Shown here: positions 1-64,000 of the stretch, one piece after another
How the letters are laid out: each line of letters starts with the position of its first letter
Numbering within the stretch: the first letter of the stretch is position 1
Source of the DNA: Actinomycetota bacterium
GTDB taxonomy: Bacteria; Actinomycetota; Thermoleophilia; RBG-16-64-13
Direction of reading: 5' to 3'
Length of the DNA: 64,000 bases
NCBI GenBank assembly: GCA_036795215.1
Contig: DAIRFC010000004.1
Location: 4,822 to 68,821, forward strand
Program-made: the position numbers and the translations under genes
The notes under the pieces: generated by a model
Seen by the model: the letters and a program-made list of their open reading frames with translations, nothing else
Told to the model about the DNA's origin: nothing
Database searches by the model: none

Positions 1-53
1 CCCGTTTGCCACTCCGCGGTTGATTTCTACCTCCGAAACGTTGTCCGAGGCGG

Positions 54-1223
54 CTACCAGGGGATCATGACCGGCAGCCCCGGCAGAGCAGTGGTCATCC
101 ACCGGGTGCGCTCCGCACCGATGAAGTACATGTCTCCGACCATGCTGAACGGCGCCACATAGCCCGGGCAGCGGACCATGGGGTGCACGGCGTACACCTC
201 GTCGGCCTGGATGGTCCACTCCATGAAGTCCTTCTCGTGCGGTCCGGCCGTGATGTAGGGCGCATCCCCATACGACAGGCCCACGGCATGCCCGAGCTTG
301 TCGCACTCGAACCCGTACCGGGCGACCAGATCTTCGATCATCTTCCCGGCCGCGGTTATCTCCACTCCGGGGCGGAACTCCTCCTGGATCATTTGGCGCA
401 TATCGCCCCACAGCTGGAACATCTTCTGGTACGTCCCCTTGGGCTGCTCCCACCAGTAGGAACGGATCATCTGGGCGCCGTATCCCACCTGCATGGTGAA
501 TTCGGGCGAGAACGTGACCGGATCCGGCCGATCGATCACCGCGGGGCCGGGGAAGTTGGGATAGACCGCTTCCGGGCTGCTGTGGATCAAAACGATCCGG
601 TCGCCGACGCCGTGGGTATCGAGGACTTCCACTGCCGGGGCGACTGCCTCGGCCTGGGTCATGCCCGGCCGCAGATTGGCCAGGAACACATGATGGGCCA
701 TATCCGAGATCTGTATGGCCCTGTCGATCATCGTCAGCTCCTCGGCGCTCTTGCGACCGCGGATCTCGCCGAACAGGCGGTGGCTCTCGACCAGGTGGGT
801 CTGCGGGCAGGCTTCCTGAAAGATCTGATGATCCAGCACCGGCCACCAGCGGAAGCTGTCGATGCCTATCCGGCTGGACTGCAGGTTGAGGCTCACGACC
901 TGCCGGGCCGCTTCCGCCGCCATGTGAGGGGTCGCCACGATGTTCTCTTCCTTCACCCAGCAGCCCTGCCGGGCCACGTCGGCGGCCGAATCGATGCTGT
1001 TGCTGGGAATCAGGAACACAGGTTCTCCCTGCACCGGGAAGATCAGCATGTTCATGCGCGTGCCCCAGACGCTGGTCAGGTAGTGCACCGGCACCCCCAG
1101 CTGACTGCCGCCGTAGACGATGATCCCGGCCAGGTCCGCCTGCTCAAGCCTGTCCCGCAGCAAAGACCAGCGGCGGTCCTTCTCTTGGAGGCTGATCCGG
1201 GGTTGTTGGTCTTGTTCAGGCAT
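54..1223 (-). CDS. M24 family metallopeptidase (Xaa-Pro aminopeptidase/creatinase-like)
   Basis: 403-aa ORF has creatinase/prolidase-like N-domain and M24 'pita-bread' core (..CDKLGHAVGLSYGD..HE..). Start moved to internal ATG 1223 (MPEQDQQ), which has GGAGGAGG 5 nt upstream. Confidence 0.8.
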   Translation of the reverse strand: MPEQDQQPRISLQEKDRRWSLLRDRLEQADLAGIIVYGGSQLGVPVHYLTSVWGTRMNMLIFPVQGEPVFLIPSNSIDSAADVARQGCWVKEENIVATPHMAAEAARQVVSLNLQSSRIGIDSFRWWPVLDHQIFQEACPQTHLVESHRLFGEIRGRKSAEELTMIDRAIQISDMAHHVFLANLRPGMTQAEAVAPAVEVLDTHGVGDRIVLIHSSPEAVYPNFPGPAVIDRPDPVTFSPEFTMQVGYGAQMIRSYWWEQPKGTYQKMFQLWGDMRQMIQEEFRPGVEITAAGKMIEDLVARYGFECDKLGHAVGLSYGDAPYITAGPHEKDFMEWTIQADEVYAVHPMVRCPGYVAPFSMVGDMYFIGAERTRWMTTALPGLPVMIPW

Positions 1224-1261
1224 TCTTCCTCCTCCACACGAGGTGTCTGCCGGCTTGGATC

Positions 1262-2362
1262 TCAATCAAACGAACCTTGACAGTCTGGATCAGCCGGCTG
1301 GGGTTGAGTAGTCGGCGTGGGGGTGAGGTCGCCGGTGCGAAGTAGGAGGTTGTGCAGCATCAGGCAGGCCTCCGACCGGCTGGCGGCCTGCGTGAACCTG
1401 TAGTGTGTGCCCGGATACAGGCGGTCCATAAGACCAGCGTAGTATGCCTTGACGCCATTCGCGCGGTGTTCTTCGGTCGAGAAGAGGCCGCGCGGCCCGA
1501 AACGAGGGACGTATGAATCTGGTGCGGCCGGAAGGTCAGCCGCTCGCGCCAGCATGGTTATCAACTGCTCCCTGGTGGTGACGTCGTCGGGGGCGAAGCT
1601 CGTTGGCGTCTTTCCGACGGTGATGAGTCGCGCTGCGCAAACAGCGACATAGTTGTCGGGGTAGAGCGGGTCGGGGTACCCCCCGGTCTGCACATCGGTA
1701 AACGGGCACACGTCGTGCTCCGAAACCGGGTATCCGAGGGTCTTCACTATCAGTTTGGCCAGCTGCTGGCGCGTGAGAGAGGCGTTGGGACGGAAGCTCC
1801 CATCCGGGTAGCCGCTCAGAATGCCGCGAAAGGCCAGGTCGTTTATCTGATTCACATAGGGGTGCGAGGCGGGCACATCACTGAAAGTCGGGCGGTAGGC
1901 GGTGGTCGGAGTCGTGCTGCCCTTAGACGAGAACCAGAGAGAGATGGAGTAGCTCACGGGTATCTCGCAACCAGGTGCGGGTGCCACTTCCACTTGCCAT
2001 CTTCCGCTCTGCTCGACCTTGTGAGTGATATGAGCCGGTTCTCTGCTTGTGCCCAGAGAGTTGCCCCCTGCGTCACCAAAGGGAAGGCCAACCAGGCTTA
2101 CGTATACCTGTGACTCGCCCAGGGGAGTTACCCGGACCTCGATCACGTCACCCCACTGGCAATCGAAACCGTACGCGTGGCCGATCGGCTCGATCGATTC
2201 GGTGACGGAGTAGGGGGGATTCACCAGTGTGGTGGGTGGTGGGCTGAGCGTCGTCGCCTGTCCCTCGGCGGGGGCAAGCAGCAGCACTGCCGCTCCCGCG
2301 AGCAAGGCCAAGGCGAGCAGAATGAAGGTATGCCTGCTTTCGGCCAGTGCCAGTCTCCTCAT
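1262..2362 (-). CDS. secreted S-layer-homology (SLH) domain protein
   Basis: Internal start MRRLALAE.. is followed by a hydrophobic signal peptide. C-terminal SLH-like repeats (FSDVPASHPY..GYPDGSFRP..TRQQLAKLIV; CPFTDV..YPDNYVAVCAA..) are paralogous to three other genes in the window. Confidence 0.7.
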   Translation of the reverse strand: MRRLALAESRHTFILLALALLAGAAVLLLAPAEGQATTLSPPPTTLVNPPYSVTESIEPIGHAYGFDCQWGDVIEVRVTPLGESQVYVSLVGLPFGDAGGNSLGTSREPAHITHKVEQSGRWQVEVAPAPGCEIPVSYSISLWFSSKGSTTPTTAYRPTFSDVPASHPYVNQINDLAFRGILSGYPDGSFRPNASLTRQQLAKLIVKTLGYPVSEHDVCPFTDVQTGGYPDPLYPDNYVAVCAARLITVGKTPTSFAPDDVTTREQLITMLARAADLPAAPDSYVPRFGPRGLFSTEEHRANGVKAYYAGLMDRLYPGTHYRFTQAASRSEACLMLHNLLLRTGDLTPTPTTQPQPADPDCQGSFD

Positions 2363-2465
2363 TTCTGATCTCCCTTCAACATTCGTCGCAGCAGACCAAT
2401 GTACTAAAGACAGAGCTCTCGTGCTTTGGAAGCGGCGCGTGCAGGCAGGTGTGCGTGCATCGAAC

Positions 2466-2876
2466 TCAGCGAGTCGCGCGAGGCCGCTTCGCAGTGTGCG
2501 CCCTGATCCAGCCGGCCAGTGCGTCCTCGTCGAGGTCGCCGGACGCGAGTTCCACGATGGTGGTGACGACCTCGGCTTCGCTCGCGTTGAACGCAAGGCC
2601 ATTGAGCCCCAGGAAGACGGCCATGACCATGAACGCGACACGCTTATTGCCGTCGTTGTAGGGGTGATTTCGGGCGAGGCCGAATCCGTAGGCGGCTGCG
2701 AGTGCCGCCACGTCCACTTGAGGTTCGTAGGTAAAGCGCTGCCGTGGGCGAGCCAGTGCGGATTCGAGCCCATTCTCGTCTCGCAGGCCCGGCATTCCTC
2801 CGTGCGTGAGTAGCATGTCGGTTTGGATGGCGTCCACGACCAATCGGGACACCCAGCGAGGCTCGAGGTCAGACAT
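2466..2876 (-). CDS. doc: Doc (death-on-curing) family toxin, Fic-fold
   Basis: Carries the Fic/Doc motif HPYNDGNKRVAF. The 136-aa size and an upstream partner gene ending 3 nt before its ATG fit a toxin-antitoxin pair. Confidence 0.8.
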   Translation of the reverse strand: MSDLEPRWVSRLVVDAIQTDMLLTHGGMPGLRDENGLESALARPRQRFTYEPQVDVAALAAAYGFGLARNHPYNDGNKRVAFMVMAVFLGLNGLAFNASEAEVVTTIVELASGDLDEDALAGWIRAHTAKRPRATR

Positions 2877-2879
2877 GAC

Positions 2880-3107
2880 CTACTTGGCGAGCTCGCGAAG
2901 CGCGTGGCGGTATGTGCGACCTACCTCCGCGGCGATAGAGAGGGCCTCTTCGGTCTCGGGGTCATATGGCGTGAGGAGTATCCCGCGGTCTGTCTCAATG
3001 GCCATCACGGTGTCGCCGGCAGCGAGCTTCAACCTGTCGGCCATGTCCTTGGGCAGGGTGGCGGCGATGGAGCCACCCGCTTTGCGCAGCTTGACGCCCT
3101 GGGTCAT
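2880..3107 (-). CDS. AbrB/MazE-fold antitoxin of the Phd/Doc pair
   Basis: SpoVT/AbrB-like swapped-hairpin signature VKLRKAGGSIAATLPKDMADRLKLAAGDTV. Internal ATG 3107 is preceded by GGAGG. The gene lies immediately upstream of doc. Confidence 0.7.
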   Translation of the reverse strand: MTQGVKLRKAGGSIAATLPKDMADRLKLAAGDTVMAIETDRGILLTPYDPETEEALSIAAEVGRTYRHALRELAK

Positions 3108-3269
3108 CTCTTCCTCCGGCGGTATGGGTTCATGACCAGGGTAGCACATATGTGCTACCTCGCCCAAGAGCTATGATAGGCCAACTTCTCGGGAACCGGC
3201 AATTCACTGGTTGTCGCCAGGGATGTCGCCAGAAGGATCGCAGCGAGACAGATCTCCATTCCGACCTCG

Positions 3270-3842
3270 ATGGACAAGGAGACCGTAGAGATCGACGCCG
3301 ACATGCCGGGAATCGTCTTACCGGCTTGCTACACGAGAATGCCCAGGATCGTCGAAGGCTTTGTCGGCAGAGTGACTCATCTGGAATCCAACTACATCCA
3401 CGATGCTGATGCCCTGCCTCCCTTTCTGCAGAAAAGGATGCTCCGCAGATGGGAGAAGAGAGCGGACAGGATCGCCGACTACGTGCTCAGCCATAGGACT
3501 GGTCGGATGGAGACATGCGGTGGTCTGATGGCGCTCCTGTTCTCGAGAGGTATCGAGAAACGGTACCTTCAAGGCGCGCTGAGTCCGGATATCGACGAGA
3601 ACCTCTGGACAGACGACAAGTGCAACGGATGCGCCATCTGCGCAGAGGTCTGCCCGGTCGGCAACATCGCGATGGTTGGCGATAGACCCAGCTGGCAGCA
3701 CCGGTGCGAGAAGTGCCTGAGGTGTATCCAATGGTGCCCAAAGGAGGCGATACAGTTCAAGGATGCGACGCTGGGACGAAAGAGGTATCGGCATCCGGAC
3801 GTGAAGCTGTCGGAGATGCTGAGGCGGGGTGCTGGTTCCTAG
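3270..3842 (+). CDS. 4Fe-4S dicluster domain protein (EFR1-like ferredoxin C-terminal region; possibly N-terminally truncated)
   Basis: Two CxxCxxC..CP motifs at the C-terminus (CNGCAICAEVCP, CEKCLRCIQWCP). No flavodoxin-like N-domain is present. The stop codon abuts a copy of the tRNA-Ser 3' end. Confidence 0.5.
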   Translation: MDKETVEIDADMPGIVLPACYTRMPRIVEGFVGRVTHLESNYIHDADALPPFLQKRMLRRWEKRADRIADYVLSHRTGRMETCGGLMALLFSRGIEKRYLQGALSPDIDENLWTDDKCNGCAICAEVCPVGNIAMVGDRPSWQHRCEKCLRCIQWCPKEAIQFKDATLGRKRYRHPDVKLSEMLRRGAGS

Positions 3843-4020
3843 CCGAGGGGGGGATTCGCGCATCTTGCTTCGCAAGCTGCCGTCCTCGCCTCGCCGTCCG
3901 GCTCGGCTCAGACCGCTCGCTGCTCGACAGTCCAAAGGGACTGTCTCGCTGACGCTCGCGCCCTCGCGGGTTCGGAATCCCCCCCAGACCCTGCTGGCAG
4001 CCATTTCTTGGTTTCATGCG

Positions 4021-4109
4021 GGAAACCCTACGGAGAGGGGGGGATTCGAACCCCCGGGACCGCTTGCGCGGCCCAACGGTTTTCGAGACCGCCGCATTCA
4101 ACCGCTCTG
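4021..4109 (-). tRNA. tRNA-Ser (anticodon CGA), class II with long variable arm
   Basis: Reverse complement folds as GGAGAGG-TG-GCAG..AGCGGTTGAA..anticodon loop CTCGAAA..long variable arm..GGTTCGAATCCCCCC-CCTCTCC-G. No encoded CCA. Confidence 0.85.
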
Positions 4110-4513
4110 CCACCTCTCCCTATCGACTCGGTTCAGAATGAAGCCGCGGCCGCCGAGTCTCCGCATTGAGCGGCACGATGCTACGTCCTCAGTCGCGTCC
4201 GTAGCGCTGCTACGCCCGTTCCTTGCGTCCTTGCCTCGCGCTTGCTCACTGCACCCTGGCGGCGAACCTTCATTCTAACCCGAGTCCTCTGGCGCGTCTG
4301 GCGAGGTCTTCCCGGGGAGCCCCGCGCAGCGCAACGAGGATTGTAGCCGATGGGGCCCTGCCCTGACAGGCACTGCTCCCGGGCGGCCCGTGTCGATAAG
4401 CGGATTCTCATCGCTCGCTCATGCTCGCCTCATGACACGCGGGTAGATTGCCCTCAGTGGAACGGTTCTGACGGTATGCGCCTGAGGGCGCAGGCTTTGA
4501 AAGGAGTAGCGAA

Positions 4514-5095
4514 ATGAAACCAAGATGGAAGTTGATCGTCTTCGGCGTTCTCGTGGTCGTGATCGTTGCGACGATGGCGGGCGTGGCCCTGGCCGGCAGA
4601 GGCCCGGGTGGAGAGCAGCCGGCGGGGGCAACGATGGCCAGAACGACCAGTGTGATGCCTCTGAGTTCCGAAGAGGCAGCTGAGTTGATCTACATGCGTG
4701 AAGAGGAGAAGCTCGCGCGCGATGTGTATCTGGTTCTCTACGAGAAGTGGGAGGTCGACGAGTTCGAGAACATCGCCACCTCCGAAAGCCGCCACATGGC
4801 AAGCGTGAAAAGACTGCTCGACCGGTATGGACTTGCCGATCCGGTGGGCGCGGATGCGCCCGGTGTCTTTGCCAACACCGACCTACAGGCGGCCTACGAC
4901 TCCCTGGTGGCCCAAGGCCTGCAGTCACTCGAAGACGCTTTCGAGGTGGGTGTAGCCATCGAGAAGCTGGACATCGCCGATCTCAAGGAGCTCATCGCCA
5001 TAAGCACGCACCGGGACGTGACTAGGGTGGCCGAGAACCTGCTACGGGGCTCGGAGAGGCACCTCGCGGCTTTCAAGAAGCTTCTGGAACAGTAA
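4514..5095 (+). CDS. DUF2202 ferritin-like domain protein with N-terminal signal/TM segment
   Basis: AAGGAG RBS upstream. N-terminal hydrophobic segment. Ferritin-like four-helix pattern with E..ESRH motifs (EEKLARDVY..ESRHMASVKRL). Confidence 0.65.
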   Translation: MKPRWKLIVFGVLVVVIVATMAGVALAGRGPGGEQPAGATMARTTSVMPLSSEEAAELIYMREEEKLARDVYLVLYEKWEVDEFENIATSESRHMASVKRLLDRYGLADPVGADAPGVFANTDLQAAYDSLVAQGLQSLEDAFEVGVAIEKLDIADLKELIAISTHRDVTRVAENLLRGSERHLAAFKKLLEQ

Positions 5096-5208
5096 CGGTG
5101 CGCGGATAGCTCCGGGTAGCAGATCGAATGGAACGGACGGGCGCTCCCAGCGGGAGCGCCCGTCCGGCGTTCGTCGTCAGACGGGCGTTCATCGTCAGAC
5201 GGGCGGCG

Positions 5209-6066
5209 TCATCCACCCAGTGCCGCTCTCAACCCCTCCTTGAACGGGGTGGTCGGGCGGCCGATGAGCCTGGAGAGGTCGCCGCTCGTCTCACCGAGCA
5301 GCCCCGCGGCGATGTTGGCGTCCAACGCAGCCGCGAACTCCGCGCCCGGTCCTGGGACACCCGCGCCGGTGAGGATCTCGATCAGGGCGGCGCCGTCCAC
5401 CGGTTGGTAGGTGATGGGCTTGCCGAGCAGCTCGGTGAGTGCGGCCGCCAACTCGTTGAAGTCCCAGGCGTAGTCGCCGGACAGCTCGTAGACCTTGCCC
5501 TCATGACCGTCGCCCAGCAGTACCGTGGCTGCCGCCGCCGCGTAGTCGGCGCGGCCGGCACTCGCCACCCGGCCGTCACCCGCCGCGGCGACGATGGTGC
5601 CGGTCTGCTTGGCGGTCTCGGCCGTGCGGACGTAGTTCTCGGTGTACCAGCCGTCGCGCAGGACGGTGTACGGCAGGCCGGAGGCGGCCAGATACTCCTC
5701 GGTAGCCTTGTGCTCGGGCGCGAGGACCAGCGCCGACGTCGTCGCCTTGGGGGCGCTGGTATAGATGAGGTGCTTCACCCCTGCAGACTTGGCCGCGTCG
5801 ATCACGTTCTTGTGCTGCGGGATGCGCTTGCCCACCTCACTGCCCGAGACGAGCAGCACCTTGTCGACGCCGCTTAGAGCCGCCTCGAGCGCGGGAGGGT
5901 CGTCGTAGGAGGCCACCCGCACCTGCGGGCCGCGCGCCGCAAGATCGGCAGCCTTCTCCGCGTCACGCACCACGGCCACGATTTTCTCGGGGGGTTGGGT
6001 CTTGAGGAGTTCCTCAACGACAAGGCGGCCAAGCTTGCCGGTCGCCCCGGTCACTGCGTAGTTCAT
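5209..6066 (-). CDS. NAD(P)H-binding NmrA/SDR-like oxidoreductase
   Basis: N-terminal Rossmann motif VTGATGKLG. Full-length similarity to the NmrA/YtfG quinone-oxidoreductase-2 family. Confidence 0.75.
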   Translation of the reverse strand: MNYAVTGATGKLGRLVVEELLKTQPPEKIVAVVRDAEKAADLAARGPQVRVASYDDPPALEAALSGVDKVLLVSGSEVGKRIPQHKNVIDAAKSAGVKHLIYTSAPKATTSALVLAPEHKATEEYLAASGLPYTVLRDGWYTENYVRTAETAKQTGTIVAAAGDGRVASAGRADYAAAAATVLLGDGHEGKVYELSGDYAWDFNELAAALTELLGKPITYQPVDGAALIEILTGAGVPGPGAEFAAALDANIAAGLLGETSGDLSRLIGRPTTPFKEGLRAALGG

Positions 6067-6124
6067 CTCGCCTCCCTCTCGCGATGTGTCACAGCGCTGT
6101 CGCGGCGGATTGTAGCCGAGTCAG

Positions 6125-6364
6125 GTGCGCGCCGGCATGGCGTACGCCCGCGTTCAGCTGACGGCCCAGAGTATGGGGCTCGCGGTGCAGCCGCTCAGCC
6201 AGATCCTCGAGGAATATCCGGAGATGGCGTCGCTCTACACCCAGGTCCACGCCGAGTACGCGCCGAACGGCGAGACCATCCAGATGCTGGTGCGGGTCGG
6301 CAGGCCCACCCAGGAGGTGCCGCGCAGCATGCGCCGCGATGCGGCCGACCTGCTCATGGAGTAG
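6125..6364 (+). pseudogene. C-terminal fragment of a nitroreductase-family (Acg-like) gene
   Basis: Only about 79 codons, resembling the C-terminal tail of large nitroreductase-family proteins (..TIQMLVRVGRPTQEVP..). No upstream N-terminal coding region; the space upstream is occupied by the divergent SDR gene. Confidence 0.4.
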
Positions 6365-6375
6365 GGCCGCCGCCG

Positions 6376-6972
6376 TCAGGCTCGTGGGAAACAGCGCGCG
6401 GTCATCTCGCCGGCTTCCCTCAGCCACTCGGCTCTCTGCTCGGGGGTGCTGGTGATGATGACTCCGAACATCCGGCGGTAGAACTCATTGACGCCGCACG
6501 AGACGAACATGTTGTTCTTCCAGAGCGATTCCAAGGGATCGCCGTAGAGGCTCGTCTCTCGCTCCACCGGCGTGTTCGACGTGTTCAGCACGAGGACGGC
6601 CCGCGCCTTGAGGAGCCCGATGAGCTCCCCGTCGCCCTGGTCGCCTTCGGCGAAGGTGTAGGCCACTCCCGGACGCAACACCCGATCCACCCAGCCCTTG
6701 AGGATGGCAGGCGGCTGTCCCCACCAATTGGGATGCACGATCACGATGCCCTCGGCGGCGGCGATCTCGGCGCAGTGCTTCCGGACGATCCGCGGCAGCT
6801 CCACATCCCTCGGGATCTCCCGAGCGGGCAGGATGGCGGGGAACCTCTCCTTGTAGAGGTCGTGGAACGCCACCTCGTGCCCGTTGGCTTGGAGCGCGTC
6901 CACCGCGGCGGCCGCGAGTGCATGATTGAAGCTCCCCGAATCGGGATGCGCAAGAATGACCGTTGCTCTCAT
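6376..6972 (-). CDS. flavodoxin-like fold NAD(P)H-dependent oxidoreductase (NQO1/Flavodoxin_2 family)
   Basis: MRATVILAHPDSGSFNHALA.. N-terminus and the overall pattern are typical of NAD(P)H dehydrogenase (quinone) / flavodoxin-like proteins. Confidence 0.75.
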   Translation of the reverse strand: MRATVILAHPDSGSFNHALAAAAVDALQANGHEVAFHDLYKERFPAILPAREIPRDVELPRIVRKHCAEIAAAEGIVIVHPNWWGQPPAILKGWVDRVLRPGVAYTFAEGDQGDGELIGLLKARAVLVLNTSNTPVERETSLYGDPLESLWKNNMFVSCGVNEFYRRMFGVIITSTPEQRAEWLREAGEMTARCFPRA

Positions 6973-7204
6973 GGTTCCCCCTGGGCCGCGGCGCCCCTCG
7001 TGGTTTGACTCGCCGGCGGTGCCGACTCCACAAGTATGGCAGACGGGTGGGTGCCGGTCCTTTGGCGAACAGGTTGGTCTCCCTCGAGAACGCCTTTAGG
7101 GTCGGAACCGCGATCGAGAAGAACGACAAGTCCACCCACCCTCTTGCGCCTGAGTACAACGAAGGTCGCAGAGCAATGCATTCGAGCCCGTCTATGCTCA
7201 AAGC

Positions 7205-7462
7205 ATGGAAGAACGACTCATACTTGGGATCCACGCTATGGAGGTCCTCGAGCAGCGCGAGATCAGGCTTGAGTGGGTGGCTCGTGTGCTCGCAGAGCCT
7301 CTATTGGTCCGAGACGACCCCAAGGACCCTTCCCTTGTCCAGGCGTTTGGTCGCATCAGGGAACGAGACGGAAGGGTCTTGAGGGTTGTGTATACTCAAA
7401 ATGAAGGTTCGATCTACTTGGTTACGGTGTTCTTCGACCGGTCCATGAAGGGGAAGCTGTGA
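7205..7462 (+). CDS. DUF4258 domain protein (putative toxin of a DUF4258/DUF2283 pair)
   Basis: HAMEVLEQREIRLEWVARVL matches the DUF4258 HA.ER..ERGI signature. Its stop overlaps the next start by GTGA. Confidence 0.6.
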   Translation: MEERLILGIHAMEVLEQREIRLEWVARVLAEPLLVRDDPKDPSLVQAFGRIRERDGRVLRVVYTQNEGSIYLVTVFFDRSMKGKL

Positions 7463-7659
7463 GAGTGACCTTCGATCAAGAGGCTGACGCCCTTTACGTG
7501 CGCTTGGACAAGTCCCACATCGTCGAGACGGAAGAAGTACGCCCGGGTGTGATGCTCGATTTTGACGAGCGGGGCGAGGTCGTGGGTCTGGAAGTCCTTC
7601 GTGCCGGGGAGAGGCTGTCCATCTCGGAACTCAAGCACATGGACTTTGAGTTGCTCTAG
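7459..7659 (+). CDS. DUF2283 domain protein (putative antitoxin partner)
   Basis: 66 aa with the DUF2283 signature (YDQEADALYVRL...E). Translationally coupled to the DUF4258 gene by a GTGA overlap. Confidence 0.6.
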   Translation: MRVTFDQEADALYVRLDKSHIVETEEVRPGVMLDFDERGEVVGLEVLRAGERLSISELKHMDFELL

Positions 7660-7864
7660 CCTGCGCGCTGCGTGTCCGGCCCACCCATGAGGGCCACTCT
7701 CCACCCAAAGTCCCTGTGAGCCGGCCTCCGGTCACCGTTATGCTCGCGTAGCTTCGCGGGCGACCAACCCCCGCCGGTCTTGACCTACATGGCCGCCGGC
7801 AGAAGACACAGTGAGGGTGTATCATGGAACCAATATGGTTGCAAAATGGTTTGGAGGCGGTAGT

Positions 7865-8108
7865 GCCGACCACACTCACACTCAAGAACATCCCCGATGA
7901 CGTGTACGAGCGACTGAAGGCGGCCGCGGCAGCACACCGCCGCAGTCTGAACAGTGAGGCCATCGTCTGCCTGGAAACTGTGCTGAAGCCGGTCAGGGTG
8001 AGCCCAGGTGAGCGCCTCGAACGCGTCAGACGGTTGCGCGCTGAACTGGAAGGGGTGGAGTTCCTCGCCGACGACATCGATGCCATGAAGCGTTGGGGGC
8101 GGCCGTGA
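7865..8108 (+). CDS. vapB: VapB/FitA-like ribbon-helix-helix antitoxin
   Basis: Start moved to GTG 7865 (GGAGG 5 nt upstream), giving an N-terminus (M)PTTLTLKNIPDDVYERLKAAAAAHRRSLNSEAI typical of RHH antitoxins. Overlaps the vapC start by GTGA. Confidence 0.75.
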
Positions 8109-8491
8109 TCGTGGTCGACACGAATGTGCTCGCGTACCTGTTTCTACCAAGCCAACACACACCGGCCGCCGAGTCGTTGCTCGAGCAGGACCCGGAGTGG
8201 GCAGCGCCAGTGCTGTGGCGGAGCGAATTCCGCAACGTGCTGGCTGGGGGCGTTCGGCGGGGCGACCTCGCTCTGGAGGAGGCCTGTCGTCTGCAGGCTG
8301 AGGCCGAGGACCACATGAGCGGCAACGAGTACGACGTGGATTCGATGCGGGTGCTGACGCTCGCGCACGAGAGCGGGTGCTCCGCGTATGACTGCGAGTA
8401 CGTTGCCTTGGCCATCACCCTGGGTACCAAGTTGGTCACGTGCGACAGGCAGGTGCTGAGCGCTTTTCCGGGGGTCGCGGTCGCACTCTAG
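8105..8491 (+). CDS. vapC: PIN-domain VapC toxin
   Basis: VIVVDTNVLAY.. N-terminus with conserved acidic residues (D..E..D..D) of the PIN fold. 4-bp GTGA overlap with vapB. Confidence 0.8.
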   Translation: MIVVDTNVLAYLFLPSQHTPAAESLLEQDPEWAAPVLWRSEFRNVLAGGVRRGDLALEEACRLQAEAEDHMSGNEYDVDSMRVLTLAHESGCSAYDCEYVALAITLGTKLVTCDRQVLSAFPGVAVAL

Positions 8492-8965
8492 CTAGTGCGC
8501 GTGCCCGGCGCGACCCGCGTGGCCGCTGCCGCGGCCATTCTCGCGAAGCTGCCCGGGCGGTAGATCGCAACTGCTGCTGGCGCACTCGCCTCCGGTCATC
8601 TCCAGTTCCAGCGTGACGTGGCCGATGCCGAAGCCGCGCGCCAAGGTCTCTTTGACCGCGGCCACGACTGATCCGGTCTGCGACAGAGCGGCGTCCTTGA
8701 CCTCGACGTGGGCCGAGAGGGCCAGGTCGCTCGACGAGATCGACCAGATATGCAGGTCGTGCACGCCCTCGACTCCCGGGATTGCCGGCATGGCATTCTT
8801 CACGTCGGCGAACTCCGTCACCTCCGGCGTTCCCTCCATGAGCACGTTCACTGTGCTTTGGACTATGGCGAACGCCTCCCGGCCGATCCACAGGGAGACG
8901 AGGATGGAGACGATCGCATCCGCGTAGCTCCAATCCCAGAGATAGACGTCAAGCCCGCTGAGCAT
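8492..8965 (-). pseudogene. truncated cation diffusion facilitator (CDF/CzcD-like) gene: only last TM helix plus cytoplasmic C-terminal domain
   Basis: The ORF covers only ..WSYADAIVSILVSLWI..MEGTPE..PGVEGVHDLHIWSISS..HVEV.. plus a His-rich tail, i.e. TM6 plus the C-terminal domain of a roughly 300-aa CDF. A TM-like stretch (IANLVLNLLI) sits upstream in a different frame, and no N-terminal region follows. Confidence 0.55.
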
Positions 8966-9095
8966 GACTCCGAAGCTGGTGTGATGAGCAGGTTGAGAAC
9001 GAGATTGGCTATCAGGCGCCTATCGGGCTCGAAGCCGCGGCCACGGTGGGGGTCGAGGGGCTCGAAGCCACGATCGTGGTCGGCAGCCGAACTCA

Positions 9096-10073
9096 TCACG
9101 CGATGACGATCTCCTCGCCGGCCTTCAACGTCCGGTAGCGCTCGCCGAGCGCTTCCTTGAAGACTCCAAGGCTCCAGTCGCAGCTGTCGTGGGCCGAGAG
9201 CGCCACCAGACTTAGATCGAGACCGGCCAGGAGCGCCGCGGCCGCGCGGGCCTCTTCCCGAGTGATGCGCTGCCAGGGCAGCTTCCCATTGCCGATGATG
9301 TTCTGCCCGCCTTTTCCCACCCGCGAGCCCGTGACGGGGAAGTGCAGCCCACCCACCACTGCGTAGAGCGGAAGACCTGTGACCGCGCGGGCCCGCTCGA
9401 TCATGCGCGATAAGGATGGATGTCCGCAACCCACGATCAGCACCACGCCCTTGCCGGCCACATTGACGAGCAGGTTCTGCTCGAACACGGGGCCACTCAG
9501 CCAGATGGCCCGCATCAGCGGGCCGCTGCTGGCTACGCCCGGCGCCAGCCGGCGCGGCGACTTGATGACCGTCACCCGCCCCGTGGGATAGGCAAGCGGC
9601 GGCGGCAGGAAGATCCGGACACCCTCTAGATCGACGGGCCGCGCCGAGAGGGTGAATGTCTTGTTGGCCTGGGCCTCGCGGCCGCCCACGTGGTCCAGAT
9701 GGCCATGGGAGATGAAGAGCTCATCTATCTCGTCCAGCGACACCCCCAGGATCTTCATGTTGCGCAGGAGGGGTGAGGGGTGCTCGTTCCGCACGTTCCA
9801 GCCGACGTCGAAGAGCAGTCTCTCGTCGTCGAAGGTCACCAGATAGGAGACGCCCGCCTCCGTCGCCAGACCTTCTACGGCGGAGTAGTACTCCACCAAG
9901 GGGAGGATGGAGAGGCGGGTGACGGCGCCAAGACCGGTGATGGCCGAGGGTCGCTCCGTCGCCCACAGCCGGTCGGCCTGTCGTTTGTCGCGCCAGAACT
10001 CAAGGACGGTGTTCGGCCGGGCCATCCCCGAAGCGGCCCAGTAAGCGGCGTATTTCTTCTCGGTGAGCGACAT
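9096..10073 (-). CDS. MBL-fold metallo-hydrolase
   Basis: HxHxDH motif (SHGHLDHVGG). GAGGTG RBS 5 nt before ATG 10073. Confidence 0.8.
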   Translation of the reverse strand: MSLTEKKYAAYWAASGMARPNTVLEFWRDKRQADRLWATERPSAITGLGAVTRLSILPLVEYYSAVEGLATEAGVSYLVTFDDERLLFDVGWNVRNEHPSPLLRNMKILGVSLDEIDELFISHGHLDHVGGREAQANKTFTLSARPVDLEGVRIFLPPPLAYPTGRVTVIKSPRRLAPGVASSGPLMRAIWLSGPVFEQNLLVNVAGKGVVLIVGCGHPSLSRMIERARAVTGLPLYAVVGGLHFPVTGSRVGKGGQNIIGNGKLPWQRITREEARAAAALLAGLDLSLVALSAHDSCDWSLGVFKEALGERYRTLKAGEEIVIA

Positions 10074-10104
10074 CTTTCACCTCGTCTCTGCTACACGGTG
10101 GAGG

Positions 10105-10584
10105 TCACAAGGGTTCCCTTTCCCGGCGTACTGAGAAGAACTGTCGGAGCAACTCGGAGGCTTCGCTTGCCATGACCCCCGCGCGGACCTCAGGATGATG
10201 GTTGAGCGCGGGATGCTCGACGATGTTGAAGATGCTGCCGGCCGCTCCGGCCTTGGGATCGTCGGCCCCGTACACCAGCCTCTTGATCCGTGCCAGCACG
10301 ATGGCGCCGGCGCACATGGCACAGGGCTCCAGGGTGACGTAGAGGGTGGCTTCTCTCAGGCGCCAACCTCCAGCGATAGCCGCCGCGTCGCGCAGCGCGA
10401 GCATTTCAGCGTGGGCGGTGGGGTCGTGTCGGCGTTCGCGTTCGTTGCCGCGGGAGGAGAGGATCGTCCCGTCGATCACCACCAGGGCGCCGACCGGGAC
10501 TTCGCCCTGGGCGGCGGCCCTCCGTGCCTCGTCAAGGGCCAGTGCCATCAGGCGGTGGTCGTCGCTCTCTGAAGAGAAGGCCAC
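10105..10584 (-). CDS. tadA: tRNA adenosine(34) deaminase TadA
   Basis: CMP/dCMP deaminase zinc motifs HAEMLAL and PCAMCAGA. TadA-like N-terminus (..EGEVPVGA). GTG start with GAGAGGA RBS. Confidence 0.9.
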   Translation of the reverse strand: MAFSSESDDHRLMALALDEARRAAAQGEVPVGALVVIDGTILSSRGNERERRHDPTAHAEMLALRDAAAIAGGWRLREATLYVTLEPCAMCAGAIVLARIKRLVYGADDPKAGAAGSIFNIVEHPALNHHPEVRAGVMASEASELLRQFFSVRREREPL

Positions 10585-10726
10585 GGCTCGTTCCTCTCAT
10601 CCAAGTGGTCCTCTCCATTCTACAAGGACGCGCCATCGAGGTAAGTCGCGTGGACGGAGCGGTCCGACAGCGCCGGGACTTTGCTGCCCCGGCCTTGCTG
10701 CCGCGGCTCTTTGTTCCGGAGGCGCC

Positions 10727-10945
10727 CTAGGCCCGCGGGGTGCGCACCTCGCTCATGGTGCCGTCGGAATAGAGGATGTGTAGACCCCGCACCGTGTCCT
10801 CCCGGATATCCAGGTAGATGGCCCTGACGCCGTCTTGGGGCGCTCCGAACTCTATCTCCTGCCTTGTGACCGAGAACTTGCGGAAGGCCACATATCCGAC
10901 GGCCGCCATGAGTATCACGACGCTGACGATGGCCGGCATTATCAT
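10727..10945 (-). CDS. small membrane protein (hypothetical, 72 aa)
   Basis: Internal ATG 10945 (MIMPAIVSVVILMAAVGYVAF..) with GGGAGGGG RBS, one TM helix. The rest of the 200-aa ORF lacks support. Confidence 0.35.
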   Translation of the reverse strand: MIMPAIVSVVILMAAVGYVAFRKFSVTRQEIEFGAPQDGVRAIYLDIREDTVRGLHILYSDGTMSEVRTPRA

Positions 10946-11095
10946 CGAACCCCTCCCGTACTCGTTATCTTGTTGCGACAGTGAGCATAGCGGGCGCACC
11001 GGACAGGAAACCGCACTCTTGACGCCGGCGGCCCGGCGCTGGTAGGTTGCGGCTAGGGTTATCTCTTCGCAACCACTCTCCTCCGGGGGTCGACC

Positions 11096-11728
11096 ATGGC
11101 TCATATCGATTTCACCGACAACTACGAAGACCTCTCGACCGAAAGCGGATACCAGTTCAAGTTCATGTGCGAGCGATGCGGCAACGGCTACATGTCCAGC
11201 TGGAAGGCCAGCAAGAGCGGTATGGCCACCGGGTTGCTCAGGGGCGCCGGTAGTCTGCTGGGGGGTTTCCTGGGGAGCGCCGCCGACAGCGCCGATGACC
11301 TGCGAGATTTGGTGCAAGGCCCCGCCCACGATCGGGCTCTACAGGAGGCCGTTGCTGAGATACGGCCGCTCTTCGTGCAGTGCAAGCGATGTGGTCAATG
11401 GGTGTGTCGCGAGGTCTGCTGGAACGCCGAGAGAGGGCTCTGCACGGAGTGTGCGCCCATCACGCAACGGGAGATCGGCTCCATGCAGGCCCACTACACC
11501 GTAGAGCAGGCCGGGGAGAAGCTCCGTGAGCAGGATCTCACGGCCGGTCTCAACCTGACTGCCAAGGCGGTCGTCATTTGTCCCGCATGCGGAACGGAGA
11601 ACGATGGGGGCAAGTTCTGCCAGGAGTGCGGCGCATCCCTGCTGCCAACGATCGAATGTCCGCGTTGCGGGGCCCAGCTCAAAGCGCGCGCGAAATTCTG
11701 TCCAGAGTGCGGGAACAAGCTGGTCTGA
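11096..11728 (+). CDS. multi-zinc-ribbon domain protein (hypothetical)
   Basis: Four CxxC-containing modules, including two classical zinc ribbons at the C-terminus (CPACG..CQECG; CPRCG..CPECG). No enzymatic domain recognised. Confidence 0.65.
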   Translation: MAHIDFTDNYEDLSTESGYQFKFMCERCGNGYMSSWKASKSGMATGLLRGAGSLLGGFLGSAADSADDLRDLVQGPAHDRALQEAVAEIRPLFVQCKRCGQWVCREVCWNAERGLCTECAPITQREIGSMQAHYTVEQAGEKLREQDLTAGLNLTAKAVVICPACGTENDGGKFCQECGASLLPTIECPRCGAQLKARAKFCPECGNKLV

Positions 11729-12930
11729 TGACCCGAAAAGCCCGCTACAGTCTCGAGGGACGTTCCGGTCAGGCGGAGTGGTCGTTCGATGGGTCGTATC
11801 TCGGCCTGGTACCCGACGCCGGGCCTCCCATGTCGTTCTCGGTCCCTGAGTTCACGGGTATCGCGGGCGACGACTACACTATCGCGCTCACTGTGGCAGG
11901 GGCAGCGCCGGAAGGCAAGCTGGTGCTCTCTCACCTCGGGGCGGACGGACCGACGCTCCTCGACGGGCTGCGGCGGGCCTGGTTACCCGCCCGCGCACAG
12001 GTCCTCCGCCTGAGCGGATCCGGGGAGGGTAGGCCCTTCTCGGGGCAGGTGGCAGGGCTCGAGGGGCGGCCGCCCGAACCCTTTCGGGGCCTACTTTTTG
12101 AGGAAGTGCTCGTGGTGGCCCGCGATGGGTTCGATCTGGATCCTCTCTTTCTGGCCCTCTTCGGGAGCGTGGAACACGACGAGTCCACCTATACCGTCAG
12201 GGTGCGGCAGTGGCCGGGTGAGCAGGTGGTGTTCTCGAAGATGGCGGGGCAGACCGACGAGTTTGCGAGATGGTTGCAGACCAATAGAGCAGAGTTGGCC
12301 GAGGAGTCGGCGGCGATCTTGGCCGCGGGGGCGCCGACGCTGCCGTTGGGTCCGAGAGGCATGCTCGCGGGGATGTGGCTGCCGGGACGGCTTATGGAGC
12401 TCGAGGCCATGGAGGCCGTGTGCCCGGGCGTCATCGAAGCCTTCCGGGGTGCGTGGCTTGCGAGCCTGCCCCGGCATGATGAAGGCGAACACCTGCTGGG
12501 GTGGGCGGCCGGCGGTTCGACGTGGGTGGGTTGCACACGCGGGTCGGGCGGCGGCGCACAGGATGGGGCCACCGCGGGGACCGCTCCGGGCGCGGGCGCG
12601 GAAGGTCACCTATGGCTTCTCTGCGGCAAGAACGGCGTGTGGTTCTTGGAAGCGTTGTCCATCGAAGACCGGGCCACGTACTGCTTCACCGGCGGTGAAG
12701 AGGTGCCGGCGCTGGTTTCACGGCTCCTTTGCGCGCCTCAGTTCTCTCGCGAGGCCCTGTACAGCCCGCTTGCCGAGCTGACCGGGGAGAGCGCCGATCT
12801 CGCGATCGCGGCTCAGGCCCTGGACTTCTTGGTGGAACTACGGCGCCGCTTCAAAGACCGGGTGATCCATCAGACCACAGAAGGCTGGAAACGAGACGTC
12901 GGAAGACTCGGCGACGACGCGCGAATTTGA
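11728..12930 (+). CDS. hypothetical protein (400 aa), translationally coupled to zinc-ribbon gene
   Basis: ATG 11728 overlaps the upstream stop (TGATG). No recognisable domain. Coding-like codon usage over the whole length. Followed by a bidirectional terminator. Confidence 0.55.
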   Translation: MTRKARYSLEGRSGQAEWSFDGSYLGLVPDAGPPMSFSVPEFTGIAGDDYTIALTVAGAAPEGKLVLSHLGADGPTLLDGLRRAWLPARAQVLRLSGSGEGRPFSGQVAGLEGRPPEPFRGLLFEEVLVVARDGFDLDPLFLALFGSVEHDESTYTVRVRQWPGEQVVFSKMAGQTDEFARWLQTNRAELAEESAAILAAGAPTLPLGPRGMLAGMWLPGRLMELEAMEAVCPGVIEAFRGAWLASLPRHDEGEHLLGWAAGGSTWVGCTRGSGGGAQDGATAGTAPGAGAEGHLWLLCGKNGVWFLEALSIEDRATYCFTGGEEVPALVSRLLCAPQFSREALYSPLAELTGESADLAIAAQALDFLVELRRRFKDRVIHQTTEGWKRDVGRLGDDARI

Positions 12931-12995
12931 CAGTGGGCGCCCGGGGGAGCCCCTTCGCCCCCGGCACTGAGAGGTAGCGACGCGCCCTTGCAGAC

Positions 12996-13027
12996 AAAAA
13001 GCGAGCCCCGAGCGAACTCGCTTTGCG
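12996..13027. terminator. bidirectional rho-independent terminator between convergent genes
   Basis: AAAAAGCGAG-CCCCGAGCGAA-CTCGCTTTG: a GC stem flanked by an A-tract on one side and a T-tract on the other. Lies between the hypothetical gene (+) and carB (-). Confidence 0.55.
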
Positions 13028-13273
13028 CCTTTCAACAGTTCTCACTTCGTCCCCGCTTCGCTGTAATCCGCGGTCATTTGTCTCCGCGTTTCCTCTGCGG
13101 GTCCCCTTGTAAGCACCTCAGACGCTGCGTCTGAACTCTCGGGACTCTGGTAATGATTCTAGACTTCTTTTCGAGGAAGTCAATGGACCTGCAGCCCTTC
13201 GCGAACAGGAAAACATCGCTCCCAGCGGGTGCCCGCAGCGGCCTCGATATTCGCTCAGAGCGGCCCCGTCTTC

Positions 13274-16582
<3,309 letters not shown>

Positions 16583-16764
16583 GCGAACTCCTCTCGACTG
16601 CACGGAACATGACGCGGGGCGCGGTCTCCAACCATGGACGCACCTGGGAGCGCGCGCGAGGACGCCTCACTCCGCCGACGATTCTACCGTGGGCGACGAC
16701 CTACGCATAGGCGGCCGCGAAGCCTTCGTGTTTTCCCGCCGACCGGCGGGAGAGGCTAGGAGCC

Positions 16765-17547
16765 TCAGCCTCCGCAACCCGCCGTCGTGGTGGTCGACTC
16801 CGTGGGGGGCGGTGGGTCGGTGACCGTCGTGGCGGCGGGCTGGGTGGTGGTCGTCTCGGGCCAGAGCAAGACCATGAGGTTGTAGAGCACCCGGGCGACT
16901 TCGCCACGGGTCATGCTCATGGTGGGGTCGAGCGTGTCGAGATCCAGCTCCTGGAGGAGCGAGTTGTACTCAGCTCTGGCCGCGTTGGCTCCGTGAGTGA
17001 CATCGTTGCCCCAGATGCCCGTCGCTCGCCAATCATCCGGTGGAGTGGCCAGGAGACCCGGCTGCAGATCGTCGGCTGCTCTCACAACCATACTGATCAC
17101 CTGATGGCGTGTGATGTTGCCGTAGGGGTCGAAGGTGGTCTGCGTCTTCCCGGTCGTTATGCCCTTGGCTGCGCATACCGCCACATAGTTGTCTGGGTAG
17201 AGCGTCTCGGGTCCGCCCTTGAGCACGTCGGCGAAGGGGCACTCGTCGGCTTCGGAGACCTGGTATCCACCGGCCAGCACGATCATCTTGGCGAACTGTT
17301 GCCGCGTCACCTCGCCGTCGGGACCGAATTCACCGGTCACATAGCCGTCGACGATCTGATGGAGCGCAAGGTAGCTTATGGCGTCGTGGTGCGGGTGAGT
17401 ATCCGGGACGTCGGGAAAACTGGGTGCAACGGCCAACGTGAACGGAGCCAGCGCCGCGACGAGTGCCAGCGCCAGGAGCACGGCGCATATCGCCCCCGTC
17501 AGGCGCCGGTGGGCTCTGCCCAACCTCTTGCGGCCGCTGAGTTTCAT
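16765..17547 (-). CDS. secreted SLH-domain protein
   Basis: Signal peptide MKLSGRKRLG..ALALVAALA followed by SLH repeats (FPDVPDTHPHH..; ECPFADV..YPDNYVAVCAAKGITTGKT..). Lies directly downstream of the kelch lipoprotein gene. Confidence 0.7.
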   Translation of the reverse strand: MKLSGRKRLGRAHRRLTGAICAVLLALALVAALAPFTLAVAPSFPDVPDTHPHHDAISYLALHQIVDGYVTGEFGPDGEVTRQQFAKMIVLAGGYQVSEADECPFADVLKGGPETLYPDNYVAVCAAKGITTGKTQTTFDPYGNITRHQVISMVVRAADDLQPGLLATPPDDWRATGIWGNDVTHGANAARAEYNSLLQELDLDTLDPTMSMTRGEVARVLYNLMVLLWPETTTTQPAATTVTDPPPPTESTTTTAGCGG

Positions 17548-17554
17548 CGCCGGC

Positions 17555-18634
17555 TCAACCTTCTCCATTCCAGCTCCATGTGTCGTTGAGATATTCGACC
17601 TCATTCCAACCTCCAAAAACCAGCGCCGTGTTGTTAGTGGAGTCGTACACCATCGAGTGGCCGTTGCGCGCGGGCGGTGTGGCGCCGGCCGGCTTCACGA
17701 GGGTCCATGTGTTGGTGTCGGGCTCGTACGATCGCAGATCGCCCAAGAAGCTGTCGCGCGTGTTGCCTCCGAAGAGGAGGAGGTCGCCGCTGCGGGAGTC
17801 GTACACCATGCGGTGGCCCGCCCGTGGCTGCGGCACGTCGCCGATGGTATCGAGGCTGGCCCAGGAGTCGGCAGTGGGGTCGAATACCCAAGTGCTGCTG
17901 AGGAACACGCGGCTGTCCCAGCCACCCGACACGAAGACCTTGCCGGAGGCTTCGTCGTAGACCATGGCGTGGCCATAGCGCTCCGTGGGGGTTTCTCCCG
18001 CGGTCTCGAGCAGAGCCCAGGTGTTCTGGGCGCTATCGTAGGCCCACGTGTCGTTCAGGAAGCTGTCTTGGTCTCTGCCTCCGAAGAGGATCACCATCCC
18101 GTGAGCGGAGTCATAGACCATGTTCTGTCCCACACGTTCGGAGGGAAGCGCGCCGCCCGGCCTGAGCTCCACCCAGGTGTTCGTCTCCCGGTCATACTCC
18201 CAGGTGTCGCTCAGGAAAGCCTCGGTGCTGGTGCCACCGTAGAGGACAGCCTTTCCTCTTGCCGAGTCGTAGACCATCGAGGCGGCGCAACGTTCGGGGG
18301 GCACGCTGCCCGTGGGCTGCAGTTCCATCCAGGTGTTGGTTGCCGCATCGTACTCCCAGGTGTCGTCGAAGAAGCTCTTGCTGTCGGTGCCCCCGAAGAG
18401 GAGCACCTTGCCGGTCTTCGAGTCGTACACCATGGCTTGGCCTGCGCGGGGCTCGGGCACATCACCCGTGGGAGCGAGATCAGTCCAGCCGGGCGATGAT
18501 CCTTCGCCTGCCGCGGGCCCGGGGGCTGCGGTCACGACGGTCGTGGTGGTGGCCGTCTCCGAGTCGCATGCTGCGCCGCTGAGGGCAAGGGCGCAACATA
18601 TAGCCAGAAGAACGGCGAAACGCAGCTTGTTCAC
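17555..18634 (-). CDS. kelch-repeat (beta-propeller) lipoprotein
   Basis: Lipobox ..LALSGAAC. Six kelch-type repeats (..PRAGQAMVYD..W.YD..). GTG start. Confidence 0.7.
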   Translation of the reverse strand: MNKLRFAVLLAICCALALSGAACDSETATTTTVVTAAPGPAAGEGSSPGWTDLAPTGDVPEPRAGQAMVYDSKTGKVLLFGGTDSKSFFDDTWEYDAATNTWMELQPTGSVPPERCAASMVYDSARGKAVLYGGTSTEAFLSDTWEYDRETNTWVELRPGGALPSERVGQNMVYDSAHGMVILFGGRDQDSFLNDTWAYDSAQNTWALLETAGETPTERYGHAMVYDEASGKVFVSGGWDSRVFLSSTWVFDPTADSWASLDTIGDVPQPRAGHRMVYDSRSGDLLLFGGNTRDSFLGDLRSYEPDTNTWTLVKPAGATPPARNGHSMVYDSTNNTALVFGGWNEVEYLNDTWSWNGEG

Positions 18635-18664
18635 GACGCGCTCTCTTTCCCCTAGGGAGAAACG

Positions 18665-18695
18665 CCGAGCCCCGCATGTTGCGGGGCTCTTTTCC
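18665..18695. terminator. GC-rich hairpin with T-run, terminator-like
   Basis: GAGCCCCGCATGTTGCGGGGCTC followed by TTTTCC. Lies between the kelch gene start and the tRNA-Arg 3' end. Strand assignment is ambiguous. Confidence 0.4.
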
Positions 18696-18697
18696 AG

Positions 18698-18771
18698 CGC
18701 GCCTGACGCGACTCGAACGCGTGACCTTTGGTTTCGTAGACCAACGCTCTATCCAACTGAGCTACAGGCGC
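18698..18771 (-). tRNA. tRNA-Arg (anticodon ACG)
   Basis: Reverse complement GCGCCTG-TA-GCTCAGTTGGATAGAGC-GTTGGTCTACGAAACCAAA(ACG loop)-GGTCACGCGTTCGAGTCGCGTC-CAGGCGC-G. Confidence 0.85.
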
Positions 18772-18808
18772 ATATTTCAGTCCGCCGACCCAGTCCCGGC
18801 AGCCCGAG

Positions 18809-18899
18809 CGGAGAAGGAGGGATTCGAACCCTCGGAAGGAGCATTCACTCCTTCACTCGCTTAGCAGGCGAGCGCCTTCAGCCTCTCGGCCACTTCTCC
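18809..18899 (-). tRNA. tRNA-Ser (anticodon GCT), class II
   Basis: Reverse complement GGAGAAG-TG-GCCGAGAGGCTGAAGGC..CTGCTAA loop..long variable arm..GGTTCGAATCCCTC-CTTCTCC-G. Confidence 0.85.
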
Positions 18900-19092
18900 A
18901 TCTGGCGACGAGGCTCGCCGCCTCAGCGAACGGATATTCTAGCAGAGCAGAACGGCAACGTCGCTCGGCGCGTGTGCGACCCAAGCGGTTCGGCATGTCC
19001 GTGGCCCGGGATGGGTATGTAGAAGCTGCACGGACACCCTCGTCCGACGTATAGCCATTGAGTCAGGATAGCCATACAGTCAGGAGAAGACC

Positions 19093-19302
19093 ATGAAGCT
19101 CAGCGCGAGAAACGTTCTGGAGGGGACCATCAAAAGCGTGGATCATGGAGCGGTCAATTCAGAGGTGGTATTGGAGTTGGCCGATGGAGTGCAGGTAGTC
19201 TCCATCATCACCAAGCACTCCGCGGAAGACCTCAAGCTGCAGCCGGGGTCCAAGGCATACGCCGTGATCAAGGCCAGCAACGTGATGATCGCCGTGGACT
19301 GA
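19093..19302 (+). CDS. molybdopterin/molybdate-binding Mop (TOBE) domain protein
   Basis: 69 aa. MKLSARNVLEGTIKSV..AVIKASNVMIAV is the Mop/TOBE signature. AGGAG RBS. Confidence 0.8.
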   Translation: MKLSARNVLEGTIKSVDHGAVNSEVVLELADGVQVVSIITKHSAEDLKLQPGSKAYAVIKASNVMIAVD

Positions 19303-19420
19303 GCAACTGCGGGAGCCGCACGGGCTTCAAACGGACGACCTACGGGACTCCGTGGGCAGGATGGGCTTTCCCGGCCGCGAATGTCAGTCCCAAAGGACCA
19401 CGGGTCGTTTGGAGGTTGAG

Positions 19421-19630
19421 ATGTCCGGATTGTTGAAGACCATCGAGGCGCTCGCAGTGGTTGCCGCGCTCGTTGCCGGCGGACTGGCCATATGGAACCG
19501 CCGGGACAAAGTGAAGGAGACGTTGGACTCTCTGGGAGGCGTCGAGGGGATCGCCAATACGGCGGGTAGGCTGGCCGAAAACGCCGGGCCGGTGCGGGAC
19601 TTTGTGAACCAGTTGACTCATTTGAAGTAG
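19421..19630 (+). CDS. small membrane protein (hypothetical, 69 aa)
   Basis: Internal ATG 19421 with GGAGG RBS. One TM helix (LAVVAALVAGGLAIW). Confidence 0.4.
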   Translation: MSGLLKTIEALAVVAALVAGGLAIWNRRDKVKETLDSLGGVEGIANTAGRLAENAGPVRDFVNQLTHLK

Positions 19631-19750
19631 AAGCACAACCGGAGCCGGGATCAGACCCGAGGGGTGGAGGCACCCCTCGCCGGTCTGTGGCTGCGGTATC
19701 CTTTCCGGCAGATGATGACTTCGCCATGATTTGTACGGAAGGACGTTCTG

Positions 19751-20899
19751 ATGAAACCTAGCACCCGCCCCGCCAACCCGTGTTTCTCCTCCGGCCCCAC
19801 CGCCAAGCGGCCTGGATGGAGCCCCGGGGTCTTGGAGGGCGCCTTGGTGGGCCGGTCGCACCGCTCGAAGGCCGGGCGGGCTCGTATCCAAGAGGTGATC
19901 GACCGGTCTCGTGCGCTGCTGGGAGTGCCCGACGACTACTACCTCGGTATCGTGCCTGCCTCCGACACCGGGGCCATGGAGATGGCCATGTGGTCGCTGC
20001 TGGGGGCACGCGGGGTGGACGCCCTTGCTTGGGAGAGTTTCGGTCAAGGCTGGGTGACCGACATCACCAAGCAGCTCAAGCTTTCCGACGCGCGCGTGCT
20101 CGCTACCGATTACGGCAAGCTCCCCGATCTGGCGCAGGTCGACTGGGACCGTGACGTGGTCTTCGCCTGGAACGGCACTACGTCTGGAGTCCGGGTCCCC
20201 GGCGCCGACTGGATCGCCGACGACCGCCGCGGTCTTGCCCTCTGTGACGCCACCTCCGCGGTCTTTGCCATGGATGTGCCCATCGCCAAGCTGGATGTGG
20301 TCACCTACTCCTGGCAGAAGGTGCTGGGTGGCGAGGCCCAACACGGCGTGCTGATACTCAGCCCCCGGGCGGTGGAGCGCCTGGAGACCTACACGCCTGC
20401 GTGGCCACTGCCCAAGATCTTTCGCATGACGAAGAGCGGCAAGTTCATGGAGGCCATCTTCCACGCCGACACCATCAACACACCGTCGATGCTGGTGGTC
20501 GAGGACGGCCTGGACGGCCTCAAATGGGCCGAGGGTCTGGGCGGCCTACCCGGACTGATACAGCGGAGCGAGGCGAACCTCGCGGCCGTGGCAGCCTGGG
20601 TGGAGCGCACTCCCTGGGTGGACTTCTTGGCGGAGGACCCCGCGACGCGGTCGTGCACGTCCATTTGCCTCAAGATCATCGACCCTTGGTTCGCCGAGCT
20701 CAGCGCCGAAGAACGGCCGGCCGCCGCGAAGAAGATAGCCTCGCTACTCGAGGGCGAGGGAGTGGCCTACGACGTCGCGCCCTATCGCGAAGCCCCTCCC
20801 GGCATCCGCATCTGGGGCGGAGCGACCGTGGAACGCTCCGATCTCGAAGCGCTCTTCCCGTGGCTCGACTGGGCCTACGCGGAGGTCAAGGGCAGCTAG
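19751..20899 (+). CDS. serC: phosphoserine aminotransferase (actinobacterial-type SerC)
   Basis: PLP class-V aminotransferase fold with ..FSSGPTAK.. N-terminus and the [10 protein letters not shown] lysine region. GGAAGGA RBS. Confidence 0.8.
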
Positions 20900-20934
20900 A
20901 GCGCCGACGAGCGTCTTCCACCGGCAGGTCTCTC

Positions 20935-23733
20935 CTAACAGGTCCCTCCTGACGGAGTATGCGTGCGCGTCCAGACGCGCCGGATCCACTTCTCGATCTC
21001 CACGATGACGTGGATGCCCACGGCCGATCCCAAGATCCAGGCCCACGCTATGCCATCCAGACCTGTGGTGCCGAACAGCTTGTTCATGCCGGGTAGATAC
21101 GTGAACAGCATCTGCAACCCGATCATGACGGCCACGCCGGCGAAGAGCAGGCGGTTGCTGAAGAAACTCCGGCTCCACGACGGACGTGTCAGCGAGCGGC
21201 AATTGAATAGGTAGAGCATCTCGCCGAAGACGAAGACGTTCACCGCCACGGTGCGCGCGTAGTCGAGACCGTGCCCTTCACGCTCGAAGTACTCGAAGAG
21301 CCCGAAAGCCGCCGCCAGCAGCAGCGCGCCAACTATCACGACCCGGCCCATGAGTACTCTGTCGAGGATGGGAGATTTCGGGGCACGGGGCGGTCTGTCC
21401 ATGATGCCTATCTCTTTGGGCTCGAAGGCAAGCATGAGGCCCAACAAGACCGCTGTGGTCATATTGACCCAGAGGATCTGCACAGGCAGGATCGGGAGGG
21501 CCACGCCGGCGAACACGGCGGCCAGGATCACCAAGCCCTCTCCTAGGTTGGTGGGGAGAGTCCAGGCGATGAACTTGGTCAGGTTGTCGAAAACCCCGCG
21601 GCCTTCTTCCACCGCGGCCTCTATGGAGGCGAAATTGTCGTCGGTGAGGATCATGTCGGCGGCTTCTTTGGCCACCTCCGTCCCCGTGATGCCCATGGCG
21701 ACGCCGATATCGGCCTGTCGCAACGCCGGAGCGTCGTTGACCCCGTCGCCCGTCATGGCGACCACATGACCCTGGTGTTGCAGTGCATCGACCAGGCGTA
21801 GCTTCTGCTCGGGTGTGACGCGGGCGAAGACGTAGGTCTTTTCGGCCGTCTGAACGAGATCGGCATCGTCAATGGCCTCCAGCTGGCTGCCGGTGAGAGG
21901 CTCGATCTCGGTGGTGGGGTCGCAGCCCGGCTCGCGCAGATTCAACTGTTGGGCTATGGCGAGTGCCGTCAAGGCATGGTCGCCGGTTATCATCTTCACC
22001 TGCACGCCTGCCCTGTGACAGGCCTCGATGGCCTGCAGGGCCTCTTGGCGCGGCGGGTCGATCATGCCCTGAAGGCCGAGGAAGAGAAGGCCGTCATCCA
22101 CGTCTTTGTGGGTGATCTCGTCGACGTCTTCCGATACAGCTTTTCGAGCGAAGGCAAGTACCCTCAGGCCCGACGAAGCCATGTCTCTGGCCAGCCGGTC
22201 TATCTTCTCGGCGTCCAGGGGTCTCGTGGAGCCATCCGTGGCGAGCTCGTTGGAGCACCGGGCGACTACCTTCTCAATAGCGCCCTTGACGTAGGCCACG
22301 TGCACGAAGACCGGCCCGTCGGTCTCTTTGACGGAGTGCAACGTCGCCATGTACTGATGCTCCGACTCGAACGGCACGGTGTCTAGGCGGGGGAAGCCAT
22401 GCCGCACCTCTTCGCGGTTCATCCCGGCCTTTGCCGCGGCCACGAGCAGAGCGCCCTCGGTGGGGTCTCCTTGCACACGCCACTGTCCGTCTTCGTGGTA
22501 GAGCGAGCTGTCGTTACAGAGCACCCCCGCACGTAGCAGTTCGGCGAGGGTCTCGTCTCTGCCGACCAGTGTGGAGGCCTCCAGAGCCTCGGAAGCCCCA
22601 GTGGCGTCGGCCGTCTCGGCTGCTTGGATGGTCCCCTCGGGTGAGTAGCCACCGCCGGTGAGCGTGTATGCGTGATCCTGGGTCACGACCCGCTGCACCG
22701 TCATCTGGTTCTCGGTGAGGGTGCCCGTCTTGTCGGAGCAGATGACGGTGGTGCTGCCCAGGGTCTCCACGGCGGGCAGTTTGCGGATGATGGCCCGGCG
22801 GTTCGCCATGCGGGATACCCCGATGGCCAGGGTGATGGTCACGGCGGCCGGCAGTCCTTCGGGTATGGCTCCGACGGCAAGCGCTACGGCTGCCATGAAC
22901 ATCTCCACGGCGCCCTCGCCCCGCAGGATGCCGACGACGGCGGTGACGATGGCGAGTCCCAGGATGACGAACAGCAGTACCTTGCTGAAATGGGCGATCT
23001 TGCGGGTGAGAGGCGTCTTGAGATCCTCGGCCTCGGCGATGAGATGAGAAATGCGGCCTACTTCGGTCTCGTCGCCGGTGGTCACCACAACGCCGGCTCC
23101 CTGGCCTCCGGTGACGAGCGCGGAAGCGTAGGCCATGTTGACACGGTCGGCCAGTGGCGTGTCTCCGTCGAGGGGCGCGGAGTGTTTCTCGACAGGGATG
23201 GACTCGCCGGTGAGCGCCGACTCGTCTATGCGAAGATCGCGGCTATACGTGAGGCGCATGTCGGCCGGCACTTTGTCGCCGGCATGTAGCACGACTACGT
23301 CACCAGGCACGAGTTCCACAGCCGAGAGGTGCACCCGCCGCGCGTCGCGTATCACCGTGGCTTCAGCGGTCATGGAGCGAGAGAGCGCGTCGATGGCCTT
23401 GACGGCCTTGGCCTCCTGCAGATAACCGATGATGGCATTGACGACGACCACCCCGAAGATGACCCCGGCGTCCACCCACTCTTGGAGTATCGCCGTGACC
23501 GCACCCGCGACGATGAGGATGATCACCAACGGCTGGTTGAACTGGGCCAAGGCCCGCTTCAGAGGGCCTGCGCTCTTCTGTGGGGTTATGGAGTTCGGTC
23601 CATACTCCTCAGACCGGGCCTTCACTGTTTCGGATGTGAGACCTCGGTCGAGGTCGGTATCGAAAAGGCCCACGATCTCGTCGGTCTTCAGTCGGTGCCA
23701 TTCCGATCCCGGTTGAGGCTGGGGCCCCGGCAT
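20935..23733 (-). CDS. cation-transporting P-type ATPase (P2/PMCA-SERCA-like)
   Basis: DKTGTLT phosphorylation motif, TGES, GDGVNDAPAL and about ten TM helices. Start set at internal ATG 23733 (GGGAGGA RBS). The upstream 221 codons of the ORF are Arg/Pro-rich and overlap the helicase gene. Confidence 0.85.
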   Translation of the reverse strand: MPGPQPQPGSEWHRLKTDEIVGLFDTDLDRGLTSETVKARSEEYGPNSITPQKSAGPLKRALAQFNQPLVIILIVAGAVTAILQEWVDAGVIFGVVVVNAIIGYLQEAKAVKAIDALSRSMTAEATVIRDARRVHLSAVELVPGDVVVLHAGDKVPADMRLTYSRDLRIDESALTGESIPVEKHSAPLDGDTPLADRVNMAYASALVTGGQGAGVVVTTGDETEVGRISHLIAEAEDLKTPLTRKIAHFSKVLLFVILGLAIVTAVVGILRGEGAVEMFMAAVALAVGAIPEGLPAAVTITLAIGVSRMANRRAIIRKLPAVETLGSTTVICSDKTGTLTENQMTVQRVVTQDHAYTLTGGGYSPEGTIQAAETADATGASEALEASTLVGRDETLAELLRAGVLCNDSSLYHEDGQWRVQGDPTEGALLVAAAKAGMNREEVRHGFPRLDTVPFESEHQYMATLHSVKETDGPVFVHVAYVKGAIEKVVARCSNELATDGSTRPLDAEKIDRLARDMASSGLRVLAFARKAVSEDVDEITHKDVDDGLLFLGLQGMIDPPRQEALQAIEACHRAGVQVKMITGDHALTALAIAQQLNLREPGCDPTTEIEPLTGSQLEAIDDADLVQTAEKTYVFARVTPEQKLRLVDALQHQGHVVAMTGDGVNDAPALRQADIGVAMGITGTEVAKEAADMILTDDNFASIEAAVEEGRGVFDNLTKFIAWTLPTNLGEGLVILAAVFAGVALPILPVQILWVNMTTAVLLGLMLAFEPKEIGIMDRPPRAPKSPILDRVLMGRVVIVGALLLAAAFGLFEYFEREGHGLDYARTVAVNVFVFGEMLYLFNCRSLTRPSWSRSFFSNRLLFAGVAVMIGLQMLFTYLPGMNKLFGTTGLDGIAWAWILGSAVGIHVIVEIEKWIRRVWTRTHTPSGGTC

Positions 23734-23879
23734 GTGTGTCCTCCCTCGTGGGTGTCGGTGTGCCGCCCTAGGGGGGCTTTGACGGTCGGTCCTGGTCAGC
23801 TCGGATATTCTATCTACCCGTCGGGTTCCCGATTTACGCACGGCTCCCACCCATCGGCGGGAGCCGCCCCGACTCTCTG

Positions 23880-26045
23880 CTAGAGCCACTCCTTGAGCCG
23901 CCGCCGGATGTCGTCGGTGGTGACGGGGCCTTGGGCCCCTGGCGTGCCGGGCCCGTCCGGAGGGCCCGTTGGTCCACCGATGAGGTCGGCCGCGGTGCAG
24001 AGATCCATGGTGTGCCGCACCCGGGCAGAGACGAAACGGGTGGGCTGCGAGTAGCCGTGGACGTCGCTGAAACTGCGCGGGTGGGTGTAGTAGCGCAACG
24101 GGTGGCAGACGTACAGCCAGTCTTTGGCGCGGGTGAGGGCCACGTAGAACAGACGGCGTTCTTCTTCGATCTCTTCGAGCCTGCCGGTGGCCATGTCCGA
24201 CGGGATGTTGCCGTCGGAAGCGTGGATGACGAAGACCACGTCCCACTCGAGGCCTTTGGCGGAATGCATGGTGGAGAGGATGAGGAAGTCTTCGTCGAGC
24301 AGTGGCGGTCCGGCAAGGTCTTCGGTGTATGCGGGGGGATCGAGGGCGATCTCGGCCAGGAACCGGGCGCGGTCGGGAAAGCGCCCGGCCATCCACTCGA
24401 GTTGCTCGAGATCCATGAGTCGTGCGCGTGAATTGTCGTAGAGGCGTTCAAGGAGGGGCGCGTAGAAGAGGCGGACGCGTTCGATCTGTGAGGCTAGGTC
24501 GCCCGGTTCACGCTCGGTAAGACCGGTCATGAGAGACACCAAGCCGGCCCAAGCTTCTGCCGAGGCAGGGGACGGGGCGGGGCAGCCGGTCCAGGCTGCG
24601 AAGCCGGCGGAGGCCCCGGAGGGATCTGCCTCCGGCGTGCCGCGCCCGGTGTTGCCTGTCAGGCGGTCCATGAGGCCCCGGGCCTTCTTGGGCCCGACGC
24701 CTGGGAGCAACATGAGGAGCCGCGTGCCGGCCATCAGATCGCGGGGGTTCTCCGCCAGGCGCAGGAACGCCATGAGGTCTTTTACATGGGCTGTCTCCAC
24801 GAAGCGCAGCCCTCCATACTTGCGGAAAGGGATGTTGCGTCGCGCGAGCTCCAGCTCCAATGTCAGACTGTGATGAGAGGCCCGGAAGAGCACGGCTTGG
24901 CGCCGCAGGGCCAGGCCGGACTCGCGGTGTTCGAGCACCTGATGGATGACGAACTCCGTCTGCTCGTCTTCGTCGTCACAGGTGACGAGCTGCGGCCTGG
25001 CGCCATCCGGCCGCTGCGACCACAGGTTCTTGGCGTGTCGCTCGGCGGCTTCCGAGATGACCCCGTTGGTGGTATCGAGGATGGGCTGGGTGCTGCGGTA
25101 GTTCTGCTCCAAGGTGACGACGCGGGTTTCCGGGAACTGTTGTGGGAAGTCGAGGATGTTGCGGACCGTCGCCGCCCGGAACGAGTAGATCGCTTGGGCA
25201 TCGTCGCCGACGGCGGTCAGGCGGATGCCACCCGGGCAGAGCATCTGGAGGATCTCGGCCTGCAGGCGGTTGGTGTCTTGGTACTCATCGACGAGAACGC
25301 AGTCGAACCGGCTTCTGATCGAGCGGGCCGCGGCGGCGTCGGTCAGCAGACCGTGCCAGAAGAGCAGCAGGTCGTCGTAGTCGAGCACGTTGTGGTCCGC
25401 CTTGTGATCCACATAGGCGGCGAAGAGACGGCGCAGGTCGTCGATGTCGTCTTTGCACCAGGGGAAGTCGGCCTCGACAGTCTGGTCGACAGGCTCGCGG
25501 GCGTTGACGCAGCGGCTGTAGATGTCCATACAGGTGCCTTTGAGTGGAAAGCGGCGGTCGCTCTTGGCTAGGCCCAGCTCGGTGCGGAGGACTCCCAGAA
25601 GATCTTCGGCGTCTCCGCGGTCGAGGATGGTGAACGAGGGCTCCAGGCCGATGGAGCGGCCATGGAGGCGCAGGAGTCGAGTGCCCACGGCGTGGAATGT
25701 GCCGCCCCAGACCCTGCCCGATGCCGGCGTCGTTGCGGTGTCTGTGCGACGCGATTCGGCCTCCAGACGCCTGAGTATGCCGTCCACGCGGCGGAGCATC
25801 TCGCTTGCCGCCCTGCGCGTGAAGGTGAGCAGCAGGATGCGGCCCGGGTCGGTGCCGGTGGCGATCTTGTACGCGACGCGGTGCGCGAGTGTGGCAGTCT
25901 TACCCGTGCCGGCTCCGGCGACGATGAGGAGCGGCTCACTACCGTGCAGCACCGCCTCACGTTGCTGCTGGTTGAGCTCGGCCAGGATCGCCCCGATGGC
26001 GGTCTCGTCGGTGCCCTTTCCCTTCCCGGTGGGGGTGCTGTCCAC
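23880..26045 (-). CDS. UvrD/PcrA/Rep-family ATP-dependent DNA helicase
   Basis: Walker A AGAGTGKT, TFH and QDTN motifs, and a UvrD C-terminal domain. GTG start. Confidence 0.85.
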   Translation of the reverse strand: MDSTPTGKGKGTDETAIGAILAELNQQQREAVLHGSEPLLIVAGAGTGKTATLAHRVAYKIATGTDPGRILLLTFTRRAASEMLRRVDGILRRLEAESRRTDTATTPASGRVWGGTFHAVGTRLLRLHGRSIGLEPSFTILDRGDAEDLLGVLRTELGLAKSDRRFPLKGTCMDIYSRCVNAREPVDQTVEADFPWCKDDIDDLRRLFAAYVDHKADHNVLDYDDLLLFWHGLLTDAAAARSIRSRFDCVLVDEYQDTNRLQAEILQMLCPGGIRLTAVGDDAQAIYSFRAATVRNILDFPQQFPETRVVTLEQNYRSTQPILDTTNGVISEAAERHAKNLWSQRPDGARPQLVTCDDEDEQTEFVIHQVLEHRESGLALRRQAVLFRASHHSLTLELELARRNIPFRKYGGLRFVETAHVKDLMAFLRLAENPRDLMAGTRLLMLLPGVGPKKARGLMDRLTGNTGRGTPEADPSGASAGFAAWTGCPAPSPASAEAWAGLVSLMTGLTEREPGDLASQIERVRLFYAPLLERLYDNSRARLMDLEQLEWMAGRFPDRARFLAEIALDPPAYTEDLAGPPLLDEDFLILSTMHSAKGLEWDVVFVIHASDGNIPSDMATGRLEEIEEERRLFYVALTRAKDWLYVCHPLRYYTHPRSFSDVHGYSQPTRFVSARVRHTMDLCTAADLIGGPTGPPDGPGTPGAQGPVTTDDIRRRLKEWL

Positions 26046-26150
26046 TGGGGCCGCGGTCTCCCTCGCTATCTGGCGCTGATCAGTCGCACCAAGGATACAG
26101 GCCGCGCCGGACAGAAGGAGGCTCCAGTGGCGGGATGCGCATGCGCCGGA

Positions 26151-26178
26151 TTGACCCCGGGTATGGCGGGCCTATAAT
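26151..26178 (+). promoter_or_regulatory. near-consensus sigma-70 promoter (TTGACC-16 nt-TATAAT) for the PPC-SLH gene
   Basis: TTGACC at 26151-26156 and TATAAT at 26173-26178 with a 16-nt spacer, about 50 nt upstream of ATG 26227. Confidence 0.55.
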
Positions 26179-26226
26179 CAAGGCGGGGCTTACCTCACGA
26201 AGCGGGCTCGACCATGGAGGTGCGCG

Positions 26227-27333
26227 ATGAACATCCGGTCCGGCATGAGCATCAGAAGCGTGGCCGCGCGCAGAGTGGGGCCGGTCACGGTCGTGGTCGG
26301 GATAGTCATGGCGCTGATCGTTTGCGCCATGATGCTTCTGGGGGTCTCATCCGCCCAGGCCCTGGTCCCGCTCCTCAACCCTGACGAGCCGAACGACAGT
26401 TTTCCTGCCGCGACGCAGCTCCAGAACGGGTTGGAGATCTGGGGCGCTATCCCCGAGGCAGGCGACGAAGACTTCTTCTATCTGGATATCCCGAGCCGGA
26501 GCCGGGTCACCGTGGAGTTCAACACTCAGGGTGTGCCCAGGGAGTGCGGGCTGGCCTTCATGGCCAAAGGCGGCGATGTGATCGCCGACCTCGCCTGGGA
26601 GAAGCGCTATGACGACGACGGGAGCTTCCTCGCCGACGGGATCGTCGGACCCGGACGGCTCTTCGCTATGGTCTCAGCGGGCAGCGGGCAGGCCGGTGTA
26701 GAGGTCTATACGATCGAAGTGACATACGAAGCCGCGGGAACTACCGCCTCCTTCCCCGATGTGCCGGTAGGATCGCCATACTACGAGGCCGTGATAGGTC
26801 TGGCGGGCGAGGAGGTGGTCTCCGGATACAAGGACGGCCGGTTCGGCCCCAGCGATTTCGTGACCCGCCAGCAGTTCGCCAAGATGATCGTGCGGGCGGT
26901 GGGCTACCCGGTCTTCACCAGCGACGTGTGCCCGTTCACCGATGTCTCCAAGAGCTACCCCGGCCACTACGTGGACCCCAACGATCCTCTCTACCCTGAT
27001 CACTACATCGCCGTCGCAGCCGAGCATCACATCACGGTAGGTTTGGATCCCACCACCACCACGTTTGGACCGTACCGGAACATCACGATGGCTCAGGTCG
27101 TCACCATGGTGGTCCGCACGGGTATCGACCTCGGCCTGTGGGACTCTCCTCCCCACGCGTTCGAGCCCCCGTTCGAGGACTTCGGGGAGCCCCATTACCC
27201 TTACGCGCGCATGGGCGCGGCGCACGGCCTCTTCAACGGCTACCCGGGGCCGTGGGGCTGGTTCGCACCGGCGACCAGAGGCCAATGCGCCTTCTTCATC
27301 TGGAAGCTCATGGGCGCCTACAACGTTGACTGA
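26227..27333 (+). CDS. secreted PPC (pre-peptidase C-terminal)-like domain + SLH domain protein
   Basis: Signal peptide. PPC-like beta-sandwich (..DSFPAATQL..GDEDFFYLDI..RVTVEF). SLH repeats (FPDVPVGSPYYEAV..; CPFTDV..YPDHYIAVAAEHHITVG..). Confidence 0.7.
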   Translation: MNIRSGMSIRSVAARRVGPVTVVVGIVMALIVCAMMLLGVSSAQALVPLLNPDEPNDSFPAATQLQNGLEIWGAIPEAGDEDFFYLDIPSRSRVTVEFNTQGVPRECGLAFMAKGGDVIADLAWEKRYDDDGSFLADGIVGPGRLFAMVSAGSGQAGVEVYTIEVTYEAAGTTASFPDVPVGSPYYEAVIGLAGEEVVSGYKDGRFGPSDFVTRQQFAKMIVRAVGYPVFTSDVCPFTDVSKSYPGHYVDPNDPLYPDHYIAVAAEHHITVGLDPTTTTFGPYRNITMAQVVTMVVRTGIDLGLWDSPPHAFEPPFEDFGEPHYPYARMGAAHGLFNGYPGPWGWFAPATRGQCAFFIWKLMGAYNVD

Positions 27334-27351
27334 GGCCGTTGGTCCCGTCGT

Positions 27352-28893
27352 TTATTCGTAGGTGATGTCGTACGTGTTGTCGTGCAGGGCGTTTGAGCCG
27401 ATGATGGGGTACGAATCGGCGCCCACGTAGATGCCCCAGTGGTTGTCATAGCACTCGTTATCGTAGACGGCGCCGTCCGATTGGTCGGCAAAGTAGATGC
27501 CGGCGTCACCGTTGGAGCTGCATTCGTTGCCGATGAGCTCGCCGTACGAGTATCCGAACAGGGCGATCCCGTCAGCCCCGTTGTCTGCCAGCGTGCAGTC
27601 CTCGATGGTGACCTGGGCGGCATCGGCGACTGCGATACCATCGTTGCCGTTGGAATCGCAGGTGCAGCTCATGATGGTCCCGGTCGATTCATCCCAGAAA
27701 CATATACCGCTTTGTACGTTCTCCGAACATACGCTGTTGGCTATCTGCAGATCCGATGCTTCTTCGACGTCGATGCCGTGCAGGCCGTTCTGTGCGAACA
27801 CGCTGTCGATCACCTCGCCGAAGGAGTATCCGTAGAGGTATAGACCGGCTCCTTGCAAGTCATTCTGCCGCGAGCCCCCCGTCACATAGCAGCGTCGCAG
27901 ACCGAGATCGGCGTCGCAGGCCACGATAACGTTGGACGGACCGCTTGTGACGGTGCTCACGAACCGGATGTCTTCTGCGTAGAAGGCGCATTGGTAGACA
28001 TCTAGCACGTCGCCCGCGAACTGTATCGTCGTGCTGTTCGGCCCCTGCATGGCGTAGCCGATGAGCGCCAGATCGTAGTCGACCATGAGCGTGCTTGTGA
28101 GAGTGAAGGTACCGGCGCCCAGATAGATGGTCGCACCCGGGGCGACCGCGGCGACGGCTGCCTCGAGGGTGGGATAGTCGCCGCTGCCGTCGGGATAGAT
28201 CCAGACTTCATCGGACGGCTGCACGGGCGCTCCCTCCAGCAGGTCGAGCAGGTTCCAGAGTATCTGGGCGACCTCCCCGCGCGTGGCGTTGGCGGTGACG
28301 TTCCAGCCGAGGCCCATGCCGATGAGGCCATCGAGTAGTCCATTGTATTCGGCTATGCGCAGGTTCTCGCCATGAGGTTCACCGACGTTGTCGAAGACCA
28401 GTGGAGCACCGGGGGAAGGATCCCAGAGCGCCCCCGGGTACAGACTCTCGGCGCCGTGGACTACCATGCTCACAACCTGGTCGCGGCGGATGGAGTCCCA
28501 GGGCGCGAACAGAGTCTGAGTGGCATTGGTGCCGTAGGTGATGCCGTGTTCATAGGCCGCCTGCACGTACTTGTGCGGATAGCCGTTGGCGTCGGGCGAC
28601 CCGAGGTCGGTGAAGCACGTTGCGGTGGAGGGATCCGGGATGATGTCCAGCGTTCCTATGATCATCTTGGCGAACTGGGCGCGTTTCACCGAGTCGTCGA
28701 GGCCGAACCTCCCGTCGCGATACCCGCCGATGACCCCCAGGTACGAAAGAACGTCGATGGCCTTCTTGTATTCGTGCTCGTTCGGGACATCGGGAAAGGC
28801 CGAAGCGGGGTTGCCCATCGCGAGCAGGATGATCACCGTGAGCACGATGGCGCCCAAGACGGCCGGCCGGGCCTTGGCTTTGCGACACGACAT
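27352..28893 (-). CDS. secreted SLH-domain + right-handed parallel beta-helix (PbH1) protein
   Basis: Internal ATG 28893 gives a signal peptide MSCRKAKARPAVLGAIVLTVIILLA. SLH repeats follow, then at least eight GxxGIxxxxxSxxxxNxxC-type beta-helix rungs in the C-terminal half. Confidence 0.7.
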   Translation of the reverse strand: MSCRKAKARPAVLGAIVLTVIILLAMGNPASAFPDVPNEHEYKKAIDVLSYLGVIGGYRDGRFGLDDSVKRAQFAKMIIGTLDIIPDPSTATCFTDLGSPDANGYPHKYVQAAYEHGITYGTNATQTLFAPWDSIRRDQVVSMVVHGAESLYPGALWDPSPGAPLVFDNVGEPHGENLRIAEYNGLLDGLIGMGLGWNVTANATRGEVAQILWNLLDLLEGAPVQPSDEVWIYPDGSGDYPTLEAAVAAVAPGATIYLGAGTFTLTSTLMVDYDLALIGYAMQGPNSTTIQFAGDVLDVYQCAFYAEDIRFVSTVTSGPSNVIVACDADLGLRRCYVTGGSRQNDLQGAGLYLYGYSFGEVIDSVFAQNGLHGIDVEEASDLQIANSVCSENVQSGICFWDESTGTIMSCTCDSNGNDGIAVADAAQVTIEDCTLADNGADGIALFGYSYGELIGNECSSNGDAGIYFADQSDGAVYDNECYDNHWGIYVGADSYPIIGSNALHDNTYDITYE

Positions 28894-29063
28894 GGCGCAC
28901 CTCTCACTTCTGCCGATCCCGGCGATGATAGTGGGATCTGGTTGCATGGGCACTTGCTGGATTTGAGCGTAGAGCCAGTATGGCGAAATCGCAAGCGCCC
29001 TGACTCTCGTCTTGTCGTATTCTCCTTGGTTTGAGTCATCCCAGTCACGGAGACATTCCTCGT

Positions 29064-30746
29064 ATGACACACACCGATACCAGTGAGCGGCGCGGGGCTC
29101 GCGGAGCTGCGTCTTCCGTGGCGGCATCGACTAGGGTGGCGGTCGCAGCCGCCATTCTGTGCGGAGTCTTGTTTGCCGGCCTTCTGCTGGTGGGTTGCGG
29201 AGACTCCGGTCTTGAGGAAGTGCAACTCGAGAGCGGACCCGTCATTGGGCTGGTCGAAGAGGTGGACGGGCAGGAGATCTGGGTCTTCAAGGGCATCCCC
29301 TATGCCGCCCCGCCGGTGGGCGGGCTCCGCTGGAAGCCGCCTCAACCCGTGGAACCCTGGACGGAGCCCCTCGTCTGCACGGAGCCTGGGCCGGCGTGTC
29401 CACAGGCGGGTGGAGAGGGTCTGTTCAATATCGCGGCCCTCGCCGTCGGGGAGATGGACGAAGACTGCCTGTACCTGAATGTGTGGTCGCCGGTGGAGTC
29501 CGCTGATGAGGCGCTACCCGTCATGGTATGGATCCATGGGGGGAGCTTTGAGAGCGGGTCGGGCGCTATGGGCGTGTACAACGGCGCTAGGTTGGCCACC
29601 AAGGGTGTGGTGGTGGTGAGCATCAACTACCGTTTGGGGCCGCTCGGCTTTCTGGCGCATCCCGCTCTCTCGGCCGAGTCGCCGGAGGGCGTGTCCGGCA
29701 ACTATGGGCTTCTCGACCAGGTAGCCGCTCTCCGGTGGGTCCGGGCGAACATCGCGGGTTTTGGGGGCGACGCGGCCAACGTCACGGTGTTCGGGGAGTC
29801 GGCGGGGGCCATCAGCATCCTGGGTCTTCTGGTGAGCCCGCTGGCTGAGGGCCTCTTCGACCGAGCCATACCGCAGAGTGGCATCCTCCTTGACCATGGT
29901 TTCGGAGTGTCGACCGCGGTGACCCTCGATGCCGCGGAGGCGGCCGGGGAGGACTACGTTTCGTACTTGGAGATAGATCTTGCCGGTGATGTGCTTGCTC
30001 AGATGCGGTCGAAGACGGCGGGCGCGCTCGTTGAGGCGGCCGGCAAGTACGCACGTGGGCTTGGCCTTCTGGAGAAAGGTCTGACCTGGACGCCCGTGGC
30101 CGACGGGTATCTGCTGCCCGATCTGCCCGGCAAGCTCTGGGCCGAGGGCAGGTGCCACAGCGTTCCGTTGCTCATCGGTTCGAACGCCGATGAAGGGAAC
30201 CTCTTCGTAGCCGGCATGACCGTGGAGCCCGATCAATACGAGGCCCAGATGCGGAAGATCTTCGGGCTCTACGCCGAGGAGGCGCTGGCGCTCTATCCCA
30301 ATGACGGGAAGCAGGGTCTGGACTCCAGTCTCAGCCGCATGCTCACCGAGGTCGGTTTTGCCTCCACGGCCCGGCTTGCGGCCGGTTGCATGGCCGGATC
30401 CACGGATTCACCGGCGTATCTCTATCAGTTCACGCGCGTCCCCGTGGTGTTGAGTACACTCGGGGCCATCCATTCCATCGAGATCCCCTATATGACCGGT
30501 AACACCGGTCTCTTCTCGAGTCTGGGAGCCATCACAAAGACCGACCTCGAGCTGTCCGAAACCATGATGGGCTACTGGACCCGTTTCGCGGCCACAGGTG
30601 ATCCGAACGGTGAAGGAGCTCCGCAGTGGCCACGGTATGACGCGGCGTCCGACCAGCATCTCGAGCTGGGCGACGACATCCGCGTGGGCAGCGGTCTCTA
30701 CCGTGAAGCCTGCGATCTGGCCGACCGGTTGAGAGGGATCGAGTAG
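29064..30746 (+). CDS. type-B carboxylesterase/lipase family lipoprotein (para-nitrobenzyl-esterase-like)
   Basis: Lipobox LLLVGC. Oxyanion-hole motif HGGSF and nucleophile elbow GESAGA. Length and pattern fit the COesterase family. Confidence 0.8.
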   Translation: MTHTDTSERRGARGAASSVAASTRVAVAAAILCGVLFAGLLLVGCGDSGLEEVQLESGPVIGLVEEVDGQEIWVFKGIPYAAPPVGGLRWKPPQPVEPWTEPLVCTEPGPACPQAGGEGLFNIAALAVGEMDEDCLYLNVWSPVESADEALPVMVWIHGGSFESGSGAMGVYNGARLATKGVVVVSINYRLGPLGFLAHPALSAESPEGVSGNYGLLDQVAALRWVRANIAGFGGDAANVTVFGESAGAISILGLLVSPLAEGLFDRAIPQSGILLDHGFGVSTAVTLDAAEAAGEDYVSYLEIDLAGDVLAQMRSKTAGALVEAAGKYARGLGLLEKGLTWTPVADGYLLPDLPGKLWAEGRCHSVPLLIGSNADEGNLFVAGMTVEPDQYEAQMRKIFGLYAEEALALYPNDGKQGLDSSLSRMLTEVGFASTARLAAGCMAGSTDSPAYLYQFTRVPVVLSTLGAIHSIEIPYMTGNTGLFSSLGAITKTDLELSETMMGYWTRFAATGDPNGEGAPQWPRYDAASDQHLELGDDIRVGSGLYREACDLADRLRGIE

Positions 30747-30763
30747 GCGGGACTCCCCATCCG

Positions 30764-31429
30764 CTATTCGGAGAGCGTGAACGGCGGGTACTGGTCGGTG
30801 ATCAGGAGGAACGCGTATGCCTCCACCCTCATCGTCCAGCGGTAGACCCCCACCACGTAATCGAAGAGCCCGCGCGGGTAGCGTGTCGTGAACAGGATGG
30901 CGAACCAGGCGATGATCACGCAGACGCAGACACCGATCCATAAGAAGGCGAGCACGATCCAGTGGGGGATCGCCAAGAGCCACTTGAAGATGGGCAAGAC
31001 CCTGTTCAGCTGCCGGGCGTCCGGATAGGAGAAATCCAGATGTACAGCCTGTTCCTCATCGGTGGAGGGGTACTCGTCGCGCAAGAGCAGAGCGTACGCT
31101 CCAACGCGGGCAAGGAACCGGGATAGATTGAGGTTCCAATCGAACCACCACCGCGGGTACTTCTGACGGAAAAGGAGCATCAGCAACACAGGGACGAAGA
31201 GGATGCCTCCCGCAGCCCACGACCAAGAATAGTCGTTGCCTTCCGCGGAGATGGTGCCCGAGCCGATGAGCGCCGCTATCACGCCGATAGGGATTATCCA
31301 CAGAAAACGGAAGAAGCTGGACAGTCGATCGAGGGGGCGGTCTGGATAATCGACCGTGAACGTGAGGGGGTACGAAGTCGTTGGTGGGCCGGTCTCGGTC
31401 GAGGGATAGCGATCTGCCGGTTCTTCCAT
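30764..31429 (-). CDS. DUF4389 domain membrane protein
   Basis: Duplicated DUF4389 pattern (..YPDRPLDRLSSFFRFLWIIP..; ..YPDARQLNRVLPIFKWLLAIP..). GGAGG RBS. Confidence 0.65.
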   Translation of the reverse strand: MEEPADRYPSTETGPPTTSYPLTFTVDYPDRPLDRLSSFFRFLWIIPIGVIAALIGSGTISAEGNDYSWSWAAGGILFVPVLLMLLFRQKYPRWWFDWNLNLSRFLARVGAYALLLRDEYPSTDEEQAVHLDFSYPDARQLNRVLPIFKWLLAIPHWIVLAFLWIGVCVCVIIAWFAILFTTRYPRGLFDYVVGVYRWTMRVEAYAFLLITDQYPPFTLSE

Positions 31430-31585
31430 GACCTACCTCCGTGGAGAAGACGTTGCAGGGGACTGCACACCACTCGTGAAAAGGTACCAGAACCTGGTTG
31501 CGGAGTCTCTGCGCTAACATAGAAGCGTCGTACTAGGGCCGAGGGGGTGAACGTTCGTGCCTGCGCATCTGATCAGAGGCGTGTC

Positions 31586-33391
31586 ATGACAGCGCCGGTG
31601 GCCCCGGCGGCCGAACGCGAGTCGGTCAAGAAGCTGTTCACCCGTCTCCATCAGGCGTATCGAGGTCTTCGGCTCTACCCACCCGCTCACCCTTCGGTCC
31701 GCACTGCTCTAGCGGACTTCTCACAGTCGGTGGCCGCCCATCTGGAGACCTGGGGTCCCATCCCGCTGGTGGTCGAGGAGGACCAGATACTCTTCCACGA
31801 CCAGTCGGTCTACTACCACGAGGACACCAGGAACAACCTGGCGTTCATGATGTTCCGCGACGGGATCCGGTTCCTTCTGTTCCAGCCCGGCATCATGCGC
31901 GAAGAGGTGGAGGCCTTCGTGGAGTGCCTCTCGCAGGCCGACGATCTGGCGGACATCGAGTACGACCTGACCACTGCTCTGTGGGAGCGCGATCTCCAGC
32001 ATATCGAGTATGAGGTGATCGATCCGTTTCTCGGCGCCGGCGGCGAGGCTATGCGTAACGACGCTATGACCGATCTGCGTGAGACCGTGGTCCGCCGTTT
32101 GGGTGAGCTCAAACCTGGCACTACCTCCGTGCAGGTAGTCAACCCTCCGGCCGGCGGCGATTCTCAGCCGGGAGGTAGGATCGTCGGGATAGGCGAAGAT
32201 GGTGCGAAGGGTGAGGAGCAGGGTGACGCCTCCCCACACTATGAGGAGGAAGACACCGGCGAGGACGACCAGGCTGAGGCCGGGAACGTGCTCGACACTG
32301 CTCTCATCACTCTCACCGACGAAGAGATCGAGCAAGGGGAGCAGGCTGTCGCCGAGCTCGCACAGACCACGCTGTCGGACTTCGCGGTGGTGGTGCTTGA
32401 GATCGCGGGCAATCCGGACGATCCACCGGGGGGAGAGGACGTGCTGGCCCGCTCCATCGGCCTCGTGGTCGAACAGTATCTCGACACGCTCGATGTGGAT
32501 GGTCTCGCCCTCGTGGTAGACCGTCTTCAGAGTCTGCGTGATCAGGGACGTAGGTCATCGGACTTCGGGCGCCTTGCTTTCGGTCGGGCTATGAGCGCCG
32601 AGCGCCTTACCCGGTTGATCGACCACGGCAACCAGAAATCCGCGGATGAGACTGCTCGGGTAGAGGGGCTTCTTGCCCGAATACGCGAATGGATATACCC
32701 CGGCCTGCTGGATGCCCTCGCGGAAAGCGCGGACAAAGGGGTGCGAAAGACCGTGCTGGCTCTGCTGAACATGGAAGGCGGGGTGCCGGCGCGCTACCTC
32801 TGGCCTCTCATGGACGATGCACGGTGGTTCGTGGTCCGCAACGCGGTGCAGCTGGCCACGCGTTCGGGCGACCCGGAGCTTGTGGGCCATCTCAGCCGGT
32901 TGCTCTCTCACCCCGACGCCCGGGTCCGGCGGGAAGTCGTACGCAGTCTGGACACGGTGGGCGGCAGCCAAGCGGCGGCACTGTTGGCCAAGGCTCTGGC
33001 CGACGATGACTCTTCAGTGCGGACTCTCACGGCGTACGCACTGGCGCGCCATGGCAACCGCGGCCAGGCCGCTGCTCTTGAAGCGCAGGTGGGGTCCCGC
33101 GACCTGGACGGCCGTTCGTCTGAGGAAGTGAACGCTCTCCTCTTTGCCTACGCGAGTCTGGGCGGAGAGACCACGGTGGAAGTCCTCAACAAGATGTGGA
33201 AGCGCCGGTTGTTCGGCACCCGTTCCATGACGGTCCGGATGGCGGCGGTACAGGCCCTGGCCGCCGTGGACACACCGGCTGCCCGGGCGGCGTTGGAGTC
33301 GGCCGCCAAGACGGGAGACGCTCAGTTGCAGAGGGTGGCTGCGCGCGCTCTGAATGCGGTGCGGACCGGTGCAAAGGGGGTGGGGGCGTGA
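31586..33391 (+). CDS. hypothetical protein with C-terminal HEAT (PBS-lyase-type) repeats
   Basis: C-terminal roughly 200 aa has repeated ..D..VR..A..AL..G motifs. Acidic low-complexity linker around residues 200-260. N-terminal roughly 190 aa unassigned. Start at ATG 31586 (AGAGG RBS). Confidence 0.6.
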   Translation: MTAPVAPAAERESVKKLFTRLHQAYRGLRLYPPAHPSVRTALADFSQSVAAHLETWGPIPLVVEEDQILFHDQSVYYHEDTRNNLAFMMFRDGIRFLLFQPGIMREEVEAFVECLSQADDLADIEYDLTTALWERDLQHIEYEVIDPFLGAGGEAMRNDAMTDLRETVVRRLGELKPGTTSVQVVNPPAGGDSQPGGRIVGIGEDGAKGEEQGDASPHYEEEDTGEDDQAEAGNVLDTALITLTDEEIEQGEQAVAELAQTTLSDFAVVVLEIAGNPDDPPGGEDVLARSIGLVVEQYLDTLDVDGLALVVDRLQSLRDQGRRSSDFGRLAFGRAMSAERLTRLIDHGNQKSADETARVEGLLARIREWIYPGLLDALAESADKGVRKTVLALLNMEGGVPARYLWPLMDDARWFVVRNAVQLATRSGDPELVGHLSRLLSHPDARVRREVVRSLDTVGGSQAAALLAKALADDDSSVRTLTAYALARHGNRGQAAALEAQVGSRDLDGRSSEEVNALLFAYASLGGETTVEVLNKMWKRRLFGTRSMTVRMAAVQALAAVDTPAARAALESAAKTGDAQLQRVAARALNAVRTGAKGVGA

Positions 33392-34794
33392 ACACCGCGC
33401 CCGAACAACAGACCAGCGCGCGGCAGCAGCAGGCGCTGGTCTTGGCGCTCGCCTCGGCCGTGCGCACCGCCGGCTACTACGACGAGGGCAACGTCGTGAT
33501 GCAACAAGTGTGCGCGGCGCTGAACTCGATGCTCGGGCGACATGTTGGCGAGGACGGGGTGACCAAGATCTCGGCCTATAGCCATTCCATCTACATCAAT
33601 TCCAGCCGGGTGCCGAATTCTGTCAGCACATACGAGCGGTTCAGCTATCTCATCGAGTCGTTCGAGACCTGGAGGATCGTCTCGCTGTCTTTCTTGCCTG
33701 GACTCACCGAGGAAGAGCTGATGAAGTCCCTGGTACTTCTGGCCGGCGTCCAGCCGGACGAAGCTCTAGAGCTCGAGAAGATGCTTCGCGCTGCCGGCGT
33801 GGAACGCGTCACCGTAGAGCGGGGCGTGCCCGGGCAGACCGCACGGGCGACCGCCGTGACGCCCGTGGTCGCGTACACCGCGGCCATGCAACTCAGCACC
33901 GAGCTGGGCCAGATGAGCGGGTCGTTCGAGACGGGTGTCATCCGGCGTGTGCGCCATGTGACCCAGGCTGTTGTAGACCAGATCATGCGCGACCCGACGT
34001 CTTTGCTGTCTCTCACCACCATCAAAGACTACGACCGGTACCTGGTGCTGCACTCCACCAATGTGGCGGTACTCTCAACCTTGCTCGGGCGGCGTCTGGG
34101 CTTGGACAAGCCGAAGCTGGGCGAGCTTTGCCTGGCCGGCTTCTTGCACGACGCGGGCAAGCTGGGCGTCGATCCGGACGTGCTCAACAAGCCCGGTGCC
34201 CTGGATGACAAGGAGTGGAAGGAGATGCGGCGGCATCCGGTGCTCGCAGCCTACACTCTCCTTGGTGGCCAGCGTCTCAACCCCTCCAACATGCGCGCGG
34301 TGGTGGTGGCCTTCGAGCATCATCTCAACTACGACCTTTCGGGCTACCCCCGCGTGGAGCTCCGCGACAGGCTGTCGCTCTTCGGCAGTATCGTGGCGAT
34401 AGCCGATGTCTTTGACGCGCTCACCACAGCCCGCGTATACCGCAAGGTGAATCCCACGCCTCCCGAGGCCATCTCTGTTCTCATCAAAGAGCGGGGCACG
34501 AGCTTCAATGCGACCTTGGTGAAGCTCTTTGTGGAGGTGATGGGCATATATCCCGTGGGAACAGTGGTGGCGCTCACCGGCAAACAAGCGGGGGTAGTGT
34601 GCCAGCCACCGGCCATCGGCACACCGGTCGATCGTCCGCGGGTGCGAGTGGTGGTCGGAGAAGACTCGGGCAAGATCGTCGACCTGAACCGGCGGGTCGG
34701 GGGTAAGTATCTGCGCAGCGTGGTGGCCGTGCTCAATCCCAGTAACGCAGGTCAGATCCCCGCGGTCGATCCGGCGACCCTGGCCACCTTCTAG
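33388..34794 (+). CDS. HD-GYP domain phosphodiesterase-like protein (probable c-di-GMP hydrolase) with uncharacterised N-terminal domain
   Basis: HD motif (GFLHDAGKL), downstream HH..GYP motif (EHHLNYDLSGYP) and D..D pair. GTG start overlaps the upstream stop as GTGA. Confidence 0.75.
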   Translation: MNTAPEQQTSARQQQALVLALASAVRTAGYYDEGNVVMQQVCAALNSMLGRHVGEDGVTKISAYSHSIYINSSRVPNSVSTYERFSYLIESFETWRIVSLSFLPGLTEEELMKSLVLLAGVQPDEALELEKMLRAAGVERVTVERGVPGQTARATAVTPVVAYTAAMQLSTELGQMSGSFETGVIRRVRHVTQAVVDQIMRDPTSLLSLTTIKDYDRYLVLHSTNVAVLSTLLGRRLGLDKPKLGELCLAGFLHDAGKLGVDPDVLNKPGALDDKEWKEMRRHPVLAAYTLLGGQRLNPSNMRAVVVAFEHHLNYDLSGYPRVELRDRLSLFGSIVAIADVFDALTTARVYRKVNPTPPEAISVLIKERGTSFNATLVKLFVEVMGIYPVGTVVALTGKQAGVVCQPPAIGTPVDRPRVRVVVGEDSGKIVDLNRRVGGKYLRSVVAVLNPSNAGQIPAVDPATLATF

Positions 34795-34829
34795 ATGTGG
34801 CCGTCGCTCGCTCCCGGCGGGCGTTACAG

Positions 34830-35206
34830 CTAGCGGCGCTTCTTGTCTCCTACGAACAAGGACACGATCGTCGAGACCACACTGATGATGAGCGCCCCAA
34901 GAAACGCGCTCCAGAAGCCGTCCACGTGGAACTCGAGACCGATCAAGTCCACCGTGATCCAGGAGGCCAGCCATAGCATCAGACCGTTGATGACCAGCGT
35001 GAAGAGCCCCAGCGTAAGGACGATGAGCCCGCACGAGAAGGCGCGGATGACCGGCCGTATGAAGGCGTTGATCAAGCCGAGAACCAGAGCGACCAGCAGC
35101 ACCGTCCATATGCGGTGAGGCTCGTTGACGTAGATACCCGGAACGAGCCATGCCGCCACTGCCACGGCGGCGGCCGTGATGCCCCAACGGGTGATGAACT
35201 TGGTCA
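34830..35206 (-). CDS. DUF360 (phage-holin-4_2-like) family membrane protein
   Basis: GTG start with AAGGAGG RBS gives (M)TKFITRWGITAAAVAVAAWLVPGI.., the DUF360 N-terminal signature. Four TM helices. Confidence 0.6.
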
Positions 35207-35341
35207 CGGTCCTCCTTGTCGCATACGGCTGGGAACGAGCCCGGGCCGGGCGTTGGGCCGGGCGCAGAGGGCAGACTAGCATGCGCATACGGCCGCCGGT
35301 AGTATGGCGCGGGGGACCGGCTGCCCGCAGATCCGGGGCAG

Positions 35342-36628
35342 GTGGCTGAGGCGACACCATGGCGGAAAGGATCCGGAAGAGGCGTGAAAAGGGCTGAGAC
35401 GGCATCATCTCCGAGCGGGCGGCCGCGGAGCGCCGACACGCTGGCGTTCGCTCTGATGCTCTTCTATCTCCTCTCGACGCTCGCCCTAGCTCTCATGGCC
35501 GTGGTCACCACCGAGCTTCAGCAGAGGTTCGCTCTTTCTGGGTCGCAGCTTGGGCTGCTGACCTCCGTTTTCATGTTCGCCTACGGAGCCATCGGGATCC
35601 CGGCGGGGACCATGGCGGCTCGTTGGGGAGGCCGGGTGCTCGCGGTGAGCGGCGTGTTGCTCGTGGCGGGCTCCCTGGTCTTCGGTCTGAGTTCGTCGTA
35701 CGGCGGTTTTTTGATCGGACGCATCCTGCAAGGTCTGGGTGGCGGGATGGTGCTACCGGTCAGCAGTCCGGTGATAGCGCGGAATCTCGTGCCGGAGGCG
35801 CGCAACAGAGGGTGGGGTATCTTCGCCATCGGCAAGGGACTGGGGGCGCTTGTAGCTCTACTGCTGATGCCCAGTGTCGCTTCGCTGGGGGGCTTCCGCG
35901 CCGTGTTCTTGACGACCGCGGCGATGGCGCTCGTCATCGGGGTGTTGGTGTTCGCGCAACGGCCGGTCAGGGCGTTGCCGGACGAGGTGTCTGAGCCTCC
36001 CTCAGTACGCGGTCTGGCGCGTACGCTGGGCGCTGTCTCTCTCAACAGGAGGGTGTTGCTCCTGGGTCTGTTCAACGCGGCCTCGCTGGCGGTCGGGACG
36101 GGTGTGTTGACCTGGAGCCCCGACTTCCTTCAAGGTGAGTACGGTTCGAACGCAGGTGTGGCGGCCTATCTCACGGCGGGACTGGCTGTGGCCCAGGTGA
36201 TCGGAGCGCCGACCGGCGCGGCAGCCGCGATCCGTTGGGGCAGGATGCCCATCATCACCGGGTCGATGGTCGCCATGTCGGTGGTTACCGGCTTGGTCCC
36301 CGTGGCGTCCGGACGGGTGTTTGTGTTCGTGCTGGTAGCTCTTGTGGGGTTCTTCAGCTTCACCTACTTCTCCCCGCGCTTCGCCATGATCCCGGAGGTC
36401 GTGGCCAGGCCCGAGCAGGTGGGGCCCGCCTCGGGACTCATCAACCTCTTGGGTTTCGGGATAGCGACCTTGGCTCCGTGGTTGTTCGGTTTGGCTCTGG
36501 ACGGTGGGGCCGGCTATGGGGCGGGCTATCTGATCCTGGGGGCGTTCGGCATGGCGGGGGCTGTCGGATCGCTTTTCTTCAGGGTGTCCGGACGGTCGGA
36601 AACCGGAGAGGCGGGCGGCCGAGGCTGA
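35342..36628 (+). CDS. MFS transporter
   Basis: Twelve predicted TM helices. MFS motif A-like G.ILQGLGGG. Start codon uncertain (GTG 35342 or in-frame downstream starts). Confidence 0.7.
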   Translation: MAEATPWRKGSGRGVKRAETASSPSGRPRSADTLAFALMLFYLLSTLALALMAVVTTELQQRFALSGSQLGLLTSVFMFAYGAIGIPAGTMAARWGGRVLAVSGVLLVAGSLVFGLSSSYGGFLIGRILQGLGGGMVLPVSSPVIARNLVPEARNRGWGIFAIGKGLGALVALLLMPSVASLGGFRAVFLTTAAMALVIGVLVFAQRPVRALPDEVSEPPSVRGLARTLGAVSLNRRVLLLGLFNAASLAVGTGVLTWSPDFLQGEYGSNAGVAAYLTAGLAVAQVIGAPTGAAAAIRWGRMPIITGSMVAMSVVTGLVPVASGRVFVFVLVALVGFFSFTYFSPRFAMIPEVVARPEQVGPASGLINLLGFGIATLAPWLFGLALDGGAGYGAGYLILGAFGMAGAVGSLFFRVSGRSETGEAGGRG

Positions 36629-36652
36629 CTTGCACTCGGATCGAGCCCGGGG

Positions 36653-37537
36653 TCAGGATCCCGTCGTCCCCAACGGGTCAGCCGGCGCGCTCGCCCTCTC
36701 GACGAGGCTGTCGAGCTTGAAGCGAGCGACGCGCGGTGCCTCCAGAGACTCCCATCGACCTGCGGCGCCCAGCGAGCGGGCGCCGACCTCGAAGTGCAAC
36801 ATGGCTATGCCGCAGTCGAGCCTGCGCGAGATGCCGCTTTCGGGCCCGCTCTCCGTCGTCCAGACAACCACGGCGCCGGGCTCGAACGCGAAGCGCCAGG
36901 GCTGCCTGTTGACCGCGGAGGGAGAGATCCTGACGAGCTGCAGGCCCTTCATGGCCCAGGCCGGCCACGTCTCTAGGTCGGACCCTGGGGCGAGCTCTTC
37001 CAGAGGTTTGCGACCATGCGCCCTCATCGCACGTTTGAACAGGCGGTCTCGCGCAGGCGGCCGGACGGCCGCGTGGCCAAGGGGAGAAACGGCCAGGACG
37101 CGCTCCCCCTTGTCGAGTGTCACGAGGTGTGCCGCAACGTGGCGGTCGAAAAAACCTGCCACCCAGCAGGTCGCCAGTCCCAGCGAGGTCGCCTCGAGGA
37201 TGACGGCCTCGCCGAGGTACCCCACGCTCTCTTGAACAGCCGGATGATTCTCGGCGCCCACGAAGACGAGGGCGGCTGGTGCTCCCCGCACCCGGCCATA
37301 GCTACCCACGATGCCTGTGAAGAGCCCGTCCGGCAGTGTGCGGATCACGACGACCCGGGCCACTTCACTGGCGGGCAGGCCGGTGCAGAACGATTCCAGA
37401 CGATCGAGCAACGCCGGGTCGACGGGTGTCCCATCGAGCGTCCGGCTGGAGTGCCGCGCCGTGATGGCGGCGGTCCACTCCTCAACGGGCATCTCGGCAA
37501 GCGCTGCCGGGAAGCCCGGGCTCTCGGAGGCGATCAT
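36653..37537 (-). CDS. nitroreductase-family protein (extended, 294 aa)
   Basis: Nitroreductase-like core (..RHSSR..; ..GLATCWVAG..) with a C-terminal extension. GGAG RBS. Directly downstream of the flavin reductase gene. Confidence 0.6.
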   Translation of the reverse strand: MIASESPGFPAALAEMPVEEWTAAITARHSSRTLDGTPVDPALLDRLESFCTGLPASEVARVVVIRTLPDGLFTGIVGSYGRVRGAPAALVFVGAENHPAVQESVGYLGEAVILEATSLGLATCWVAGFFDRHVAAHLVTLDKGERVLAVSPLGHAAVRPPARDRLFKRAMRAHGRKPLEELAPGSDLETWPAWAMKGLQLVRISPSAVNRQPWRFAFEPGAVVVWTTESGPESGISRRLDCGIAMLHFEVGARSLGAAGRWESLEAPRVARFKLDSLVERASAPADPLGTTGS

Positions 37538-37550
37538 GTTCTCCTCGGTG

Positions 37551-38123
37551 TCATTGCTCGGACTTGATGAGCGCCCTGCCTATGCTCCAAGCATCGCCCA
37601 CGCGCTCGCCCAGCGACCAATAGCTGTTGTCCGGCATGGTGAGGACGAACGGCCGCAGTTTGGTGACGTCTATCTGGCCGTCGGTCATGATGGCCTCAGT
37701 GGCGTATACGCCGGCCACCTCGCCGATGAAGAGATAGTCCTTGGGGAGTTCCACAGTCTGGACGAGACGGCACTCGGCGGTGAGGGGGCATTCCCTGACC
37801 ATGGGGGCCGATTCGAGGGAGCCCCGGAAGATATCGACGTGAGCCGATTTGTCCACCTGATACCCGTGGACGAGGCCGCAGTAGTCTACGAGTTCCGCCT
37901 GGTCGACGCTGGGCACGTTCACGCTGAATTGGCGGGTCTGCTGTATGCCCTTCGCGGTATGTTGCTTGAGGCCCATCGAGACGGCTATGAGCGGAGGCTC
38001 GGTATTCACCCTGGTTACCCAGGCGGCGGTCATGAAGTTCGGCTTGCCGTCGGTGGTGGTACCGACCATGACCACCGGCATGGGATAGACGTTGAAGTTC
38101 TTTCCGATGTTCTTCTTAGCCAT
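37551..38123 (-). CDS. flavin reductase-like FMN-binding domain protein
   Basis: YPMPVVMVGT..NFMTAAW.. split-barrel flavin reductase signature. GGGAGGGA RBS. Confidence 0.75.
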   Translation of the reverse strand: MAKKNIGKNFNVYPMPVVMVGTTTDGKPNFMTAAWVTRVNTEPPLIAVSMGLKQHTAKGIQQTRQFSVNVPSVDQAELVDYCGLVHGYQVDKSAHVDIFRGSLESAPMVRECPLTAECRLVQTVELPKDYLFIGEVAGVYATEAIMTDGQIDVTKLRPFVLTMPDNSYWSLGERVGDAWSIGRALIKSEQ

Positions 38124-38140
38124 CGTCCCTCCCTACGGGT

Positions 38141-38821
38141 CTATGAGTCGAGCACGATCTCACCGTCGAGACCGATCATCACGGTGCGGACGGGAACATC
38201 CACCCCCGAGCATGCGACGGCCTCCTCGACCAGCCGGCTCAATCCCCCGCAGCAGGGCACGGTCATGCGGGCGATGGTGATGGACTTGGGACGATTGGCC
38301 GCTATCAGGTCGACCAGCTTCTTGAGATAGGGACCGGTATCGTCCAACTTGGGGCAGGCGACCACGATCTTGCGGTCCCTCAATAGGTCGGCGTGAAAGC
38401 TCCCCCGGGCGAACGCGGTACAGTCGGCCGCCACCAAGAGGTCGGCCTCCTGGAAGTACGGAGCCTCGGGCGAGATGAGATGTAGTTGCACCGGCCACTG
38501 TGTGAGTTCCGAGGGCGCAGGCGCGGATGACGCCCCAGGGCCCTGGTGCACCGCGGCGGCCGCCTCGGCTCCCCGGGTGTGCACGACATGCTCGCGTGCG
38601 GCCTCGCAGTCGTACTCCTCGCCCTCGCGCTCGACGATAGTGAGGGCGCCTGTCGGGCACACGTCGAGGCAGACCCCCATGCCATCGCAATACAAGTCTC
38701 GCACCAAAACGGCCTTACCTTCTTCGTCCAAGGCCAGTGCTCCCTCGGCGCAGGCAGTGGTGCAAAGACCACAGCCGTCGCACAGGTCGCGATCTATCTG
38801 GATGATTTTTCTGATGCCCAT
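38141..38821 (-). CDS. 4Fe-4S dicluster protein with additional C-terminal Cys-rich domain
   Basis: Internal ATG 38821. CDGCGLCTTACAEGA and CDGMGVCLDVCPTGA ferredoxin motifs, plus a C-terminal CPKLDD...VPCCGG region. Confidence 0.6.
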   Translation of the reverse strand: MGIRKIIQIDRDLCDGCGLCTTACAEGALALDEEGKAVLVRDLYCDGMGVCLDVCPTGALTIVEREGEEYDCEAAREHVVHTRGAEAAAAVHQGPGASSAPAPSELTQWPVQLHLISPEAPYFQEADLLVAADCTAFARGSFHADLLRDRKIVVACPKLDDTGPYLKKLVDLIAANRPKSITIARMTVPCCGGLSRLVEEAVACSGVDVPVRTVMIGLDGEIVLDS

Positions 38822-38931
38822 CGACGGCTCTGGCCTCCTCTTGTGGTCACGGCTCCGGTCTAGGGCGGTTATCGCCCCGGATGCGGCTAGTTGAAACACT
38901 CTCGAGGTGCGACCGGCGGTATAGTGTGGCG

Positions 38932-39879
38932 ATGACATCCGAGCCTCTAGCCAAAGTCTTGGACGATGCCCTCACCCCGGCCGGTTACCGTCACAAAACC
39001 GCGCCGGTGGGTATCGCGCAACAGCTTGCCTCCGATATGGAGGAGTTGCGCGATAAGGGCTTGCTCAGCAACGACTACTGGCAGAGGTATGGGCGGGCGT
39101 TTCGGTTCGATCCTCCCCCTGAGGTCCCCGAACCGCGCACCCTCATCGTGGTCGCCTGGGCATCTCCGGCCGTAAAGGTCGTCTTCCACACAGATGCGGG
39201 CCCGCTGGAGACGGTGTTGCCTCCCACCTATTTCTCGCAGGCCGGTCAGGCGCGTTGTCTGGAGATCTTGCGGGAGGTTCTCGGAGGGGCCGGTCACTCG
39301 GTGGCGCGCGTGCGGGCTCCCAACAAGCTCTTGGCGGTCCGCACCGGCCTCGCCCGGTATGGGCGGAACAACCTGGCCTACGTGGACAACATGGGTACCT
39401 ACGCCCGGCTGGACGTCTACTGCACCGACGCCGATCTGCAGGCTCGGGAGCCCGACGCCAAGAGGAACATGATGCTGAGTACGTGCTCGTCTTGTCATGC
39501 CTGCCACTTCAGCTGTCCGACAGGCGCGATACCGTATGACGGTACGGTCATCGACGCTCTGCGTTGCCTCACCCATCTGAACGAGAACGAAGGCCCGTGG
39601 CCCGATTGGGTGGATCCTCAAGACCACAACGGCTTACTGGGCTGCATGCGCTGCCAGGAGACGTGCCCGGCCAACAGGAGCTTCTTGCGGTTGAAGGCCG
39701 TGGTGGCCGAGTTCGACAGGGATGAGACCGCGATCATTCTCGAGGGCCGCACGCCTGAATGTCTGCCGGCCGGCCTGCGGGCCAAGCTCGACCGCATCGA
39801 TCTGGGCAACGACTCAGTCATCCTGGGCAGGAACCTTCGTGCGCTGTGCGATGCCGCAAGGCCGGTCTTGCCTGCGTGA
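38932..39879 (+). CDS. QueG/reductive-dehalogenase-like 4Fe-4S protein (family uncertain)
   Basis: C-terminal CSSCHACHFSCPTGA ... CMRCQETCPAN two-cluster arrangement, as in epoxyqueuosine-reductase / RdhA-type C-termini. Start could also be ATG 38881. Confidence 0.5.
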   Translation: MTSEPLAKVLDDALTPAGYRHKTAPVGIAQQLASDMEELRDKGLLSNDYWQRYGRAFRFDPPPEVPEPRTLIVVAWASPAVKVVFHTDAGPLETVLPPTYFSQAGQARCLEILREVLGGAGHSVARVRAPNKLLAVRTGLARYGRNNLAYVDNMGTYARLDVYCTDADLQAREPDAKRNMMLSTCSSCHACHFSCPTGAIPYDGTVIDALRCLTHLNENEGPWPDWVDPQDHNGLLGCMRCQETCPANRSFLRLKAVVAEFDRDETAIILEGRTPECLPAGLRAKLDRIDLGNDSVILGRNLRALCDAARPVLPA

Positions 39880-39912
39880 GATCCGTTATCCGGCCGGCCC
39901 GGCACGGACCTC

Positions 39913-39941
39913 TTGACTTGCCCATCCGCATCATGTATATA
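39913..39941 (+). promoter_or_regulatory. AT-rich sigma-70-like promoter driving a leaderless arsR-hdr operon
   Basis: TTGACT at 39913-39918, 17-nt spacer, TATATA at 39936-39941. The arsR ATG at 39949 is about 7 nt after the -10 element, implying a leaderless transcript. Only strongly AT-rich patch for kilobases. Confidence 0.5.
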
Positions 39942-39948
39942 AGTAATC

Positions 39949-40332
39949 ATGCAAATAAAGGATAAAAGCGCGACCGATGCTCCATCGTCCATGCCGGGCG
40001 ACATGCGCCCGCTGTTCGTGCTTCACGCAGAGATGTGCCAGGCTTTGGCGAACGAGCATCGCGTGGCCATCATCTACGCTCTCAAGGATGGGGAGAAATG
40101 CGTCGGCGAGTTGGCTGCGGAGCTGGGCATATCTGTGCACAACGTGTCGCAGCATCTCCGAGTCCTCCGTCAGCGTTCGTGCGTGCGCGCGCGCAAGGAG
40201 GGACAGACGGTCTACTACTCCATCACCAATCCCAAGTTCATGCAGGCCTGCGCGTTGATCCGCGAGGCCTTACTCGAAGAGCACCGGGCCGAAGAGGAAT
40301 CTCTCCGCGCCGCCGGGCTCGCGGACCTGTAG
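39949..40332 (+). CDS. arsR: ArsR/SmtB-family transcriptional regulator
   Basis: Winged-HTH of the ArsR family (..ALANEHRVAIIYAL..GEKCVGELAAELGISVHNVSQHLRVLR..). Confidence 0.8.
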   Translation: MQIKDKSATDAPSSMPGDMRPLFVLHAEMCQALANEHRVAIIYALKDGEKCVGELAAELGISVHNVSQHLRVLRQRSCVRARKEGQTVYYSITNPKFMQACALIREALLEEHRAEEESLRAAGLADL

Positions 40333-40362
40333 AGAATCACCCATCGAGAGGAAGAAGACAGG

Positions 40363-40638
40363 ATGCATACAGCAGACGGCGGTGGTGGACCGGTGGACCT
40401 CAGTTCGCTACACGGAGACAAGGTGGTGGATGCGAGGGGTACCTCGTGCCCCGGACCTATCCTAGCGGCCAAGAAGGGCATGCCCGAGGTGAAAGTGGGC
40501 GAGATCATGGAAGTGCTGTCCACCGACTTGGGGACGCAGAAAGACCTCCCGGCCTGGGCCAAGAAGATGGGCCATGAGTACCTCGGCTTCGTGGATGATG
40601 CGGGCTACGCGAGGCTGTTCGTCAGACGGTTGAAGTAG
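40363..40638 (+). CDS. tusA: TusA-like sulfurtransferase
   Basis: CPxP active-site motif (GTSCPGP). 91 aa, two-layered alpha/beta TusA fold pattern. GAGAGGAAG RBS. Confidence 0.8.
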   Translation: MHTADGGGGPVDLSSLHGDKVVDARGTSCPGPILAAKKGMPEVKVGEIMEVLSTDLGTQKDLPAWAKKMGHEYLGFVDDAGYARLFVRRLK

Positions 40639-40655
40639 GCGGCGGAGTACTCCAC

Positions 40656-41114
40656 TTGAGCGAGGGCTTCGTTCCGAAGATATTGGTCTTCTCGACCAAC
40701 AACATCTCCGACCCGGGCATAGATCTGGCCGGCAGTTCGCACATGCACTACTCGCCGGGCGTGGTGGTGATCAGCATCCCGTGTACCAGCGGCATCAAGC
40801 CTGAGTGGGTCTTGTATGCCGTGCAGCAAGGTTTTGACGGGGTGTTCGTCGCCGCCGACGGTGAGGAGTGCGCCTACCTGCCCGACTGTAGCGAGCGTAC
40901 GGCGAAGATCATGTCAGACGCGCAGGCGCTGCTCCAAGAGCGAGGTCTCGAGCCCCGGCGGGTGAAGATGGCGGCTGTCTGCTCGGTGTGCGCCGAGCCT
41001 TTCGCCAACTATATGAACGAGTTCTCCAGGGCGCTCACCGACATGGGGCCTTCGGGAGCCGCGGCAGGCGACGCTTCGGGCTCTGCGGGTCTGGACCCTG
41101 GGAGCGCGGCATGA
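40656..41114 (+). CDS. mvhD: MvhD-like (methyl-viologen-reducing hydrogenase delta subunit family) protein, degenerate
   Basis: MvhD family pattern (KILVFSTNNIS..IDLAG..VVVISIPCTSGI..GFDGVFVAA..EEC.YL), but the usual N-terminal CxWC pair is replaced by STNNIS. TTG start. Stop overlaps the next ATG (ATGA). Confidence 0.65.
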   Translation: MSEGFVPKILVFSTNNISDPGIDLAGSSHMHYSPGVVVISIPCTSGIKPEWVLYAVQQGFDGVFVAADGEECAYLPDCSERTAKIMSDAQALLQERGLEPRRVKMAAVCSVCAEPFANYMNEFSRALTDMGPSGAAAGDASGSAGLDPGSAA

Positions 41115-43873
41115 AATACGACGCGCTCGTCGTGGGTGGCGGCATCGGGGGCATGGAGTCGGCCCTCAAGCTTGGCGACATGGGTTACAAGGTCCTCTTG
41201 ATCGAGAGAGAGGCCAGTGTCGGTGGCAAGATGGTGCTTCTCAGCAAGGTGTTCCCCACCCTTGATTGCGCGAGCTGTATCTCTACGCCCAAGATGGGGG
41301 CCACCATCCATCATCCCAACATCACTGTGCTCACGTATGCCGAAGTGGAGAGCATCCGGCGCGGCGAGAGCGGGGATTTCGACGTCCGGGTGAGACAGAA
41401 GTCTCGGTTCGTGGATGAAGCGGCCTGCACAGGGTGCCGTCTATGCGAGGTGGTCTGCAATGTCGCGGTGCCCGATGACTTCGACGGTGGGCTGATCGCC
41501 CGGCGGGCTGCCTACATCCCTTTCCCACAGGCGGTGCCCAAGAAGGCGGTCATCGAGCGGGAGGGGACGTCCCCGTGCACCGCGGCGTGTCCCGCCGGGA
41601 TCAAGCCGCACGGCTACATCGCCCTCATCCGCAGTGGCGAATACGAGAAGGCGTTCCAGCTGGTATGCGAGGCGACTCCCATGGTGGCCAGTCTGGGGCG
41701 GGCCTGCTACGCCCCGTGTGAATCCGAATGCACTCGGGGCCGCCTCGAAGGTCCCGTGCCTATCCGGAGACTGAAGCGTTTCATCGCCGACGTGCACCAC
41801 GCCAAGGAAAGTGAAGCGGTCGAAGCGCCTGCACGCAACGGCAAGAAGGTCGCCATAGTCGGTGCGGGCCCTGCGGGTCTTACGGCTGCCTGGCAGCTCG
41901 CGCGCCGCGGATATCAGGTGAAGGTCTTCGAGGAGGCGGCTCGTCCTGGTGGGATGCTGAGCCTGGCTCTGCCGGCCTTCCGGTTGCCGGACGAGGCCGT
42001 TGACCAGGATGTTTCCAACGTGACGGCTCTGGGAGTGGAGATCGAGACCGGTTCGCGAGTGGACGATCTGGAAGCGCTCGCGCAGGCGGGCTATGACGCG
42101 GTGTTGTTGGCCACGGGCACGCACCGCAGCGCAGAACTGCACATGCCGGGCGAGGAGCTGCCTGGGGTATTGAAGGCCCTGGAGTTTCTGCGGGCGGCTA
42201 GGACGGGACAAGAGATCGATTTGCGTGGCAAGACGGTGGCCGTCGTGGGTGGCGGGAATGTGGCTATCGACGCGGCTCGTGTCGCGTTGCGCTTGGGCGC
42301 CGCCGGCGTGCAGGTGGTCTACCGCCGAACGCGTGACGAGATGCCCGCCAACGCCTGGGAGATAGAGGAAGCCGAGCAAGAGGGAGTGGAGTTCCTCTAC
42401 TTGGCGGCGCCGGTGGCCTGTACGGGCCAAGCCGGCGTCGAGTCGTTGGTCTGTCAGCCGATGGAGCTCGGCGAGCCTGACGAGAGTGGCCGTCGCAAGC
42501 CTATCCCCACCGACTCGGCTCCCCTTGAGGTCAGGGCCGAGAACAATGCGGCCTCTGGTGGGGTGGCCGCCGATCTGCAGGAAGCCCTCGGTGAGCGCCC
42601 AAAGGGGCTCGTGGTCATAGTGGCCGCGGGTCTTCGCCCGGATGCGGACGCCTTTGGGCTGCCGCTGAACAACGATGGCACGATCCAGGTAGACCCCATC
42701 ACCCTGCAGACGAGCATCCCGCACGTTTTCGCAGCGGGCGACGTGGTGGATGGTCCTTCGTCCATCACCGAGGCGGCCGGCAAAGGCCGGCGGGCAGCCT
42801 TAATGATCGACAAGTGGCTCCGGGGCGAGCCTCTGGATGCCGCAGGACTGGACGATGTGCTGCCGGTGGTGGACAAGGACGCGGTGTTGGCCAGGCAGGC
42901 CTCCTACACCGTCATAGAGCCTTGGCCCAACGGTATGGCCTCGTCCGGAGGTCCGCTGGATTTCAGCGAAGTCGAACCGCCCATGACCGAGGAAGAGGCG
43001 CTGCAGGGCGTGAGCCGCTGCCTGGATTGCGGGGTCTGTTCTGAGTGTGGAGCATGTGTGGCCGTGTGTCCGGCCGATTGCATCCATCTCGACATGGCCG
43101 GCTATGAGATGCAGGCCGAGGTCGGGACGGTCATCCTTGCCACGGGCTTCGAGCTCTTTGCTGCCGACGCCAAGCCTCAGTACGGGTATGGGCGCTACAA
43201 GAACGTCATCGGCGGCATGCAGATGGACCGTCTGCTTGCTCCCACCCGGCCCTACAACGCCGTGGTACGCCCCGGCGACGGCAGGATCCCCGACAACATC
43301 GCCTACATCCTCTGCACGGGGTCGCGCGACGATACCGTGGGCAATCCCCTATGCTCCAAGATCTGCTGCATGTATTCCATCAAGCAGAACCAGTTGATCA
43401 TGGGGACTCTGCCGCTGGCCGACGTCACTGTGTACTACATGGATATCCGGTCGGTCGGCAAGGGCTACGACGAGTTCTACGAGCAGGCCAAGGACATGGG
43501 CGCCAACTTCGTGCGGGGGAGGATCTCTGAGATCACTGAGACTCCAGAGGGCAATCTGATCCTTTCATACGAGGACATCGAGAACGGTGGGGGTCTGGTC
43601 CAGACCGAGCACGATCTGGTGGTGCTGGCCGTGGGCGTTCAACCGAGCGCTGAACTCGAGCGTATGTTCCCCGACGGCGGGCCCTCGCTCGACGAGCACT
43701 TCTATGTGGGCGAGGTCAACGAAGACCTCGATCCCGGTCGCACCGACATGCCCGGCGTCTTCGTGGCGGGCGCTGCCGCGGGAGCCAAGGACATCCCCGA
43801 CTCGATACTCCATGCCGGCGCCGCTGTCGCTCAGGCGGCCGCCTACCTCGAGAAAGCGAAGGTGACGGCGTGA
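41111..43873 (+). CDS. hdrA: HdrA-like FAD/Fe-S oxidoreductase with inserted GltD/NfnB-like NAD(P)H-binding module
   Basis: N-terminal HdrA FAD domain (VVGGGIGGMESAL). 4Fe-4S motifs. Central glutamate-synthase-small-subunit-like block (KKVAIVGAGPAGLTAAWQL ... second GGGNVAIDAAR Rossmann). C-terminal HdrA half with the CCMYS motif and ferredoxin domains. Confidence 0.75.
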   Translation: MKYDALVVGGGIGGMESALKLGDMGYKVLLIEREASVGGKMVLLSKVFPTLDCASCISTPKMGATIHHPNITVLTYAEVESIRRGESGDFDVRVRQKSRFVDEAACTGCRLCEVVCNVAVPDDFDGGLIARRAAYIPFPQAVPKKAVIEREGTSPCTAACPAGIKPHGYIALIRSGEYEKAFQLVCEATPMVASLGRACYAPCESECTRGRLEGPVPIRRLKRFIADVHHAKESEAVEAPARNGKKVAIVGAGPAGLTAAWQLARRGYQVKVFEEAARPGGMLSLALPAFRLPDEAVDQDVSNVTALGVEIETGSRVDDLEALAQAGYDAVLLATGTHRSAELHMPGEELPGVLKALEFLRAARTGQEIDLRGKTVAVVGGGNVAIDAARVALRLGAAGVQVVYRRTRDEMPANAWEIEEAEQEGVEFLYLAAPVACTGQAGVESLVCQPMELGEPDESGRRKPIPTDSAPLEVRAENNAASGGVAADLQEALGERPKGLVVIVAAGLRPDADAFGLPLNNDGTIQVDPITLQTSIPHVFAAGDVVDGPSSITEAAGKGRRAALMIDKWLRGEPLDAAGLDDVLPVVDKDAVLARQASYTVIEPWPNGMASSGGPLDFSEVEPPMTEEEALQGVSRCLDCGVCSECGACVAVCPADCIHLDMAGYEMQAEVGTVILATGFELFAADAKPQYGYGRYKNVIGGMQMDRLLAPTRPYNAVVRPGDGRIPDNIAYILCTGSRDDTVGNPLCSKICCMYSIKQNQLIMGTLPLADVTVYYMDIRSVGKGYDEFYEQAKDMGANFVRGRISEITETPEGNLILSYEDIENGGGLVQTEHDLVVLAVGVQPSAELERMFPDGGPSLDEHFYVGEVNEDLDPGRTDMPGVFVAGAAAGAKDIPDSILHAGAAVAQAAAYLEKAKVTA

Positions 43874-45696
43874 GCGGGCGAAGGATCGGTGTCTACGTGT
43901 GCGGCTGCGGCGGCAACATATCCGACTACGTCTCCATTGACGACGTGGTGACGGCCGTCAAAGACGAGCCCGACGTGGTCGTGGCCCGCACCGCCATGTT
44001 CACCTGCTCCGACACGACTCAACAAGAGATCATCCAGGACATCGAGGAGCAACAGCTCGACGGCATAGTGGTCGCTTCGTGCTCGCCGAAGCTGCATACC
44101 TTCACTTTCCGCGAGATGTCAAAACGCGCCGGACTGAATCCTTACGAGTACACGCAGGTGAACATCCGCGAGCAGTGCTCGTGGACCCACACCGACGACA
44201 CGGCGGGCGCCACCGAGAAGGCCGCCCGTTTGGTCCGGGCCGGCATAGCACGCACCCGGCTCACAGAGCCTCTGGAGCCCATCGTCGTGGAGACGGTGCC
44301 CAAAGCGGTGGTCATCGGGGGCGGCATCGCCGGTCTGCGGGCGGCACTGGGGTTGGCCGAGATAGGTATCGCAGTGTTCGTGGTGGAGAAAGAGCCCGAG
44401 CTGGGCGGCTGGGTGGGCGGATTCGGCGAGATGTATCCCCATGGCAAGAACGGCCGCGAGTTAGTGGCCGGGCTTGTGGACCAGGTCCGGGGGCGCTCTG
44501 ACATCACCATCTTCACGGATTCAGAGGTGGTCGGCAAGTCGGGGAGCTTCGGCAACTACGAGGTCGCCATCAGGGTGAACGGTGCTTCTGCCGAGACCCT
44601 CACCGTGCAGGCCGGCTCCATCGTCGTTGCGACGGGATTCGACTCATATGCGCCCGAGCCCGGCGAGTTCGGCTACGGCCTCGAGGGCGTGGTGACGCTG
44701 CCTGAGTTCAAACGTCTGCTGGACGCATCCGAAGGACCTCTGGAATACGCCGGCAGGCCGGTCAGGAGCATTGTGTACATATACTGCGTGGGGAGCCGGC
44801 AGTCCGAGGGCAACGAGTATTGCTCGCGGTACTGCTGCACCGCGGCGGTCCACGCGTCACTGCAGGCGACCGGGCTGGCGACCGGCGTGCAGTCGGCCGG
44901 TGCACCGGGCGCCGGTTCACGTGGCGCCGCCGAACACGGCGCTGCTCCCATACGCCAGTACCACCTCTACCGCGACATGCGCTCCTATGGCAAATATGAG
45001 CTCCTCTACAACGAGTCGCGGCAGAAGGGCGCCATGTATCTGCGCTTCCCCGACGACGAGCCTCCGGTGGTCACCCCGGCGGACGGCACGGCCACTGTCG
45101 CGGAGCAGGAGACCGGATACCGTCTGACGGTCACATCGAAGGATCTGCTCACGGGCGGAGCCGAACTGGCCATCCCCGCCGACCTGGTTGTGCTGGTCAC
45201 CGGTATGGTGCCGCGCGAGAACGGCGATCTGATCGGGACTCTCAAGCTGCCTGTGGGCAACGATGGTTTCTTCAACGAGATCCATCCCAAGTTACGGCCC
45301 GTCGAAACCGTGGTGGACGGCGTGTTCATCTGCGGCGCCTGCCAGAGCCCCAAGAATTCAGCGGAGGCGGTCGCGTCCGGTCTGGCGGCCGTCACGCAGA
45401 GTGCCGCCATCCTCAAGCGTGGATACGCCGAGCTCGACCCGCTCATCGCCGTGGTCGACACCGATGCGTGCGAGTGGTGCGGGCTGTGTTTAGAGGCCTG
45501 TCCGTACGGCGCTCCCCGGGATGCCGAGGAGGACGGCAAGGGGGTGGCCGTCATCGACCGGGCGGCCTGCAAAGGCTGCGGTGGCTGCGTCCCGGTCTGC
45601 CCCAAGAACGCCATAGATCTGCTTGGCTATACCGACGCGCAGATGCGGGCCATGATCGACGGTCTACTCCAGGAGCTGACACCATGCCAGACGTGA
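43870..45696 (+). CDS. hdrA: HdrA/QmoB-like heterodisulfide-reductase subunit A homologue
   Basis: N-terminal Cys-rich domain (IGVYVCGCGGNISDY..). FAD domain VVIGGGIAGLRAAL. C-terminal two 4Fe-4S motifs (CEWCGLCLEACP, CKGCGGCVPVCP). ATGA overlap with the upstream gene. Confidence 0.75.
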   Translation: MSGRRIGVYVCGCGGNISDYVSIDDVVTAVKDEPDVVVARTAMFTCSDTTQQEIIQDIEEQQLDGIVVASCSPKLHTFTFREMSKRAGLNPYEYTQVNIREQCSWTHTDDTAGATEKAARLVRAGIARTRLTEPLEPIVVETVPKAVVIGGGIAGLRAALGLAEIGIAVFVVEKEPELGGWVGGFGEMYPHGKNGRELVAGLVDQVRGRSDITIFTDSEVVGKSGSFGNYEVAIRVNGASAETLTVQAGSIVVATGFDSYAPEPGEFGYGLEGVVTLPEFKRLLDASEGPLEYAGRPVRSIVYIYCVGSRQSEGNEYCSRYCCTAAVHASLQATGLATGVQSAGAPGAGSRGAAEHGAAPIRQYHLYRDMRSYGKYELLYNESRQKGAMYLRFPDDEPPVVTPADGTATVAEQETGYRLTVTSKDLLTGGAELAIPADLVVLVTGMVPRENGDLIGTLKLPVGNDGFFNEIHPKLRPVETVVDGVFICGACQSPKNSAEAVASGLAAVTQSAAILKRGYAELDPLIAVVDTDACEWCGLCLEACPYGAPRDAEEDGKGVAVIDRAACKGCGGCVPVCPKNAIDLLGYTDAQMRAMIDGLLQELTPCQT

Positions 45697-45968
45697 GCCA
45701 GGCCGCCGGCCGGGCCGCGGAGCGTCCCGCCGGCCGGGACCTACGGGAAGTCATCCGCGATGAACATCTCATGCGCCGCCGCATCCTGGAAGTGCTTGGA
45801 GAGGGGCCCCTGACCATCCCCGAGATCGCCGAAGCCCTGGAGAGGCCTTCGCATGAGGTCCTCCTGTGGGTCATGGGAATGCGCAAATACGGTCACGTCG
45901 CCGAGATCAAAGAAGCCACCGACGAGGGCTTCTACCAGTACCAGGCCGTGAAGAGGGAGGAGGCATGA
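45684..45968 (+). CDS. small winged-helix-like protein (hyp between hdrA and hdrC)
   Basis: 94 aa. ..RRRILEVLGEGPLTIPEIAEALERPSHEVLLWVMGMRKYGHV.. resembles a wHTH. Overlaps both neighbours. GGAG RBS. Confidence 0.5.
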   Translation: MPDVSQAAGRAAERPAGRDLREVIRDEHLMRRRILEVLGEGPLTIPEIAEALERPSHEVLLWVMGMRKYGHVAEIKEATDEGFYQYQAVKREEA

Positions 45969-46288
45969 ACGCTCCAGCAGACGGCGTCATCCTCGTCAGG
46001 CCGGGACTTGCGGCCGAGGTGGGGACGCACGACGAGTTCGATGCCTCTGCCTGCATGAACTGTGGAGTCTGCACCGCCGTGTGCCCCATGGGTATCGAGA
46101 TATTGCCTCGCAGGCTGTTCCGCTATGTGCTCTTGGGCATGGAGGAGCAGGTGTTCGACGAGACCGAGAGCATCTACTCGTGCCTCCTCTGCAAGATGTG
46201 TGAGGTCAACTGCCCCGTGGGCGTGCATATCGCCGAGAACGTGCGGGCGCTGCGCCATCACATCAATCGCAAGGTCTTCGGGCTTTAG
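45965..46288 (+). CDS. hdrC: HdrC-like 4Fe-4S subunit
   Basis: Two ferredoxin-type motifs (CMNCGVCTAVCP, CLLCKMCEVNCP) in about 107 aa. ATGA overlap with the upstream gene. Confidence 0.7.
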   Translation: MNAPADGVILVRPGLAAEVGTHDEFDASACMNCGVCTAVCPMGIEILPRRLFRYVLLGMEEQVFDETESIYSCLLCKMCEVNCPVGVHIAENVRALRHHINRKVFGL

Positions 46289-46298
46289 GAGACAGGCC

Positions 46299-47309
46299 AT
46301 GTCTTTACCAACAGGCGACGTCATCGGCATCCTGGCGGACAATCTCCGTCTGCGTAGGTCGGTGTTGCCTATATCGGGCCGCAATGCCACTCGCTGGGCC
46401 CGCGGGCTCGATCTGAAGAGCGGTGGCGAGACCGTCCTCTACACGGGCATGATGTACCAGCTCATCCCCTATATCGAAGGCCTCGTGAACGCCGTGTCGA
46501 GGTTAGGCGACTCGCCCCTGGCCCGATTCACCCCTCTTGGCCGCAGGATCAACCGGCTGGTGAACATCAGTGCCTTCATGGTCCGGCCGCCTGCCCGAGT
46601 GAAGGCGGAATACGATCAGGTCCCCAGGGATGTGGCCCGGCTGCTGCAACAGGCCGGCGTGGAGTTCGGCTATCTCTACAAAGACGATCTGTACTCGGGG
46701 GCGCTCGCCTACGATCTGGGCGCCGATGAGGTCGTGACCGAGCATGCGCGCAGAGTCCATGAGGTGCTCAAGAGACGCGGCGTCAAGACGCTCATCACCA
46801 TAGACCCACATACCACCAACATGATGCGCTCGGTGTATCCCAGACTGATCCCCGAATACGACATCCAGGTTAAAAGCTATCTGGAAGTCCTTGTCGAGAG
46901 GGGATTCGGGGCCGCGGACGGGGCCGCGGGGCAGGCGGTCACCGCGGGGCAGGCGGTCGCGACTGGCAAGAAGCTCGCAGGCGAGGTCGTCATCCACGAC
47001 CCGTGCGTCTTCGCCCGTTACGAGGGCATCTTGGACGAACCACGAGTGCTTCTTGCCGCTACCGGGCTGATGGTCAGAGAGCCGGAAAAGTCAGGCAAGA
47101 TGACCTGGTGTTGCGGCGGACCGGTCGAAGCGCTCTACCCCGAGAAGGCCCGAGCCAACGCCGAGAAACGGGCGGGGCAGCTCACAAACGTGTGCAGCGA
47201 CGTGGTCACCATGTGTCCCATGTGTTTCGTCAACCTGAGCACGGCCGCTCCTGAGGGCGTCGCCTTTCACGATATCTCCCACTACTTGGCCCGCGCGTTC
47301 GTATCCTGA
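46299..47309 (+). CDS. hdrB: HdrB/HdrD-like CCG-domain subunit
   Basis: Two cysteine-rich CCG domains, including KMTWCCGGP and C-terminal CPMCFVN. GGAGA RBS. Confidence 0.7.
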   Translation: MSLPTGDVIGILADNLRLRRSVLPISGRNATRWARGLDLKSGGETVLYTGMMYQLIPYIEGLVNAVSRLGDSPLARFTPLGRRINRLVNISAFMVRPPARVKAEYDQVPRDVARLLQQAGVEFGYLYKDDLYSGALAYDLGADEVVTEHARRVHEVLKRRGVKTLITIDPHTTNMMRSVYPRLIPEYDIQVKSYLEVLVERGFGAADGAAGQAVTAGQAVATGKKLAGEVVIHDPCVFARYEGILDEPRVLLAATGLMVREPEKSGKMTWCCGGPVEALYPEKARANAEKRAGQLTNVCSDVVTMCPMCFVNLSTAAPEGVAFHDISHYLARAFVS

Positions 47310-47334
47310 TCCGCGTTTTCAGAGGAGAAGCAGA

Positions 47335-47814
47335 GTGGACACCACCAAGAAGACCATCATCGTATTCAGCGGCGATCTGGACAAAGCCATGGCTGCTTTC
47401 ATCATCGCCAACGGCTCGGCGGCGATGGGCGACCAGGTCACTATGTTCTTCACCTTCTGGGGGCTCAGCGTGATCCGGAAGCCCAGCAAGGTCAAGACCG
47501 CGGGCAAGACCTTTCTACAGACCATGTTCGGCAAGATGATGCCTCGCGGTACGGCAAGGCTGGGTCTCTCCAAGATGAACTTCGCCGGCATGGGCGCTCC
47601 CCTCATGAAGAAGGCCATGAAGGCCAAGAATGTCATGACTTTGGATGAGCTCATAGCCAGCGCGCGTGAGGAAGGGGTGAGGCTCGTGGCATGCACCATG
47701 TCCATGGACGTGCTCGGTTTCACCAAAGAAGAGCTACTGGACGACATCGAGTACGGGGGCGTCGGCTCCTACCTAGGCCACGCCGACGAGGCGAACGTCA
47801 ACCTCTTCATCTAG
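47335..47814 (+). CDS. dsrE: DsrE/DsrF (YchN-like) family sulfur-relay protein
   Basis: DsrE-fold pattern (IIVFSGDLDKAMAAFIIANGSAAMG..VTMFFTFWGL..VACTMSMDV). GTG start with AGGAG RBS. Last gene of the operon. Confidence 0.7.
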   Translation: MDTTKKTIIVFSGDLDKAMAAFIIANGSAAMGDQVTMFFTFWGLSVIRKPSKVKTAGKTFLQTMFGKMMPRGTARLGLSKMNFAGMGAPLMKKAMKAKNVMTLDELIASAREEGVRLVACTMSMDVLGFTKEELLDDIEYGGVGSYLGHADEANVNLFI

Positions 47815-48326
47815 GGGTTGTCGGCTCGCGCTTTCGCGGCGGCTTTCGCGGCGTGGTCGGCCAACCTCTGCATGGCCGAGGCTCTGGCCGCGAGAGATGC
47901 GGCCGCCATTTCCAGCGCCTCGATACCCGCCTGCGTGATCACGTAGACCCGTCGGCTGGGACCCGCCTCGGGGGTCTGCCATGTGGAGCTGACCAATCCC
48001 TGCTCTTCGAGTTCGCGGAGCAGACGATACATGCTCCCCGGGTCGATGCACACCAGGTCTGAGGCAAGCCCGCCTATCTGCTCGACCAGGTCATACCCAT
48101 GGGTCGTCGTCTCTGCCAGCGAGGCCAGTATGGAGGTCTCGAGCACGGCGCGCCGGTAACGGCCTCCACCGGCGCCACCACCCGGTCCGCCGCCCGCAGC
48201 GCGTCTCGTGCCCCCGAAGAAGCCCGGACCTGTGTCTGGACCTGTGCCGGCTCCCCCGGCCTGTCCCGCTGCCGCTCCGGCGCCTCTTCGGCCTCTGCCC
48301 TGGGGATTCCCGCTGCTCTTACCCAT
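47811..48326 (-). CDS. PadR-family transcriptional regulator with Gly/Arg-rich N-terminal extension
   Basis: PadR wHTH (..ILASLAETTTHGYDLVEQIG..MYRLLRELEEQGLV..RVYVITQAG). About 60-aa G/R-rich low-complexity N-terminus. Its stop shares the CTAG tetranucleotide with the dsrE stop. Confidence 0.7.
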   Translation of the reverse strand: MGKSSGNPQGRGRRGAGAAAGQAGGAGTGPDTGPGFFGGTRRAAGGGPGGGAGGGRYRRAVLETSILASLAETTTHGYDLVEQIGGLASDLVCIDPGSMYRLLRELEEQGLVSSTWQTPEAGPSRRVYVITQAGIEALEMAAASLAARASAMQRLADHAAKAAAKARADNP

Positions 48327-48714
48327 GGTCGCTCTCGACCTCGTCTCTCGTCACTCGCCCCAGCATGAAGTCATCGATCGCCTTGTGGAGGGCGGTCGCG
48401 GCGTGATTGGAGCAGTGCTGTTTTGGCTCAGGCAGACCACCGAGAGCGACCATGATGTCAATGTCGTCGAGCATAGAGGCCTCCTCCATCGTCATGCCGG
48501 TCGCCAGCTCGCTCATCATGCTGCAGGTGGCGATGGCAGCCGGGCAGCCGAACACCTTGTACTTCACCTCCGCCAGCAGATCGCCTTCAACTCGGATCCA
48601 GACCTTGAAGTAGTCTCCGCATTCGGGGTCGCCCACTGTTCCCACGCCGTCGGGGTTCTCGATCTCCCCGACGTTGCGTGGGTTCAGGAAGTGCTCGACG
48701 CTCAGTGGTCGCAC
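48319..48714 (-). CDS. IscU/NifU-N-like Fe-S cluster scaffold protein
   Basis: ..HFLNPRNVGEIENPDGVGTVGDPECGDYFKV..GCPAAIATCSMMSEL.. is the ISCU signature with its three Cys. Start uncertain (GTG 48714 proposed). Confidence 0.65.
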   Translation of the reverse strand: MRPLSVEHFLNPRNVGEIENPDGVGTVGDPECGDYFKVWIRVEGDLLAEVKYKVFGCPAAIATCSMMSELATGMTMEEASMLDDIDIMVALGGLPEPKQHCSNHAATALHKAIDDFMLGRVTRDEVESDHG

Positions 48715-49985
48715 ACGTTGTCCCCGGTCACAAGCGTCCCACTCAGGTACTGCCGCACCACCGCCTCGGGCTCTGCCGAGGGAGCTCCGATGATGACGCT
48801 GACTCCTTGTTCTGTGAACAACTGCTGAGCCCGTGAACCCATGCCACCGGCGATGATGAAACCGGCTCCCTTGTCGGCCAACCATGCGGGCAGCAGACCG
48901 GGCTCGTGTTCCGGGGCCGGGATGGTGGTCTTGTTCAGGATCTGCTTCGACTGTGGGTCGACGTCCACAAGCGTGAATTCTTGGCAGTGGCCGAAGTGGG
49001 CGCACAGGACGCCGTCACTCGTGGGCACGGCGAACCGCTGCACGGCGTCGATGTCCGCGGCCGGAGACGCTCCTGCGGCCGCCGCTGCGGAGCAAGACGC
49101 CGTCGCTGCGGGGCAGGATGCCGCTCCGGGGCAGGATGCCGCCACCGCGTCGTCGGCGGGCTCGTCCTCGAGTGCGAGGATGAACGGCAAGGCCTTCGCG
49201 AACTCCTGAGCCGCCGGGCTCTTGGAGTAGTGGTATATGTACGGACGGCCGGAGTCACCCGCTTCAACGATCGCGGGGTCGAGGGGGACGCTGGCCAACA
49301 GCGGCACTCCGGCCTTGGCTGCCATATCGGCGCCGCCGCCCTTGCTGAAGACGTTCGTCACCTCACCGCACTTCGGGCAGACGAACCCGGCCATGTTCTC
49401 GATCACGCCCAGCACCCTGAGGTCCAGAAGGGAACAGAAACTGATGGACCGTCGGACATTGTTGAGGGCCGTCTGCTGCGGGGTGGTCACGATGATCGCG
49501 CCGGCCATCTTGCCGATGGCCTGGCAGACCGCCAGTGGCTCGTCGCCCGTGCCGGGCGGCGAGTCGATGATCAGGTAGTCGAGTTCGCCCCATTCGACCT
49601 CGCCCAGGAACTGCTCGATAGCGACCGCCTTCATAGGGCCGCGCCACACGACGGCGGCGTCCTCTTCGCCGAGCAGAAAGGCGATGGACATCACCTTGAG
49701 GTTCTCGCCCACTTCCACGGGATGAAGCGTCTCTCCTTCGATCGTGACGGGCGAGCCGTTCAGGCCGAGCAGTTGGGGGACCGTGGGCCCGTGTAGATCG
49801 ACATCGAGAAGACCCACGCGCTTGCCCTCGAGGGCAAGCGAGGTGGCCAGATTGACCGAGACGGTGCTCTTGCCAACACCGCCCTTGCCCGATAGGACTA
49901 TGATCTTATGCTTGATCTGGCTCATCTTCTCCCGCACCGCGGGCGCCCGATCGTTGCCTTGCTGTGATTGGTGCGCGCAATCCAT
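48702..49985 (-). CDS. Mrp/NBP35 (ApbC) P-loop ATPase fused to C-terminal NifX/NifB-like cofactor-binding domain
   Basis: Deviant Walker A SGKGGVGKST and CPxC-like CPKC motif of Mrp/NBP35. Ala/Ser/Cys-rich linker. C-terminal domain ..VLCAHFGHCQEFTLVDVD..GFIIAGGMGSRAQQLF.. of the dinitrogenase FeMo-cofactor-binding (NifX/NafY) family. Start chosen at ATG 49985 (AGAGG RBS); alternatives are GTG 50030 and ATG 49925. Confidence 0.75.
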   Translation of the reverse strand: MDCAHQSQQGNDRAPAVREKMSQIKHKIIVLSGKGGVGKSTVSVNLATSLALEGKRVGLLDVDLHGPTVPQLLGLNGSPVTIEGETLHPVEVGENLKVMSIAFLLGEEDAAVVWRGPMKAVAIEQFLGEVEWGELDYLIIDSPPGTGDEPLAVCQAIGKMAGAIIVTTPQQTALNNVRRSISFCSLLDLRVLGVIENMAGFVCPKCGEVTNVFSKGGGADMAAKAGVPLLASVPLDPAIVEAGDSGRPYIYHYSKSPAAQEFAKALPFILALEDEPADDAVAASCPGAASCPAATASCSAAAAAGASPAADIDAVQRFAVPTSDGVLCAHFGHCQEFTLVDVDPQSKQILNKTTIPAPEHEPGLLPAWLADKGAGFIIAGGMGSRAQQLFTEQGVSVIIGAPSAEPEAVVRQYLSGTLVTGDNVCDH

Positions 49986-50237
49986 GCTTATGCCTCTGCT
50001 TTCTTTAACATCTCGTCGAGTCTTTGCCACATGTCTCGTATCTGATCGGCGGCCTGACTGCCGCCGTACTCCACAGGAGCTCGTGTGCGGCGCACAGGTA
50101 CAGAGCCACCCGGGCCGTCAACGAGCGCGAGGTCGAGCCCCGATCACGGGGGCCAGAGCCGAAGCCTCGTTCCTCATCGGAGTGACGAGTTTACCCGAGT
50201 TCTCGCTGCCGATGTACACGCCTCGCACCTACGACCC

Positions 50238-50480
50238 TCATAGTCCCTCGAGCTCTCTGATTCGCTGCTCGATAGTCTCCAGCACCGACTTCAACCGTTC
50301 GGATTCGCTCTTGAGAAGGGCGACCTCCTCGTCGGGTCCAAGGATGTTGTCGGGTCCCGGCGGTTCATGTGTGGCCGGTGCCCCTTCGGCGACGCAGATA
50401 CGGTCACAGCAGCCGTAGCCGCCCCCCGTCTTGCACCCACACTTGGCACCGAGTGGGCCGGTCACATCTCCTTTGGGCAT
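50238..50480 (-). CDS. DUF5320 family protein
   Basis: MPKGDVTGPLG..CGC..GGGYGCC N-terminus and a C-terminal coiled coil (LKSESERLKSVLETIEQRIRELEGL), as in DUF5320. ATG 50480 with GGAG RBS. Confidence 0.7.
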   Translation of the reverse strand: MPKGDVTGPLGAKCGCKTGGGYGCCDRICVAEGAPATHEPPGPDNILGPDEEVALLKSESERLKSVLETIEQRIRELEGL

Positions 50481-50540
50481 CTTGAGTCTCCTTGATACAC
50501 GCCGGTGCGTCGACGGCCGGCACCGCATATGAGCCACGGT

Positions 50541-50900
50541 CTACCAGTGGCCGTCCACGTCGGCGGCCGGGGCCTGCTCGAGACTTCCCGCCTCGAATCG
50601 GTCGATCGCTTCCGCAACGGTTCCCGCCGGGGCCAGATAGACTTCGACGCCGGCGGCGTTGAGCGCCCTGAAGGCCTTCGGGCCGCAGTGCCCGGTAAGA
50701 AGCACGGTGGCTTCGTTGTCGATGACTCTCTGGGCTGCCTGGATCCCCGCACCCTGTTCGGCGTTCATGCCGGCCAGGTTGTCAACAGGGAGTACGGTCC
50801 GCTCCGGGAGGTCCACCACGAGCAGGTAGTGCGCCCGCCCGAAGCGCTGATCCACAGCGCTCGAAAGATCAGGGCCTGCCGATGTCACGGCTATTCTCAC
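50541..50900 (-). CDS. NifX/NifB-like dinitrogenase FeMo-cofactor-binding family protein (stand-alone)
   Basis: MRIAV.S.G..L.S.VD.RFGRA.Y.L.VD.. and ..VLLTGHCGPKAFRAL..AGVEVY.. pattern. GTG start with AGAGGAG RBS. Confidence 0.7.
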   Translation of the reverse strand: MRIAVTSAGPDLSSAVDQRFGRAHYLLVVDLPERTVLPVDNLAGMNAEQGAGIQAAQRVIDNEATVLLTGHCGPKAFRALNAAGVEVYLAPAGTVAEAIDRFEAGSLEQAPAADVDGHW

Positions 50901-50917
50901 GTCGTTCTCCTCTCTTC

Positions 50918-51481
50918 TCAGGGTGCACGGTAACGGCCGCGCGTCCCACTTCGATCACTCCGTCCACGGCCGCCGCCCGCGCCACCGCCGCCTCCGCACC
51001 CCGGACCCTGGCCGCCTCGCGGGCCTTGTCCCTTCCCTTGGCCTCTTCCTCCTCCACGACCTTGTCCAGCTCCGCGACCTGGACCTCTACCAAGGCCGGA
51101 TGCCGCAGAGCCGTCGCGGCTATCGGTCGGCGGCGTATCAGGTGCGAAGCTTCGTTTGACGTCAAGGGCGAATCCCACCAGACTCAGGAGCCCTGAAAAG
51201 AATCTCTGGGCGGGTGTGATAGAGCTCTGGGCGGGCGCGACAAGGGGAGGTGCAACGTCGGGGATGATGGCCGGCAGTCCGGCCTTCTCCGTGCGAACGG
51301 GAAGCTCGTCAGGCTCCATGATGATAGCGCTCGTGAGACACGCATCCACGCATCGTCCACACGAGGTACAGAGGTTTTCGTCGATGAAGGCGGTGTCACC
51401 GCGCATGGTGATCGCCTCGCGGTTGCAGCTGTCTATGCAGACCCCGCAGCCTGTACAGAGGTTCTCGTCGACGTACACCAT
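50918..51481 (-). CDS. 2x[4Fe-4S] ferredoxin with about 60-aa Gly/Arg-rich C-terminal tail
   Basis: CTGCGVCIDSCNREA and CTSCGRCVDACLTSA motifs. Tail GRGPGRGAGQGRGGGRGQGKGQGPRGGQGPGCGGGGGAGGGRGRS. ATG 51481 with GAGG RBS. Confidence 0.7.
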   Translation of the reverse strand: MVYVDENLCTGCGVCIDSCNREAITMRGDTAFIDENLCTSCGRCVDACLTSAIIMEPDELPVRTEKAGLPAIIPDVAPPLVAPAQSSITPAQRFFSGLLSLVGFALDVKRSFAPDTPPTDSRDGSAASGLGRGPGRGAGQGRGGGRGQGKGQGPRGGQGPGCGGGGGAGGGRGRSDRSGTRGRYRAP

Positions 51482-51540
51482 GTCAGCCTCACATCTATAT
51501 GCAGTTAGCATCTATATGAAAACATCATCAGTTCCCAACG

Positions 51541-52512
51541 TCAAGGGGCCGGCTTATCCGTGGAGCCGGTAGGCGCATAGAAAGTGCGGCCTGCCAGCGT
51601 CTCCGGGCTGATCTGCTTCTCCGCGAGGAGGATGTCCAGGCGCTTCAAGACATCCAGCACGTGCAGGCCAAGCCCGGCCGCGATATCGTCGGCCGTGCAC
51701 GGACGCCTGGCCAGTAGGGCAAGGATGCCGGCATCGTCGGTCGCTCCGGCGGCGTGGTGTTCCGACCTGCTCTTGGTGAAGTCGCAGATGACCTCGACAT
51801 CACGCGAGAACAGGCCTGCGAGGGCGTGCATGCGCTCTTCCGGCAATGCGTGCACGAAGCCCTCGACCGGAGGGCGGCTGGCCGTGTTCAGCTGGACCCG
51901 GGTCGGAGCGATCTGCTCAACCAGCTGCGCGATTTTCTCGACCTGCGAGGGCGTGTCGGTCAAACCTGCCAACAGCATGACTTCCAGCCACACTTGCCCG
52001 TCGAAGCGCCCGGTGAAGGCGGCGAGCCCGTCGACCATGAGATCGAAGGAGATCGACGGGTCGGGACGGTTGACCTGCTCGAACATCTCCGCGTCACCAG
52101 CGTCGAGCGACGGGAGTACCAAGTCTGCCTCCGAGAGCTCTTCCTGTACTTCTTCCATCCACAACAGCGAACCGTTGGTGATCATCGCCACAGGAATGTC
52201 GGTCATCCCTTTGATGAGCCGGATGAGCCGGCCGATCCCGGAATGCAGCGTGGGCTCGCCCGACCCGGCAAGGCTTATGTAGTCGGGAGTGTCTCCCGCC
52301 GCCAGATGGCGCGCGATCCCGGCCTGCACCGCGTCGACAGGGACGTATTCGCGTCGCTCGGTCGTCTTGTTGGTCGTACGCCCAAGCTGGCAGTAGACGC
52401 AATCGTAGGTGCACGTCTTATAGGGTACGAGGTCTACGCCCAGTGACCGGCCCAGCCGCCTTGACGGGACCGGTCCGTAGATGTAGTCGTCGACGTGTTG
52501 TGTCGTGCTCAC
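51541..52512 (-). CDS. radical SAM protein (subfamily not assignable)
   Basis: CxxxCxxC motif CTYDCVYC preceded by YGPVPSRRLGRSLGVDL. GTG 52512 (GGGAGAGG RBS) overlaps the TAG stop of the upstream CoADR gene by 1 nt. Confidence 0.7.
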   Translation of the reverse strand: MSTTQHVDDYIYGPVPSRRLGRSLGVDLVPYKTCTYDCVYCQLGRTTNKTTERREYVPVDAVQAGIARHLAAGDTPDYISLAGSGEPTLHSGIGRLIRLIKGMTDIPVAMITNGSLLWMEEVQEELSEADLVLPSLDAGDAEMFEQVNRPDPSISFDLMVDGLAAFTGRFDGQVWLEVMLLAGLTDTPSQVEKIAQLVEQIAPTRVQLNTASRPPVEGFVHALPEERMHALAGLFSRDVEVICDFTKSRSEHHAAGATDDAGILALLARRPCTADDIAAGLGLHVLDVLKRLDILLAEKQISPETLAGRTFYAPTGSTDKPAP

Positions 52513-54209
52513 TACCTCTCCCGGGAGTACGGCCAGGCCATGATGCCACCCTCCATGACCCGCACGTTCTTCCAACCATTCGCCTCGAGAACCAGCGCGG
52601 CTTCGTAACCTCGCAGGGAGATCTTGCAGAAGCAGATGATCTCGGCGTCTTTGTCCTCGGGTAGTTCGTGCAGGCGTTTACGCAATGCACCAAGCGGTAT
52701 CAGCGTCTCGCCGATACCCAACCGCATGGCCTCGAACTCGTCGGGATTGCGTACGTCAAGAAGGAAAACGGGCGCCTTCGAATCGATCTTGCTCTTGACC
52801 TCGACCGATGAGATGCCCTTGAGCCGGCCTTTCAACTTGTTTTGCATCAGGTGGGCCGTAGCGATGAAGTGGTCTATGGCCAGCGAGAACGGTGGCGCGT
52901 ACGGTAGGTCGGAGTTGACGAGGTCTTCGACCGTGAGCCCGCCCTGGATAGCCATGGCCCACTGCGCGATCTGTTTAGATACCGCGCCTGGGCCGACACA
53001 CTGGGCGCCCAATACACGTCCGGTGGAGCGGTCGGCGATCATCTTGGTGACCAACAGCTTGCCTTCCATGAAGCCCGGTTTGTCAGGGCTTGCGTTGATC
53101 ACGGTCATGATGTCATCAAAGCCGTTGGCGCGGGCTGTGCGCTCGGAAAGCCCCGTGGTGCCCGCGGCGTAGTCGAATATCTTGCAGATGCCGGTGCCGA
53201 TACTCCCTGGGAAGGTCACGGTGTTGCCGAGCACGGCGTTCTCGCCGGCCACGCGTCCCTCGAGATTCGCCAAGTCTCCGTAGGGGGCGTGCACCTGCTT
53301 GCCGGTGATCAGGTTCTTGATCTCCACGCAGTCGCCGGCCGCGTAGATACTGGGGTCAGACGTCTGCATGTACTCGTTGACGACGATGCCCCCGGTAGCG
53401 CCGATGTCCAGGCCCGTTTCGCGCGCCAGCTTGCTGTTCGGCTTCACGCCGATGGCGATCACAGCGAGCTCGCAAGGGAGCTCGGTCCCGTTGGCCAGCT
53501 TGACTCCCACCAGCTTGCCGTTCTCACCCAGGAAAGCCGCCAGGCCGTTGTCGGTGAAGACGTTGATCGACTGGCCCAAGTGCATCTCGATGAGCTTGGC
53601 CATCTCCCAGTCGAGAAAGGTGAGCAGCTGAGGCAGGAGCTCGACCACGGACATCTCGATACCGGCCAGATGCAGCGCCTCGCATGTCTCGATGCCGATA
53701 AGACCGCCGCCGATGACCACCGCCTTCGTGATGGTCTTGTCGTCGCGTATCTTGCGCAGATAATCGGCATCGCGGATGGTCTGAAGAGTCGTGATGCCCT
53801 CAAGGTCGCTTCCAGGCACCGGTGGGATGTTGGGGAGCGCGCCGGTCGCCAAGACCAGCGAGTCATACGGAACCTCGTCGGTCGCGCCGGTTCTGAGATC
53901 GCGGCAGAGCACGGTCTTCTTCGTCCGGTCGATGGAGAGCGCCTCGGTCTCGGTACGTGCCACGACGTTCTTGGCGTTCATATAGTAGATGGGGTCGCGG
54001 ACAACTCCGGTCGCGCTACAGAGCAGCGCATTGCGGTCGTCGAAGAAACCGCCCACATAGTAGGGGTAACCGCACGAAGCCATCGAGAGCTCAGGGATCT
54101 TCTGTATGAGAGTGATCTCCGCGTTCTCGTCGATGCGCCTGGCTTTCGCGGCGGCCTTGGGGCCGGCCGCAGAACCGCCGATGACTACTATCTTCTTTCG
54201 GTCGCTCAT
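52512..54209 (-). CDS. CoA-disulfide reductase / NAD(P)H-dependent persulfide reductase-like flavoprotein with C-terminal rhodanese domain
   Basis: FAD motif IVVIGGSAAGPKAA. CoADR-type active Cys (SMASCGYPYYVGG). Second NAD(P)H Rossmann. C-terminal rhodanese with catalytic loop CFCKISLRG. ATG 54209 with AAGGA RBS. Confidence 0.8.
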   Translation of the reverse strand: MSDRKKIVVIGGSAAGPKAAAKARRIDENAEITLIQKIPELSMASCGYPYYVGGFFDDRNALLCSATGVVRDPIYYMNAKNVVARTETEALSIDRTKKTVLCRDLRTGATDEVPYDSLVLATGALPNIPPVPGSDLEGITTLQTIRDADYLRKIRDDKTITKAVVIGGGLIGIETCEALHLAGIEMSVVELLPQLLTFLDWEMAKLIEMHLGQSINVFTDNGLAAFLGENGKLVGVKLANGTELPCELAVIAIGVKPNSKLARETGLDIGATGGIVVNEYMQTSDPSIYAAGDCVEIKNLITGKQVHAPYGDLANLEGRVAGENAVLGNTVTFPGSIGTGICKIFDYAAGTTGLSERTARANGFDDIMTVINASPDKPGFMEGKLLVTKMIADRSTGRVLGAQCVGPGAVSKQIAQWAMAIQGGLTVEDLVNSDLPYAPPFSLAIDHFIATAHLMQNKLKGRLKGISSVEVKSKIDSKAPVFLLDVRNPDEFEAMRLGIGETLIPLGALRKRLHELPEDKDAEIICFCKISLRGYEAALVLEANGWKNVRVMEGGIMAWPYSRER

Positions 54210-54323
54210 GTGAGGTCCTTTCGTCATGGAAATTCATTACAGCCGGTACCCCGTTTTGCGCAAATGTACTACTATCTAGATGCAGTTACCAGTTAGATTA
54301 TCTCCGCACCTATGGAGGCTCCT

Positions 54324-55067
54324 ATGATCATCGACGATCTGCGAGACTACCTCGCGTCCGCCTTTGCCGAGCAGCGTCTGGCCGATGTCCGCATAGGCCT
54401 GGGCTACACGGCCGTGATGCTTGAAGACGGCAACGTGGGTGTCGCCTATACGGCAAGAGAGAACGCCTCTCCCGGGTGCTCGGTCTTCATGGGGCGGCGG
54501 CCCCTGGTCGGCAGGAGCACCACGGAGATCCTGGAATACCTGGGGTCTGACGACGGAGTGGAGCGTACTGTGGGCTTGGCTGTCGGCAACGCGCTCGCGA
54601 ACAGGCCGGGAGCGGGGCAGCAGGCGGGGGATATCCTCGAGACCCTCTCCGTTGGTTTTCTCGACCGGGTGGGCATGGTCGGCTTCTTCGGTCCTCTCGT
54701 GTCTCCTATCGAGAAACGCGCCCGCGAACTGGTCATCTTCGAGCGCACCATGACCCGCTCAGAACGCGTACTACCGGCGGAGAAGGCTCTCGAAGAGCTG
54801 CCCCGGTGTGACGTTGCGGTGATCACCTCCACGGCGTTCATCTTCGGCGGCATGGATGGTCTGCTCGAGGCGGCCTCGTCGTGTCGGGATGTGGCGCTGG
54901 TCGGAGCTTCGACCCCGCTCGTGCCCGATTTCTTTGCGCCGCTGGGAGTCAAGCTCCTCTCCGGCATCACCGTCACCGATCCGTCCAGCATCCTGCAGAT
55001 CGTGAGCGAGGGCGGCGGGATGGGGTTCTTTGGGCGGCACATAAAGAAGGTGAACATGCGGCTCTGA
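54324..55067 (+). CDS. DUF4213/DUF364 (putative heavy-metal chelation, Rossmann-like) domain protein
   Basis: Typical DUF4213 N-terminus (..VRIGLGYTAVMLEDGNVGVAYT..) and DUF364 C-terminus (..DVAVITSTAFIFGGMDGLLE..). Start moved to ATG 54324 (GGAGG 5 nt upstream). Confidence 0.65.
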   Translation: MIIDDLRDYLASAFAEQRLADVRIGLGYTAVMLEDGNVGVAYTARENASPGCSVFMGRRPLVGRSTTEILEYLGSDDGVERTVGLAVGNALANRPGAGQQAGDILETLSVGFLDRVGMVGFFGPLVSPIEKRARELVIFERTMTRSERVLPAEKALEELPRCDVAVITSTAFIFGGMDGLLEAASSCRDVALVGASTPLVPDFFAPLGVKLLSGITVTDPSSILQIVSEGGGMGFFGRHIKKVNMRL

Positions 55068-55201
55068 GACGTCCCAGTTGGGATACAGAATGCCCTGAAG
55101 AACTTGACTGGCGGCGGCGCCTCGTGATACATCTATATATCTAGATGAAGCGGGCCTGTCTAGGTTATCGATTCCAGGGCTACGTATCTACAAGGAGCAC
55201 G

Positions 55202-56446
55202 ATGGTCTCATCGTCGGGGGGTCTGGCCGAGGAGCGTCGCAAGCGGTTCGATGACGCCATCCGTCTTGACGTACCCGATAGAGTGCCGCTTGAGATCAAC
55301 TTCGGCTACTTTCCAGCCAAGTACTGTGGCATCAGTTACTCGGCGTCCTATTACGACTACGACGCATGGCTGTCGGCGTGCAAGAAGACCGTGCTCGACT
55401 ATGGCGCTGATATCAGCAGCGTGCAGCAGTTCTTCCCCGGGGTCATCCTGGAACAGATCGATCCTCACGTCATAAGATGGCCGGGCCGGGGCGGTTCGCC
55501 CATTCAGTCTCACCAGATAATCGACGGCGAGTACATGCTCGAAACCGAGTATCCCCACCTCATCGCCGACCCTACCGACTTCGTGTTCCGGCGTTACATG
55601 CCACGCATGTCTGGGGCCATGAAGGCGTTCGCCTCGGCTCCACCTCTGCCCGCCGCGGAGATGGGCCATCGTACCGTTCTTGGCTTGGCCGAAATACTGA
55701 CCGCTCCTGAGTTGGCGCCCACCATCGAGAAGCTTCAGAGCATCGGACGGGAGTATCGCGAATGGAGTCCCAAGCTGGCTGCCTTCAACCAGGAGATCGA
55801 AGATCTGGGCTTTCCTCCCCTGGCCGACCGTCTGACGTTGGCTCCCTACGATGTGATAGCGGACAACCTCCGGGGTATGCGGGGCACCATGATGGATCTG
55901 TACAGACGCCCCGACGAACTGGCCGACGCGTGCAGGACTGTTCTGAAGGTCGTGCTCGATCGCATCGGCGGGCCGGTCGAGGGCGGAGTGAACAGGGTGG
56001 CCATCCCGTTGCACTTCGGCTCGGAGGGCTTCTGTTCTCGCGAGCAGTTTGAGACTGTCTACTGGCCTACCCTTAGAGATCTGATCCTGGGGCTCATCGA
56101 TAAGGGCCTCACACCTCTTGTCATGACAGAAGGCGATTACACCTCCCGGCTCGAGTATTTGCTGGAGATACCGAAAGGGAAGGCCTTCGTGCACTTCGAC
56201 AGCACCGACATGTTCAGGGCCAAGGATGTCCTTGGCGGGCACCTGTGCATCAGTGGGAACGTACCGGTGTCGATCCTTCTCGGAGGGACGCCCGACGAGG
56301 TGAGAGAGGTGGCCAAGAAGCTCATCGATCACTGCGGTCGCGACGGTGGGTTCGTCATGTCTACGCGCACCCCGGTGGACGACGCGCGGCCCGACAACCT
56401 GAAGGCGTTGATAGACTTTACTGTAGAGTATGGCGCATATGCCTGA
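55202..56446 (+). CDS. uroporphyrinogen-decarboxylase (URO-D)-like / MtaA-CmuA-type methyltransferase family protein
   Basis: TIM-barrel URO-D family pattern over about 415 aa. ATG 55202 with AAGGAG RBS. Confidence 0.6.
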   Translation: MVSSSGGLAEERRKRFDDAIRLDVPDRVPLEINFGYFPAKYCGISYSASYYDYDAWLSACKKTVLDYGADISSVQQFFPGVILEQIDPHVIRWPGRGGSPIQSHQIIDGEYMLETEYPHLIADPTDFVFRRYMPRMSGAMKAFASAPPLPAAEMGHRTVLGLAEILTAPELAPTIEKLQSIGREYREWSPKLAAFNQEIEDLGFPPLADRLTLAPYDVIADNLRGMRGTMMDLYRRPDELADACRTVLKVVLDRIGGPVEGGVNRVAIPLHFGSEGFCSREQFETVYWPTLRDLILGLIDKGLTPLVMTEGDYTSRLEYLLEIPKGKAFVHFDSTDMFRAKDVLGGHLCISGNVPVSILLGGTPDEVREVAKKLIDHCGRDGGFVMSTRTPVDDARPDNLKALIDFTVEYGAYA

Positions 56447-56499
56447 CGGACTGCTACAGTGCGGCTGAACTCTGGCCCCGCGGCTTTGGGAGACGCGAG

Positions 56500-57459
56500 A
56501 TGACTTCCTACATAATCCGGCGAGTCCTCTGGGGAGTGTTGGTCCTATTCCTCGTGTCGGTGATCGTGTTCTTCTCGGTCCGTCTGCTGCCGGGCGATCC
56601 GGTGCTCATGTTCGTGGCGCAGCAGTCAAGCGGTTCGGGGATGACCGAGGAGCATCTCGAGAAACTGCGGATAGAGCATGGCTTGGACAAGCCGGTCGTG
56701 GTGCAGTTCGGAAACTGGATCAAGGGGATCGTCACCGGAGACCTGGGCAAATCGATTCGCTACAGGACGGATGTTGCTTCACTGCTCACGGACTTTTTAC
56801 CTGTGACGCTCATCTTGGGCTTGATTTCTGTTGTCCTCAGTACCGTCTTGGGGGTCTTTCTGGGGTTGATGGCCGCCATACGACGAAGTACGTGGGTCGA
56901 CACGGTGGTGACCATCATCTCGTACATAGGGCTTGTCATCCCCGTCTTCATGTTGGGCTTCATCCTGATCTACGTGTTCGGGCTCAAGTTGGGTTGGCTG
57001 CCTATCGCCGGCTACAAGCTCCCGTGGGTGGACTTCGGGGCCAGCGTGAAATACAGCGTCATGCCCGTGGCGTGTCTGGCCGTGACGCCTTTGGCCGTCA
57101 CGGCTCGCCAGATGAGGTCGAGCGTGCTCGAGGTCAACAACATGGACTACGTGCGCACCGCGTGGTCGAAGGGTCTTAGGGAGCGGCTCGTGGTCACCAG
57201 ACATATCCTCAAGAACAGCCTCGTACCGGTTATCACGCTTCTAGGTATCAGCATCGGCATCATCTTCGGTGGGTCGGTCATTGTCGAGAGCATGTTTGCC
57301 ATCCCCGGCATGGGCCGGCTCCTCGTGCAGAGCGTGTTCAACCTCGACTACGTAGTCATCCAGGGCGGCACTCTCATCATCGCCGCTATGATCATTCTGG
57401 TGAACCTGATAGTCGATATCTCGTACGGTTGGTTCGACCCGAGGATCCGCTATGAGTGA
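56500..57459 (+). CDS. ABC transporter permease (DppB/OppB-type)
   Basis: N-terminus MTSYIIRRVLWGVLVLFL.., six TM helices and an EAA-like loop (..YVRTAWSKGL..). Confidence 0.85.
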   Translation: MTSYIIRRVLWGVLVLFLVSVIVFFSVRLLPGDPVLMFVAQQSSGSGMTEEHLEKLRIEHGLDKPVVVQFGNWIKGIVTGDLGKSIRYRTDVASLLTDFLPVTLILGLISVVLSTVLGVFLGLMAAIRRSTWVDTVVTIISYIGLVIPVFMLGFILIYVFGLKLGWLPIAGYKLPWVDFGASVKYSVMPVACLAVTPLAVTARQMRSSVLEVNNMDYVRTAWSKGLRERLVVTRHILKNSLVPVITLLGISIGIIFGGSVIVESMFAIPGMGRLLVQSVFNLDYVVIQGGTLIIAAMIILVNLIVDISYGWFDPRIRYE

Positions 57460-58348
57460 TATCTCCACCGTCCAAGAACCCGAGGTCACCGTTCCCCCAC
57501 GCATAAGCGAGTGGAAGCGTTTCCGCCGCATCTTCTTCCAGCGCAAGTTGGTGACGTTCGGGCTCGTCGTTCTGGTGATCCTGGTGTTGGTGGCGATCTT
57601 CGCCCCCCTCATCGCTCCTAGCGACCCATACAAGAACGAGATGTCGCAGTCTTTGCAGGATCCGAGTTGGAACCACCTCCTCGGTACCGACAACCTTGGC
57701 CGGGACACGCTCAGTCGCCTGATCTATGGGGCGAGGACCGCGCTTTACGTAGGTTTCGGAACGGTGCTCGTATCGGCCGTGATCGGCATGATCCTCGGAC
57801 TGCTCGCCGGCTACCTTGGCGGTGTCGTCAACGGAATCATCATGCGTGTCATGGACGCCTTGATGGGTTTCCCGATGCTCGTTCTCGCCTTGTTGCTGGC
57901 CGCGGTGCTCGGGGGAGGTCTTCAGAATGTCGTCATTGCTCTGGCCATCGCGACTTTGCCCGGCTACGTCCGGTTGATGTGCGCCGAGACCATGAGTGTG
58001 AAAGAGAACGAATACATCTTGGCTCAACGCGCTATCGGCGCGAAGGGTTTTCGCACGATGATGAAACACGTGTTGCCCAACGCCTTCCAGCCGAGCTTGG
58101 TCTTGATCACCACCATGTTGGGGAATGTAATCCTGGCGGAAGCCGGCCTCAGTTTCATCGGCATCGGTATCCAGCCGCCCGGGGTGGCATGGGGCAGTAT
58201 GGCCGCCGACGGCTATAGGTCTCTGGCCTCTCATCCGTTGCTCTCGTTCTCACCGTCGATAGCCATCATGATCGTGGTGTTCGCATTCAACATGGTCGGC
58301 GACGGTCTCCGCGATGCACTCGACCCGAAACTCAGGGGTACGCTGTGA
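57452..58348 (+). CDS. ABC transporter permease (DppC/OppC-type)
   Basis: Six TM helices. Conserved ..LGTDNLGRD.. N-terminal motif of OppC/DppC. Overlaps neighbouring genes. Confidence 0.85.
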   Translation: MSDISTVQEPEVTVPPRISEWKRFRRIFFQRKLVTFGLVVLVILVLVAIFAPLIAPSDPYKNEMSQSLQDPSWNHLLGTDNLGRDTLSRLIYGARTALYVGFGTVLVSAVIGMILGLLAGYLGGVVNGIIMRVMDALMGFPMLVLALLLAAVLGGGLQNVVIALAIATLPGYVRLMCAETMSVKENEYILAQRAIGAKGFRTMMKHVLPNAFQPSLVLITTMLGNVILAEAGLSFIGIGIQPPGVAWGSMAADGYRSLASHPLLSFSPSIAIMIVVFAFNMVGDGLRDALDPKLRGTL

Positions 58349-59385
58349 GCACCCAGACAGGAATCCAGACACCCGCGTGCGACATAAGGCCGGCCGGCGA
58401 ATTGCTGCGCGTGAACGACCTTCAGACCGAGTTCAAGGTGGAAGGGGGCATAGTCCACGCGGTGAATGGGGTGTCTTACACGGTCAATGAGAGGGAGATC
58501 GTGGGCATCGTGGGCGAGAGCGGTTGCGGCAAGTCGGTCTCCCAGTTGTCGGTCATCCAGCTCATCCGGAGACCCGGCCGGATCGTCGGAGGTGAGGTCT
58601 GGTTCGAAGGCGACAATCTGCTGAAGTACGATTCCAAGGGCGCTGAGATGCGCGCCATCCGTGGTGCGAAGATCGGCATGATCTTTCAAGAGCCCATGAC
58701 CTCGTTGAACCCGGTTCTGACGATCGGCCGCCAGTTGACCGAGTCGCTCGAGTTGCACTTGGATATGAAGAGGAAGGAATCAAGGAAGAGAGCCGCGGAG
58801 CTACTGAACCTGGTAGGTATTCCAAGTGCCGAGACGCGGTTGGACGACTATCCCCACCAGTTCAGCGGTGGCATGAGGCAGCGGGTCATGATCGCCATAG
58901 GAGTAGCGTGCCAGCCCAGGATGCTCATCGCCGATGAACCTACCACGGCGCTGGACTGTACCACCCAGGCGCAGTTACTCGAGCTGATGCTCTCGATGAT
59001 CGAGGGCTGCCGTGGGTCGTTGGTGTTGGTTACGCACAACCTTGGAGTGGTGGCCCGGTACGCCAATCGCATCTACATCATGTACGCAGGCAAGATCGTC
59101 GAACAGGGACTCTGCCGGGATATCTTCTACCGGCCGCAGCACCCTTATACCGTTGGTCTCTTGAACAGCGTCCCGCGTCTGGACGAGGAGCGGGGCAGGC
59201 GCTTGGTGCCCATCGAGGGCACGCCGCCCAATCTCATCGGTATGCCCGACAGGTGCGCGTTCTATCCTCGCTGCCCCGAACGGGGTGAGCAGTGCCGTCT
59301 GCAGCCCTGGCCCGAACTTGAGCCAGTGGAGGGCGAAGGGCACATGGCGCGTTGCTACATGCGCGCGGGGAGGGCCGAAGAATGA
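58345..59385 (+). CDS. ABC transporter ATP-binding protein (OppD/DppD-type)
   Basis: Walker A GESGCGKS, signature LSGGMRQRV, Walker [14 protein letters not shown]-terminal oligopeptide-transporter extension. Confidence 0.85.
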
Positions 59386-60407
59386 CGACCGCCACAGAAA
59401 CGCCGCAGGTTGTCACGACCGCGCGTTCGAAGGAATTGGTCCTCGATGTCGACGGACTCAAGATGTACTTTCCCATAACCAGGGGGCTGCTGAAGAGAAA
59501 GGTCGGTGAGGTCAAGGCCGTCGACGGCGTGTCTTTCAAGATGCGGCGCGGAGAGACCCTTGGTCTGGTCGGAGAGAGCGGTTGCGGCAAGACAACCGTG
59601 GGGAGGTGCATCAGCCGGCTCTACAAACCCACGGCGGGCACCATCCTGTTCAACGGCGAAGACATCACCACTATGCCCGAGAAGGAGTTCCGGCCGCGCC
59701 GCCGTGACATCTCCGTGATATTCCAAGACCCGTACGGCTCCCTCGATCCGCGGCAGTCGGCCGGGAGCATCGTGGGCGAACCCCTCAAGATCCAGAGTAT
59801 GGTCGAAACCAAGGAAGACTATCTTGAGAGGGTCGAAGCACTTTTCGGCAAGGTGGGTCTTGATCCCGACCTCATGGGACGGTACCCACACGAGTTCAGC
59901 GGGGGGCAGCGGCAGCGCATCGGCATCGCGCGGGCCCTGGCCAACGACCCAAGCCTAGTGATCTGCGACGAGCCTGTCTCGGCGCTGGACGTTTCCATCC
60001 AGGCTCAGATCATCAACCTCCTCATGGATCTGCGCGAGGGGTCTTCGGGGCTCAGCTACATCTTCATCGCGCACGACCTGTCTGTGGTAAAACACTTCAG
60101 CGATCGCATCGCCGTGATGTATCTGGGGCGCATCGTGGAGATAACGACTCCGGAAGAGCTCTACGATAATCCTCTGCACCCGTACACGCGGGCCCTCTTG
60201 TCGGCGGTCTGCGTACCCGACCCGGACATCGAGGCTGCTCGGGAGAGGATCGTGCTTCAGGGCGAGGTCCCAAGCCCGGTCAACCCGCCGTCGGGCTGCA
60301 CTTTCCATGCGAGGTGCCCCATCGCTACACCCGAATGTCGAACGACTATCCCTACACTCAAAGAGCTGGGGGATGACCATGAGGTCGCCTGCCTCCATAT
60401 CCAGTGA
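59382..60407 (+). CDS. ABC transporter ATP-binding protein (OppF/DppF-type)
   Basis: Walker A GESGCGKT, signature FSGGQRQRI, Walker [16 protein letters not shown] 59382 overlaps the upstream stop. Confidence 0.85.
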
Positions 60408-60434
60408 CCGTGACGGTCTGAGCGCGGTGGAGAT

Positions 60435-61106
60435 GTGGTCTTGAACGTGATCGAAGCCATCGAGTCTCGCAGGTCCGTCCGGGCCTTCAAGCCGGAGCCT
60501 GTTCCTCGAGAGGTGATCTCGAAGATCGTTGGAGCTGCCAACTGGTCGCCTTCGTGGGCCGACACGCAGCCCTGGGAGGTCTTCGTAGCGGGCGGTGATG
60601 TCTTGGGCCGCATCCGCGAACGTTTTCTCGCCCGATACAAGGACGGCGTGCCGCCTGCTAACGATCTGCCACGGCCCGGAGGCTGGCCCGAAGGTCCGAA
60701 GCGGCGGATGCTCGATTTCGTCAACGCCCGGTGTTCGGCATTGGGGGTCGTCCCAGGCGACGAGGCTGAGCGCGAGACGAGCATGAAGCGCAATTACGAG
60801 TTCTTCGACGCGCCCGTGGTCGTCTATCTGTGCCTGCACAGGGACCTCTCTCCTTGGTCCTATTTCGACATGGGCCTCTACGCTCAGAGTCTCATGCTGG
60901 CGGCCATGGAGTACTCGGTGGGGTCGGTGGTCGCCGTCAATCTGACCGCGTACCCCGACATCATCCGCGAAGAACTGGGCGTGCCCCAGGAGTACAGCGT
61001 CCTCATCGGTGTGGCCCTCGGCTACGAAGATCCCGACGATATGGCCAACACAGTCCGGAGCATCCGCCGGCCTGTTGAGGACGCCGTCACCATCAGCGGC
61101 CTGTAG
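60435..61106 (+). CDS. nitroreductase-family protein
   Basis: ..IESRRSVRAFKPEPVP.. N-terminus plus the ..NWSPSWADTQPWEVFV.. core. GTG start. Confidence 0.75.
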   Translation: MVLNVIEAIESRRSVRAFKPEPVPREVISKIVGAANWSPSWADTQPWEVFVAGGDVLGRIRERFLARYKDGVPPANDLPRPGGWPEGPKRRMLDFVNARCSALGVVPGDEAERETSMKRNYEFFDAPVVVYLCLHRDLSPWSYFDMGLYAQSLMLAAMEYSVGSVVAVNLTAYPDIIREELGVPQEYSVLIGVALGYEDPDDMANTVRSIRRPVEDAVTISGL

Positions 61107-61119
61107 AGGAAGGAGCGAG

Positions 61120-61542
61120 ATGGCCGACGCGAAGACCTACAAGGACAATATCGTCACCCGCTATCTGGCCGATACGACCAAGTTCGAGGGGACGACCATA
61201 CGCCCGGTCGCCTTCATCGATTCCAGGTTCGTCCCAGGGTCGTTCTACGCCGAGTGCGTTTGGTTCAGCGAGCCATCCGAGGGATCTCCCCCGGAGCACT
61301 GCCACGACGAAGCCGATGAGATCCTCATGTTCTTCGGGTCAGACTCGGAGCATCCGCACGATCTGGGCGGCGAGGTGGAGTTGTGGGTGGAGGGCGAGAA
61401 GCTGACCATCACGGAGAGTTCCATGGTCTTCATACCCAAAGGCGTGAAGCACTGCCCCATGTACTTTCGGAGAGTAGACAGACCCATCATCCACCTATCG
61501 ACCATGCCGTCGCAGGGCTATAGCCGGGACGGCATGGAATAG
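61120..61542 (+). CDS. cupin-domain protein
   Basis: Cupin motifs (..EHCHDEADEILMFFG.. and ..MVFIPKGVKHCP..). AGGAAGGAG RBS before ATG 61120. Confidence 0.6.
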   Translation: MADAKTYKDNIVTRYLADTTKFEGTTIRPVAFIDSRFVPGSFYAECVWFSEPSEGSPPEHCHDEADEILMFFGSDSEHPHDLGGEVELWVEGEKLTITESSMVFIPKGVKHCPMYFRRVDRPIIHLSTMPSQGYSRDGME

Positions 61543-61597
61543 AAGACCGAGCAACGAGGGCGACCAAGGGCCGTCGCAACAGGAGGGAGTGTCGATC

Positions 61598-62056
61598 TTG
61601 GACAAGCTGGAGAATTCACCCTACAGGAAATACTTCAAAGTCGGCGATGAGATAAAGATCCCGCAGCACCCGCACGAACACGAGGTGCCTTGGCCCGCGA
61701 TCTATCTCCTCGGCACTGATGTGCCGGCTACGCAGGGATTTCGTATCGCGACATTCGCCATAACCGAACCGTTCGAGATGGTCTCGCACACCCATTCACA
61801 CGACTTCGACCAGTACCTGTCGTTCTATGGCGGCGCGCCCGACATGTTGGACCTGGGTGGCGAGGTGGAGTTCACTATCGGCGAGGTCGGCAAGGAGCTC
61901 CAGACCATCGTGTTCACCAAACCGTTCATGTGCCATGTACCCCCGGGAGTGTTGCATTGCCCGCTTCGGTACACCAAGATCAACGACCCCGCGAAGCCGA
62001 TGATCCACCAGGATCTGGTTTTCACGGGTGAATACATCCGCAAGCCGGCCAGTTGA
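61598..62056 (+). CDS. cupin-domain protein (paralog of preceding gene)
   Basis: Same architecture as the upstream cupin (..SHTHSHDFDQYLSFYGG..GGEVEF..). TTG 61598 is preferred for RBS spacing; GTG 61589 also possible. Confidence 0.55.
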   Translation: MDKLENSPYRKYFKVGDEIKIPQHPHEHEVPWPAIYLLGTDVPATQGFRIATFAITEPFEMVSHTHSHDFDQYLSFYGGAPDMLDLGGEVEFTIGEVGKELQTIVFTKPFMCHVPPGVLHCPLRYTKINDPAKPMIHQDLVFTGEYIRKPAS

Positions 62057-62217
62057 AAAGGCCGAATCGACTGTCACAGCGGTAGGTGAGGGAGACGTTG
62101 GAAGGGGGTGCGTATCGCAGGGTTCACAAAGGAGGGACAGGATTCTTCCAGATGCACGACCATCGAAAGAGCGTGTGTGACTCAAGGCAAACAATGTCCC
62201 GCAGAGGGGGTAGTGAA

Positions 62218-63906
62218 GTGAGAGGAAAAACCACGAGAAGGACCATATGGAGCCTCGGCATCCTGGTGTTGGTCGCGATGCTGATGGTCTTCATGGTCGG
62301 TTGCGGCGAAGAAGAGCCGCCGGCTACTACTGCAGCGCCTGCCACCACGGCGACAACGGCTGGGGGCACCGACACCACGGCGCCGCCGGCCACGGAAACC
62401 ACTGCCGCTCCGAGCACCGACACCACCGCCGCGCCGGCCGACCAGCCGGTCTCCGGTGGCGTTCTGAGGCTCATCCACAACGCCGGCCCTCAGAGCGTCG
62501 GCTGGTGGTCCAGCATGGGTCCGACCGATGAAGGCGCCATCTTCCCCGGTGTGGAGAGGACTATGAAATTCGCTCCCGGCCGGAAGCTGGTTCCCTGCTT
62601 GGCCAAGACCGTGACTGAGGACCCGGATGCTCTTACCATCACGTTCGAGCTCGAAGAGGGTGTCCTCTTCCATGACGGCACCGAGCTTACCGCCGAAGTG
62701 GCGAAGTGGAACTACGATATCGGCGCGGCCAACGGCAAGCTACAGTTCGCCGACTCCATCAAAGAGTTCGAGATCACCGGTCCGTACAGCTATGTGTTGC
62801 ATCTGAACTACTGGCATAACCAGCTGCTGCAGGCCGTCGGGTGGGTGCCCATGCTCTCACAGGCCGCCTACGAGGCCAACGGTGGCGAGAACGGCGGCAT
62901 GGAATGGTGCTCCGAGAACCTCGTGGGTACCGGTCCGTTCCTGCTCAAGGAGTTCAACCGCGACCAGTCGCTGGTGTGGGAGAAGAACCCCAACTACTGG
63001 GGTGGCGAGGTCTATCTCGACGGTATCGAGGTCCAGATCATCCCCGACAACACCACTGCTTCAGCCATGATGCAGGCCGGCCAGGCCGACATCTGGCAGA
63101 GTGCCGATGCTCAGGGCCAGAAGGAGATGCAGGATATGGGCTACACCCTCCAAGAGGGTTGGGCCGGATTCCAGTATCATCTTATGCCGAACACCATGGA
63201 CGAGACCGGCCCGATGGCTGATCAGAGGGTCCGTGAGGCCGTTGAGTACGCTCTCGACAAGGAAGCCATCCACGCCGCCATCGGTTATGGCCGCGGCTTC
63301 CCGCTCTACGCTGTCTCTCCTCCTGGTGAGTGGGGCGGCGAGGCTATCGCTGTCAAGCGCACCTACGATCTCGAAAAGGCCAAGGCCCTCCTTGCTGACG
63401 CCGGCTATGCCGATGGTTGCCCCATCACCATCCTTGCTGTTGCCGAGACGGGCGGTCGTAGCACCGGCGCCGAGGCCGTCAAGGGTTATCTGGATGAGGC
63501 AGGCTTCATCACCACTCTCGACATCGCCGATGCCGGTCGCTTCTACGGTTCGGTGTTCGGCACCGGATGGGACGATCTAGCCCTCATGTTCTCGGGTAAC
63601 GACGTCGTGTACCTGATGTCTTGCGCGGCTTGGTGGGGTCCGACTCCGAAGACCAACCTCGCAAGCTTCAAGCGTCCCGACGATTTCGTTGCTCTCTTCG
63701 AGCCGGCCCTGAACGCCCGTACCGAAGAAGAGCAGATCGCCAAGACCGAGGACATCGTCCGCTACATGAACGAGCATGCCCTCATGATCCCGCTGTGGCA
63801 ATCGCCGGCGACCCTGGTCATCCAAGACTATGTCCACTGCGATTACCCGATGGAAGCCGGGTTCGTGGGCTGGTCCTGGGAGAAGACCTGGATGGGCGAG
63901 CACTAG
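62218..63906 (+). CDS. ABC transporter substrate-binding lipoprotein, family 5 (peptide/nickel-binding type)
   Basis: Lipobox LMVFMVGC, Thr/Ala/Pro-rich linker and an SBP_bac_5 body. GTG 62218 (GAGGGGG RBS) preferred; ATG 62194 is the alternative. Confidence 0.8.
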   Translation: MRGKTTRRTIWSLGILVLVAMLMVFMVGCGEEEPPATTAAPATTATTAGGTDTTAPPATETTAAPSTDTTAAPADQPVSGGVLRLIHNAGPQSVGWWSSMGPTDEGAIFPGVERTMKFAPGRKLVPCLAKTVTEDPDALTITFELEEGVLFHDGTELTAEVAKWNYDIGAANGKLQFADSIKEFEITGPYSYVLHLNYWHNQLLQAVGWVPMLSQAAYEANGGENGGMEWCSENLVGTGPFLLKEFNRDQSLVWEKNPNYWGGEVYLDGIEVQIIPDNTTASAMMQAGQADIWQSADAQGQKEMQDMGYTLQEGWAGFQYHLMPNTMDETGPMADQRVREAVEYALDKEAIHAAIGYGRGFPLYAVSPPGEWGGEAIAVKRTYDLEKAKALLADAGYADGCPITILAVAETGGRSTGAEAVKGYLDEAGFITTLDIADAGRFYGSVFGTGWDDLALMFSGNDVVYLMSCAAWWGPTPKTNLASFKRPDDFVALFEPALNARTEEEQIAKTEDIVRYMNEHALMIPLWQSPATLVIQDYVHCDYPMEAGFVGWSWEKTWMGEH

Positions 63907-63953
63907 TCATCCGCGACGTTTAGACGTGTAGCCGACACACCCGGCTGCATTGC

Positions 63954-63998
63954 CCGGCCCGCCCCAGACTCCGGTCTGGGGCGGGCCGGGTCTCCTTT
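63954..63998 (+). terminator. rho-independent terminator-like perfect hairpin after the SBP gene
   Basis: CCCGGCCCGCCCCAGAC-TCCG-GTCTGGGGCGGGCCGGG is a 17-bp perfect stem with a 4-nt loop, followed by TCTCCTTT. Confidence 0.6.
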
Positions 63999-64000
63999 GA

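Follow-up and report, generated by a model that had tools for sequence, protein, structure and literature searches.

A fusion of HdrA with a glutamate-synthase (GltD, NfnB-like) module, encoded beside mvhD, is already known as 'HdrL' (Strittmatter 2009, PMC2702500), and by published inference it is an entry point for NAD(P)H (PMC2702500). At locus VIII of Desulfobacterium autotrophicum, hdrL and hdrA stand in tandem with hdrC and hdrB (PMC2702500), while proteomics of Syntrophobacter fumaroxidans yielded an 'HdrABC/HdrL' complex that was made under sulfate-reducing conditions only (PMC5947623). The complexes of both organisms have been proposed to be NAD(P)H-linked, bifurcating or confurcating, and to act in sulfur metabolism (PMC2702500, PMC5947623).

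Here we describe an operon, located in a 64-kb stretch of DNA (hereafter the window), whose closest described systems, compared by description, are these HdrL/MvhD and HdrABC/HdrL clusters, known from sulfate reducers. Like D. autotrophicum HdrL/MvhD and S. fumaroxidans Sfum_0819-0824, it joins an HdrA-glutamate-synthase fusion to mvhD, hdrA, hdrB and hdrC, and it shares the tandem arrangement of locus VIII. A fusion of this kind beside mvhD has thus been described before, and the core has been named HdrL/HdrABC from genome studies. Unlike those loci, clusters of the window type always include tusA and usually a dsrE2-type and a winged-helix gene; the HdrB-like subunit has one CCG motif, the MvhD-like subunit has a new cysteine set, and there is neither selenocysteine nor an extra Fe-S protein like Sfum_0822. 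We found no paper tying HdrL/MvhD or HdrABC/HdrL clusters to TusA/DsrE2. Our preferred reading, drawn from sequence and with even prospects of being right, is that the operon would encode a soluble cytoplasmic HdrL-type redox complex with its own carriers and repressor, for the NAD(P)H-dependent, possibly bifurcating, reduction of carrier-bound sulfane sulfur.

Results

A nine-gene operon

Pfam annotation covered the whole window and was complemented by tblastn. Nine open reading frames lie tightly packed at 39949-47814 (Table 1), with spacings, from arsR to the dsrE2-like gene, of 30, 17, -4, -4, -13, -4, 10 and 25 nt, and an NCBIfam search agreed with the Pfam domain calls. We conclude that the operon is real and predict that its products are an Hdr-like Fe-S flavoenzyme containing its own NAD(P)H module, plus two sulfur carriers. 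A sequence-only reading had proposed this nine-gene operon and an Hdr-like complex with an NAD(P)H module and carriers; both stand, while several of its further points were overstated.

Table 1. Features of the operon, in window coordinates
Feature	Description	Position	Strand	Basis
promoter	promoter and candidate operator	39913..39958	+	direct reading of sequence
arsR	ArsR/SmtB-family repressor, 127 aa	39949..40332	+	HTH_5 (PF01022) 51.8 bits; NF033788 87.9 bits, cut-off 55
tusA	TusA-family sulfur carrier, 91 aa	40363..40638	+	TusA (PF01206) 72.1 bits, cut-off 28.6
mvhD-like	MvhD/FlpD-like, 152 aa, TTG start	40656..41114	+	FlpD (PF02662) 106.2 bits
hdrL	HdrL, 920 aa	41111..43873	+	alignment to HdrA and NfnB; Fer4_20 60.7 bits, Pyr_redox_2 159.8 bits
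hdrA'	HdrA', 608 aa, GTG start	43870..45696	+	alignment to M. thermolithotrophicus HdrA; Pyr_redox_2, Fer4 dicluster
hyp	small winged-helix protein, 94 aa, no Cys	45684..45968	+	AF2 and family matches
hdrC'	HdrC-like ferredoxin, 107 aa	45965..46288	+	Fer4_8 45.9 bits, Fer4_17 46.2 bits
hdrB'	HdrB-like catalytic subunit, 336 aa	46299..47309	+	two-lobed HdrB fold; single CCG domain 44.5 bits
dsrE2-like	soluble sulfurtransferase, 159 aa	47335..47814	+	DrsE_2 (PF13686) 213.8 bits

Two complementary HdrA proteins

HdrL comprises an HdrA flavoprotein core (aa 1-151 and 639-920) with an NfnB/GltD-type module (aa 152-638, nt 41564-43024) placed inside the HdrA inserted-ferredoxin domain, confirming the earlier claim of an NAD(P)H-FAD module built into HdrA. 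The module is complete, with two [4Fe-4S] motifs, FAD and an NAD(P)H site, and matches solved NfnB structures over its full length (4ylf_B, E 1.7e-74; 5jca_L, E 1.4e-71); it differs from NfnAB / sulfide dehydrogenase (SudAB) in having no NfnA partner and in being internal to HdrA. The HdrL cysteine motifs are invariant (57-58/58). A YRR motif, which hints at NADPH, is not kept across orthologues and so does not decide between NADH and NADPH, a point that counts against our preferred reading.

In alignments to M. thermolithotrophicus HdrA, HdrL aa 4-151 correspond to residues 145-291 and aa 639-918 to residues 289-570; the N-terminal domain and the C-terminal ferredoxin domain of the methanogen protein are missing. 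HdrA' aa 4-235 correspond to residues 4-235 and aa 242-602 to residues 315-652 (E 7.6e-110). It carries the HdrA N-terminal cluster, FAD and a C-terminal 2x[4Fe-4S] ferredoxin domain (conserved cysteines C11, C13, C46, C71, C306, C318, C322, C323 and those at 534-577); it had been read as a second full HdrA, but the same alignment finds neither the inserted ferredoxin domain nor the FPTxDCxxC motif. By these alignments the two proteins are complementary subsets of the methanogen HdrA domains, which suggests a heterodimer. QmoABC shows a similar pairing of two different HdrA paralogues thought to cooperate; the window cluster differs in being soluble (HdrC'/HdrB' for QmoC), in having an NfnB module and in not lying beside aprAB.

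Bifurcating methanogen HdrA (E about 1e-106 to 1e-110) is a much closer match to HdrL and HdrA' than sHdrA 6tjr is (1e-23 to 3e-38). With the methanogen MvhAGD-HdrABC complex (PDB 5ODC) the cluster shares an HdrA-type FAD core, including its CX12CX3CC cluster motif, an HdrC with two [4Fe-4S] motifs and an MvhD-family subunit. In contrast to that complex, its HdrA domains are split over two proteins, an NAD(P)H donor replaces the hydrogenase, HdrB' has one non-cubane cluster motif instead of two, the canonical MvhD cysteine set is lost, NCBIfam scores (456 and 446) fall far below equivalog cut-offs (1100), and the host is a bacterium lacking a CoM/CoB pathway. As the earlier reading had it, this is not a methanogen CoM/CoB enzyme.

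A remodelled MvhD and a single CCG motif

The MvhD-like protein (5odc_D, E 1.3e-13) has STNNI in place of the canonical CCNWC and AD in place of GC. Loss of the CxWC pair had been noted before and taken as degeneration; loss of CCxWC holds, but the protein is remodelled rather than degenerate, keeping two canonical cysteines and gaining three new ones, all five (C43, C72, C78, C109, C112) invariant in 61-62/62 orthologues. HdrC' has two CxxCxxCxxxC motifs whose eight cysteines are invariant (72/72); its TIGR03290 score of 49 bits falls far short of the cut-off (160). The gene hyp separates hdrA' from hdrC' in 58 of 61 loci, and the AF2 model of its product (pLDDT 85) is an H-H-H-E-E winged helix with generic MarR/ArsR fold matches only (best E 1.3e-3). 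Its Pfam matches (HTH_20/TrmB) are sub-threshold, 2403 clusters match at E<=1e-3, and the NCBI label is 'MarR family'; it is either a complex subunit or a second regulator.

HdrB' has one CCG cluster motif rather than two, at the C-terminus (C236, C271, C272, C306, C309; nt 47004-47225), which is invariant among orthologues; the N-terminal lobe has no cysteine, and YTG replaces CCG. In this HdrB' is unlike every characterised heterodisulfide-cleaving HdrB, which counts against our preferred reading. One could suppose that the CCG subunit performs no S-S chemistry and acts as an electron-transfer hub (like EtfD/EMO or LutA-type proteins), or that the complex handles another chalcogen, selenium, with TusA resembling YedF and the NfnB module YgfK. 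NCBIfam gave matches to YedF and Se_ygfK (E 1.3e-97), and HdrL and HdrB' each matched 'diclust_near_Sec', but all fall far below curated cut-offs, and Pfam found no selenium-utilisation, etf or lactate genes in the window. TusA and DsrE, whose active cysteines are both invariant, co-occur strictly with the complex, which favours sulfur-carrier chemistry, and we regard the hub or selenium alternative as very improbable.

Sulfur carriers with invariant cysteines

The earlier linkage of TusA and DsrE to the Hdr-like complex proved tight and widespread, and the active cysteines of both carriers are present. TusA Cys29, within the CPGP motif, is invariant (61/61), and tusA immediately precedes mvhD in 59/61 loci. 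The DsrE2-type protein has a sole cysteine, Cys120, invariant in 60/60; it matches 3pnx_A over its full length (E 4.2e-34) and 2qs7 (DsrE2B; 8.5e-17), and scores 99 bits against NF047629 DsrE2, below the cut-off of 210. A DsrE-family gene lies within or beside the cluster in about 50 of 56 loci. It was scored missing in seven, of which L062 does carry one; the remaining six (L003, L006, L040, L055, L072, L076) count against our preferred reading, and two of them, L072 and L076, are divergent loci that also lack the core.

The sHdr clusters, type I (shdrC1B1AHC2B2-lbpA) and type II (shdrC1B1AHB3-etfAB-emo), share the local order A - small protein - C - B and the association with TusA and DsrE-family transferases. 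The system might accordingly run in the oxidative direction, carrier-bound sulfane sulfur being oxidised towards sulfite and electrons passing to NAD(P)+ via the NfnB-like module: hdrA-hyp-hdrC-hdrB with tusA and dsrE resembles shdrA-H-C2-B2, and type II sHdrB3, of Actinomycetota, Chloroflexota and Bacillota, likewise has a single non-cubane cluster (PMC11094781). However, as the sequence-only reading noted, the cluster differs from sHdr. GcvH/LbpA was not found in the window (Pfam, tblastn), and no lbpA turned up within about 10 kb at any of 80 related loci; there is one HdrC/B pair, with no sHdrB1-type subunit bearing two clusters, and no etfAB or emo; MvhD and an NfnB module are present, and the HdrA proteins, large and bearing ferredoxin domains, belong to the methanogen type and not to that of sHdrA, with its roughly 340 aa. 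Moreover, strict anaerobes are among the hosts and no oxygen-atom-donating chemistry is evident, and we consider oxidation improbable.

A widespread core

The core tusA-mvhD-hdrL-hdrA-hyp-hdrC-hdrB is present in 58-59/61 loci from at least six phyla, including Actinomycetota, Bacillota (cultured Desulfotomaculia), Chloroflexota and Zixibacteria, while the flanking genes are not conserved. The order is widespread and named, though not characterised. A sibling cluster at three loci (L010, L013, L079) is membrane-anchored: it encodes a QmoC-like subunit together with tusA, mvhD, hyp and DsrE-like genes. In the window, 4.7 kb further downstream, is a CoA-disulfide-reductase (CoADR)/rhodanese fusion gene that close relatives have as well.

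Five loci (L035, L037, L038, L039, L045) belong to cultured sulfate-reducing Desulfotomaculia, which is consistent with DsrC (as trisulfide or disulfide) being the true substrate, TusA/DsrE2 merely feeding or servicing DsrC and NAD(P)H (with ferredoxin) being linked to dissimilatory sulfite reduction. DsrC has been proposed for HdrABC/HdrL, with sulfate-dependent expression (PMC5947623), and TusA-to-DsrE-to-DsrC relays are established in sulfur oxidisers (PMC11094781). At one locus (L008, 2426-2743) a DsrC-like gene stands next to the cluster. FlxABCD-HdrABC of Desulfovibrio, as cited in PMC10504309 and PMC5947623, rests on the same concept: HdrABC is linked to NADH, an MvhD-like subunit (FlxD) takes part, and DsrC is the protein-bound S-S substrate, possibly with bifurcation; the window differs in lacking flxABC and in having the NAD(P)H module fused into HdrA. 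Against DsrC, Pfam and tblastn found no dsrC or dsrAB in the window, L008 is the only one of 80 loci with a DsrC-like gene nearby, and most hosts (Thermoleophilia, Acidimicrobiales, Limnocylindrales), judged by taxon, are not known sulfite reducers. We judge this alternative unlikely.

A leaderless promoter and a putative repressor

Upstream of arsR, the first gene in Thermoleophilia-type loci, a -35 element (TTGACT, 39913-39918), N17, a -10 element (TATATA, 39936-39941) and N7 lead directly to the ATG at 39949. The conserved block is GTATATAAGnAAnnATGCAAATA, and ATCATGyAwATAA occurs as two direct copies (39930-39942 and 39946-39958). The arrangement TTGAC-N17/18-TATATA-N7-ATGCAA is kept in 30/30 arsR-bearing related loci, with positions -14 to -6 and 0 to +7 near-invariant; because flanks have otherwise diverged, it is not a chance match. 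A simple sigma-70 scanner missed the promoter since its -10 ends in A. The conserved spacing strongly supports the leaderless promoter proposed earlier and favours a leaderless mRNA, probably giving an ArsR of 127 aa, where gene finders call a product of 113 aa; tblastn alignments of orthologues begin at residue 1.

That ArsR responds to persulfide, as had been suggested, is not supported: the SqrR/BigR/HlyU sensing pair is absent, its positions mapping to Y43/L109, though C30, C51 and C101 are conserved in 27-30/30 orthologues. The operon could nonetheless serve defence or homeostasis against reactive sulfur species, an ArsR-controlled reductive removal of excess persulfide/polysulfide, with no bifurcation, in anaerobes unable to rely on oxygen-dependent persulfide dioxygenases. 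The repressor with its three conserved cysteines, the nearby CoADR-rhodanese gene and the TusA and DsrE modules that persulfide-stress operons typically hold fit this idea. Yet arsR is present in only 31/61 loci, the sensing pair is missing, three flavins and >10 Fe-S clusters seem lavish for detoxification, and bifurcation is typical of the HdrA-type flavoproteins in this clade; we think defence rather unlikely.

Discussion

For our preferred reading, NAD(P)H-dependent reduction of carrier-bound sulfane sulfur, we count the domain complementarity of HdrL and HdrA' and their closeness to methanogen HdrA, the full-length NfnB module, the HdrB fold with one invariant CCG motif, the invariant TusA C29 and DsrE2 C120, the conserved core and the nearby CoA-disulfide-reductase/rhodanese fusion, together with the NAD(P)H role proposed for HdrL in the literature and the sulfate-restricted production of HdrABC/HdrL.

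We suggest that an HdrL/HdrA' heterodimer would stand in place of the HdrA2 homodimer, as is thought for QmoA/QmoB, and that NAD(P)H would be oxidised at the NfnB-like flavin. Electrons would travel along an Fe-S chain and by way of the HdrA-type flavins to HdrC', and from there to the single non-cubane cluster of HdrB', which may reductively cleave sulfane sulfur (a Cys persulfide, polysulfide or mixed bridge) on TusA and/or DsrE2, releasing H2S and regenerating the carrier thiol. Ferredoxin probably connects through the C-terminal ferredoxin domain of HdrA' together with the remodelled MvhD-like subunit, so the reaction may be a flavin-based bifurcation, with NAD(P)H as reductant of a high-potential S-S acceptor as well as of ferredoxin. 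ArsR would repress the operon from the conserved box overlapping the leaderless promoter. A core conserved between unconserved flanks points to a module that is complete in itself and never without a sulfur carrier.

Gene content and promoter of the operon

An ORF listing with re-derived start codons resolved nine genes on the + strand, in the order arsR-tusA-mvhD-hdrL-hdrA'-hyp-hdrC'-hdrB'-dsrE2, with successive gaps of 30, 17, -4, -4, -13, -4, 10 and 25 nt. An identical locus occurs on four public contigs, where independent gene calls returned the same genes with the exception of arsR, which begins there at 39991 (113 aa) and here at 39949 (127 aa). Together these data show that the nine-gene operon proposed in the sequence-only reading is real, and the domain content that had been inferred by eye was borne out by both Pfam and NCBIfam.

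Features of the window, with the profile evidence or domain content of each
Feature	Position	Strand	Evidence or content
arsR	39949-40332	+	PF01022 51.8 against a cut-off of 22; NF033788 87.9 bits against 55
tusA	40363-40638	+	PF01206 72.1 bits against a gathering threshold of 28.6
mvhD-like	40656-41114	+	TTG start; FlpD 106.2 bits
hdrL	41111-43873	+	HdrA-type flavoprotein + Fer4_20 + Pyr_redox_2; 920 aa
hdrA'	43870-45696	+	GTG start; second HdrA, 608 aa
hyp	45684-45968	+	94 aa
hdrC'	45965-46288	+	two-cluster ferredoxin
hdrB'	46299-47309	+	CCG protein
dsrE2-like	47335-47814	+	DrsE_2 (PF13686) 213.8 bits
Convergent operon	47811-52575	-	PadR-NifU_N-Mrp/ParA fused to Nitro_FeMo-Co-DUF5320-Nitro_FeMo-Co-Fer4-radical SAM
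CoA-disulfide reductase/rhodanese	52512-54227	-	Pyr_redox_2 + Pyr_redox_dim + Rhodanese fusion, 565 aa
SLH-domain protein (one of several)	26227-27333		
tRNA-Ser (CGA)	4031-4119	-	
tRNA-Arg (ACG)	18697-18771	-	
tRNA-Ser (GCT)	18808-18899	-	

Upstream of arsR, the window sequence reads TTGACT (39913-39918), 17 nt, TATATA (39936-39941), 7 nt and then the ATG at 39949. When the arsR upstream regions of related loci were aligned, TTGAC-N17/18-TATATA-N7-ATGCAA was found in all 30 loci that carry the gene. Almost no variation is seen at positions -14 to -6 and 0 to +7, whereas the DNA around them and the next codons have diverged. Alignments of ArsR orthologues (tblastn) begin at residue 1, and residues 1-14 are conserved. 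The joint conservation of the promoter and of these residues gives strong comparative support for a predicted leaderless mRNA that starts at 39949 rather than 39991 and encodes an ArsR of 127 aa. The conserved box GTATATAAGnAAnnATGCAAATA probably doubles as an operator; in the window this region contains two direct copies of ATCATGyAwATAA.

A scan for consensus sigma-70 promoters and terminators yielded nothing useful within the operon; it overlooked the real promoter, whose -10 hexamer ends in A, since the scanner applies a T6 rule. A 13-nt inverted repeat brackets the promoter (GCCCGGCACGGAC at 39897-39909 and GTCCATGCCGGGC at 39987-39999; 92% complementary, arms 77 nt apart). It was dropped as a candidate element because it is absent from related loci and is thus probably fortuitous. 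An Rfam scan of the window identified three tRNAs alone, all outside the operon.

HdrL and HdrA' divide the domains of HdrA between them

Residues 4-151 of HdrL align with residues 145-291 of Methanothermococcus thermolithotrophicus HdrA, a stretch that takes in the start of FAD binding, the FPTxDCxxC motif and, in the inserted ferredoxin domain, the first CxxCxxCxxxC. The counterpart of residues 639-918 is HdrA 289-570, with the second ferredoxin motif and the remainder of the flavin domain including CX12CX3CC. Between them lie 487 residues forming a full-length NfnB/GltD homologue (Thermotoga maritima NfnB 4ylf_B, E 1.7e-74; Pyrococcus furiosus NfnI 5jca_L, E 1.4e-71). Judged from these flanking alignments, the predicted NAD(P)H module is spliced into the inserted ferredoxin domain of HdrA, between its two cluster motifs. 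A YRR motif is present in the window HdrL and is not kept across orthologues.

Of the HdrA domains, HdrL lacks two, the N-terminal cluster domain and the C-terminal ferredoxin one. HdrA' aligns with HdrA over residues 4-235 (HdrA 4-235) and 242-602 (HdrA 315-652; E 7.6e-110) and retains exactly the two domains that are missing from HdrL. The second HdrA had been described as full; it is instead without the inserted ferredoxin domain and without the DCxxC motif. The cluster cysteines of both proteins are all conserved (57-64 orthologues). From the complementary domain sets we infer that an HdrL:HdrA' heterodimer would take the place of the HdrA2 homodimer.

Altered cysteine sets in MvhD and HdrB

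The MvhD-like protein aligns end to end with the solved MvhD structure 5odc_D (E 1.3e-13). STNNI stands in place of CCNWC and AD in place of GC, and four of the six canonical cysteines are gone. Two canonical cysteines, C43 and C72, persist beside three new ones (C78, C109, C112), and all five are invariant in 61-62 of the 62 orthologues. The term degenerate, applied to this protein in the sequence-only reading, was rejected in view of these five cysteines; the simplest reading is that the ligands of its cluster have been re-wired.

Both CxxCxxCxxxC motifs of HdrC' are invariant. HdrB' has a single Pfam CCG domain, whose motif C236-x34-CC-x33-C306-x2-C309 is unchanged in 74-75 of the 75 orthologues, and its conserved cysteines are limited to C236, C271, C272, C306 and C309. 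Residues 1-235 contain no cysteine in the window protein and no cysteine-dominated column across the 75 orthologues; YTG and DPHTT occupy the sites of CCG and CPxC in this N-terminal half. HdrB' keeps the two-lobed HdrB fold with one predicted cluster site. Its best fold match is EtfD, which counts against the mechanism proposed below.

Sulfur carriers, the winged-helix protein and the regulator

The cysteines expected of sulfur carriers are present: C29 in the SCPGP motif of TusA is invariant in 61/61 orthologues, and the DsrE protein has one cysteine, C120, invariant in 60/60 and aligned with the cysteines of 3pnx and 2qs7. Loss of these active cysteines, which would have spoken against the carrier proposal, was thus not found. 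TusA scores 40 against the E. coli TusA equivalog (cut-off 78). The DsrE protein scores 99.1 bits against the DsrE2 equivalog NF047629, below the cut-off of 210, and matches 3pnx (E 4e-34) and 2qs7, a structure named DsrE2B (PMC11094781); the best description for it is a soluble, DsrE2B-like form. In a rival explanation the module has a non-sulfur or selenium role; the invariant cysteines of both carriers speak against it.

The hyp protein is cysteine-free and strongly conserves the signature RDxRE..RDE...GPxTVPEIA...EVMxWVMGMRKYG. It is modelled as a minimal winged helix (pLDDT 85), for which a PDB profile search and Foldseek gave generic MarR/ArsR/Z-alpha matches and no specific relative. 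The family comprises at least 2403 clusters at 90% identity and is labelled 'MarR family' by NCBI. It could be a subunit of the complex, or the sole regulator in loci without arsR.

A second rival, that the operon is a sulfane-sulfur detoxification system, draws attention to ArsR, for which persulfide-responsive control had been suggested. The sensing cysteine pairs of this family we take to be C41/C107 in SqrR, C42/C108 in BigR and C30/C96 in HlyU. Alignments to 3jth, 3pqj and 6o8l place this pair at about Y43/L109 of the window ArsR, and the BigR equivalog score is 49.9 against a cut-off of 155. Sensing of the SqrR/BigR/HlyU type is not supported, the cysteine pair being missing; three other cysteines (C30, C51 and C101) are conserved among ArsR orthologues.

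Distribution and genomic neighbourhood

A scan with HdrB' peptides, taking one genome per species, identified 80 loci. Their hosts include Thermoleophilia, Gaiellales, other Actinomycetota and Acidimicrobiales; cultured Desulfotomaculia (Desulfotruncus arcticus, D. alcoholivorax, Desulfallas sp., Desulfotomaculum copahuensis and Desulfoscipio geothermicus); Limnocylindrales and other Chloroflexota; and Zixibacteria, Verrucomicrobiota, Bacteroidales, Nitrospirales and two archaea. Synteny was counted by tblastn with the nine proteins in the 61 loci having at least 7 kb upstream. The full ordered core tusA-mvhD-hdrL (with the NfnB insert)-hdrA'-hyp-hdrC'-hdrB' is present in 58-59 of these 61, arsR in only 31. 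A DsrE-family gene was found in about 50 of 56 loci (among them the related locus L062), lying downstream of hdrB' in Thermoleophilia and Bacillota and upstream of tusA in Acidimicrobiales, Zixibacteria and others, where a second tusA is frequent. Pfam-annotated contexts from Desulfallas and a Zixibacterium confirmed the operon boundaries.

The genes flanking the window operon are shared with its nearest relatives only. Those encoding a nitroreductase, a flavin reductase, Fer4, PadR-NifU-Mrp-radical SAM and CoADR-rhodanese were accordingly rejected as parts of the module. The convergent PadR operon may serve the maturation of Fe-S clusters or cofactors; PadR and dsrE2 overlap by 4 nt at their stops, with no space for a terminator between them. 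The CoA-disulfide reductase/rhodanese fusion, 4.7 kb downstream of the operon, resembles NADH-dependent persulfide reductases and is conserved in the closest relatives only (loci L003, L006, L075 and L078). Elsewhere in the window, the SLH-domain proteins indicate that the host is a monoderm with an S-layer, and the first 20 kb contains toxin-antitoxin pairs (PIN/FitA-like, MazE/Fic).

In three Thermoleophilia MAG loci (L010, at about 12366-19330 on the - strand, L013 and L079) a paralogue of the cluster lies within a few kb of it. This second cluster begins arsR-tusA-mvhD-hdrA-hdrA-hyp, its first HdrA being HdrL-like but devoid of the NfnB insert. Next come a 358-aa protein that combines an HdrC-like CxxCxxCxxxCP with multiple TM helices (QmoC/HdrE-like) and then two DsrE-like ORFs. 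By its gene content, it appears to be a sibling of the NAD(P)H-linked complex with a membrane/quinone link.

Precomputed Pfam annotation of the whole window contains no lbpA, dsrAB, dsrC, hydrogenase, etf or apr. The sole DsrC-like match in the 80 loci is a DsrC/TusE-like ORF upstream of the cluster in a Gaiellales MAG (L008, 2426-2743, +), adjoining a second arsR and an additional DsrE-like gene; it is 33% identical to an approximate D. vulgaris DsrC query sequence. Similarly, PF01597 is absent from the window, and a GcvH tblastn search (E<0.01) matched nothing in the window or in the 80 loci. The sole GCV_H-type domain seen near any cluster is in a 441-aa Fer2 + Fer4 + GCV_H (lipoyl-carrier-like) protein of a Zixibacterium (L089, JAYEIF010000074.1, 1-620, -), about 4 kb upstream of the cluster with a two-component regulator pair between.

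Relationship to known Hdr systems

The cluster departs from the methanogen HdrABC-MvhD complex, which has one HdrA with all four domains (in the window these are split, with HdrL covering M. thermolithotrophicus HdrA 145-570 around its insert, and HdrA' covering 4-235 and 315-652). Methanogen HdrB has two CCG motifs for two non-cubane [4Fe-4S] clusters, whereas HdrB' shares the fold and has one motif. Methanogen MvhD carries CCxWC...C...GC...C next to MvhAG, whereas the window protein has lost that cysteine set and the window contains no hydrogenase gene. Profile scores are also well below the cut-offs, both for the HdrA2 equivalog of NCBIfam (456 and 446 bits against 1100) and for HdrC TIGR03290 (49 bits against 160). 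Together, the scores, the single CCG motif and the loss of MvhD cysteines rule out an ordinary CoM/CoB heterodisulfide reductase, a possibility that had been named as fatal to the initial proposal. NfnAB pairs an NfnB subunit, bearing two [4Fe-4S] clusters, FAD and NADPH, with a separate NfnA; here the NfnB-like module is full length and the cluster has no NfnA-like gene. Of FlxABCD-HdrABC, the MvhD/FlxD-like protein is the sole counterpart, flxA, flxB and flxC being absent.

A sulfur-oxidising role akin to that of sHdr is a further rival, suggested by the likeness in gene order. By the published definitions of types I and II (PMC11094781), type I (shdrC1B1AHC2B2) has two HdrC/HdrB pairs and a small sHdrA, whereas the window has one pair and HdrAs of 608 and 920 aa that are far closer to 5odc_A than to the sHdrA 6tjr_A. 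Type II has an sHdrB3 fusion with etfAB and emo, whereas the window has no ETF or EMO and encodes HdrC' and HdrB' separately. Both types carry LbpA, which was found neither in the window nor in the 80 loci (tblastn, E<0.01). Both also place a small protein, sHdrH, between hdrA and hdrC2/B3, where the window has hyp, a generic minimal winged helix. The lack of lbpA in the window and these loci, the single HdrC/HdrB pair and the large HdrAs rule out membership of sHdr.

The closest likeness is to HdrL, defined as an HdrA fused with a glutamate-synthase-small-subunit/NADH-binding module (Strittmatter 2009, PMC2702500; Sedano-Nunez 2018, PMC5947623). The window cluster fits this definition, including the adjacent mvhD (PMC2702500), and with hdrA, hdrB and hdrC in the cluster it matches the gene content of 'HdrABC/HdrL' (Sfum_0819-0824), as far as published descriptions can be compared (PMC5947623). 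Locus VIII of D. autotrophicum likewise has tandem hdrL/hdrA with hdrC and hdrB (PMC2702500). The core architecture is therefore already known from comparative genomics and proteomics, and the operon is a widespread, self-contained variant of the named HdrL/HdrABC family. The initial interpretation, an NAD(P)H-linked Hdr-like complex with TusA/DsrE carriers, was largely reasonable; its novelty was overstated, the family having already been named. In the searchable literature we found no paper linking TusA/DsrE2 with HdrL/MvhD clusters, and no account of tusA as obligatory and dsrE2 as usual, of the gene for the winged-helix protein, of an HdrB' with one predicted cluster, of the new cysteines in MvhD or of the complementary domain split; a prior description is possible.

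The Sfum_0819-0824 complex was detected only with sulfate available and was suggested to be a reductant of DsrC (PMC5947623). That the present module is likewise a DsrC reductase is a rival explanation; on the other side stand the absence of dsrC from the window and the single DsrC-like ORF among 80 loci.

Proposed mechanism

The following scheme starts from what the sequences show: cofactor motifs, the architecture of the domains, and conservation of both synteny and the carrier cysteines. NAD(P)H would be oxidised at the NfnB-like flavin, and electrons would pass via the clusters of the ferredoxin domains to the HdrA-type flavins of the putative HdrL:HdrA' dimer. Along one branch, HdrC' would pass electrons to HdrB', at whose single non-cubane cluster the sulfane sulfur carried by TusA or DsrE2 would be cleaved. 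In the other, ferredoxin may be reduced through the C-terminal ferredoxin domain of HdrA' or through MvhD'. DsrK is a proposed precedent for a one-cluster CCG site acting on protein-bound sulfur.

In its complete form, with the roles in energy conservation and of the sibling cluster included, this reading makes the module an unrecognised, widespread NAD(P)H-dependent bifurcating reductase of TusA/DsrE2 persulfide, built on HdrL:HdrA' and a one-cluster HdrB; we regard it as rather unlikely. If it were true, Thermoleophilia, Acidimicrobiia, Chloroflexota and Zixibacteria (Dsr-independent anaerobes), together with Desulfotomaculia, would conserve energy by using zero-valent sulfur to make reduced ferredoxin, and the QmoC-like quinone-linked sibling would perform the membrane-coupled equivalent.

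Significance

HdrA-based complexes are the main models of flavin-based electron bifurcation. To our knowledge, the high-potential acceptor is known only for users of CoM-S-S-CoB and a few other HdrA complexes, and no member of the HdrL/HdrABC family has been biochemically characterised. Among the many HdrABC, HdrL and Flx versions of bacteria, the acceptor is a guess, usually DsrC. In nearly all genomes with the cluster described here, sulfur carriers are encoded as part of it, and this conserved association makes the persulfide of TusA or DsrE2 a concrete, testable substrate. Because cultured Desulfotomaculia carry the cluster, experiments are feasible.

Were the module no more than a reductase of DsrC or a means of detoxification, it would be a useful yet ordinary member of the Hdr-like family. 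If the persulfide substrate were confirmed, the HdrL family would gain a function, a one-cluster HdrB would be seen to cleave S-S bonds as proposed for DsrK, and the abundant Actinomycetota of soil, peat and digesters would have a cytoplasmic sulfur-reducing step that generates reduced ferredoxin.

Follow-up and report, generated by a model that had tools for sequence, protein, structure and literature searches.

A probable Actinomycetota version of the orange protein (ORP) cluster carrying an added CoA-persulfide reductase and radical SAM gene pair

Results and discussion

The eight genes on the minus strand between positions 47811 and 54209 of the window (the whole 64,000-nucleotide stretch of DNA analyzed here) would constitute the Actinomycetota version of the orange protein (ORP) cluster, a system for the binding, assembly, and transfer of Fe-S or other metal-sulfide clusters in strict anaerobes; we place the probability of this reading at about 55%. 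Homology ties the locus to the Desulfovibrio ORP system through its ORP homolog and through MrpORP, a two-domain Fe-S carrier. These come with a dicluster ferredoxin and with two frequent partners in ORP clusters, a DUF5320 protein and a U-type scaffold (IscU) that is complete. It departs from the Desulfovibrio prototype in that the MinD-like ferredoxin ATPases Orp3 and Orp4 have been deleted, leaving an orp4 relic, in that a PadR-family regulator takes the place of the sigma54 activator OrpR, and in that it gained, upstream of where the ancestral operon began, two translationally coupled genes, one for a CoA-persulfide/polysulfide reductase and one for a radical SAM (rSAM) enzyme with a single cluster. 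Judged from sequence, the locus is a variant of that known system and no new pathway made for the neighboring Hdr genes. The first-pass annotation had described a NifB-less cofactor-assembly set; homology bears out its reading of the parts list as a metal-sulfur cluster handling set, whereas the orphan status it implied is lost to the matches with NF041136 and 2WFB described below. Moreover, nif genes are not needed to account for the NifX-like domains, because these belong to the ORP and MrpORP families, which occur in non-diazotrophic anaerobes (PMC6345978).

All eight minus-strand reading frames were recovered with the domain content originally claimed for them (ORF check and Pfam), and most of the reported junctions were found too. 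The GTG start of the rSAM gene and the TAG stop of the CoADR-rhodanese gene share one base (TAGTG), the stand-alone NifX-like gene starts 17 nt past the ferredoxin stop, the IscU-type gene overlaps the 3' end of the Mrp gene by 13 nt, and the padR stop overlaps, as CTAG at 47811-47814, that of the plus-strand DsrE2 gene on the Hdr side. The padR gene, which had been placed 7 nt after the IscU-type gene, actually overlaps the stop of the latter with its ATG by 8 nt (ATGGGTAA). Between the DUF5320 and Mrp genes, 252 nt (49986-50237) are non-coding. Since six independent metagenome contigs carry this same layout, the arrangement is no assembly artefact.

The Mrp-NifX fusion (48702-49985, minus strand) scores 508 bits against NCBIfam NF041136, above the curated cut-off of 450, and is thereby assigned to MrpORP of the Orp9 type, that is, an Mrp/NBP35 Fe-S carrier ATPase joined to a Nitro_FeMo-Co (Di-Nase) domain. 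Alignment A2 shows no variation in the motifs GKGGVGKS, CPKC, HFGHC, P-H-PG-LP-WL, and C-terminal CDH, and those of the window protein agree with the ones described for the family (PMC6345978). The stand-alone NifX-like protein (50541-50900, minus strand) consists of a single PF02579 domain (75 bits) and has as its best PDB match the ORP of D. gigas (2WFB, E 2.7e-21), by which it is identified as an ORP/Orp8 homolog. The product of 48319-48714 (minus strand) matches Pfam NifU_N at 112 bits and has 7C8M and 4EB5 as best PDB matches, with which its CGD, FGC, and HCS ligand motifs align; it is a U-type Fe-S scaffold of the IscU or clostridial-archaeal NifU type.

The ferredoxin gene (50918-51481, minus strand), identified by the Pfam Fer4 families, encodes a 2x[4Fe-4S] domain that shares about 40% identity with the ferredoxin inserted in Orp3-like ATPases. 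The domain is accompanied by a helix that is conserved (LSGLLSxxxFALDxxR) and by a cationic, Gly/Arg-rich tail of 67 residues, among them 30 Gly and 12 Arg (pI 12). Both helix and tail keep their character in the related actinobacterial loci L008, L090, L173, and L174. The DUF5320-like protein (50238-50480, minus strand) falls just below the Pfam gathering score (26.4 bits against 27), and the assignment is backed by the homologs P0122-P0124, which carry PF17253, and by the NCBI name of an identical protein. Its N-terminus (MPxGDxTGP) is retained, as is the coiled coil at the C-terminus; the central region, rich in Gly, Arg, and aromatic residues, is shortened and Cys-rich, with an internal deletion of about 34 residues in an in-frame alignment.

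A comparison with the actinobacterial relatives points to Fd-ORP-(DUF5320)-Orp3-Orp4-MrpORP-IscU-PadR as the ancestral order, found both alone and joined to the CoADR-RHD/rSAM pair, and intact orp3 and orp4 genes stand in these relatives where the window has only a relic. Searching with Orp4 of L008 and L090 (tblastn) located this relic at 49988-50213 (minus strand): IGSENSGKLVTPMRNEASALAPVIGA matches Orp4 residues 163-188 and VEYGGSQAADQIRDMWQRLDEMLKKAEA, followed by a stop, the C-terminus, in different frames and with E values between 1e-5 and 3e-7. The MrpORP ATG follows 2 nt after the end of the relic, just as it follows intact orp4 in L090. By these matches, the 252-nt stretch is a degraded orp4 gene, encoding a MinD-like ATPase with a ferredoxin insert, frame-shifted and with large deletions, and the lineage of the window deleted orp3, of which no trace is left between the DUF5320 and MrpORP genes of the window, and most of orp4. 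The shortening of the DUF5320 protein and the loss of orp3/orp4 may mean that part of the locus is decaying. A stronger version, in which the whole ORP part is non-functional after losing its core partners and only CoADR-RHD and perhaps the rSAM enzyme still matter, is favored by the same losses and by the fact that Orp3/4 are elsewhere the most constant neighbors of MrpORP (16/19 loci). This version is quite improbable, however, for the remaining genes are all intact with their catalytic and ligand motifs, the start-stop overlaps are kept, and six independent metagenome samples share one identical architecture.

The first gene (52512-54209, minus strand) encodes a fusion of a CoA-disulfide-reductase-like enzyme with a rhodanese (CoADR-RHD), with the Pfam domains Pyr_redox_2, Pyr_redox_dim, and Rhodanese. 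Its best PDB matches are 6PFZ (462 bits), 3NTA, 3ICR, and 8A56, with which its redox Cys (SMASC) aligns, as does the rhodanese Cys (FCKISLR), and it scores under the equivalog cut-off for plain CoA-disulfide reductase. Domains, structural matches, and aligned cysteines agree with the earlier assignment to a persulfide-reductase type, here specified as that of the NADH-dependent persulfide/polysulfide reductases (Npsr) or CoA-persulfide reductases (CoAPR). CoADR-RHD is present at only a minority of ORP loci. The rSAM gene (51541-52512, minus strand) encodes a protein with a single CxxxCxxC cluster motif and a C-terminal ArsR/SmtB-like winged helix; as already proposed, it is not NifB, and its sequence places it in an uncharacterized, strongly and widely conserved family, which in many phyla sits within ORP operons between the Orp3 and Orp4 genes.

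The neighborhoods of this family were counted at 39 loci from many phyla, each flanked on either side by 5 kb or more. A NifX protein with a G/R tail lies near the rSAM gene at 30 of the 39, ORP at 29, OrpR at 27, Orp3/4 at 26, DUF5320 at 24, MrpORP at 20, IscU at 18, and CoADR-RHD at 6. When MrpORP is used as the seed, the well-flanked loci contain Orp3/4 (16/19), ORP (14/19), and rSAM (5/19). Taken together, both sets of counts indicate that rSAM, IscU, and CoADR-RHD are accessory modules. An enrichment of CoADR-RHD is seen near ORP loci that bear the rSAM gene, at 12 of 87 compared with 2 of 73 (Fisher p about 0.02, the samples not being independent).

In an alternative reading, the locus is a sulfane-sulfur/sulfide stress regulon with no specific biosynthetic product, in which CoADR-RHD detoxifies persulfides and, in a sulfide-rich and very reducing environment, IscU, MrpORP, ORP, and ferredoxin rebuild Fe-S clusters or protect them. 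CoADR-RHD stands first in the gene order and matches the Npsr/CoAPR enzymes, and no other protein of the set is as conserved across phyla (71-86% identity). Also, expression of the orp genes in Desulfovibrio is restricted to a very low redox potential of about -425 mV (PMC8359166), and IssA of Pyrococcus is induced by elemental sulfur, with sufBD up alongside and the cysteine desulfurase genes down (PMC5524996). Nonetheless, most ORP clusters are without CoADR-RHD, the locus has a PadR protein as its regulator and lacks a persulfide sensor of the CstR or BigR type, and the rSAM enzyme is left unexplained, which makes a stress regulon unlikely.

That regulator (47811-48326, minus strand; Pfam PadR, 63.9 bits) carries a Gly/Arg-rich N-terminal extension and belongs to a narrow subfamily (149 hits, core identity 65-84%) that closes the ORP operons of L008, L090, L173, and L174. 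It is a candidate repressor, and we infer that it would bind the palindrome CATnTAGATr, of which the window holds four copies, all intergenic, against 0.21 expected: one upstream of CoADR-RHD, two upstream of the ferredoxin gene, and one upstream of a neighboring transporter operon, in positions that are kept in relatives. The first lies in a 32-nt promoter/operator element (CTAACTGGTAACTGCATCTAGATAGTAGTACA, core CATCTAGATA; 54265-54296, minus strand) between the divergent DUF364 and CoADR-RHD genes, which occurs once in the window and is nearly invariant in three lineages despite diverged flanking intergenic DNA. The next two are copies of CATATAGATG, 7 nt apart (51492-51518, minus strand), in the 59-nt spacer between the rSAM and ferredoxin genes, directly upstream of the ferredoxin Shine-Dalgarno sequence. 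This motif has a matching place in L007, L008, and L090, and in L173 and L174, whose operons open with the ferredoxin gene, it precedes that gene too. The segment is a candidate operator/promoter inside the cluster, at the counterpart of the ancestral operon start. Because these palindromes match that of the first gene and the spacer is the operon start in relatives, two co-regulated transcription units are suggested rather than one simple operon; of the single eight-gene operon proposed before, the gene set and order hold, whereas transcription as a single unit is doubtful.

The fourth site, CATCTATATATCTAGATG (55130-55147, plus strand), precedes a URO-D-like gene and an Opp/Nik-type ABC transporter operon. 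The divergent gene (54312-55067, plus strand; DUF4213/DUF364, "putative heavy-metal chelation" in Pfam) occupies the same position in L007, L008, L090, L173, and L174. That this gene shares its operator region with the cluster, and that an importer operon of metal or peptide type bears the motif too, would fit a function in buffering, storing, or delivering thiometallates (Mo, W, or Cu sulfide) for molybdo- or tungsto-enzymes, with ORP as a Mo-Cu-S carrier and anionic thiometallates bound by the G/R tails. D. gigas ORP, of which the stand-alone protein is a homolog, belongs to a family that binds a non-covalent S2MoS2CuS2MoS2 cluster (PMC6345978), and molybdopterin oxidoreductases follow the cluster in L087, a single locus. 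However, the ORP Mo-Cu cluster may form adventitiously, no Mo/W cofactor biosynthesis or transport genes are found in the window, and MrpORP, IscU, and ferredoxin indicate Fe-S chemistry; a thiometallate function is decidedly unlikely.

The first-pass annotation had favored a dedicated, sulfane-sulfur-fed maturation or repair of unusual (non-cubane) Fe-S clusters in the adjacent Hdr-like complex. In line with this, an Hdr-like, DsrE2, or TusA module is convergent to padR in three of five actinobacterial lineages (window, L008, and L173), DsrE or TusA genes lie near ORP genes in L173 and a few distant loci as well, and sulfur trafficking is a theme common to TusA, DsrE2, and rhodanese. Conservation and operator motif nevertheless give the Hdr target no support and render it very improbable: an HdrA homolog within 10 kb is found at 1 of 39 rSAM-seeded and 0 of 19 well-flanked MrpORP-seeded loci, the same flanking genes enclose no such module in the close relative L090, L174 lacks the module too, its make-up varies (L008 has HdrB directly, L173 no HdrBC), the CATnTAGATr motif was not found upstream of the Hdr operon, and ORP clusters are widespread without Hdr neighbors. 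A clade-specific, actinobacterial link with Hdr is possible because of the convergent module in those three lineages, Hdr neighbors being all but absent outside some actinobacterial relatives.

Finally, for the ORP-type reading a flow of clusters can be proposed. CoADR-RHD would use NAD(P)H to convert sulfane sulfur (CoA-SSH, polysulfide) to sulfide via a rhodanese-bound persulfide, and this sulfur would be assembled with iron on IscU, no cysteine desulfurase being encoded nearby; a motif search, a weak test, gave no IscS/SufS active-site motif in the window or in about 170 loci. We know of no citable experimental precedent for sulfur transfer from CoADR-rhodanese to IscU. IscU would then hand the cluster to the CXXC site of MrpORP, which would deliver it to the locus's own proteins, namely the ferredoxin, the rSAM enzyme, and ORP. 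MrpORP binds a bridging [4Fe-4S] cluster and transfers it in vitro to Orp3/Orp4 and aconitase (PMC6345978). This flow is conjectural here, because the known acceptors of MrpORP, Orp3 and Orp4 (PMC6345978), are missing at the locus; Orp3/Orp4, OrpR, IscS, or nif genes may still be encoded beyond the window. The Desulfovibrio ORP system has been proposed to act in cell division or septum positioning. Also, the Gly/Arg-rich cationic tails of the ferredoxin and PadR may hold or sense anionic metal-sulfide species, by analogy with the IssA tail of Pyrococcus, a precedent for such tails (PMC5524996), and the G/R-rich DUF5320 and NifX-tail proteins of the relatives could have the same metal-sulfide role.

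Identity of the cluster as an ORP system

The eight open reading frames located on the minus strand between 54209 and 47811 are intact and have the domain content described in the first-pass annotation. Read in their own direction, they encode a CoA-disulfide/persulfide reductase fused to rhodanese (CoADR-RHD, 52512-54209), a radical SAM enzyme (51541-52512), a dicluster ferredoxin (50918-51481) with a 67-residue tail containing 30 Gly and 12 Arg (pI 12), a Nitro_FeMo-Co protein homologous to the orange protein, ORP (50541-50900), a DUF5320-like protein (50238-50480), a fusion of Mrp and Nitro_FeMo-Co domains, MrpORP (48702-49985), an IscU-type scaffold (48319-48714) and, as the last gene, a PadR regulator (47811-48326). 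Most of the gene junctions reported at first are also present, with the radical SAM GTG sharing one base with the preceding CoADR TAG, the NifX-like ORP gene beginning 17 nt past the ferredoxin stop, the IscU gene overlapping the 3' end of the Mrp fusion by 13 nt, and padR meeting the plus-strand DsrE2 gene in overlapping CTAG stops. PadR itself, however, does not start 7 nt after the IscU gene as stated there, its ATG overlapping the IscU stop (ATGGGTAA), and a gap of 252 nt between the DUF5320 and Mrp genes is absent from that annotation. Exactly the same gene order is found in six metagenome contigs from different samples. The species of the window has no entry among the genome representatives searched, the nearest being an Actinomycetota MAG and a Gaiellales MAG, with 66-68% identity in the radical SAM enzyme.

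The Mrp fusion scores 508.4 bits against the NCBIfam model of the iron-sulfur cluster carrier protein MrpORP (NF041136, cut-off 450). It has the motif set described for this protein (Walker A, CXXC, CxHFGHC[E/Q], a proline-rich segment and a C-terminal CDH; PMC6345978) as a deviant Walker A GKGGVGKS, CPKC, CAHFGHCQ, the proline-rich PAPEHEPGLLP (PAPEHEPGLLPAWL) and a terminal VCDH, all of them invariant across ten fused homologs (alignment A2). Identity to sampled homologs of other phyla, mostly delta-proteobacterial MAGs, is ~50-55%. For the stand-alone NifX-like protein, of 119 residues, without a tail and with a pI of 4.7, the best solved relative is the orange protein of Desulfovibrio gigas (2WFB, E 2.7e-21, residues 2-110). 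The presence of both an ORP homolog and MrpORP identifies what had been read as an unplaced, NifB-less metallocofactor-assembly set as the ORP system; the absence of NifB holds, no NifB hit being obtained, and the cluster is a variant of this already known gene system.

The CoADR-rhodanese aligns end to end with NoxA-3 of A. fulgidus (6PFZ), the NADH-dependent persulfide reductase Npsr of Shewanella (3NTA), CoADR-RHD of B. anthracis (3ICR) and a CoA-persulfide reductase (8A56), with Pfam domains that match the fusion architecture and with both the redox and the rhodanese Cys kept in the alignment to 6PFZ. NAD(P)H-dependent reduction of persulfide or polysulfide is predicted from these homologs. 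It differs from them in genomic context, its gene heading an ORP-type cluster and being translationally coupled to that of the radical SAM enzyme. A canonical CoA-disulfide reductase (TIGR03385) was discarded, the score of 350 bits being under the equivalog cut-off of 578.8. The IscU-like protein (Pfam NifU_N, 112 bits, below the NCBIfam equivalog cut-offs) has the three ligand Cys and the His in CGD, GC and HC motifs when aligned to 7C8M and 4EB5, so that all ligand motifs of the archaeal and clostridial U-type scaffolds are present. The DUF5320-like protein reaches 26.4 bits against PF17253, just under the gathering score of 27; homologs at 34-63% identity carry the domain, and NCBI names as DUF5320 an identical protein deposited from an Actinobacteria MAG. 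The idea that its Cys-rich middle is an out-of-frame Gly/Arg region was rejected because the in-frame alignment to the homolog P0122 fits better. PadR matches PF03551 with 63.9 bits (gathering score 27) and PDB 2ESH at E 5.6e-11. No NCBIfam equivalog was found for the radical SAM enzyme, the ferredoxin, DUF5320 or the divergent DUF364 protein.

Two further features were observed in these proteins. The inter-domain linker of MrpORP (~49085-49135, minus strand) has three extra Cys in SCP/SCP/SC repeats (AASCPGAASCPAATASCS), absent from the closest homologs, in the actinobacterial loci L007 and L008. Also, between the ferredoxin domain and the Gly/Arg tail (50918-51200, minus strand) a helix LSGLLSxxxFALDxxR is kept in all five actinobacterial lineages, including L008, L090, L173 and L174; it may be amphipathic and serve for targeting or interaction.

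The best described relative is the ORP system of Desulfovibrio vulgaris Hildenborough, which consists of Orp3, 4, 5, 7, 8 and 9 and the sigma54 activator OrpR, and for which a role in cell division has been proposed. It is characterized by a physical complex of its proteins and by a Mo-Cu-S cluster bound to ORP. Its MrpORP passes [4Fe-4S] clusters in vitro to Orp3 and Orp4, MinD-like ATPases with a 2x[4Fe-4S] ferredoxin insert (PMC6345978), and the orp genes are expressed only near -425 mV (PMC8359166). The window resembles it in encoding an ORP (Orp8) homolog together with the two-domain MrpORP (Orp9). However, the locus lies on one strand instead of in two divergent operons, the acceptors Orp3 and Orp4 are absent from it, and it adds radical SAM, IscU, CoADR-rhodanese, DUF5320 and the Gly/Arg-tailed ferredoxin, none of which is among the described orp3-5, orp7-9 and orpR products.

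A radical SAM family embedded in ORP operons

Profile searches placed the radical SAM enzyme in no curated family, its best NCBIfam scores (viperin, MoaA, PFL-AE, TYW1) being at most 37 bits and far under the cut-offs; the NifB-, lipoyl-synthase- and Tyw1-like placements considered in the first-pass annotation are therefore not reached. The family itself is large and strongly conserved, with ~8000 homologs and 57-70% identity across Thermodesulfobacteriota, Acidobacteriota, Planctomycetota, Verrucomicrobiota, Actinomycetota and others. Only C34, C38 and C41 of the SAM cluster are invariant Cys, C272 in the C-terminal winged helix being near-invariant. Auxiliary clusters such as those in NifB, lipoyl synthase and TYW1 are therefore missing.

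The NifB/NifX/NafY pathway of the FeMo-cofactor shares with the cluster a radical SAM gene beside NifX-type carrier domains. However, NifEN, NifH and NifDK are absent from the window, and the enzyme has no NifB family match, no K-cluster ligands and no fused NifX domain; the fold match to NifB is non-specific, PFL-activase ranking above it. Lipoyl synthase and the LipS1-LipS2 pair of sHdr systems were set aside on a LipS2 score of 18.8 bits against a cut-off of 270 and the absence of auxiliary Cys. TYW1, suggested by the JGI name COG0731 and expected to show a family-level match, an auxiliary cluster and a tRNA setting of archaea or eukaryotes, was likewise set aside. Searched against PDB sequences, the family profile matched the winged helix alone.

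The core of the enzyme is compact and activase-like. Some members of ~530 residues (P0024, P0029, P0042, P0059, P0062, P0067 and P0094) are fused to a class-I SAM methyltransferase, and P0064 is fused to a Zn_ribbon_8 domain; moreover, in locus L087 a separate Zn_ribbon_8 gene runs into the radical SAM start, and many further loci have such a gene directly upstream. On these grounds one may speculate that the substrate is a protein or a carrier-bound species. Literature searches on COG and Pfam numbers, and on the orange protein jointly with radical SAM enzymes, gave nothing relevant, and the ORP literature examined does not mention the family.

For the gene neighborhoods, the radical SAM family was used as seed for 80 genomic loci, which were searched with the window proteins and the proteins of three annotated distant loci; counts refer to the 39 of them flanked by 5 kb or more on both sides and to 19 loci seeded on MrpORP. 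In most of the 39, the radical SAM gene is within a long one-strand operon, the distant order being OrpR, a NifX domain with Gly/Arg tail and Zn-ribbon, DUF5320, (CGGC), ORP, (TrmO-like), Orp3-like, Zn_ribbon_8, radical SAM, Orp4-like, IscU, MrpORP and a metallo-beta-lactamase-fold protein, sometimes followed by CoADR-RHD. The radical SAM-seeded loci contain the NifX-tail protein in 30 cases, ORP in 29, OrpR in 27, Orp3/4 in 26, DUF5320 in 24, MrpORP in 20, Zn_ribbon_8 in 19, IscU and the metallo-beta-lactamase-fold protein in 18 each, and CoADR-RHD in 6. Around the MrpORP seed (19/19), the corresponding numbers are 8 for the NifX-tail protein, 14 for ORP, 8 for OrpR, 16 for Orp3/4, 9 for DUF5320, 5 for Zn_ribbon_8, 5 for IscU, 10 for the metallo-beta-lactamase-fold protein, 0 for CoADR-RHD and 5 for radical SAM, itself the seed in the first set (39/39). 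These counts indicate that Orp3/4, ORP and Mrp form the core of the cluster, with radical SAM, IscU and CoADR-RHD as accessory modules. CoADR-RHD is more common in loci bearing the radical SAM gene (12/87 versus 2/73, p ~0.02, for samples that are non-independent). The distant relatives have Orp3/Orp4-type ATPase-ferredoxins and an OrpR-type activator, as in D. vulgaris, in one operon with the radical SAM family.

Mrp and the CxHFGHCE-type Di-Nase domain are one fusion in some loci and two adjacent genes in many others (L020, L025, L039, L064, L066, L068, L082 and L085, where a stop codon is followed by an MKIAIP... restart), in agreement with the published view that this fusion arose repeatedly. 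Active-site motifs of cysteine desulfurases were found neither in the window nor in ~170 related loci, a weak test, run without a positive control. Beside the ORP cluster of locus L088, a peroxiredoxin (AhpC)-like reading frame (5149-5859, plus strand) has an in-frame stop (FTFV*ATEV) where the peroxidatic Cys should be and may encode a selenocysteine enzyme.

Loss of Orp3 and Orp4 in the window

In the actinobacterial relatives orp3 and orp4 are intact. L007/L090 and L008 have the order CoADR-RHD, radical SAM, Gly/Arg-tailed ferredoxin, ORP, Orp3, Orp4, MrpORP, IscU and PadR, with DUF364 divergent; L173 and L174, which were retrieved by way of the PadR subfamily, have ferredoxin, ORP, DUF5320, Orp3, Orp4, Mrp and, further on, PadR, without CoADR-RHD and radical SAM; and L172 has NifX, DUF5320, Orp3, Orp4 and MrpORP. 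The place of Orp3 and Orp4 corresponds in the window to the 252-nt gap, where tblastn detects a frame-shifted and internally deleted relic of orp4 (49988-50213, minus strand). Its pieces lie in two reading frames, IGSENSGKLVTPMRNEASALAPVIGA (Orp4 residues 163-188), LALVDGPGG and the C-terminal VEYGGSQAADQIRDMWQRLDEMLKKAEA*, and it ends 2 nt before the MrpORP start, the same as the intact orp4 of L090. No remains of orp3 were found in the gap, and apart from this relic the tblastn hits in the window are at the level of ferredoxin domains, with no intact Orp3 or Orp4. By its sequence, the window cluster is a reduced form of the ORP operon. As a natural variant lacking Orp3 and Orp4, it suggests that the remaining proteins persist without the proposed cell-division-like ATPases, provided that no copies are present elsewhere in the genome.

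The DUF5320 gene beside the gap is ~34 residues shorter than its nearest homologs, although still in frame. An 80-residue reading frame after padR in L090 was considered as a displaced DUF5320 and rejected, being a membrane protein.

Relation to the Hdr-like module

The convergent module on the plus strand (38881-47814) encodes a Fer4_16 protein, ArsR, TusA, an MvhD/FlpD-like protein, a 961-residue GltD/NfnB-like flavoprotein, HdrA, a 94-residue reading frame, HdrC, HdrB and DsrE2. The first-pass annotation proposed that the cluster might serve this Hdr-like complex, using sulfane sulfur, but the wider neighborhoods argue against it. HdrA and DsrE2 each appear in 1 of the 39 radical SAM-seeded loci and in none of the 19 seeded on MrpORP, and the adjacency is essentially absent outside Actinomycetota. 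Moreover, padR in L090 is directly followed by the same flanking genes (an AF_0155-type ferredoxin, a flavin reductase and an MFS protein), the module being an indel of ~9 kb relative to that locus. Dedicated Hdr maturation is therefore unlikely as the general function. On the other hand, a related module converges on padR in L008 and L173, which makes the neighborhood older than the window species, and a clade-specific link between ORP and Hdr is conceivable, in which TusA, DsrE2 and rhodanese would traffic sulfur.

A candidate PadR regulon

Three lineages share a nearly unchanged 32-nt element in the divergent region between the DUF364 and CoADR-RHD genes, although the remaining spacer sequence differs among them. 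The 10-bp palindromic core of this element, CATnTAGATr, has four copies in the 64-kb window against 0.21 expected, four being reached in 0 of 100 shuffles. All four are intergenic and around the cluster: one precedes CoADR-RHD (54273-54282), two are in the 59-nt spacer immediately before the ferredoxin ribosome-binding site (51492-51501 and 51509-51518), and one (55138-55147, in the site 55130-55147) precedes a URO-D-like gene and an ABC transporter of the Opp/Nik type (operon 55145-60407, binding protein 62086-63906). The last one suggests that the regulon extends beyond the eight genes; no copy is found upstream of the Hdr operon. L007, L008 and L090 have the motif at both corresponding positions, and L173 and L174, whose operon opens with the ferredoxin gene, have it upstream of that gene. 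The ferredoxin gene would then be the ancestral operon start, and the CoADR-RHD/radical SAM pair was probably added upstream, bringing its own operator copy.

No OrpR homolog is found in the window, and its PadR belongs to a narrow subfamily tied to ORP operons. Instead of OrpR, the locus has a PadR-family regulator and a palindromic operator, and PadR would be the protein acting at the palindrome. For the sigma54-lacking Actinomycetota this offers a simple candidate regulon. An Rfam scan of 47000-55500, including the 252-nt gap and the 5' region, gave no credible riboswitch or leader, and a consensus promoter and terminator scan gave neither an internal terminator nor a strong sigma70 site.

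The DUF4213/DUF364 gene ("putative heavy-metal chelation"; 54312-55067, plus strand) is divergent from the ORP operons also in L007, L008, L090, L173 and L174. A few further phyla likewise have DUF364 close to ORP genes (8 of 80 loci), and the gene was noted in L088 as well. Between the DUF364 and ferredoxin genes of L173, an uncalled small reading frame (~3590-3790, plus strand; MPGKDGTGP...GG...CVCQTCGYREPH...CPKCG) combines a DUF5320-like N-terminus with a zinc ribbon and resembles the C-terminal half of the distant proteins with NifX domain, Gly/Arg tail and Zn-ribbon.

Proposed role in metal-sulfide metabolism

Persulfide and polysulfide reduction is established for homologs of the Npsr/CoAPR type, as are cluster assembly for U-type scaffolds and metal-sulfide binding for ORP-family proteins. 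Also, cluster binding and transfer are established for MrpORP (PMC6345978), and the cationic tail of IssA from Pyrococcus furiosus binds thioferrate (PMC5524996). CoADR-RHD would then reduce sulfane sulfur, the product and iron would be used on IscU, and the cluster would pass from IscU to MrpORP and to the cluster proteins of the locus itself, with the Gly/Arg tails holding or sensing anionic metal-sulfide species. Such tails recur across lineages on ferredoxin, PadR, DUF5320 and NifX-tail proteins.

IssA is similar in its Nitro_FeMo-Co domain family, in the cationic Gly-rich disordered tails within the gene set and in a sulfur-rich anaerobic context (PMC5524996). However, in the window it is the ferredoxin and PadR that bear the tails, the NifX-like protein having none, and the tails are rich in Gly and Arg with few aromatics; thioferrate storage is a feature of IssA. 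An IssA-type storage protein, which has its own cationic Gly/aromatic-rich C-terminal tail, was rejected for the tailless ORP homolog, and NifX proteins with Gly/Arg tails do occur in distant ORP loci.

A more far-reaching reading, which we hold improbable (roughly 0.15), is that the radical SAM family would be an unrecognized working part of a widespread anaerobe pathway free of cysteine desulfurase, together with CoADR-rhodanese, IscU, MrpORP, ORP and Gly/Arg-tailed proteins. Sulfide or sulfane sulfur would be taken directly, and anionic thioferrate- or thiometallate-like species would be built, stored or remodeled, the radical SAM enzyme acting on a carrier-bound cluster or on a small Cys/Gly-rich partner such as the DUF5320 or Zn_ribbon_8 protein. 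In this pathway the Gly/Arg tails would be polyanion-binding modules and also the sensor of PadR.

The ORP system, common among strict anaerobes, is switched on only when the redox potential is very low, and a strongly conserved radical SAM family in the ORP operons of many phyla gives a handle on its function. Some lineages combine the ORP genes with a persulfide reductase and a U-type scaffold, and the weak motif test detected no cysteine desulfurase in their vicinity; this combination bears on how anaerobes make Fe-S clusters from sulfide. If the locus is merely a variant, the gain is a correct annotation, in which its "NifX-like" genes are uninformative on nitrogen fixation. The most useful novelties would be the radical SAM family within ORP operons, the naturally occurring loss of Orp3 and Orp4, the persulfide reductase link and the candidate regulon of PadR and the palindrome.

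Elsewhere in the window (26227-29127), two SLH-domain proteins, one of them with a NosD-like beta-helix, point to an S-layer-bearing envelope in this Actinomycetota lineage.

Follow-up and report, generated by a model that had tools for sequence, protein, structure and literature searches.

Gene content of the ORP-type operon

The operon lies on the minus strand of the window (the entire 64-kb stretch of DNA that was analyzed), beside a context gene for a radical SAM protein with a C-terminal winged helix (51541..52575; PF04055, 9.5e-15), which was found in the syntenic loci L001 and L012 and was missing from L005 and L011. This is followed by a 2x[4Fe-4S] ferredoxin of 187 aa counted from M11 (50918..51481; Fer4 family matches at residues 11-71), which continues into a linker, a conserved helix, and a Gly/Arg-rich tail. 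The next gene encodes a tail-less, single-domain ORP (Orp8)/NifX-like protein (50541..50900; PF02579, 4.8e-21), the nearest solved relative of which is 2WFB, the Desulfovibrio gigas ORP (E 2.7e-21), then TM1290 and MTH1175. An 80-aa DUF5320-like protein, Cys-rich and shorter than its relatives, with a coiled coil at its C-terminus, was located at 50238..50480. Pseudogene fragments of an Orp4-like MinD/ferredoxin ATPase were recovered at 49991..50213 through tblastn with the Orp4-like protein of locus L004, whose residues 280-307 and 153-178 were matched at 71% and 69% identity, respectively. Syntenic loci have intact Orp3-like and Orp4-like genes at this position; in the window's operon, Orp3/Orp4 are decayed and lost.

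The MrpORP protein of the Orp9 type (48702..49985), a fusion of an Mrp/NBP35 P-loop ATPase to a NifX-like (IPR003731) domain, scored 508 bits with NF041136 (NCBIfam cut-off 450) and contains CAHFGHCQE, IPAPEHEPGLLP, and a terminal CDH, the same features as in the MrpORP described previously (PMC6345978). A NifU/IscU-type Fe-S scaffold (48319..48720, start approximate; PF01592, 2.8e-32) matched TIGR03419 at 3e-42, which is under that model's cut-off, and a 171-aa PadR-family regulator (47811..48326; PF03551, 1.4e-17, residues 66-139) is the operon's last gene. With its MrpORP, ORP/NifX-like protein, and NifU, the operon is an ORP ("orange protein")-type cluster. The folded domains of its proteins are all acidic (pI 4.1-4.9). 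Across the window and the 12 syntenic loci whose contigs span this part of the operon, a tailed ferredoxin and/or DUF5320 adjoined the NifX-like gene in every case.

In the Desulfovibrio ORP complex and MrpORP (DVU2103-2109), the anionic Mo-Cu-sulfide cluster of ORP is held non-covalently, and Fe-S is bound by MrpORP through its NifX domain (PMC6345978). Like this system, the window's cluster has a dedicated regulator and a NifX protein of the ORP type, its MrpORP passes the equivalog cut-off, and its relatives have Orp3/Orp4-like genes. However, it has lost Orp3/Orp4 itself, and it carries a PadR protein where the Desulfovibrio cluster is under sigma54 activator control. The authors of that work did not find a cationic IssA-type tail in Orp9, and their paper makes no mention of a Gly/Arg-tailed ferredoxin or regulator (PMC6345978).

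Gly/Arg-rich tails of PadR and the ferredoxin

The earlier note described Gly/Arg-rich segments on three proteins of the operon. Two of these, the 60-aa N-terminal extension of PadR and the C-terminal tail of about 65 aa on the ferredoxin, are real and in frame; both are conserved at syntenic Gaiellales/Thermoleophilia loci, are predicted to be disordered, and did not arise from recent DNA slippage. The PadR extension (residues 1-60; 48147..48326) is 41% Gly and 14% Arg with a net charge of +8, and the Pfam domain begins at residue 66. It shifts the pI of the protein from 4.9 to 9.4, and the core alone has a net charge of -5. In the AF2 model, residues 6-52 have pLDDT <50, helix alpha1 starts from residue 54 within GGGRYRR, and the core is confident and resembles LmrR/Rv3488-type PadR structures, which are 100-112 aa long. 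While this core shares the winged helix and single C-terminal helix of PadR subfamily-2 (LmrR, Rv3488, BC4206; TM-score 0.78-0.86 to targets), the solved relatives are 96-114 aa long and all without an N-terminal extension, whereas members of the present clade have 30-64 extra residues, disordered and cationic, and a core Cys93 that is invariant.

The motifs RGRGRRGAG, PG-x-CGG, and GGGRYRR were kept in 89 PadR orthologs, namely those with a long called N-terminus among 120 listed homologs (the remainder were called shorter), over extension lengths of 30-64 aa. R11, R14, and G53-R59 ranged from at least 90% conserved to invariant in these 89, and a Cys within the extension was present in 89% of orthologs and is a Phe in the window's PadR. 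The central part of the extension was variable in length, and one natural variant (P0002) has a 25-aa in-frame deletion. It was noted that the arm is absent from two more distant PadR paralogs outside ORP operons.

The ferredoxin ORF extends to 51511, and its homologs begin at M11 (MVYVDENLC), as in P0121 with 98% identity. After the 2x[4Fe-4S] domain and the linker comes an amphipathic/hydrophobic helix (residues 100-121 of the 197-aa ORF; 51149..51214) with a mean hydrophobicity of 0.43 and a hydrophobic moment of 0.44, conserved across 20 homologs in the pattern ..LSGLLS..F.LDR+. The cationic tail (residues 131-197; 50921..51121) holds one Cys in GPGCGG, and Gly and Arg make up 39% and 16%, respectively, of the final ~65-77 residues. 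Over 40 aa the tail reaches 75% G+R, the top value among all six-frame translations of the window, and it shifts the pI from 4.1 to 8.4. AF2 placed the helix at residues 100-121 and left the tail disordered, in a model that is poor overall. The helix and tail were retained by homologs down to 26% identity, and the tails of 22 sequences averaged 28% G, 21% R, and a net charge of +12. Across lineages, their composition and charge are conserved and their sequence is not. The absence of the tails from all orthologs, which the earlier note named as grounds for rejection, was not observed.

Off-frame translations of the window's 63% GC DNA often reach 55-62% G+R, so that composition by itself does little to support the PadR segment. 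A functionless product of neutral low-complexity drift, or an annotation artifact of a GC-rich genome, would fit this background, the length-variable center of the PadR extension, the P0002 deletion, and the internal GTG that some gene callers choose as the PadR start. We regard this explanation as very improbable and already largely refuted. The ATG of PadR is coupled to the NifU stop and overlaps with it (ATGGGTAA). Of 14 syntenic loci, 13 have an open frame upstream of the core in which these motifs are encoded, and in one of the 13 the gene caller picked the internal GTG; the remaining locus (L007) is truncated, with only about six codons left on the contig upstream of the conserved motif. 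Mis-called starts or stops, which had been raised as a possible source of the tails, are therefore discounted. The (near-)invariant residues of the extension also argue against drift, as does the persistence of ferredoxin tails across phyla in the same gene context. Microsatellite structure was lacking: the Gly/Arg codons are mixed, with GC3 below that of neighboring genes, TRF output was near nil, no tandem DNA repeats were found in the PadR extension, and the ferredoxin tail has only weak 9-nt and 12-nt repeats. Finally, among ~60 probable genes in the window, only those for PadR and the ferredoxin have a Gly/Arg segment in the true coding frame. An apparent case at 33196 was rejected as ORF over-extension, and the segment in the ORF at 20935-24396 is probably over-extension as well, because it lies ~180 residues upstream of the first recognized P-type ATPase domain (residue 233).

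The DUF5320 protein and the question of common origin

DUF5320 (PF17253) is a family of unknown function. The window's copy matched PF17253 at 25.0 bits, under the gathering score of 27, and the identical public protein P0161 carries the DUF5320 label. As a third Gly/Arg-rich protein it was rejected: its N-terminal part is 24% Gly and 2% Arg, with 5 Cys and a net charge of 0, and alignment to relatives of 114-118 aa revealed that the Gly/Arg/aromatic middle, which its 114-124-aa relatives have, is missing. The description of the family as G/R-rich with a coiled coil holds for canonical members, including the neighbors in syntenic loci, which run from MPRGDGTGP-GPMTGR-AGYC-G through a Gly/Arg/aromatic stretch to G-Y-R-N-R-F/Y and a coiled coil; the window's copy has the coiled coil without the Gly/Arg/aromatic middle.

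The PadR extension has a similar order of elements (RG-rich, G-x-C-G, G-rich, YR-R), and DUF5320 holds the same operon position in syntenic loci, adjoining NifX. In contrast, neither the PadR nor the ferredoxin tail starts with MPRGDGTGP or has the aromatic residues and coiled coil of DUF5320. The Pfam DUF5320 model had no match to either tail at E<=10, an HMM of the PadR extension gave only negative bit scores on the DUF5320 and ferredoxin tails (z ~0-3 versus shuffles), and fusions to PadR or ferredoxin were absent from the best 150 of 3416 DUF5320 family representatives. Pairwise tail comparisons gave z 1.3-5.1, the highest of which reflects a common GRG periodicity rather than alignable homology, and in an alignment of the PadR consensus to the ferredoxin tail of the window (z=2.8) the Cys residues fell in register. 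The proposed origin by shuffling from DUF5320-like sequences is not demonstrated, and at the sequence level neither descent of the tails from DUF5320 nor a homologous relationship between the three types of tail is established, similarity beyond composition being weak.

Cationic Gly/Arg modules do recur in other phyla, where NifX/MinD-type clusters have them on DUF5320, on ferredoxins, and on NifX-plus-coiled-coil fusions. An Anaerolineae locus (L017) encodes a W/G/R-rich DUF5320, a ferredoxin with the helix and a GRRRRRR tail, an Orp3-like gene, a fusion of NifX with GMGRG-rich, Pro-rich, and coiled-coil segments, and a NifX-coiled-coil protein. Another lineage (L020) has NifX, Orp3/4-like genes, DUF59, and a GR-rich Zn-ribbon ferredoxin.

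Possible roles of the tails

The closest documented precedent is IssA (PF2025), an iron-sulfur storage protein of Pyrococcus furiosus, in which a Pro-rich stretch joins an IPR003731 domain to a cationic tail of Gly, Arg, and aromatic residues. This tail holds the only Cys and, in a model that is itself a proposal, wraps anionic thioferrate (PMC5524996). The present tails share with it the disorder after a Pro-rich stretch, high Gly/Arg, high pI, single tail Cys, conservation of composition over sequence, and a tie to the NifX-like domain and Fe-S metabolism. The IssA tail is fused to the NifX-like domain, whereas in the present operon the ORP/NifX protein has no tail and it is the ferredoxin and PadR that carry one. 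The host is also an actinobacterium and not a Thermococcales archaeon, and thioferrate enters here by analogy.

The tails are polycationic disordered segments selected for composition and a few short motifs, and they belong to a class of recurring cationic Gly/Arg(-aromatic) modules on components of NifX-domain/Mrp-MinD metal-sulfide clusters, which includes the canonical DUF5320 middle, the NifX-GR-coiled-coil fusions, and the IssA tail. The shared role suggested earlier is plausible, given two tails in one operon of acidic folded domains, the tailed ferredoxin and/or DUF5320 kept by NifX at syntenic loci, and the recurrence in Anaerolineae and another lineage. Tentatively, and as a possibility somewhat short of probable, we favor polyanion binding, by which the ferredoxin and the repressor would be anchored through their tails to an anionic species of the Fe-S or metal-sulfide kind, e.g., thioferrate-like (FeS2-)n or thiometallate clusters such as may be handled by ORP/NifX and MrpORP proteins, or else to a strongly acidic assembly complex. 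The ferredoxin tail would then hold the electron carrier where clusters are assembled or stored, and through the PadR tail the amount of the polyanion would govern how much repressor is available or how tightly it binds DNA, giving feedback control of the operon. The lone Cys amid Gly, usual in the tails and lost in the window's PadR, may act as an end ligand. We infer both the binding partner and the regulatory consequence by analogy. Counting against this reading, the aromatic (W/F/Y) content of the window's tails is 3-5%, compared to 17% in the IssA/DUF5320 pattern, and the NifX-domain protein, unlike that of IssA, is not the one that bears a tail.

DNA binding would account equally well for a cationic arm attached to an acidic DNA-binding core. 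RG/RGG motifs, as defined in the eukaryotic literature on nucleic-acid binding and phase separation, are established nucleic-acid binders in eukaryotes, and the tails share their disordered Gly/Arg repeats, with tri-RG spacing in the window's ferredoxin tail and in 49 of 91 long PadR orthologs. An RG/RGG- or AT-hook-like extension could raise the DNA affinity of PadR, whose charge it reverses and whose alpha1, adjoining the DNA-binding domain, starts in GGGRYRR, while the ferredoxin tail would bind RNA, DNA, or the nucleoid. We consider this unlikely. The ferredoxin has no evident need for nucleic acid and yet bears the stronger tail across phyla, solved PadR relatives have no such arm, and the AT-hook (GRP core) is absent, with no Pfam AT-hook match. 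Unlike the eukaryotic motifs, the tails lie in a bacterial Fe-S operon without di-RGG/tri-RGG or a nearby RNA-binding domain, and this reading would not explain why the Cys is conserved or why, as seen from the two armless paralogs, the arm is confined to the ORP context.

Short peptides (RGRGRRG, G-x-C-G-G, GRYRR) docking onto a common acidic operon partner, such as the MrpORP dimer or ORP, would dispense with an inorganic polyanion. Position-specific conservation in PadR beyond composition, the acidity of all candidate partners, and the in-register alignment of the two tails are consistent with this, and the Desulfovibrio ORP proteins form a physical complex, and MrpORP passes clusters to ferredoxin-like Orp3/4 (PMC6345978). 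Docking is nevertheless doubtful: cross-matches between tail classes by HMM were not significant, and since ferredoxin tails keep composition and charge rather than sequence, non-specific electrostatics fits better than a specific motif. Quite improbable, in our estimation, is targeting to anionic phospholipids, in which the ferredoxin helix and polybasic tail would place the protein near polar MinD-like ORP machinery and the PadR tail would bring about membrane sequestration. The helix lies at the surface-seeking border and is followed by the strongly cationic tail, and MrpORP is polar in D. vulgaris, with MinD-like amphipathic helices on Orp3/4 (PMC6345978). However, PadR has no hydrophobic helix beside its tail, and the modules of DUF5320 and the NifX fusions come without membrane helices. 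Known polybasic membrane patches are also far shorter than 65 residues.

The ORP system may be decaying in this genome, because the PadR Cys has become Phe and both Orp3/Orp4 and the Gly/Arg middle of DUF5320 have been lost.

Operon identity and layout

The new observation at this locus is the presence of cationic tails, like that of the Pyrococcus furiosus iron-sulfur storage protein IssA, on a PadR regulator and a ferredoxin within an orange protein (ORP) operon. The operon lies on the minus strand and begins, in operon order, with a radical SAM protein (51541-52575). This is followed by a 2x[4Fe-4S] ferredoxin (50918-51481; homologues begin at M11 of the longer ORF), a NifX-like protein of 119 aa resembling ORP (Orp8; 50541-50900), a small DUF5320-like protein (50238-50480), an Mrp/NBP35-NifX fusion (MrpORP, Orp9; 48702-49985), a NifU/IscU scaffold (about 48319-48720) and, last, the PadR regulator (47811-48326). 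The fusion protein scored 508.2 bits against the NCBIfam equivalog NF041136 MrpORP (cut-off 450), covering the full model (1-365), and it possesses CAHFGHCQE and a terminal VCDH. In described MrpORP proteins, CXHFGHCE opens and CDH closes the NifX-like domain (PMC6345978). The best solved relative of the NifX-like protein was the ORP of Desulfovibrio gigas (2WFB; E 2.7e-21). Based on the MrpORP score and motifs, and on the closeness of the NifX-like protein to 2WFB, the locus was identified as an ORP-type metal-sulfide/Fe-S cluster. Hdr-like, DsrE2 and CoA-disulfide-reductase genes were found in its neighbourhood, and all syntenic actinobacterial loci followed the order (CoADR)-(rSAM)-ferredoxin-NifX-(DUF5320)-Orp3-like-Orp4-like-MrpORP-NifU-PadR.

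Several further features of the operon were noted. The radical SAM gene, directly upstream of the ferredoxin and present only in some syntenic loci, encodes a C-terminal winged-helix-like domain, and its product scored far under the cut-off for every NCBIfam family. A RiPP-precursor idea raised by this adjoining gene was set aside, since several syntenic loci keep both tails without it. In MrpORP, the linker joining the P-loop domain to the NifX-like domain is Ala/Ser/Cys/Pro-rich (AASCPGAASCPAATASCSAAAAAG) and is encoded by tandem 18-nt and 21-nt DNA repeats (49078-49142, minus). Inverted repeats that might form a PadR operator were not found in three candidate promoter regions, and a promoter/terminator scan gave no meaningful signal.

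The PadR and ferredoxin tails

Among about 60 probable genes of the window, only PadR and the ferredoxin carry a Gly/Arg (GR)-rich segment in the true frame. The earlier note had counted three GR tails in this operon. Those of PadR and the ferredoxin held up; the third did not, because the window DUF5320 protein fails the composition check (80 aa, Arg 2%, net charge 0) and is without the Gly/Arg/aromatic middle found in its 114-124-aa relatives. A fourth GR-rich protein, at 33196-33387 (plus), was rejected as an ORF over-extension: the GR-rich, Cys-containing translation (GPGRRGHTGCPGG...) opens the longest ORF of an HD-domain gene whose public gene call begins at 33388, and it is overlapped by an upstream HEAT-repeat gene. 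The same artefact probably explains a GR-rich stretch in a P-type ATPase ORF, well before the first domain that was recognised there.

The regulator was confidently assigned to the PadR family, with 63.9 bits against PF03551 (cut-off 27; residues 66-139) and Foldseek matches to PadR structures at a probability of 1.00. In its first 60 residues, Gly accounts for 41% and Arg for 14%, and the net charge is +8. Composition alone does not validate this segment, because its best G+R fraction (57-60%) is equalled by off-frame translations of this 63% GC DNA. A mis-called start or stop was nevertheless rejected: the start ATG and the NifU stop are coupled by overlap (ATGGGTAA), and the N-termini are conserved, with an extension of 30-64 aa on the called N-terminus of 89 of the 120 PadR homologues listed. 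The upstream frame was also open and encoded the motifs in 13 of 14 syntenic loci (Gaiellales/Thermoleophilia/Actinomycetota MAGs), including one whose deposited protein begins at an internal GTG; the contig of the 14th reaches only a little upstream of the PadR motif region. The extension is missing from two PadR paralogues that are more distant and lie outside ORP operons. Three conserved elements were recognized (RGRGRRGAG, PG-x-CGG and GGGRYRR), with R11, R14 and G53-R59 at least 90% conserved or invariant. AlphaFold2 predicted disorder for residues 6-52 and a start of helix alpha1 within GGGRYRR.

Variation within the extension was also noted. A public homologue with 82% identity to the window PadR (P0002) lacks 25 aa, in frame, from the middle of the extension (48147-48326 in the window) with both flanking motifs kept, and the central part therefore tolerates length change. 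In the alignment of PadR orthologues (A1), Cys93 of the core (LVCID) is invariant just before the recognition helix. A second Cys, in PG-x-CGG of the extension, occurs in 89% of orthologues, giving four Cys per dimer and possibly forming a metal or cluster site. In the window PadR, Phe replaces the extension Cys.

The last ~65-77 residues of the ferredoxin are 39% Gly and 16% Arg, and the best 40-aa stretch of this tail (G+R 75%) is the six-frame maximum for the 64-kb window. An architecture of Fe-S domain, P/A/S-rich linker, hydrophobic/amphipathic helix and G/R-rich tail was common to twenty homologues, down to 26% identity, and over 22 sequences the tail averaged 28% Gly, 21% Arg and a net charge of +12. 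In the window protein, Gly makes up 45% of the last 40 residues, the tail holds one Cys and the Fe-S domain contributes 8; the whole-protein pI is 8.4 (relatives 8.4-10.2). The folded domains of the operon are all acidic (pI 4.1-4.9), and the tails turn PadR and the ferredoxin basic. The ferredoxin tail was predicted to be disordered by AlphaFold2, in a model that was poor overall (mean pLDDT 49.7) and too low in confidence to be read beyond the helix and the disorder. The helix itself (51149-51214, minus; ..RFFSGLLSLVGFALDVKR..) is found between the Pro-rich linker and the GR tail. It is conserved in different phyla and may anchor the protein to a membrane or to a partner.

At the DNA level, Gly and Arg codons are mixed in both tails and GC3 is below that of neighbouring genes. 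Tandem Repeats Finder (TRF) reported no tandem repeat in the PadR extension DNA; the repeats that it reported in the ferredoxin tail, of 9 nt and 12 nt, were weak. A recent slippage or microsatellite origin was rejected on the basis of the mixed codons and the at most weak repeats. The ferredoxin tail and 49 of 91 PadR orthologues show tri-RG spacing, the window PadR having di-RG only, and neither di-RGG nor tri-RGG was found in the ferredoxin tail, the window PadR or the 91 orthologues. The RG/RGG motif class is defined by a tri-RG or di/tri-RGG spacing pattern. The RGRGRRGAG element of PadR does not contain the GRP core (R-G-R-P) of an AT-hook, and Pfam PF02178 gave no match at E<=10.

Relation of the tails to DUF5320

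Five Cys occur among the first 29 residues of the window DUF5320 protein (GAKCGCKTGGGYGCCDRIC), whose C-terminal coiled coil is intact. The protein scored 25.0 bits against PF17253, just under the gathering score of 27 and over model positions 1-29 only; its N-terminal motif MPKGDVTGP and its coiled coil can be aligned with those of clear members, and an identical public protein is labelled PF17253 (precomputed). A protein identical to it is recorded on 22 public contigs. Canonical members consist of MPRGDGTGP-G-GPMTGR-AGYC-G, a Gly/Arg/aromatic stretch ending G-Y-R-N-R-F/Y, and the coiled coil. The PadR extension resembles this arrangement by eye only. Features common to the tails are their composition, charge and disorder and, in most cases, a single Cys amid glycines.

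An origin of the tails by domain shuffling from DUF5320-like sequences, put forward in the earlier note, was not borne out. The PF17253 model found no match at E<=10 in seven extension and tail sequences. On DUF5320 N-regions, the bit scores of a PadR-extension HMM were below zero, with z 0.8-3.0 against shuffles; those on ferredoxin tails were likewise negative (z -0.8 to 3.0). Pairwise local alignments against composition-preserving shuffles were modest (z 1.3-2.8), with the exception of the ferredoxin tail against DUF5320 (z 5.1), which is due to a shared GRG periodicity that is lost on residue shuffling. An exhaustive profile search, superseding an earlier word-index search that had yielded 4 proteins, recovered 3416 DUF5320 representatives, and there were no PadR or ferredoxin fusions to DUF5320 among the best 150 of these. 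Homology of the tails to DUF5320 was thus not established by Pfam, HMM-versus-shuffle or pairwise comparison, and common descent is unproven because these tests and the fusion search fail to confirm it. Full-text literature searches returned no description of DUF5320 function, the name occurring only in two unrelated papers.

Possible partial decay in this genome

Intact genes for Orp3 and Orp4, the MinD-like ATPases with ferredoxin inserts, are absent from the window cluster and present in syntenic loci. The 250-bp gap from DUF5320 to MrpORP contains two short Orp4-like remnants (49991-50074 and 50136-50213, minus; 69-71% identity). In the syntenic loci the same position is filled by about 1.9 kb of intact Orp3-like and Orp4-like genes, which were therefore deleted in this genome. 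This loss, the shortening of DUF5320 and the replacement of Cys by Phe in the PadR extension jointly suggest that the window system is partly decayed.

Proposed role of the tails

IssA is the nearest published precedent for the tails. It combines an IPR003731 (NifX-like) domain, a Pro-rich stretch and a disordered, cationic Gly/Arg/aromatic tail that holds the sole Cys of the protein and is conserved in composition, not sequence; electrostatic wrapping of anionic thioferrate by this tail has been proposed (PMC5524996). The IssA clade (Vaccaro et al. 2017) is delimited by the binding and assembly of thioferrate nanoparticles and by a pI >= 9, <5 Cys and >=20% Gly in the C-terminal 40 residues (PMC5524996). 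Whereas the IssA tail is on the IPR003731 polypeptide, the window tails are on PadR and the ferredoxin, and the ORP-like protein and MrpORP are tail-less. A Mo-Cu-sulfide cluster, which is anionic, is bound non-covalently by ORP, and Fe-S is bound by the NifX domain of MrpORP (PMC6345978). An IssA-type cationic tail is explicitly stated to be absent from Orp9 (PMC6345978).

Because of the IssA precedent, the binding of an anionic cluster by ORP and of Fe-S by MrpORP, and the pairing of acidic folded domains with basic tails, we tentatively favour the reading that the PadR and ferredoxin tails bind a polyanion, a partner that we infer by analogy. The shared interaction proposed in the earlier note survives in spirit. 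Such tails would tether the electron carrier and the operon repressor to anionic metal-sulfide species or to an acidic assembly complex, and tethering of the repressor would provide feedback control of the operon. A DNA-binding arm on PadR, supported by its acidic core, appears doubtful and leaves the ferredoxin tail unexplained. It is about as improbable that the tails are specific docking motifs for a protein partner, and membrane or polar targeting by the ferredoxin amphipathic helix and polybasic tail is less likely again. Neutral drift or artefact is very improbable and has been largely refuted; the tails are conserved and probably functional, which upholds the earlier note.

A more specific, and rather unlikely, joint reading of polyanion binding is that these are IssA-type tails acting in trans, with PadR as a new kind of Fe-S status sensor. 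The holding of anionic iron-sulfide or a related metal-sulfide would then, in these Actinomycetota, be spread over separate proteins instead of being fused to NifX. The disordered, Cys-bearing cationic arm of PadR and its core Cys93 would bind an inorganic polymer or cluster, and this binding would switch repression of the ORP operon.

Iron and sulfur storage and supply sensing in anaerobes are poorly understood, and the functions of the ORP complex and DUF5320 are not agreed. Should cationic Gly/Arg tails prove to be a portable handle in general use for anionic Fe-S or metal-sulfide species, a role open to testing would emerge for DUF5320 (3416 representative clusters), storage of the IssA type would be connected with the ORP machinery of bacteria, and a disordered arm would be the means by which a transcription factor reads an inorganic polymer. 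As DNA arms or docking peptides, the tails would still be a clearly delimited, conserved trait of a single actinobacterial operon.

Recurrence in other loci and phyla

In every locus covering that part of the operon, the NifX gene has as its neighbour a tailed ferredoxin, DUF5320 or both. Outside the phylum, a tailed ferredoxin (P0154) of an Anaerolineae MAG (locus L017) adjoins a W/G/R-rich DUF5320, with two NifX fusions and an Orp3-like gene also present. In another lineage (L020), NifX, Orp3/4-like and DUF59 genes were found with a ferredoxin that carries a zinc ribbon and, at its N-terminus, a GR-rich segment. It follows that cationic Gly/Arg modules recur on different carriers in such gene clusters.

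The L017 locus encodes two NifX fusions. One (926-1537; 203 aa) joins a NifX-like domain to GMGRG-rich, Pro-rich and DUF5320-like coiled-coil segments, an IssA-like architecture in bacteria, and the other (1541-2029; 162 aa) consists of a NifX domain and the DUF5320-like coiled coil only. The domain make-up of these fusions suggests that the halves of DUF5320 are separable modules. Finally, the ferredoxins P0146 and P0155 (L020 6001-6567) were noted as fusions with a GR-rich segment and with a CxCPxCG...CPxCG zinc ribbon, one of them encoded directly after NifX, Orp3/4-like and DUF59 genes.
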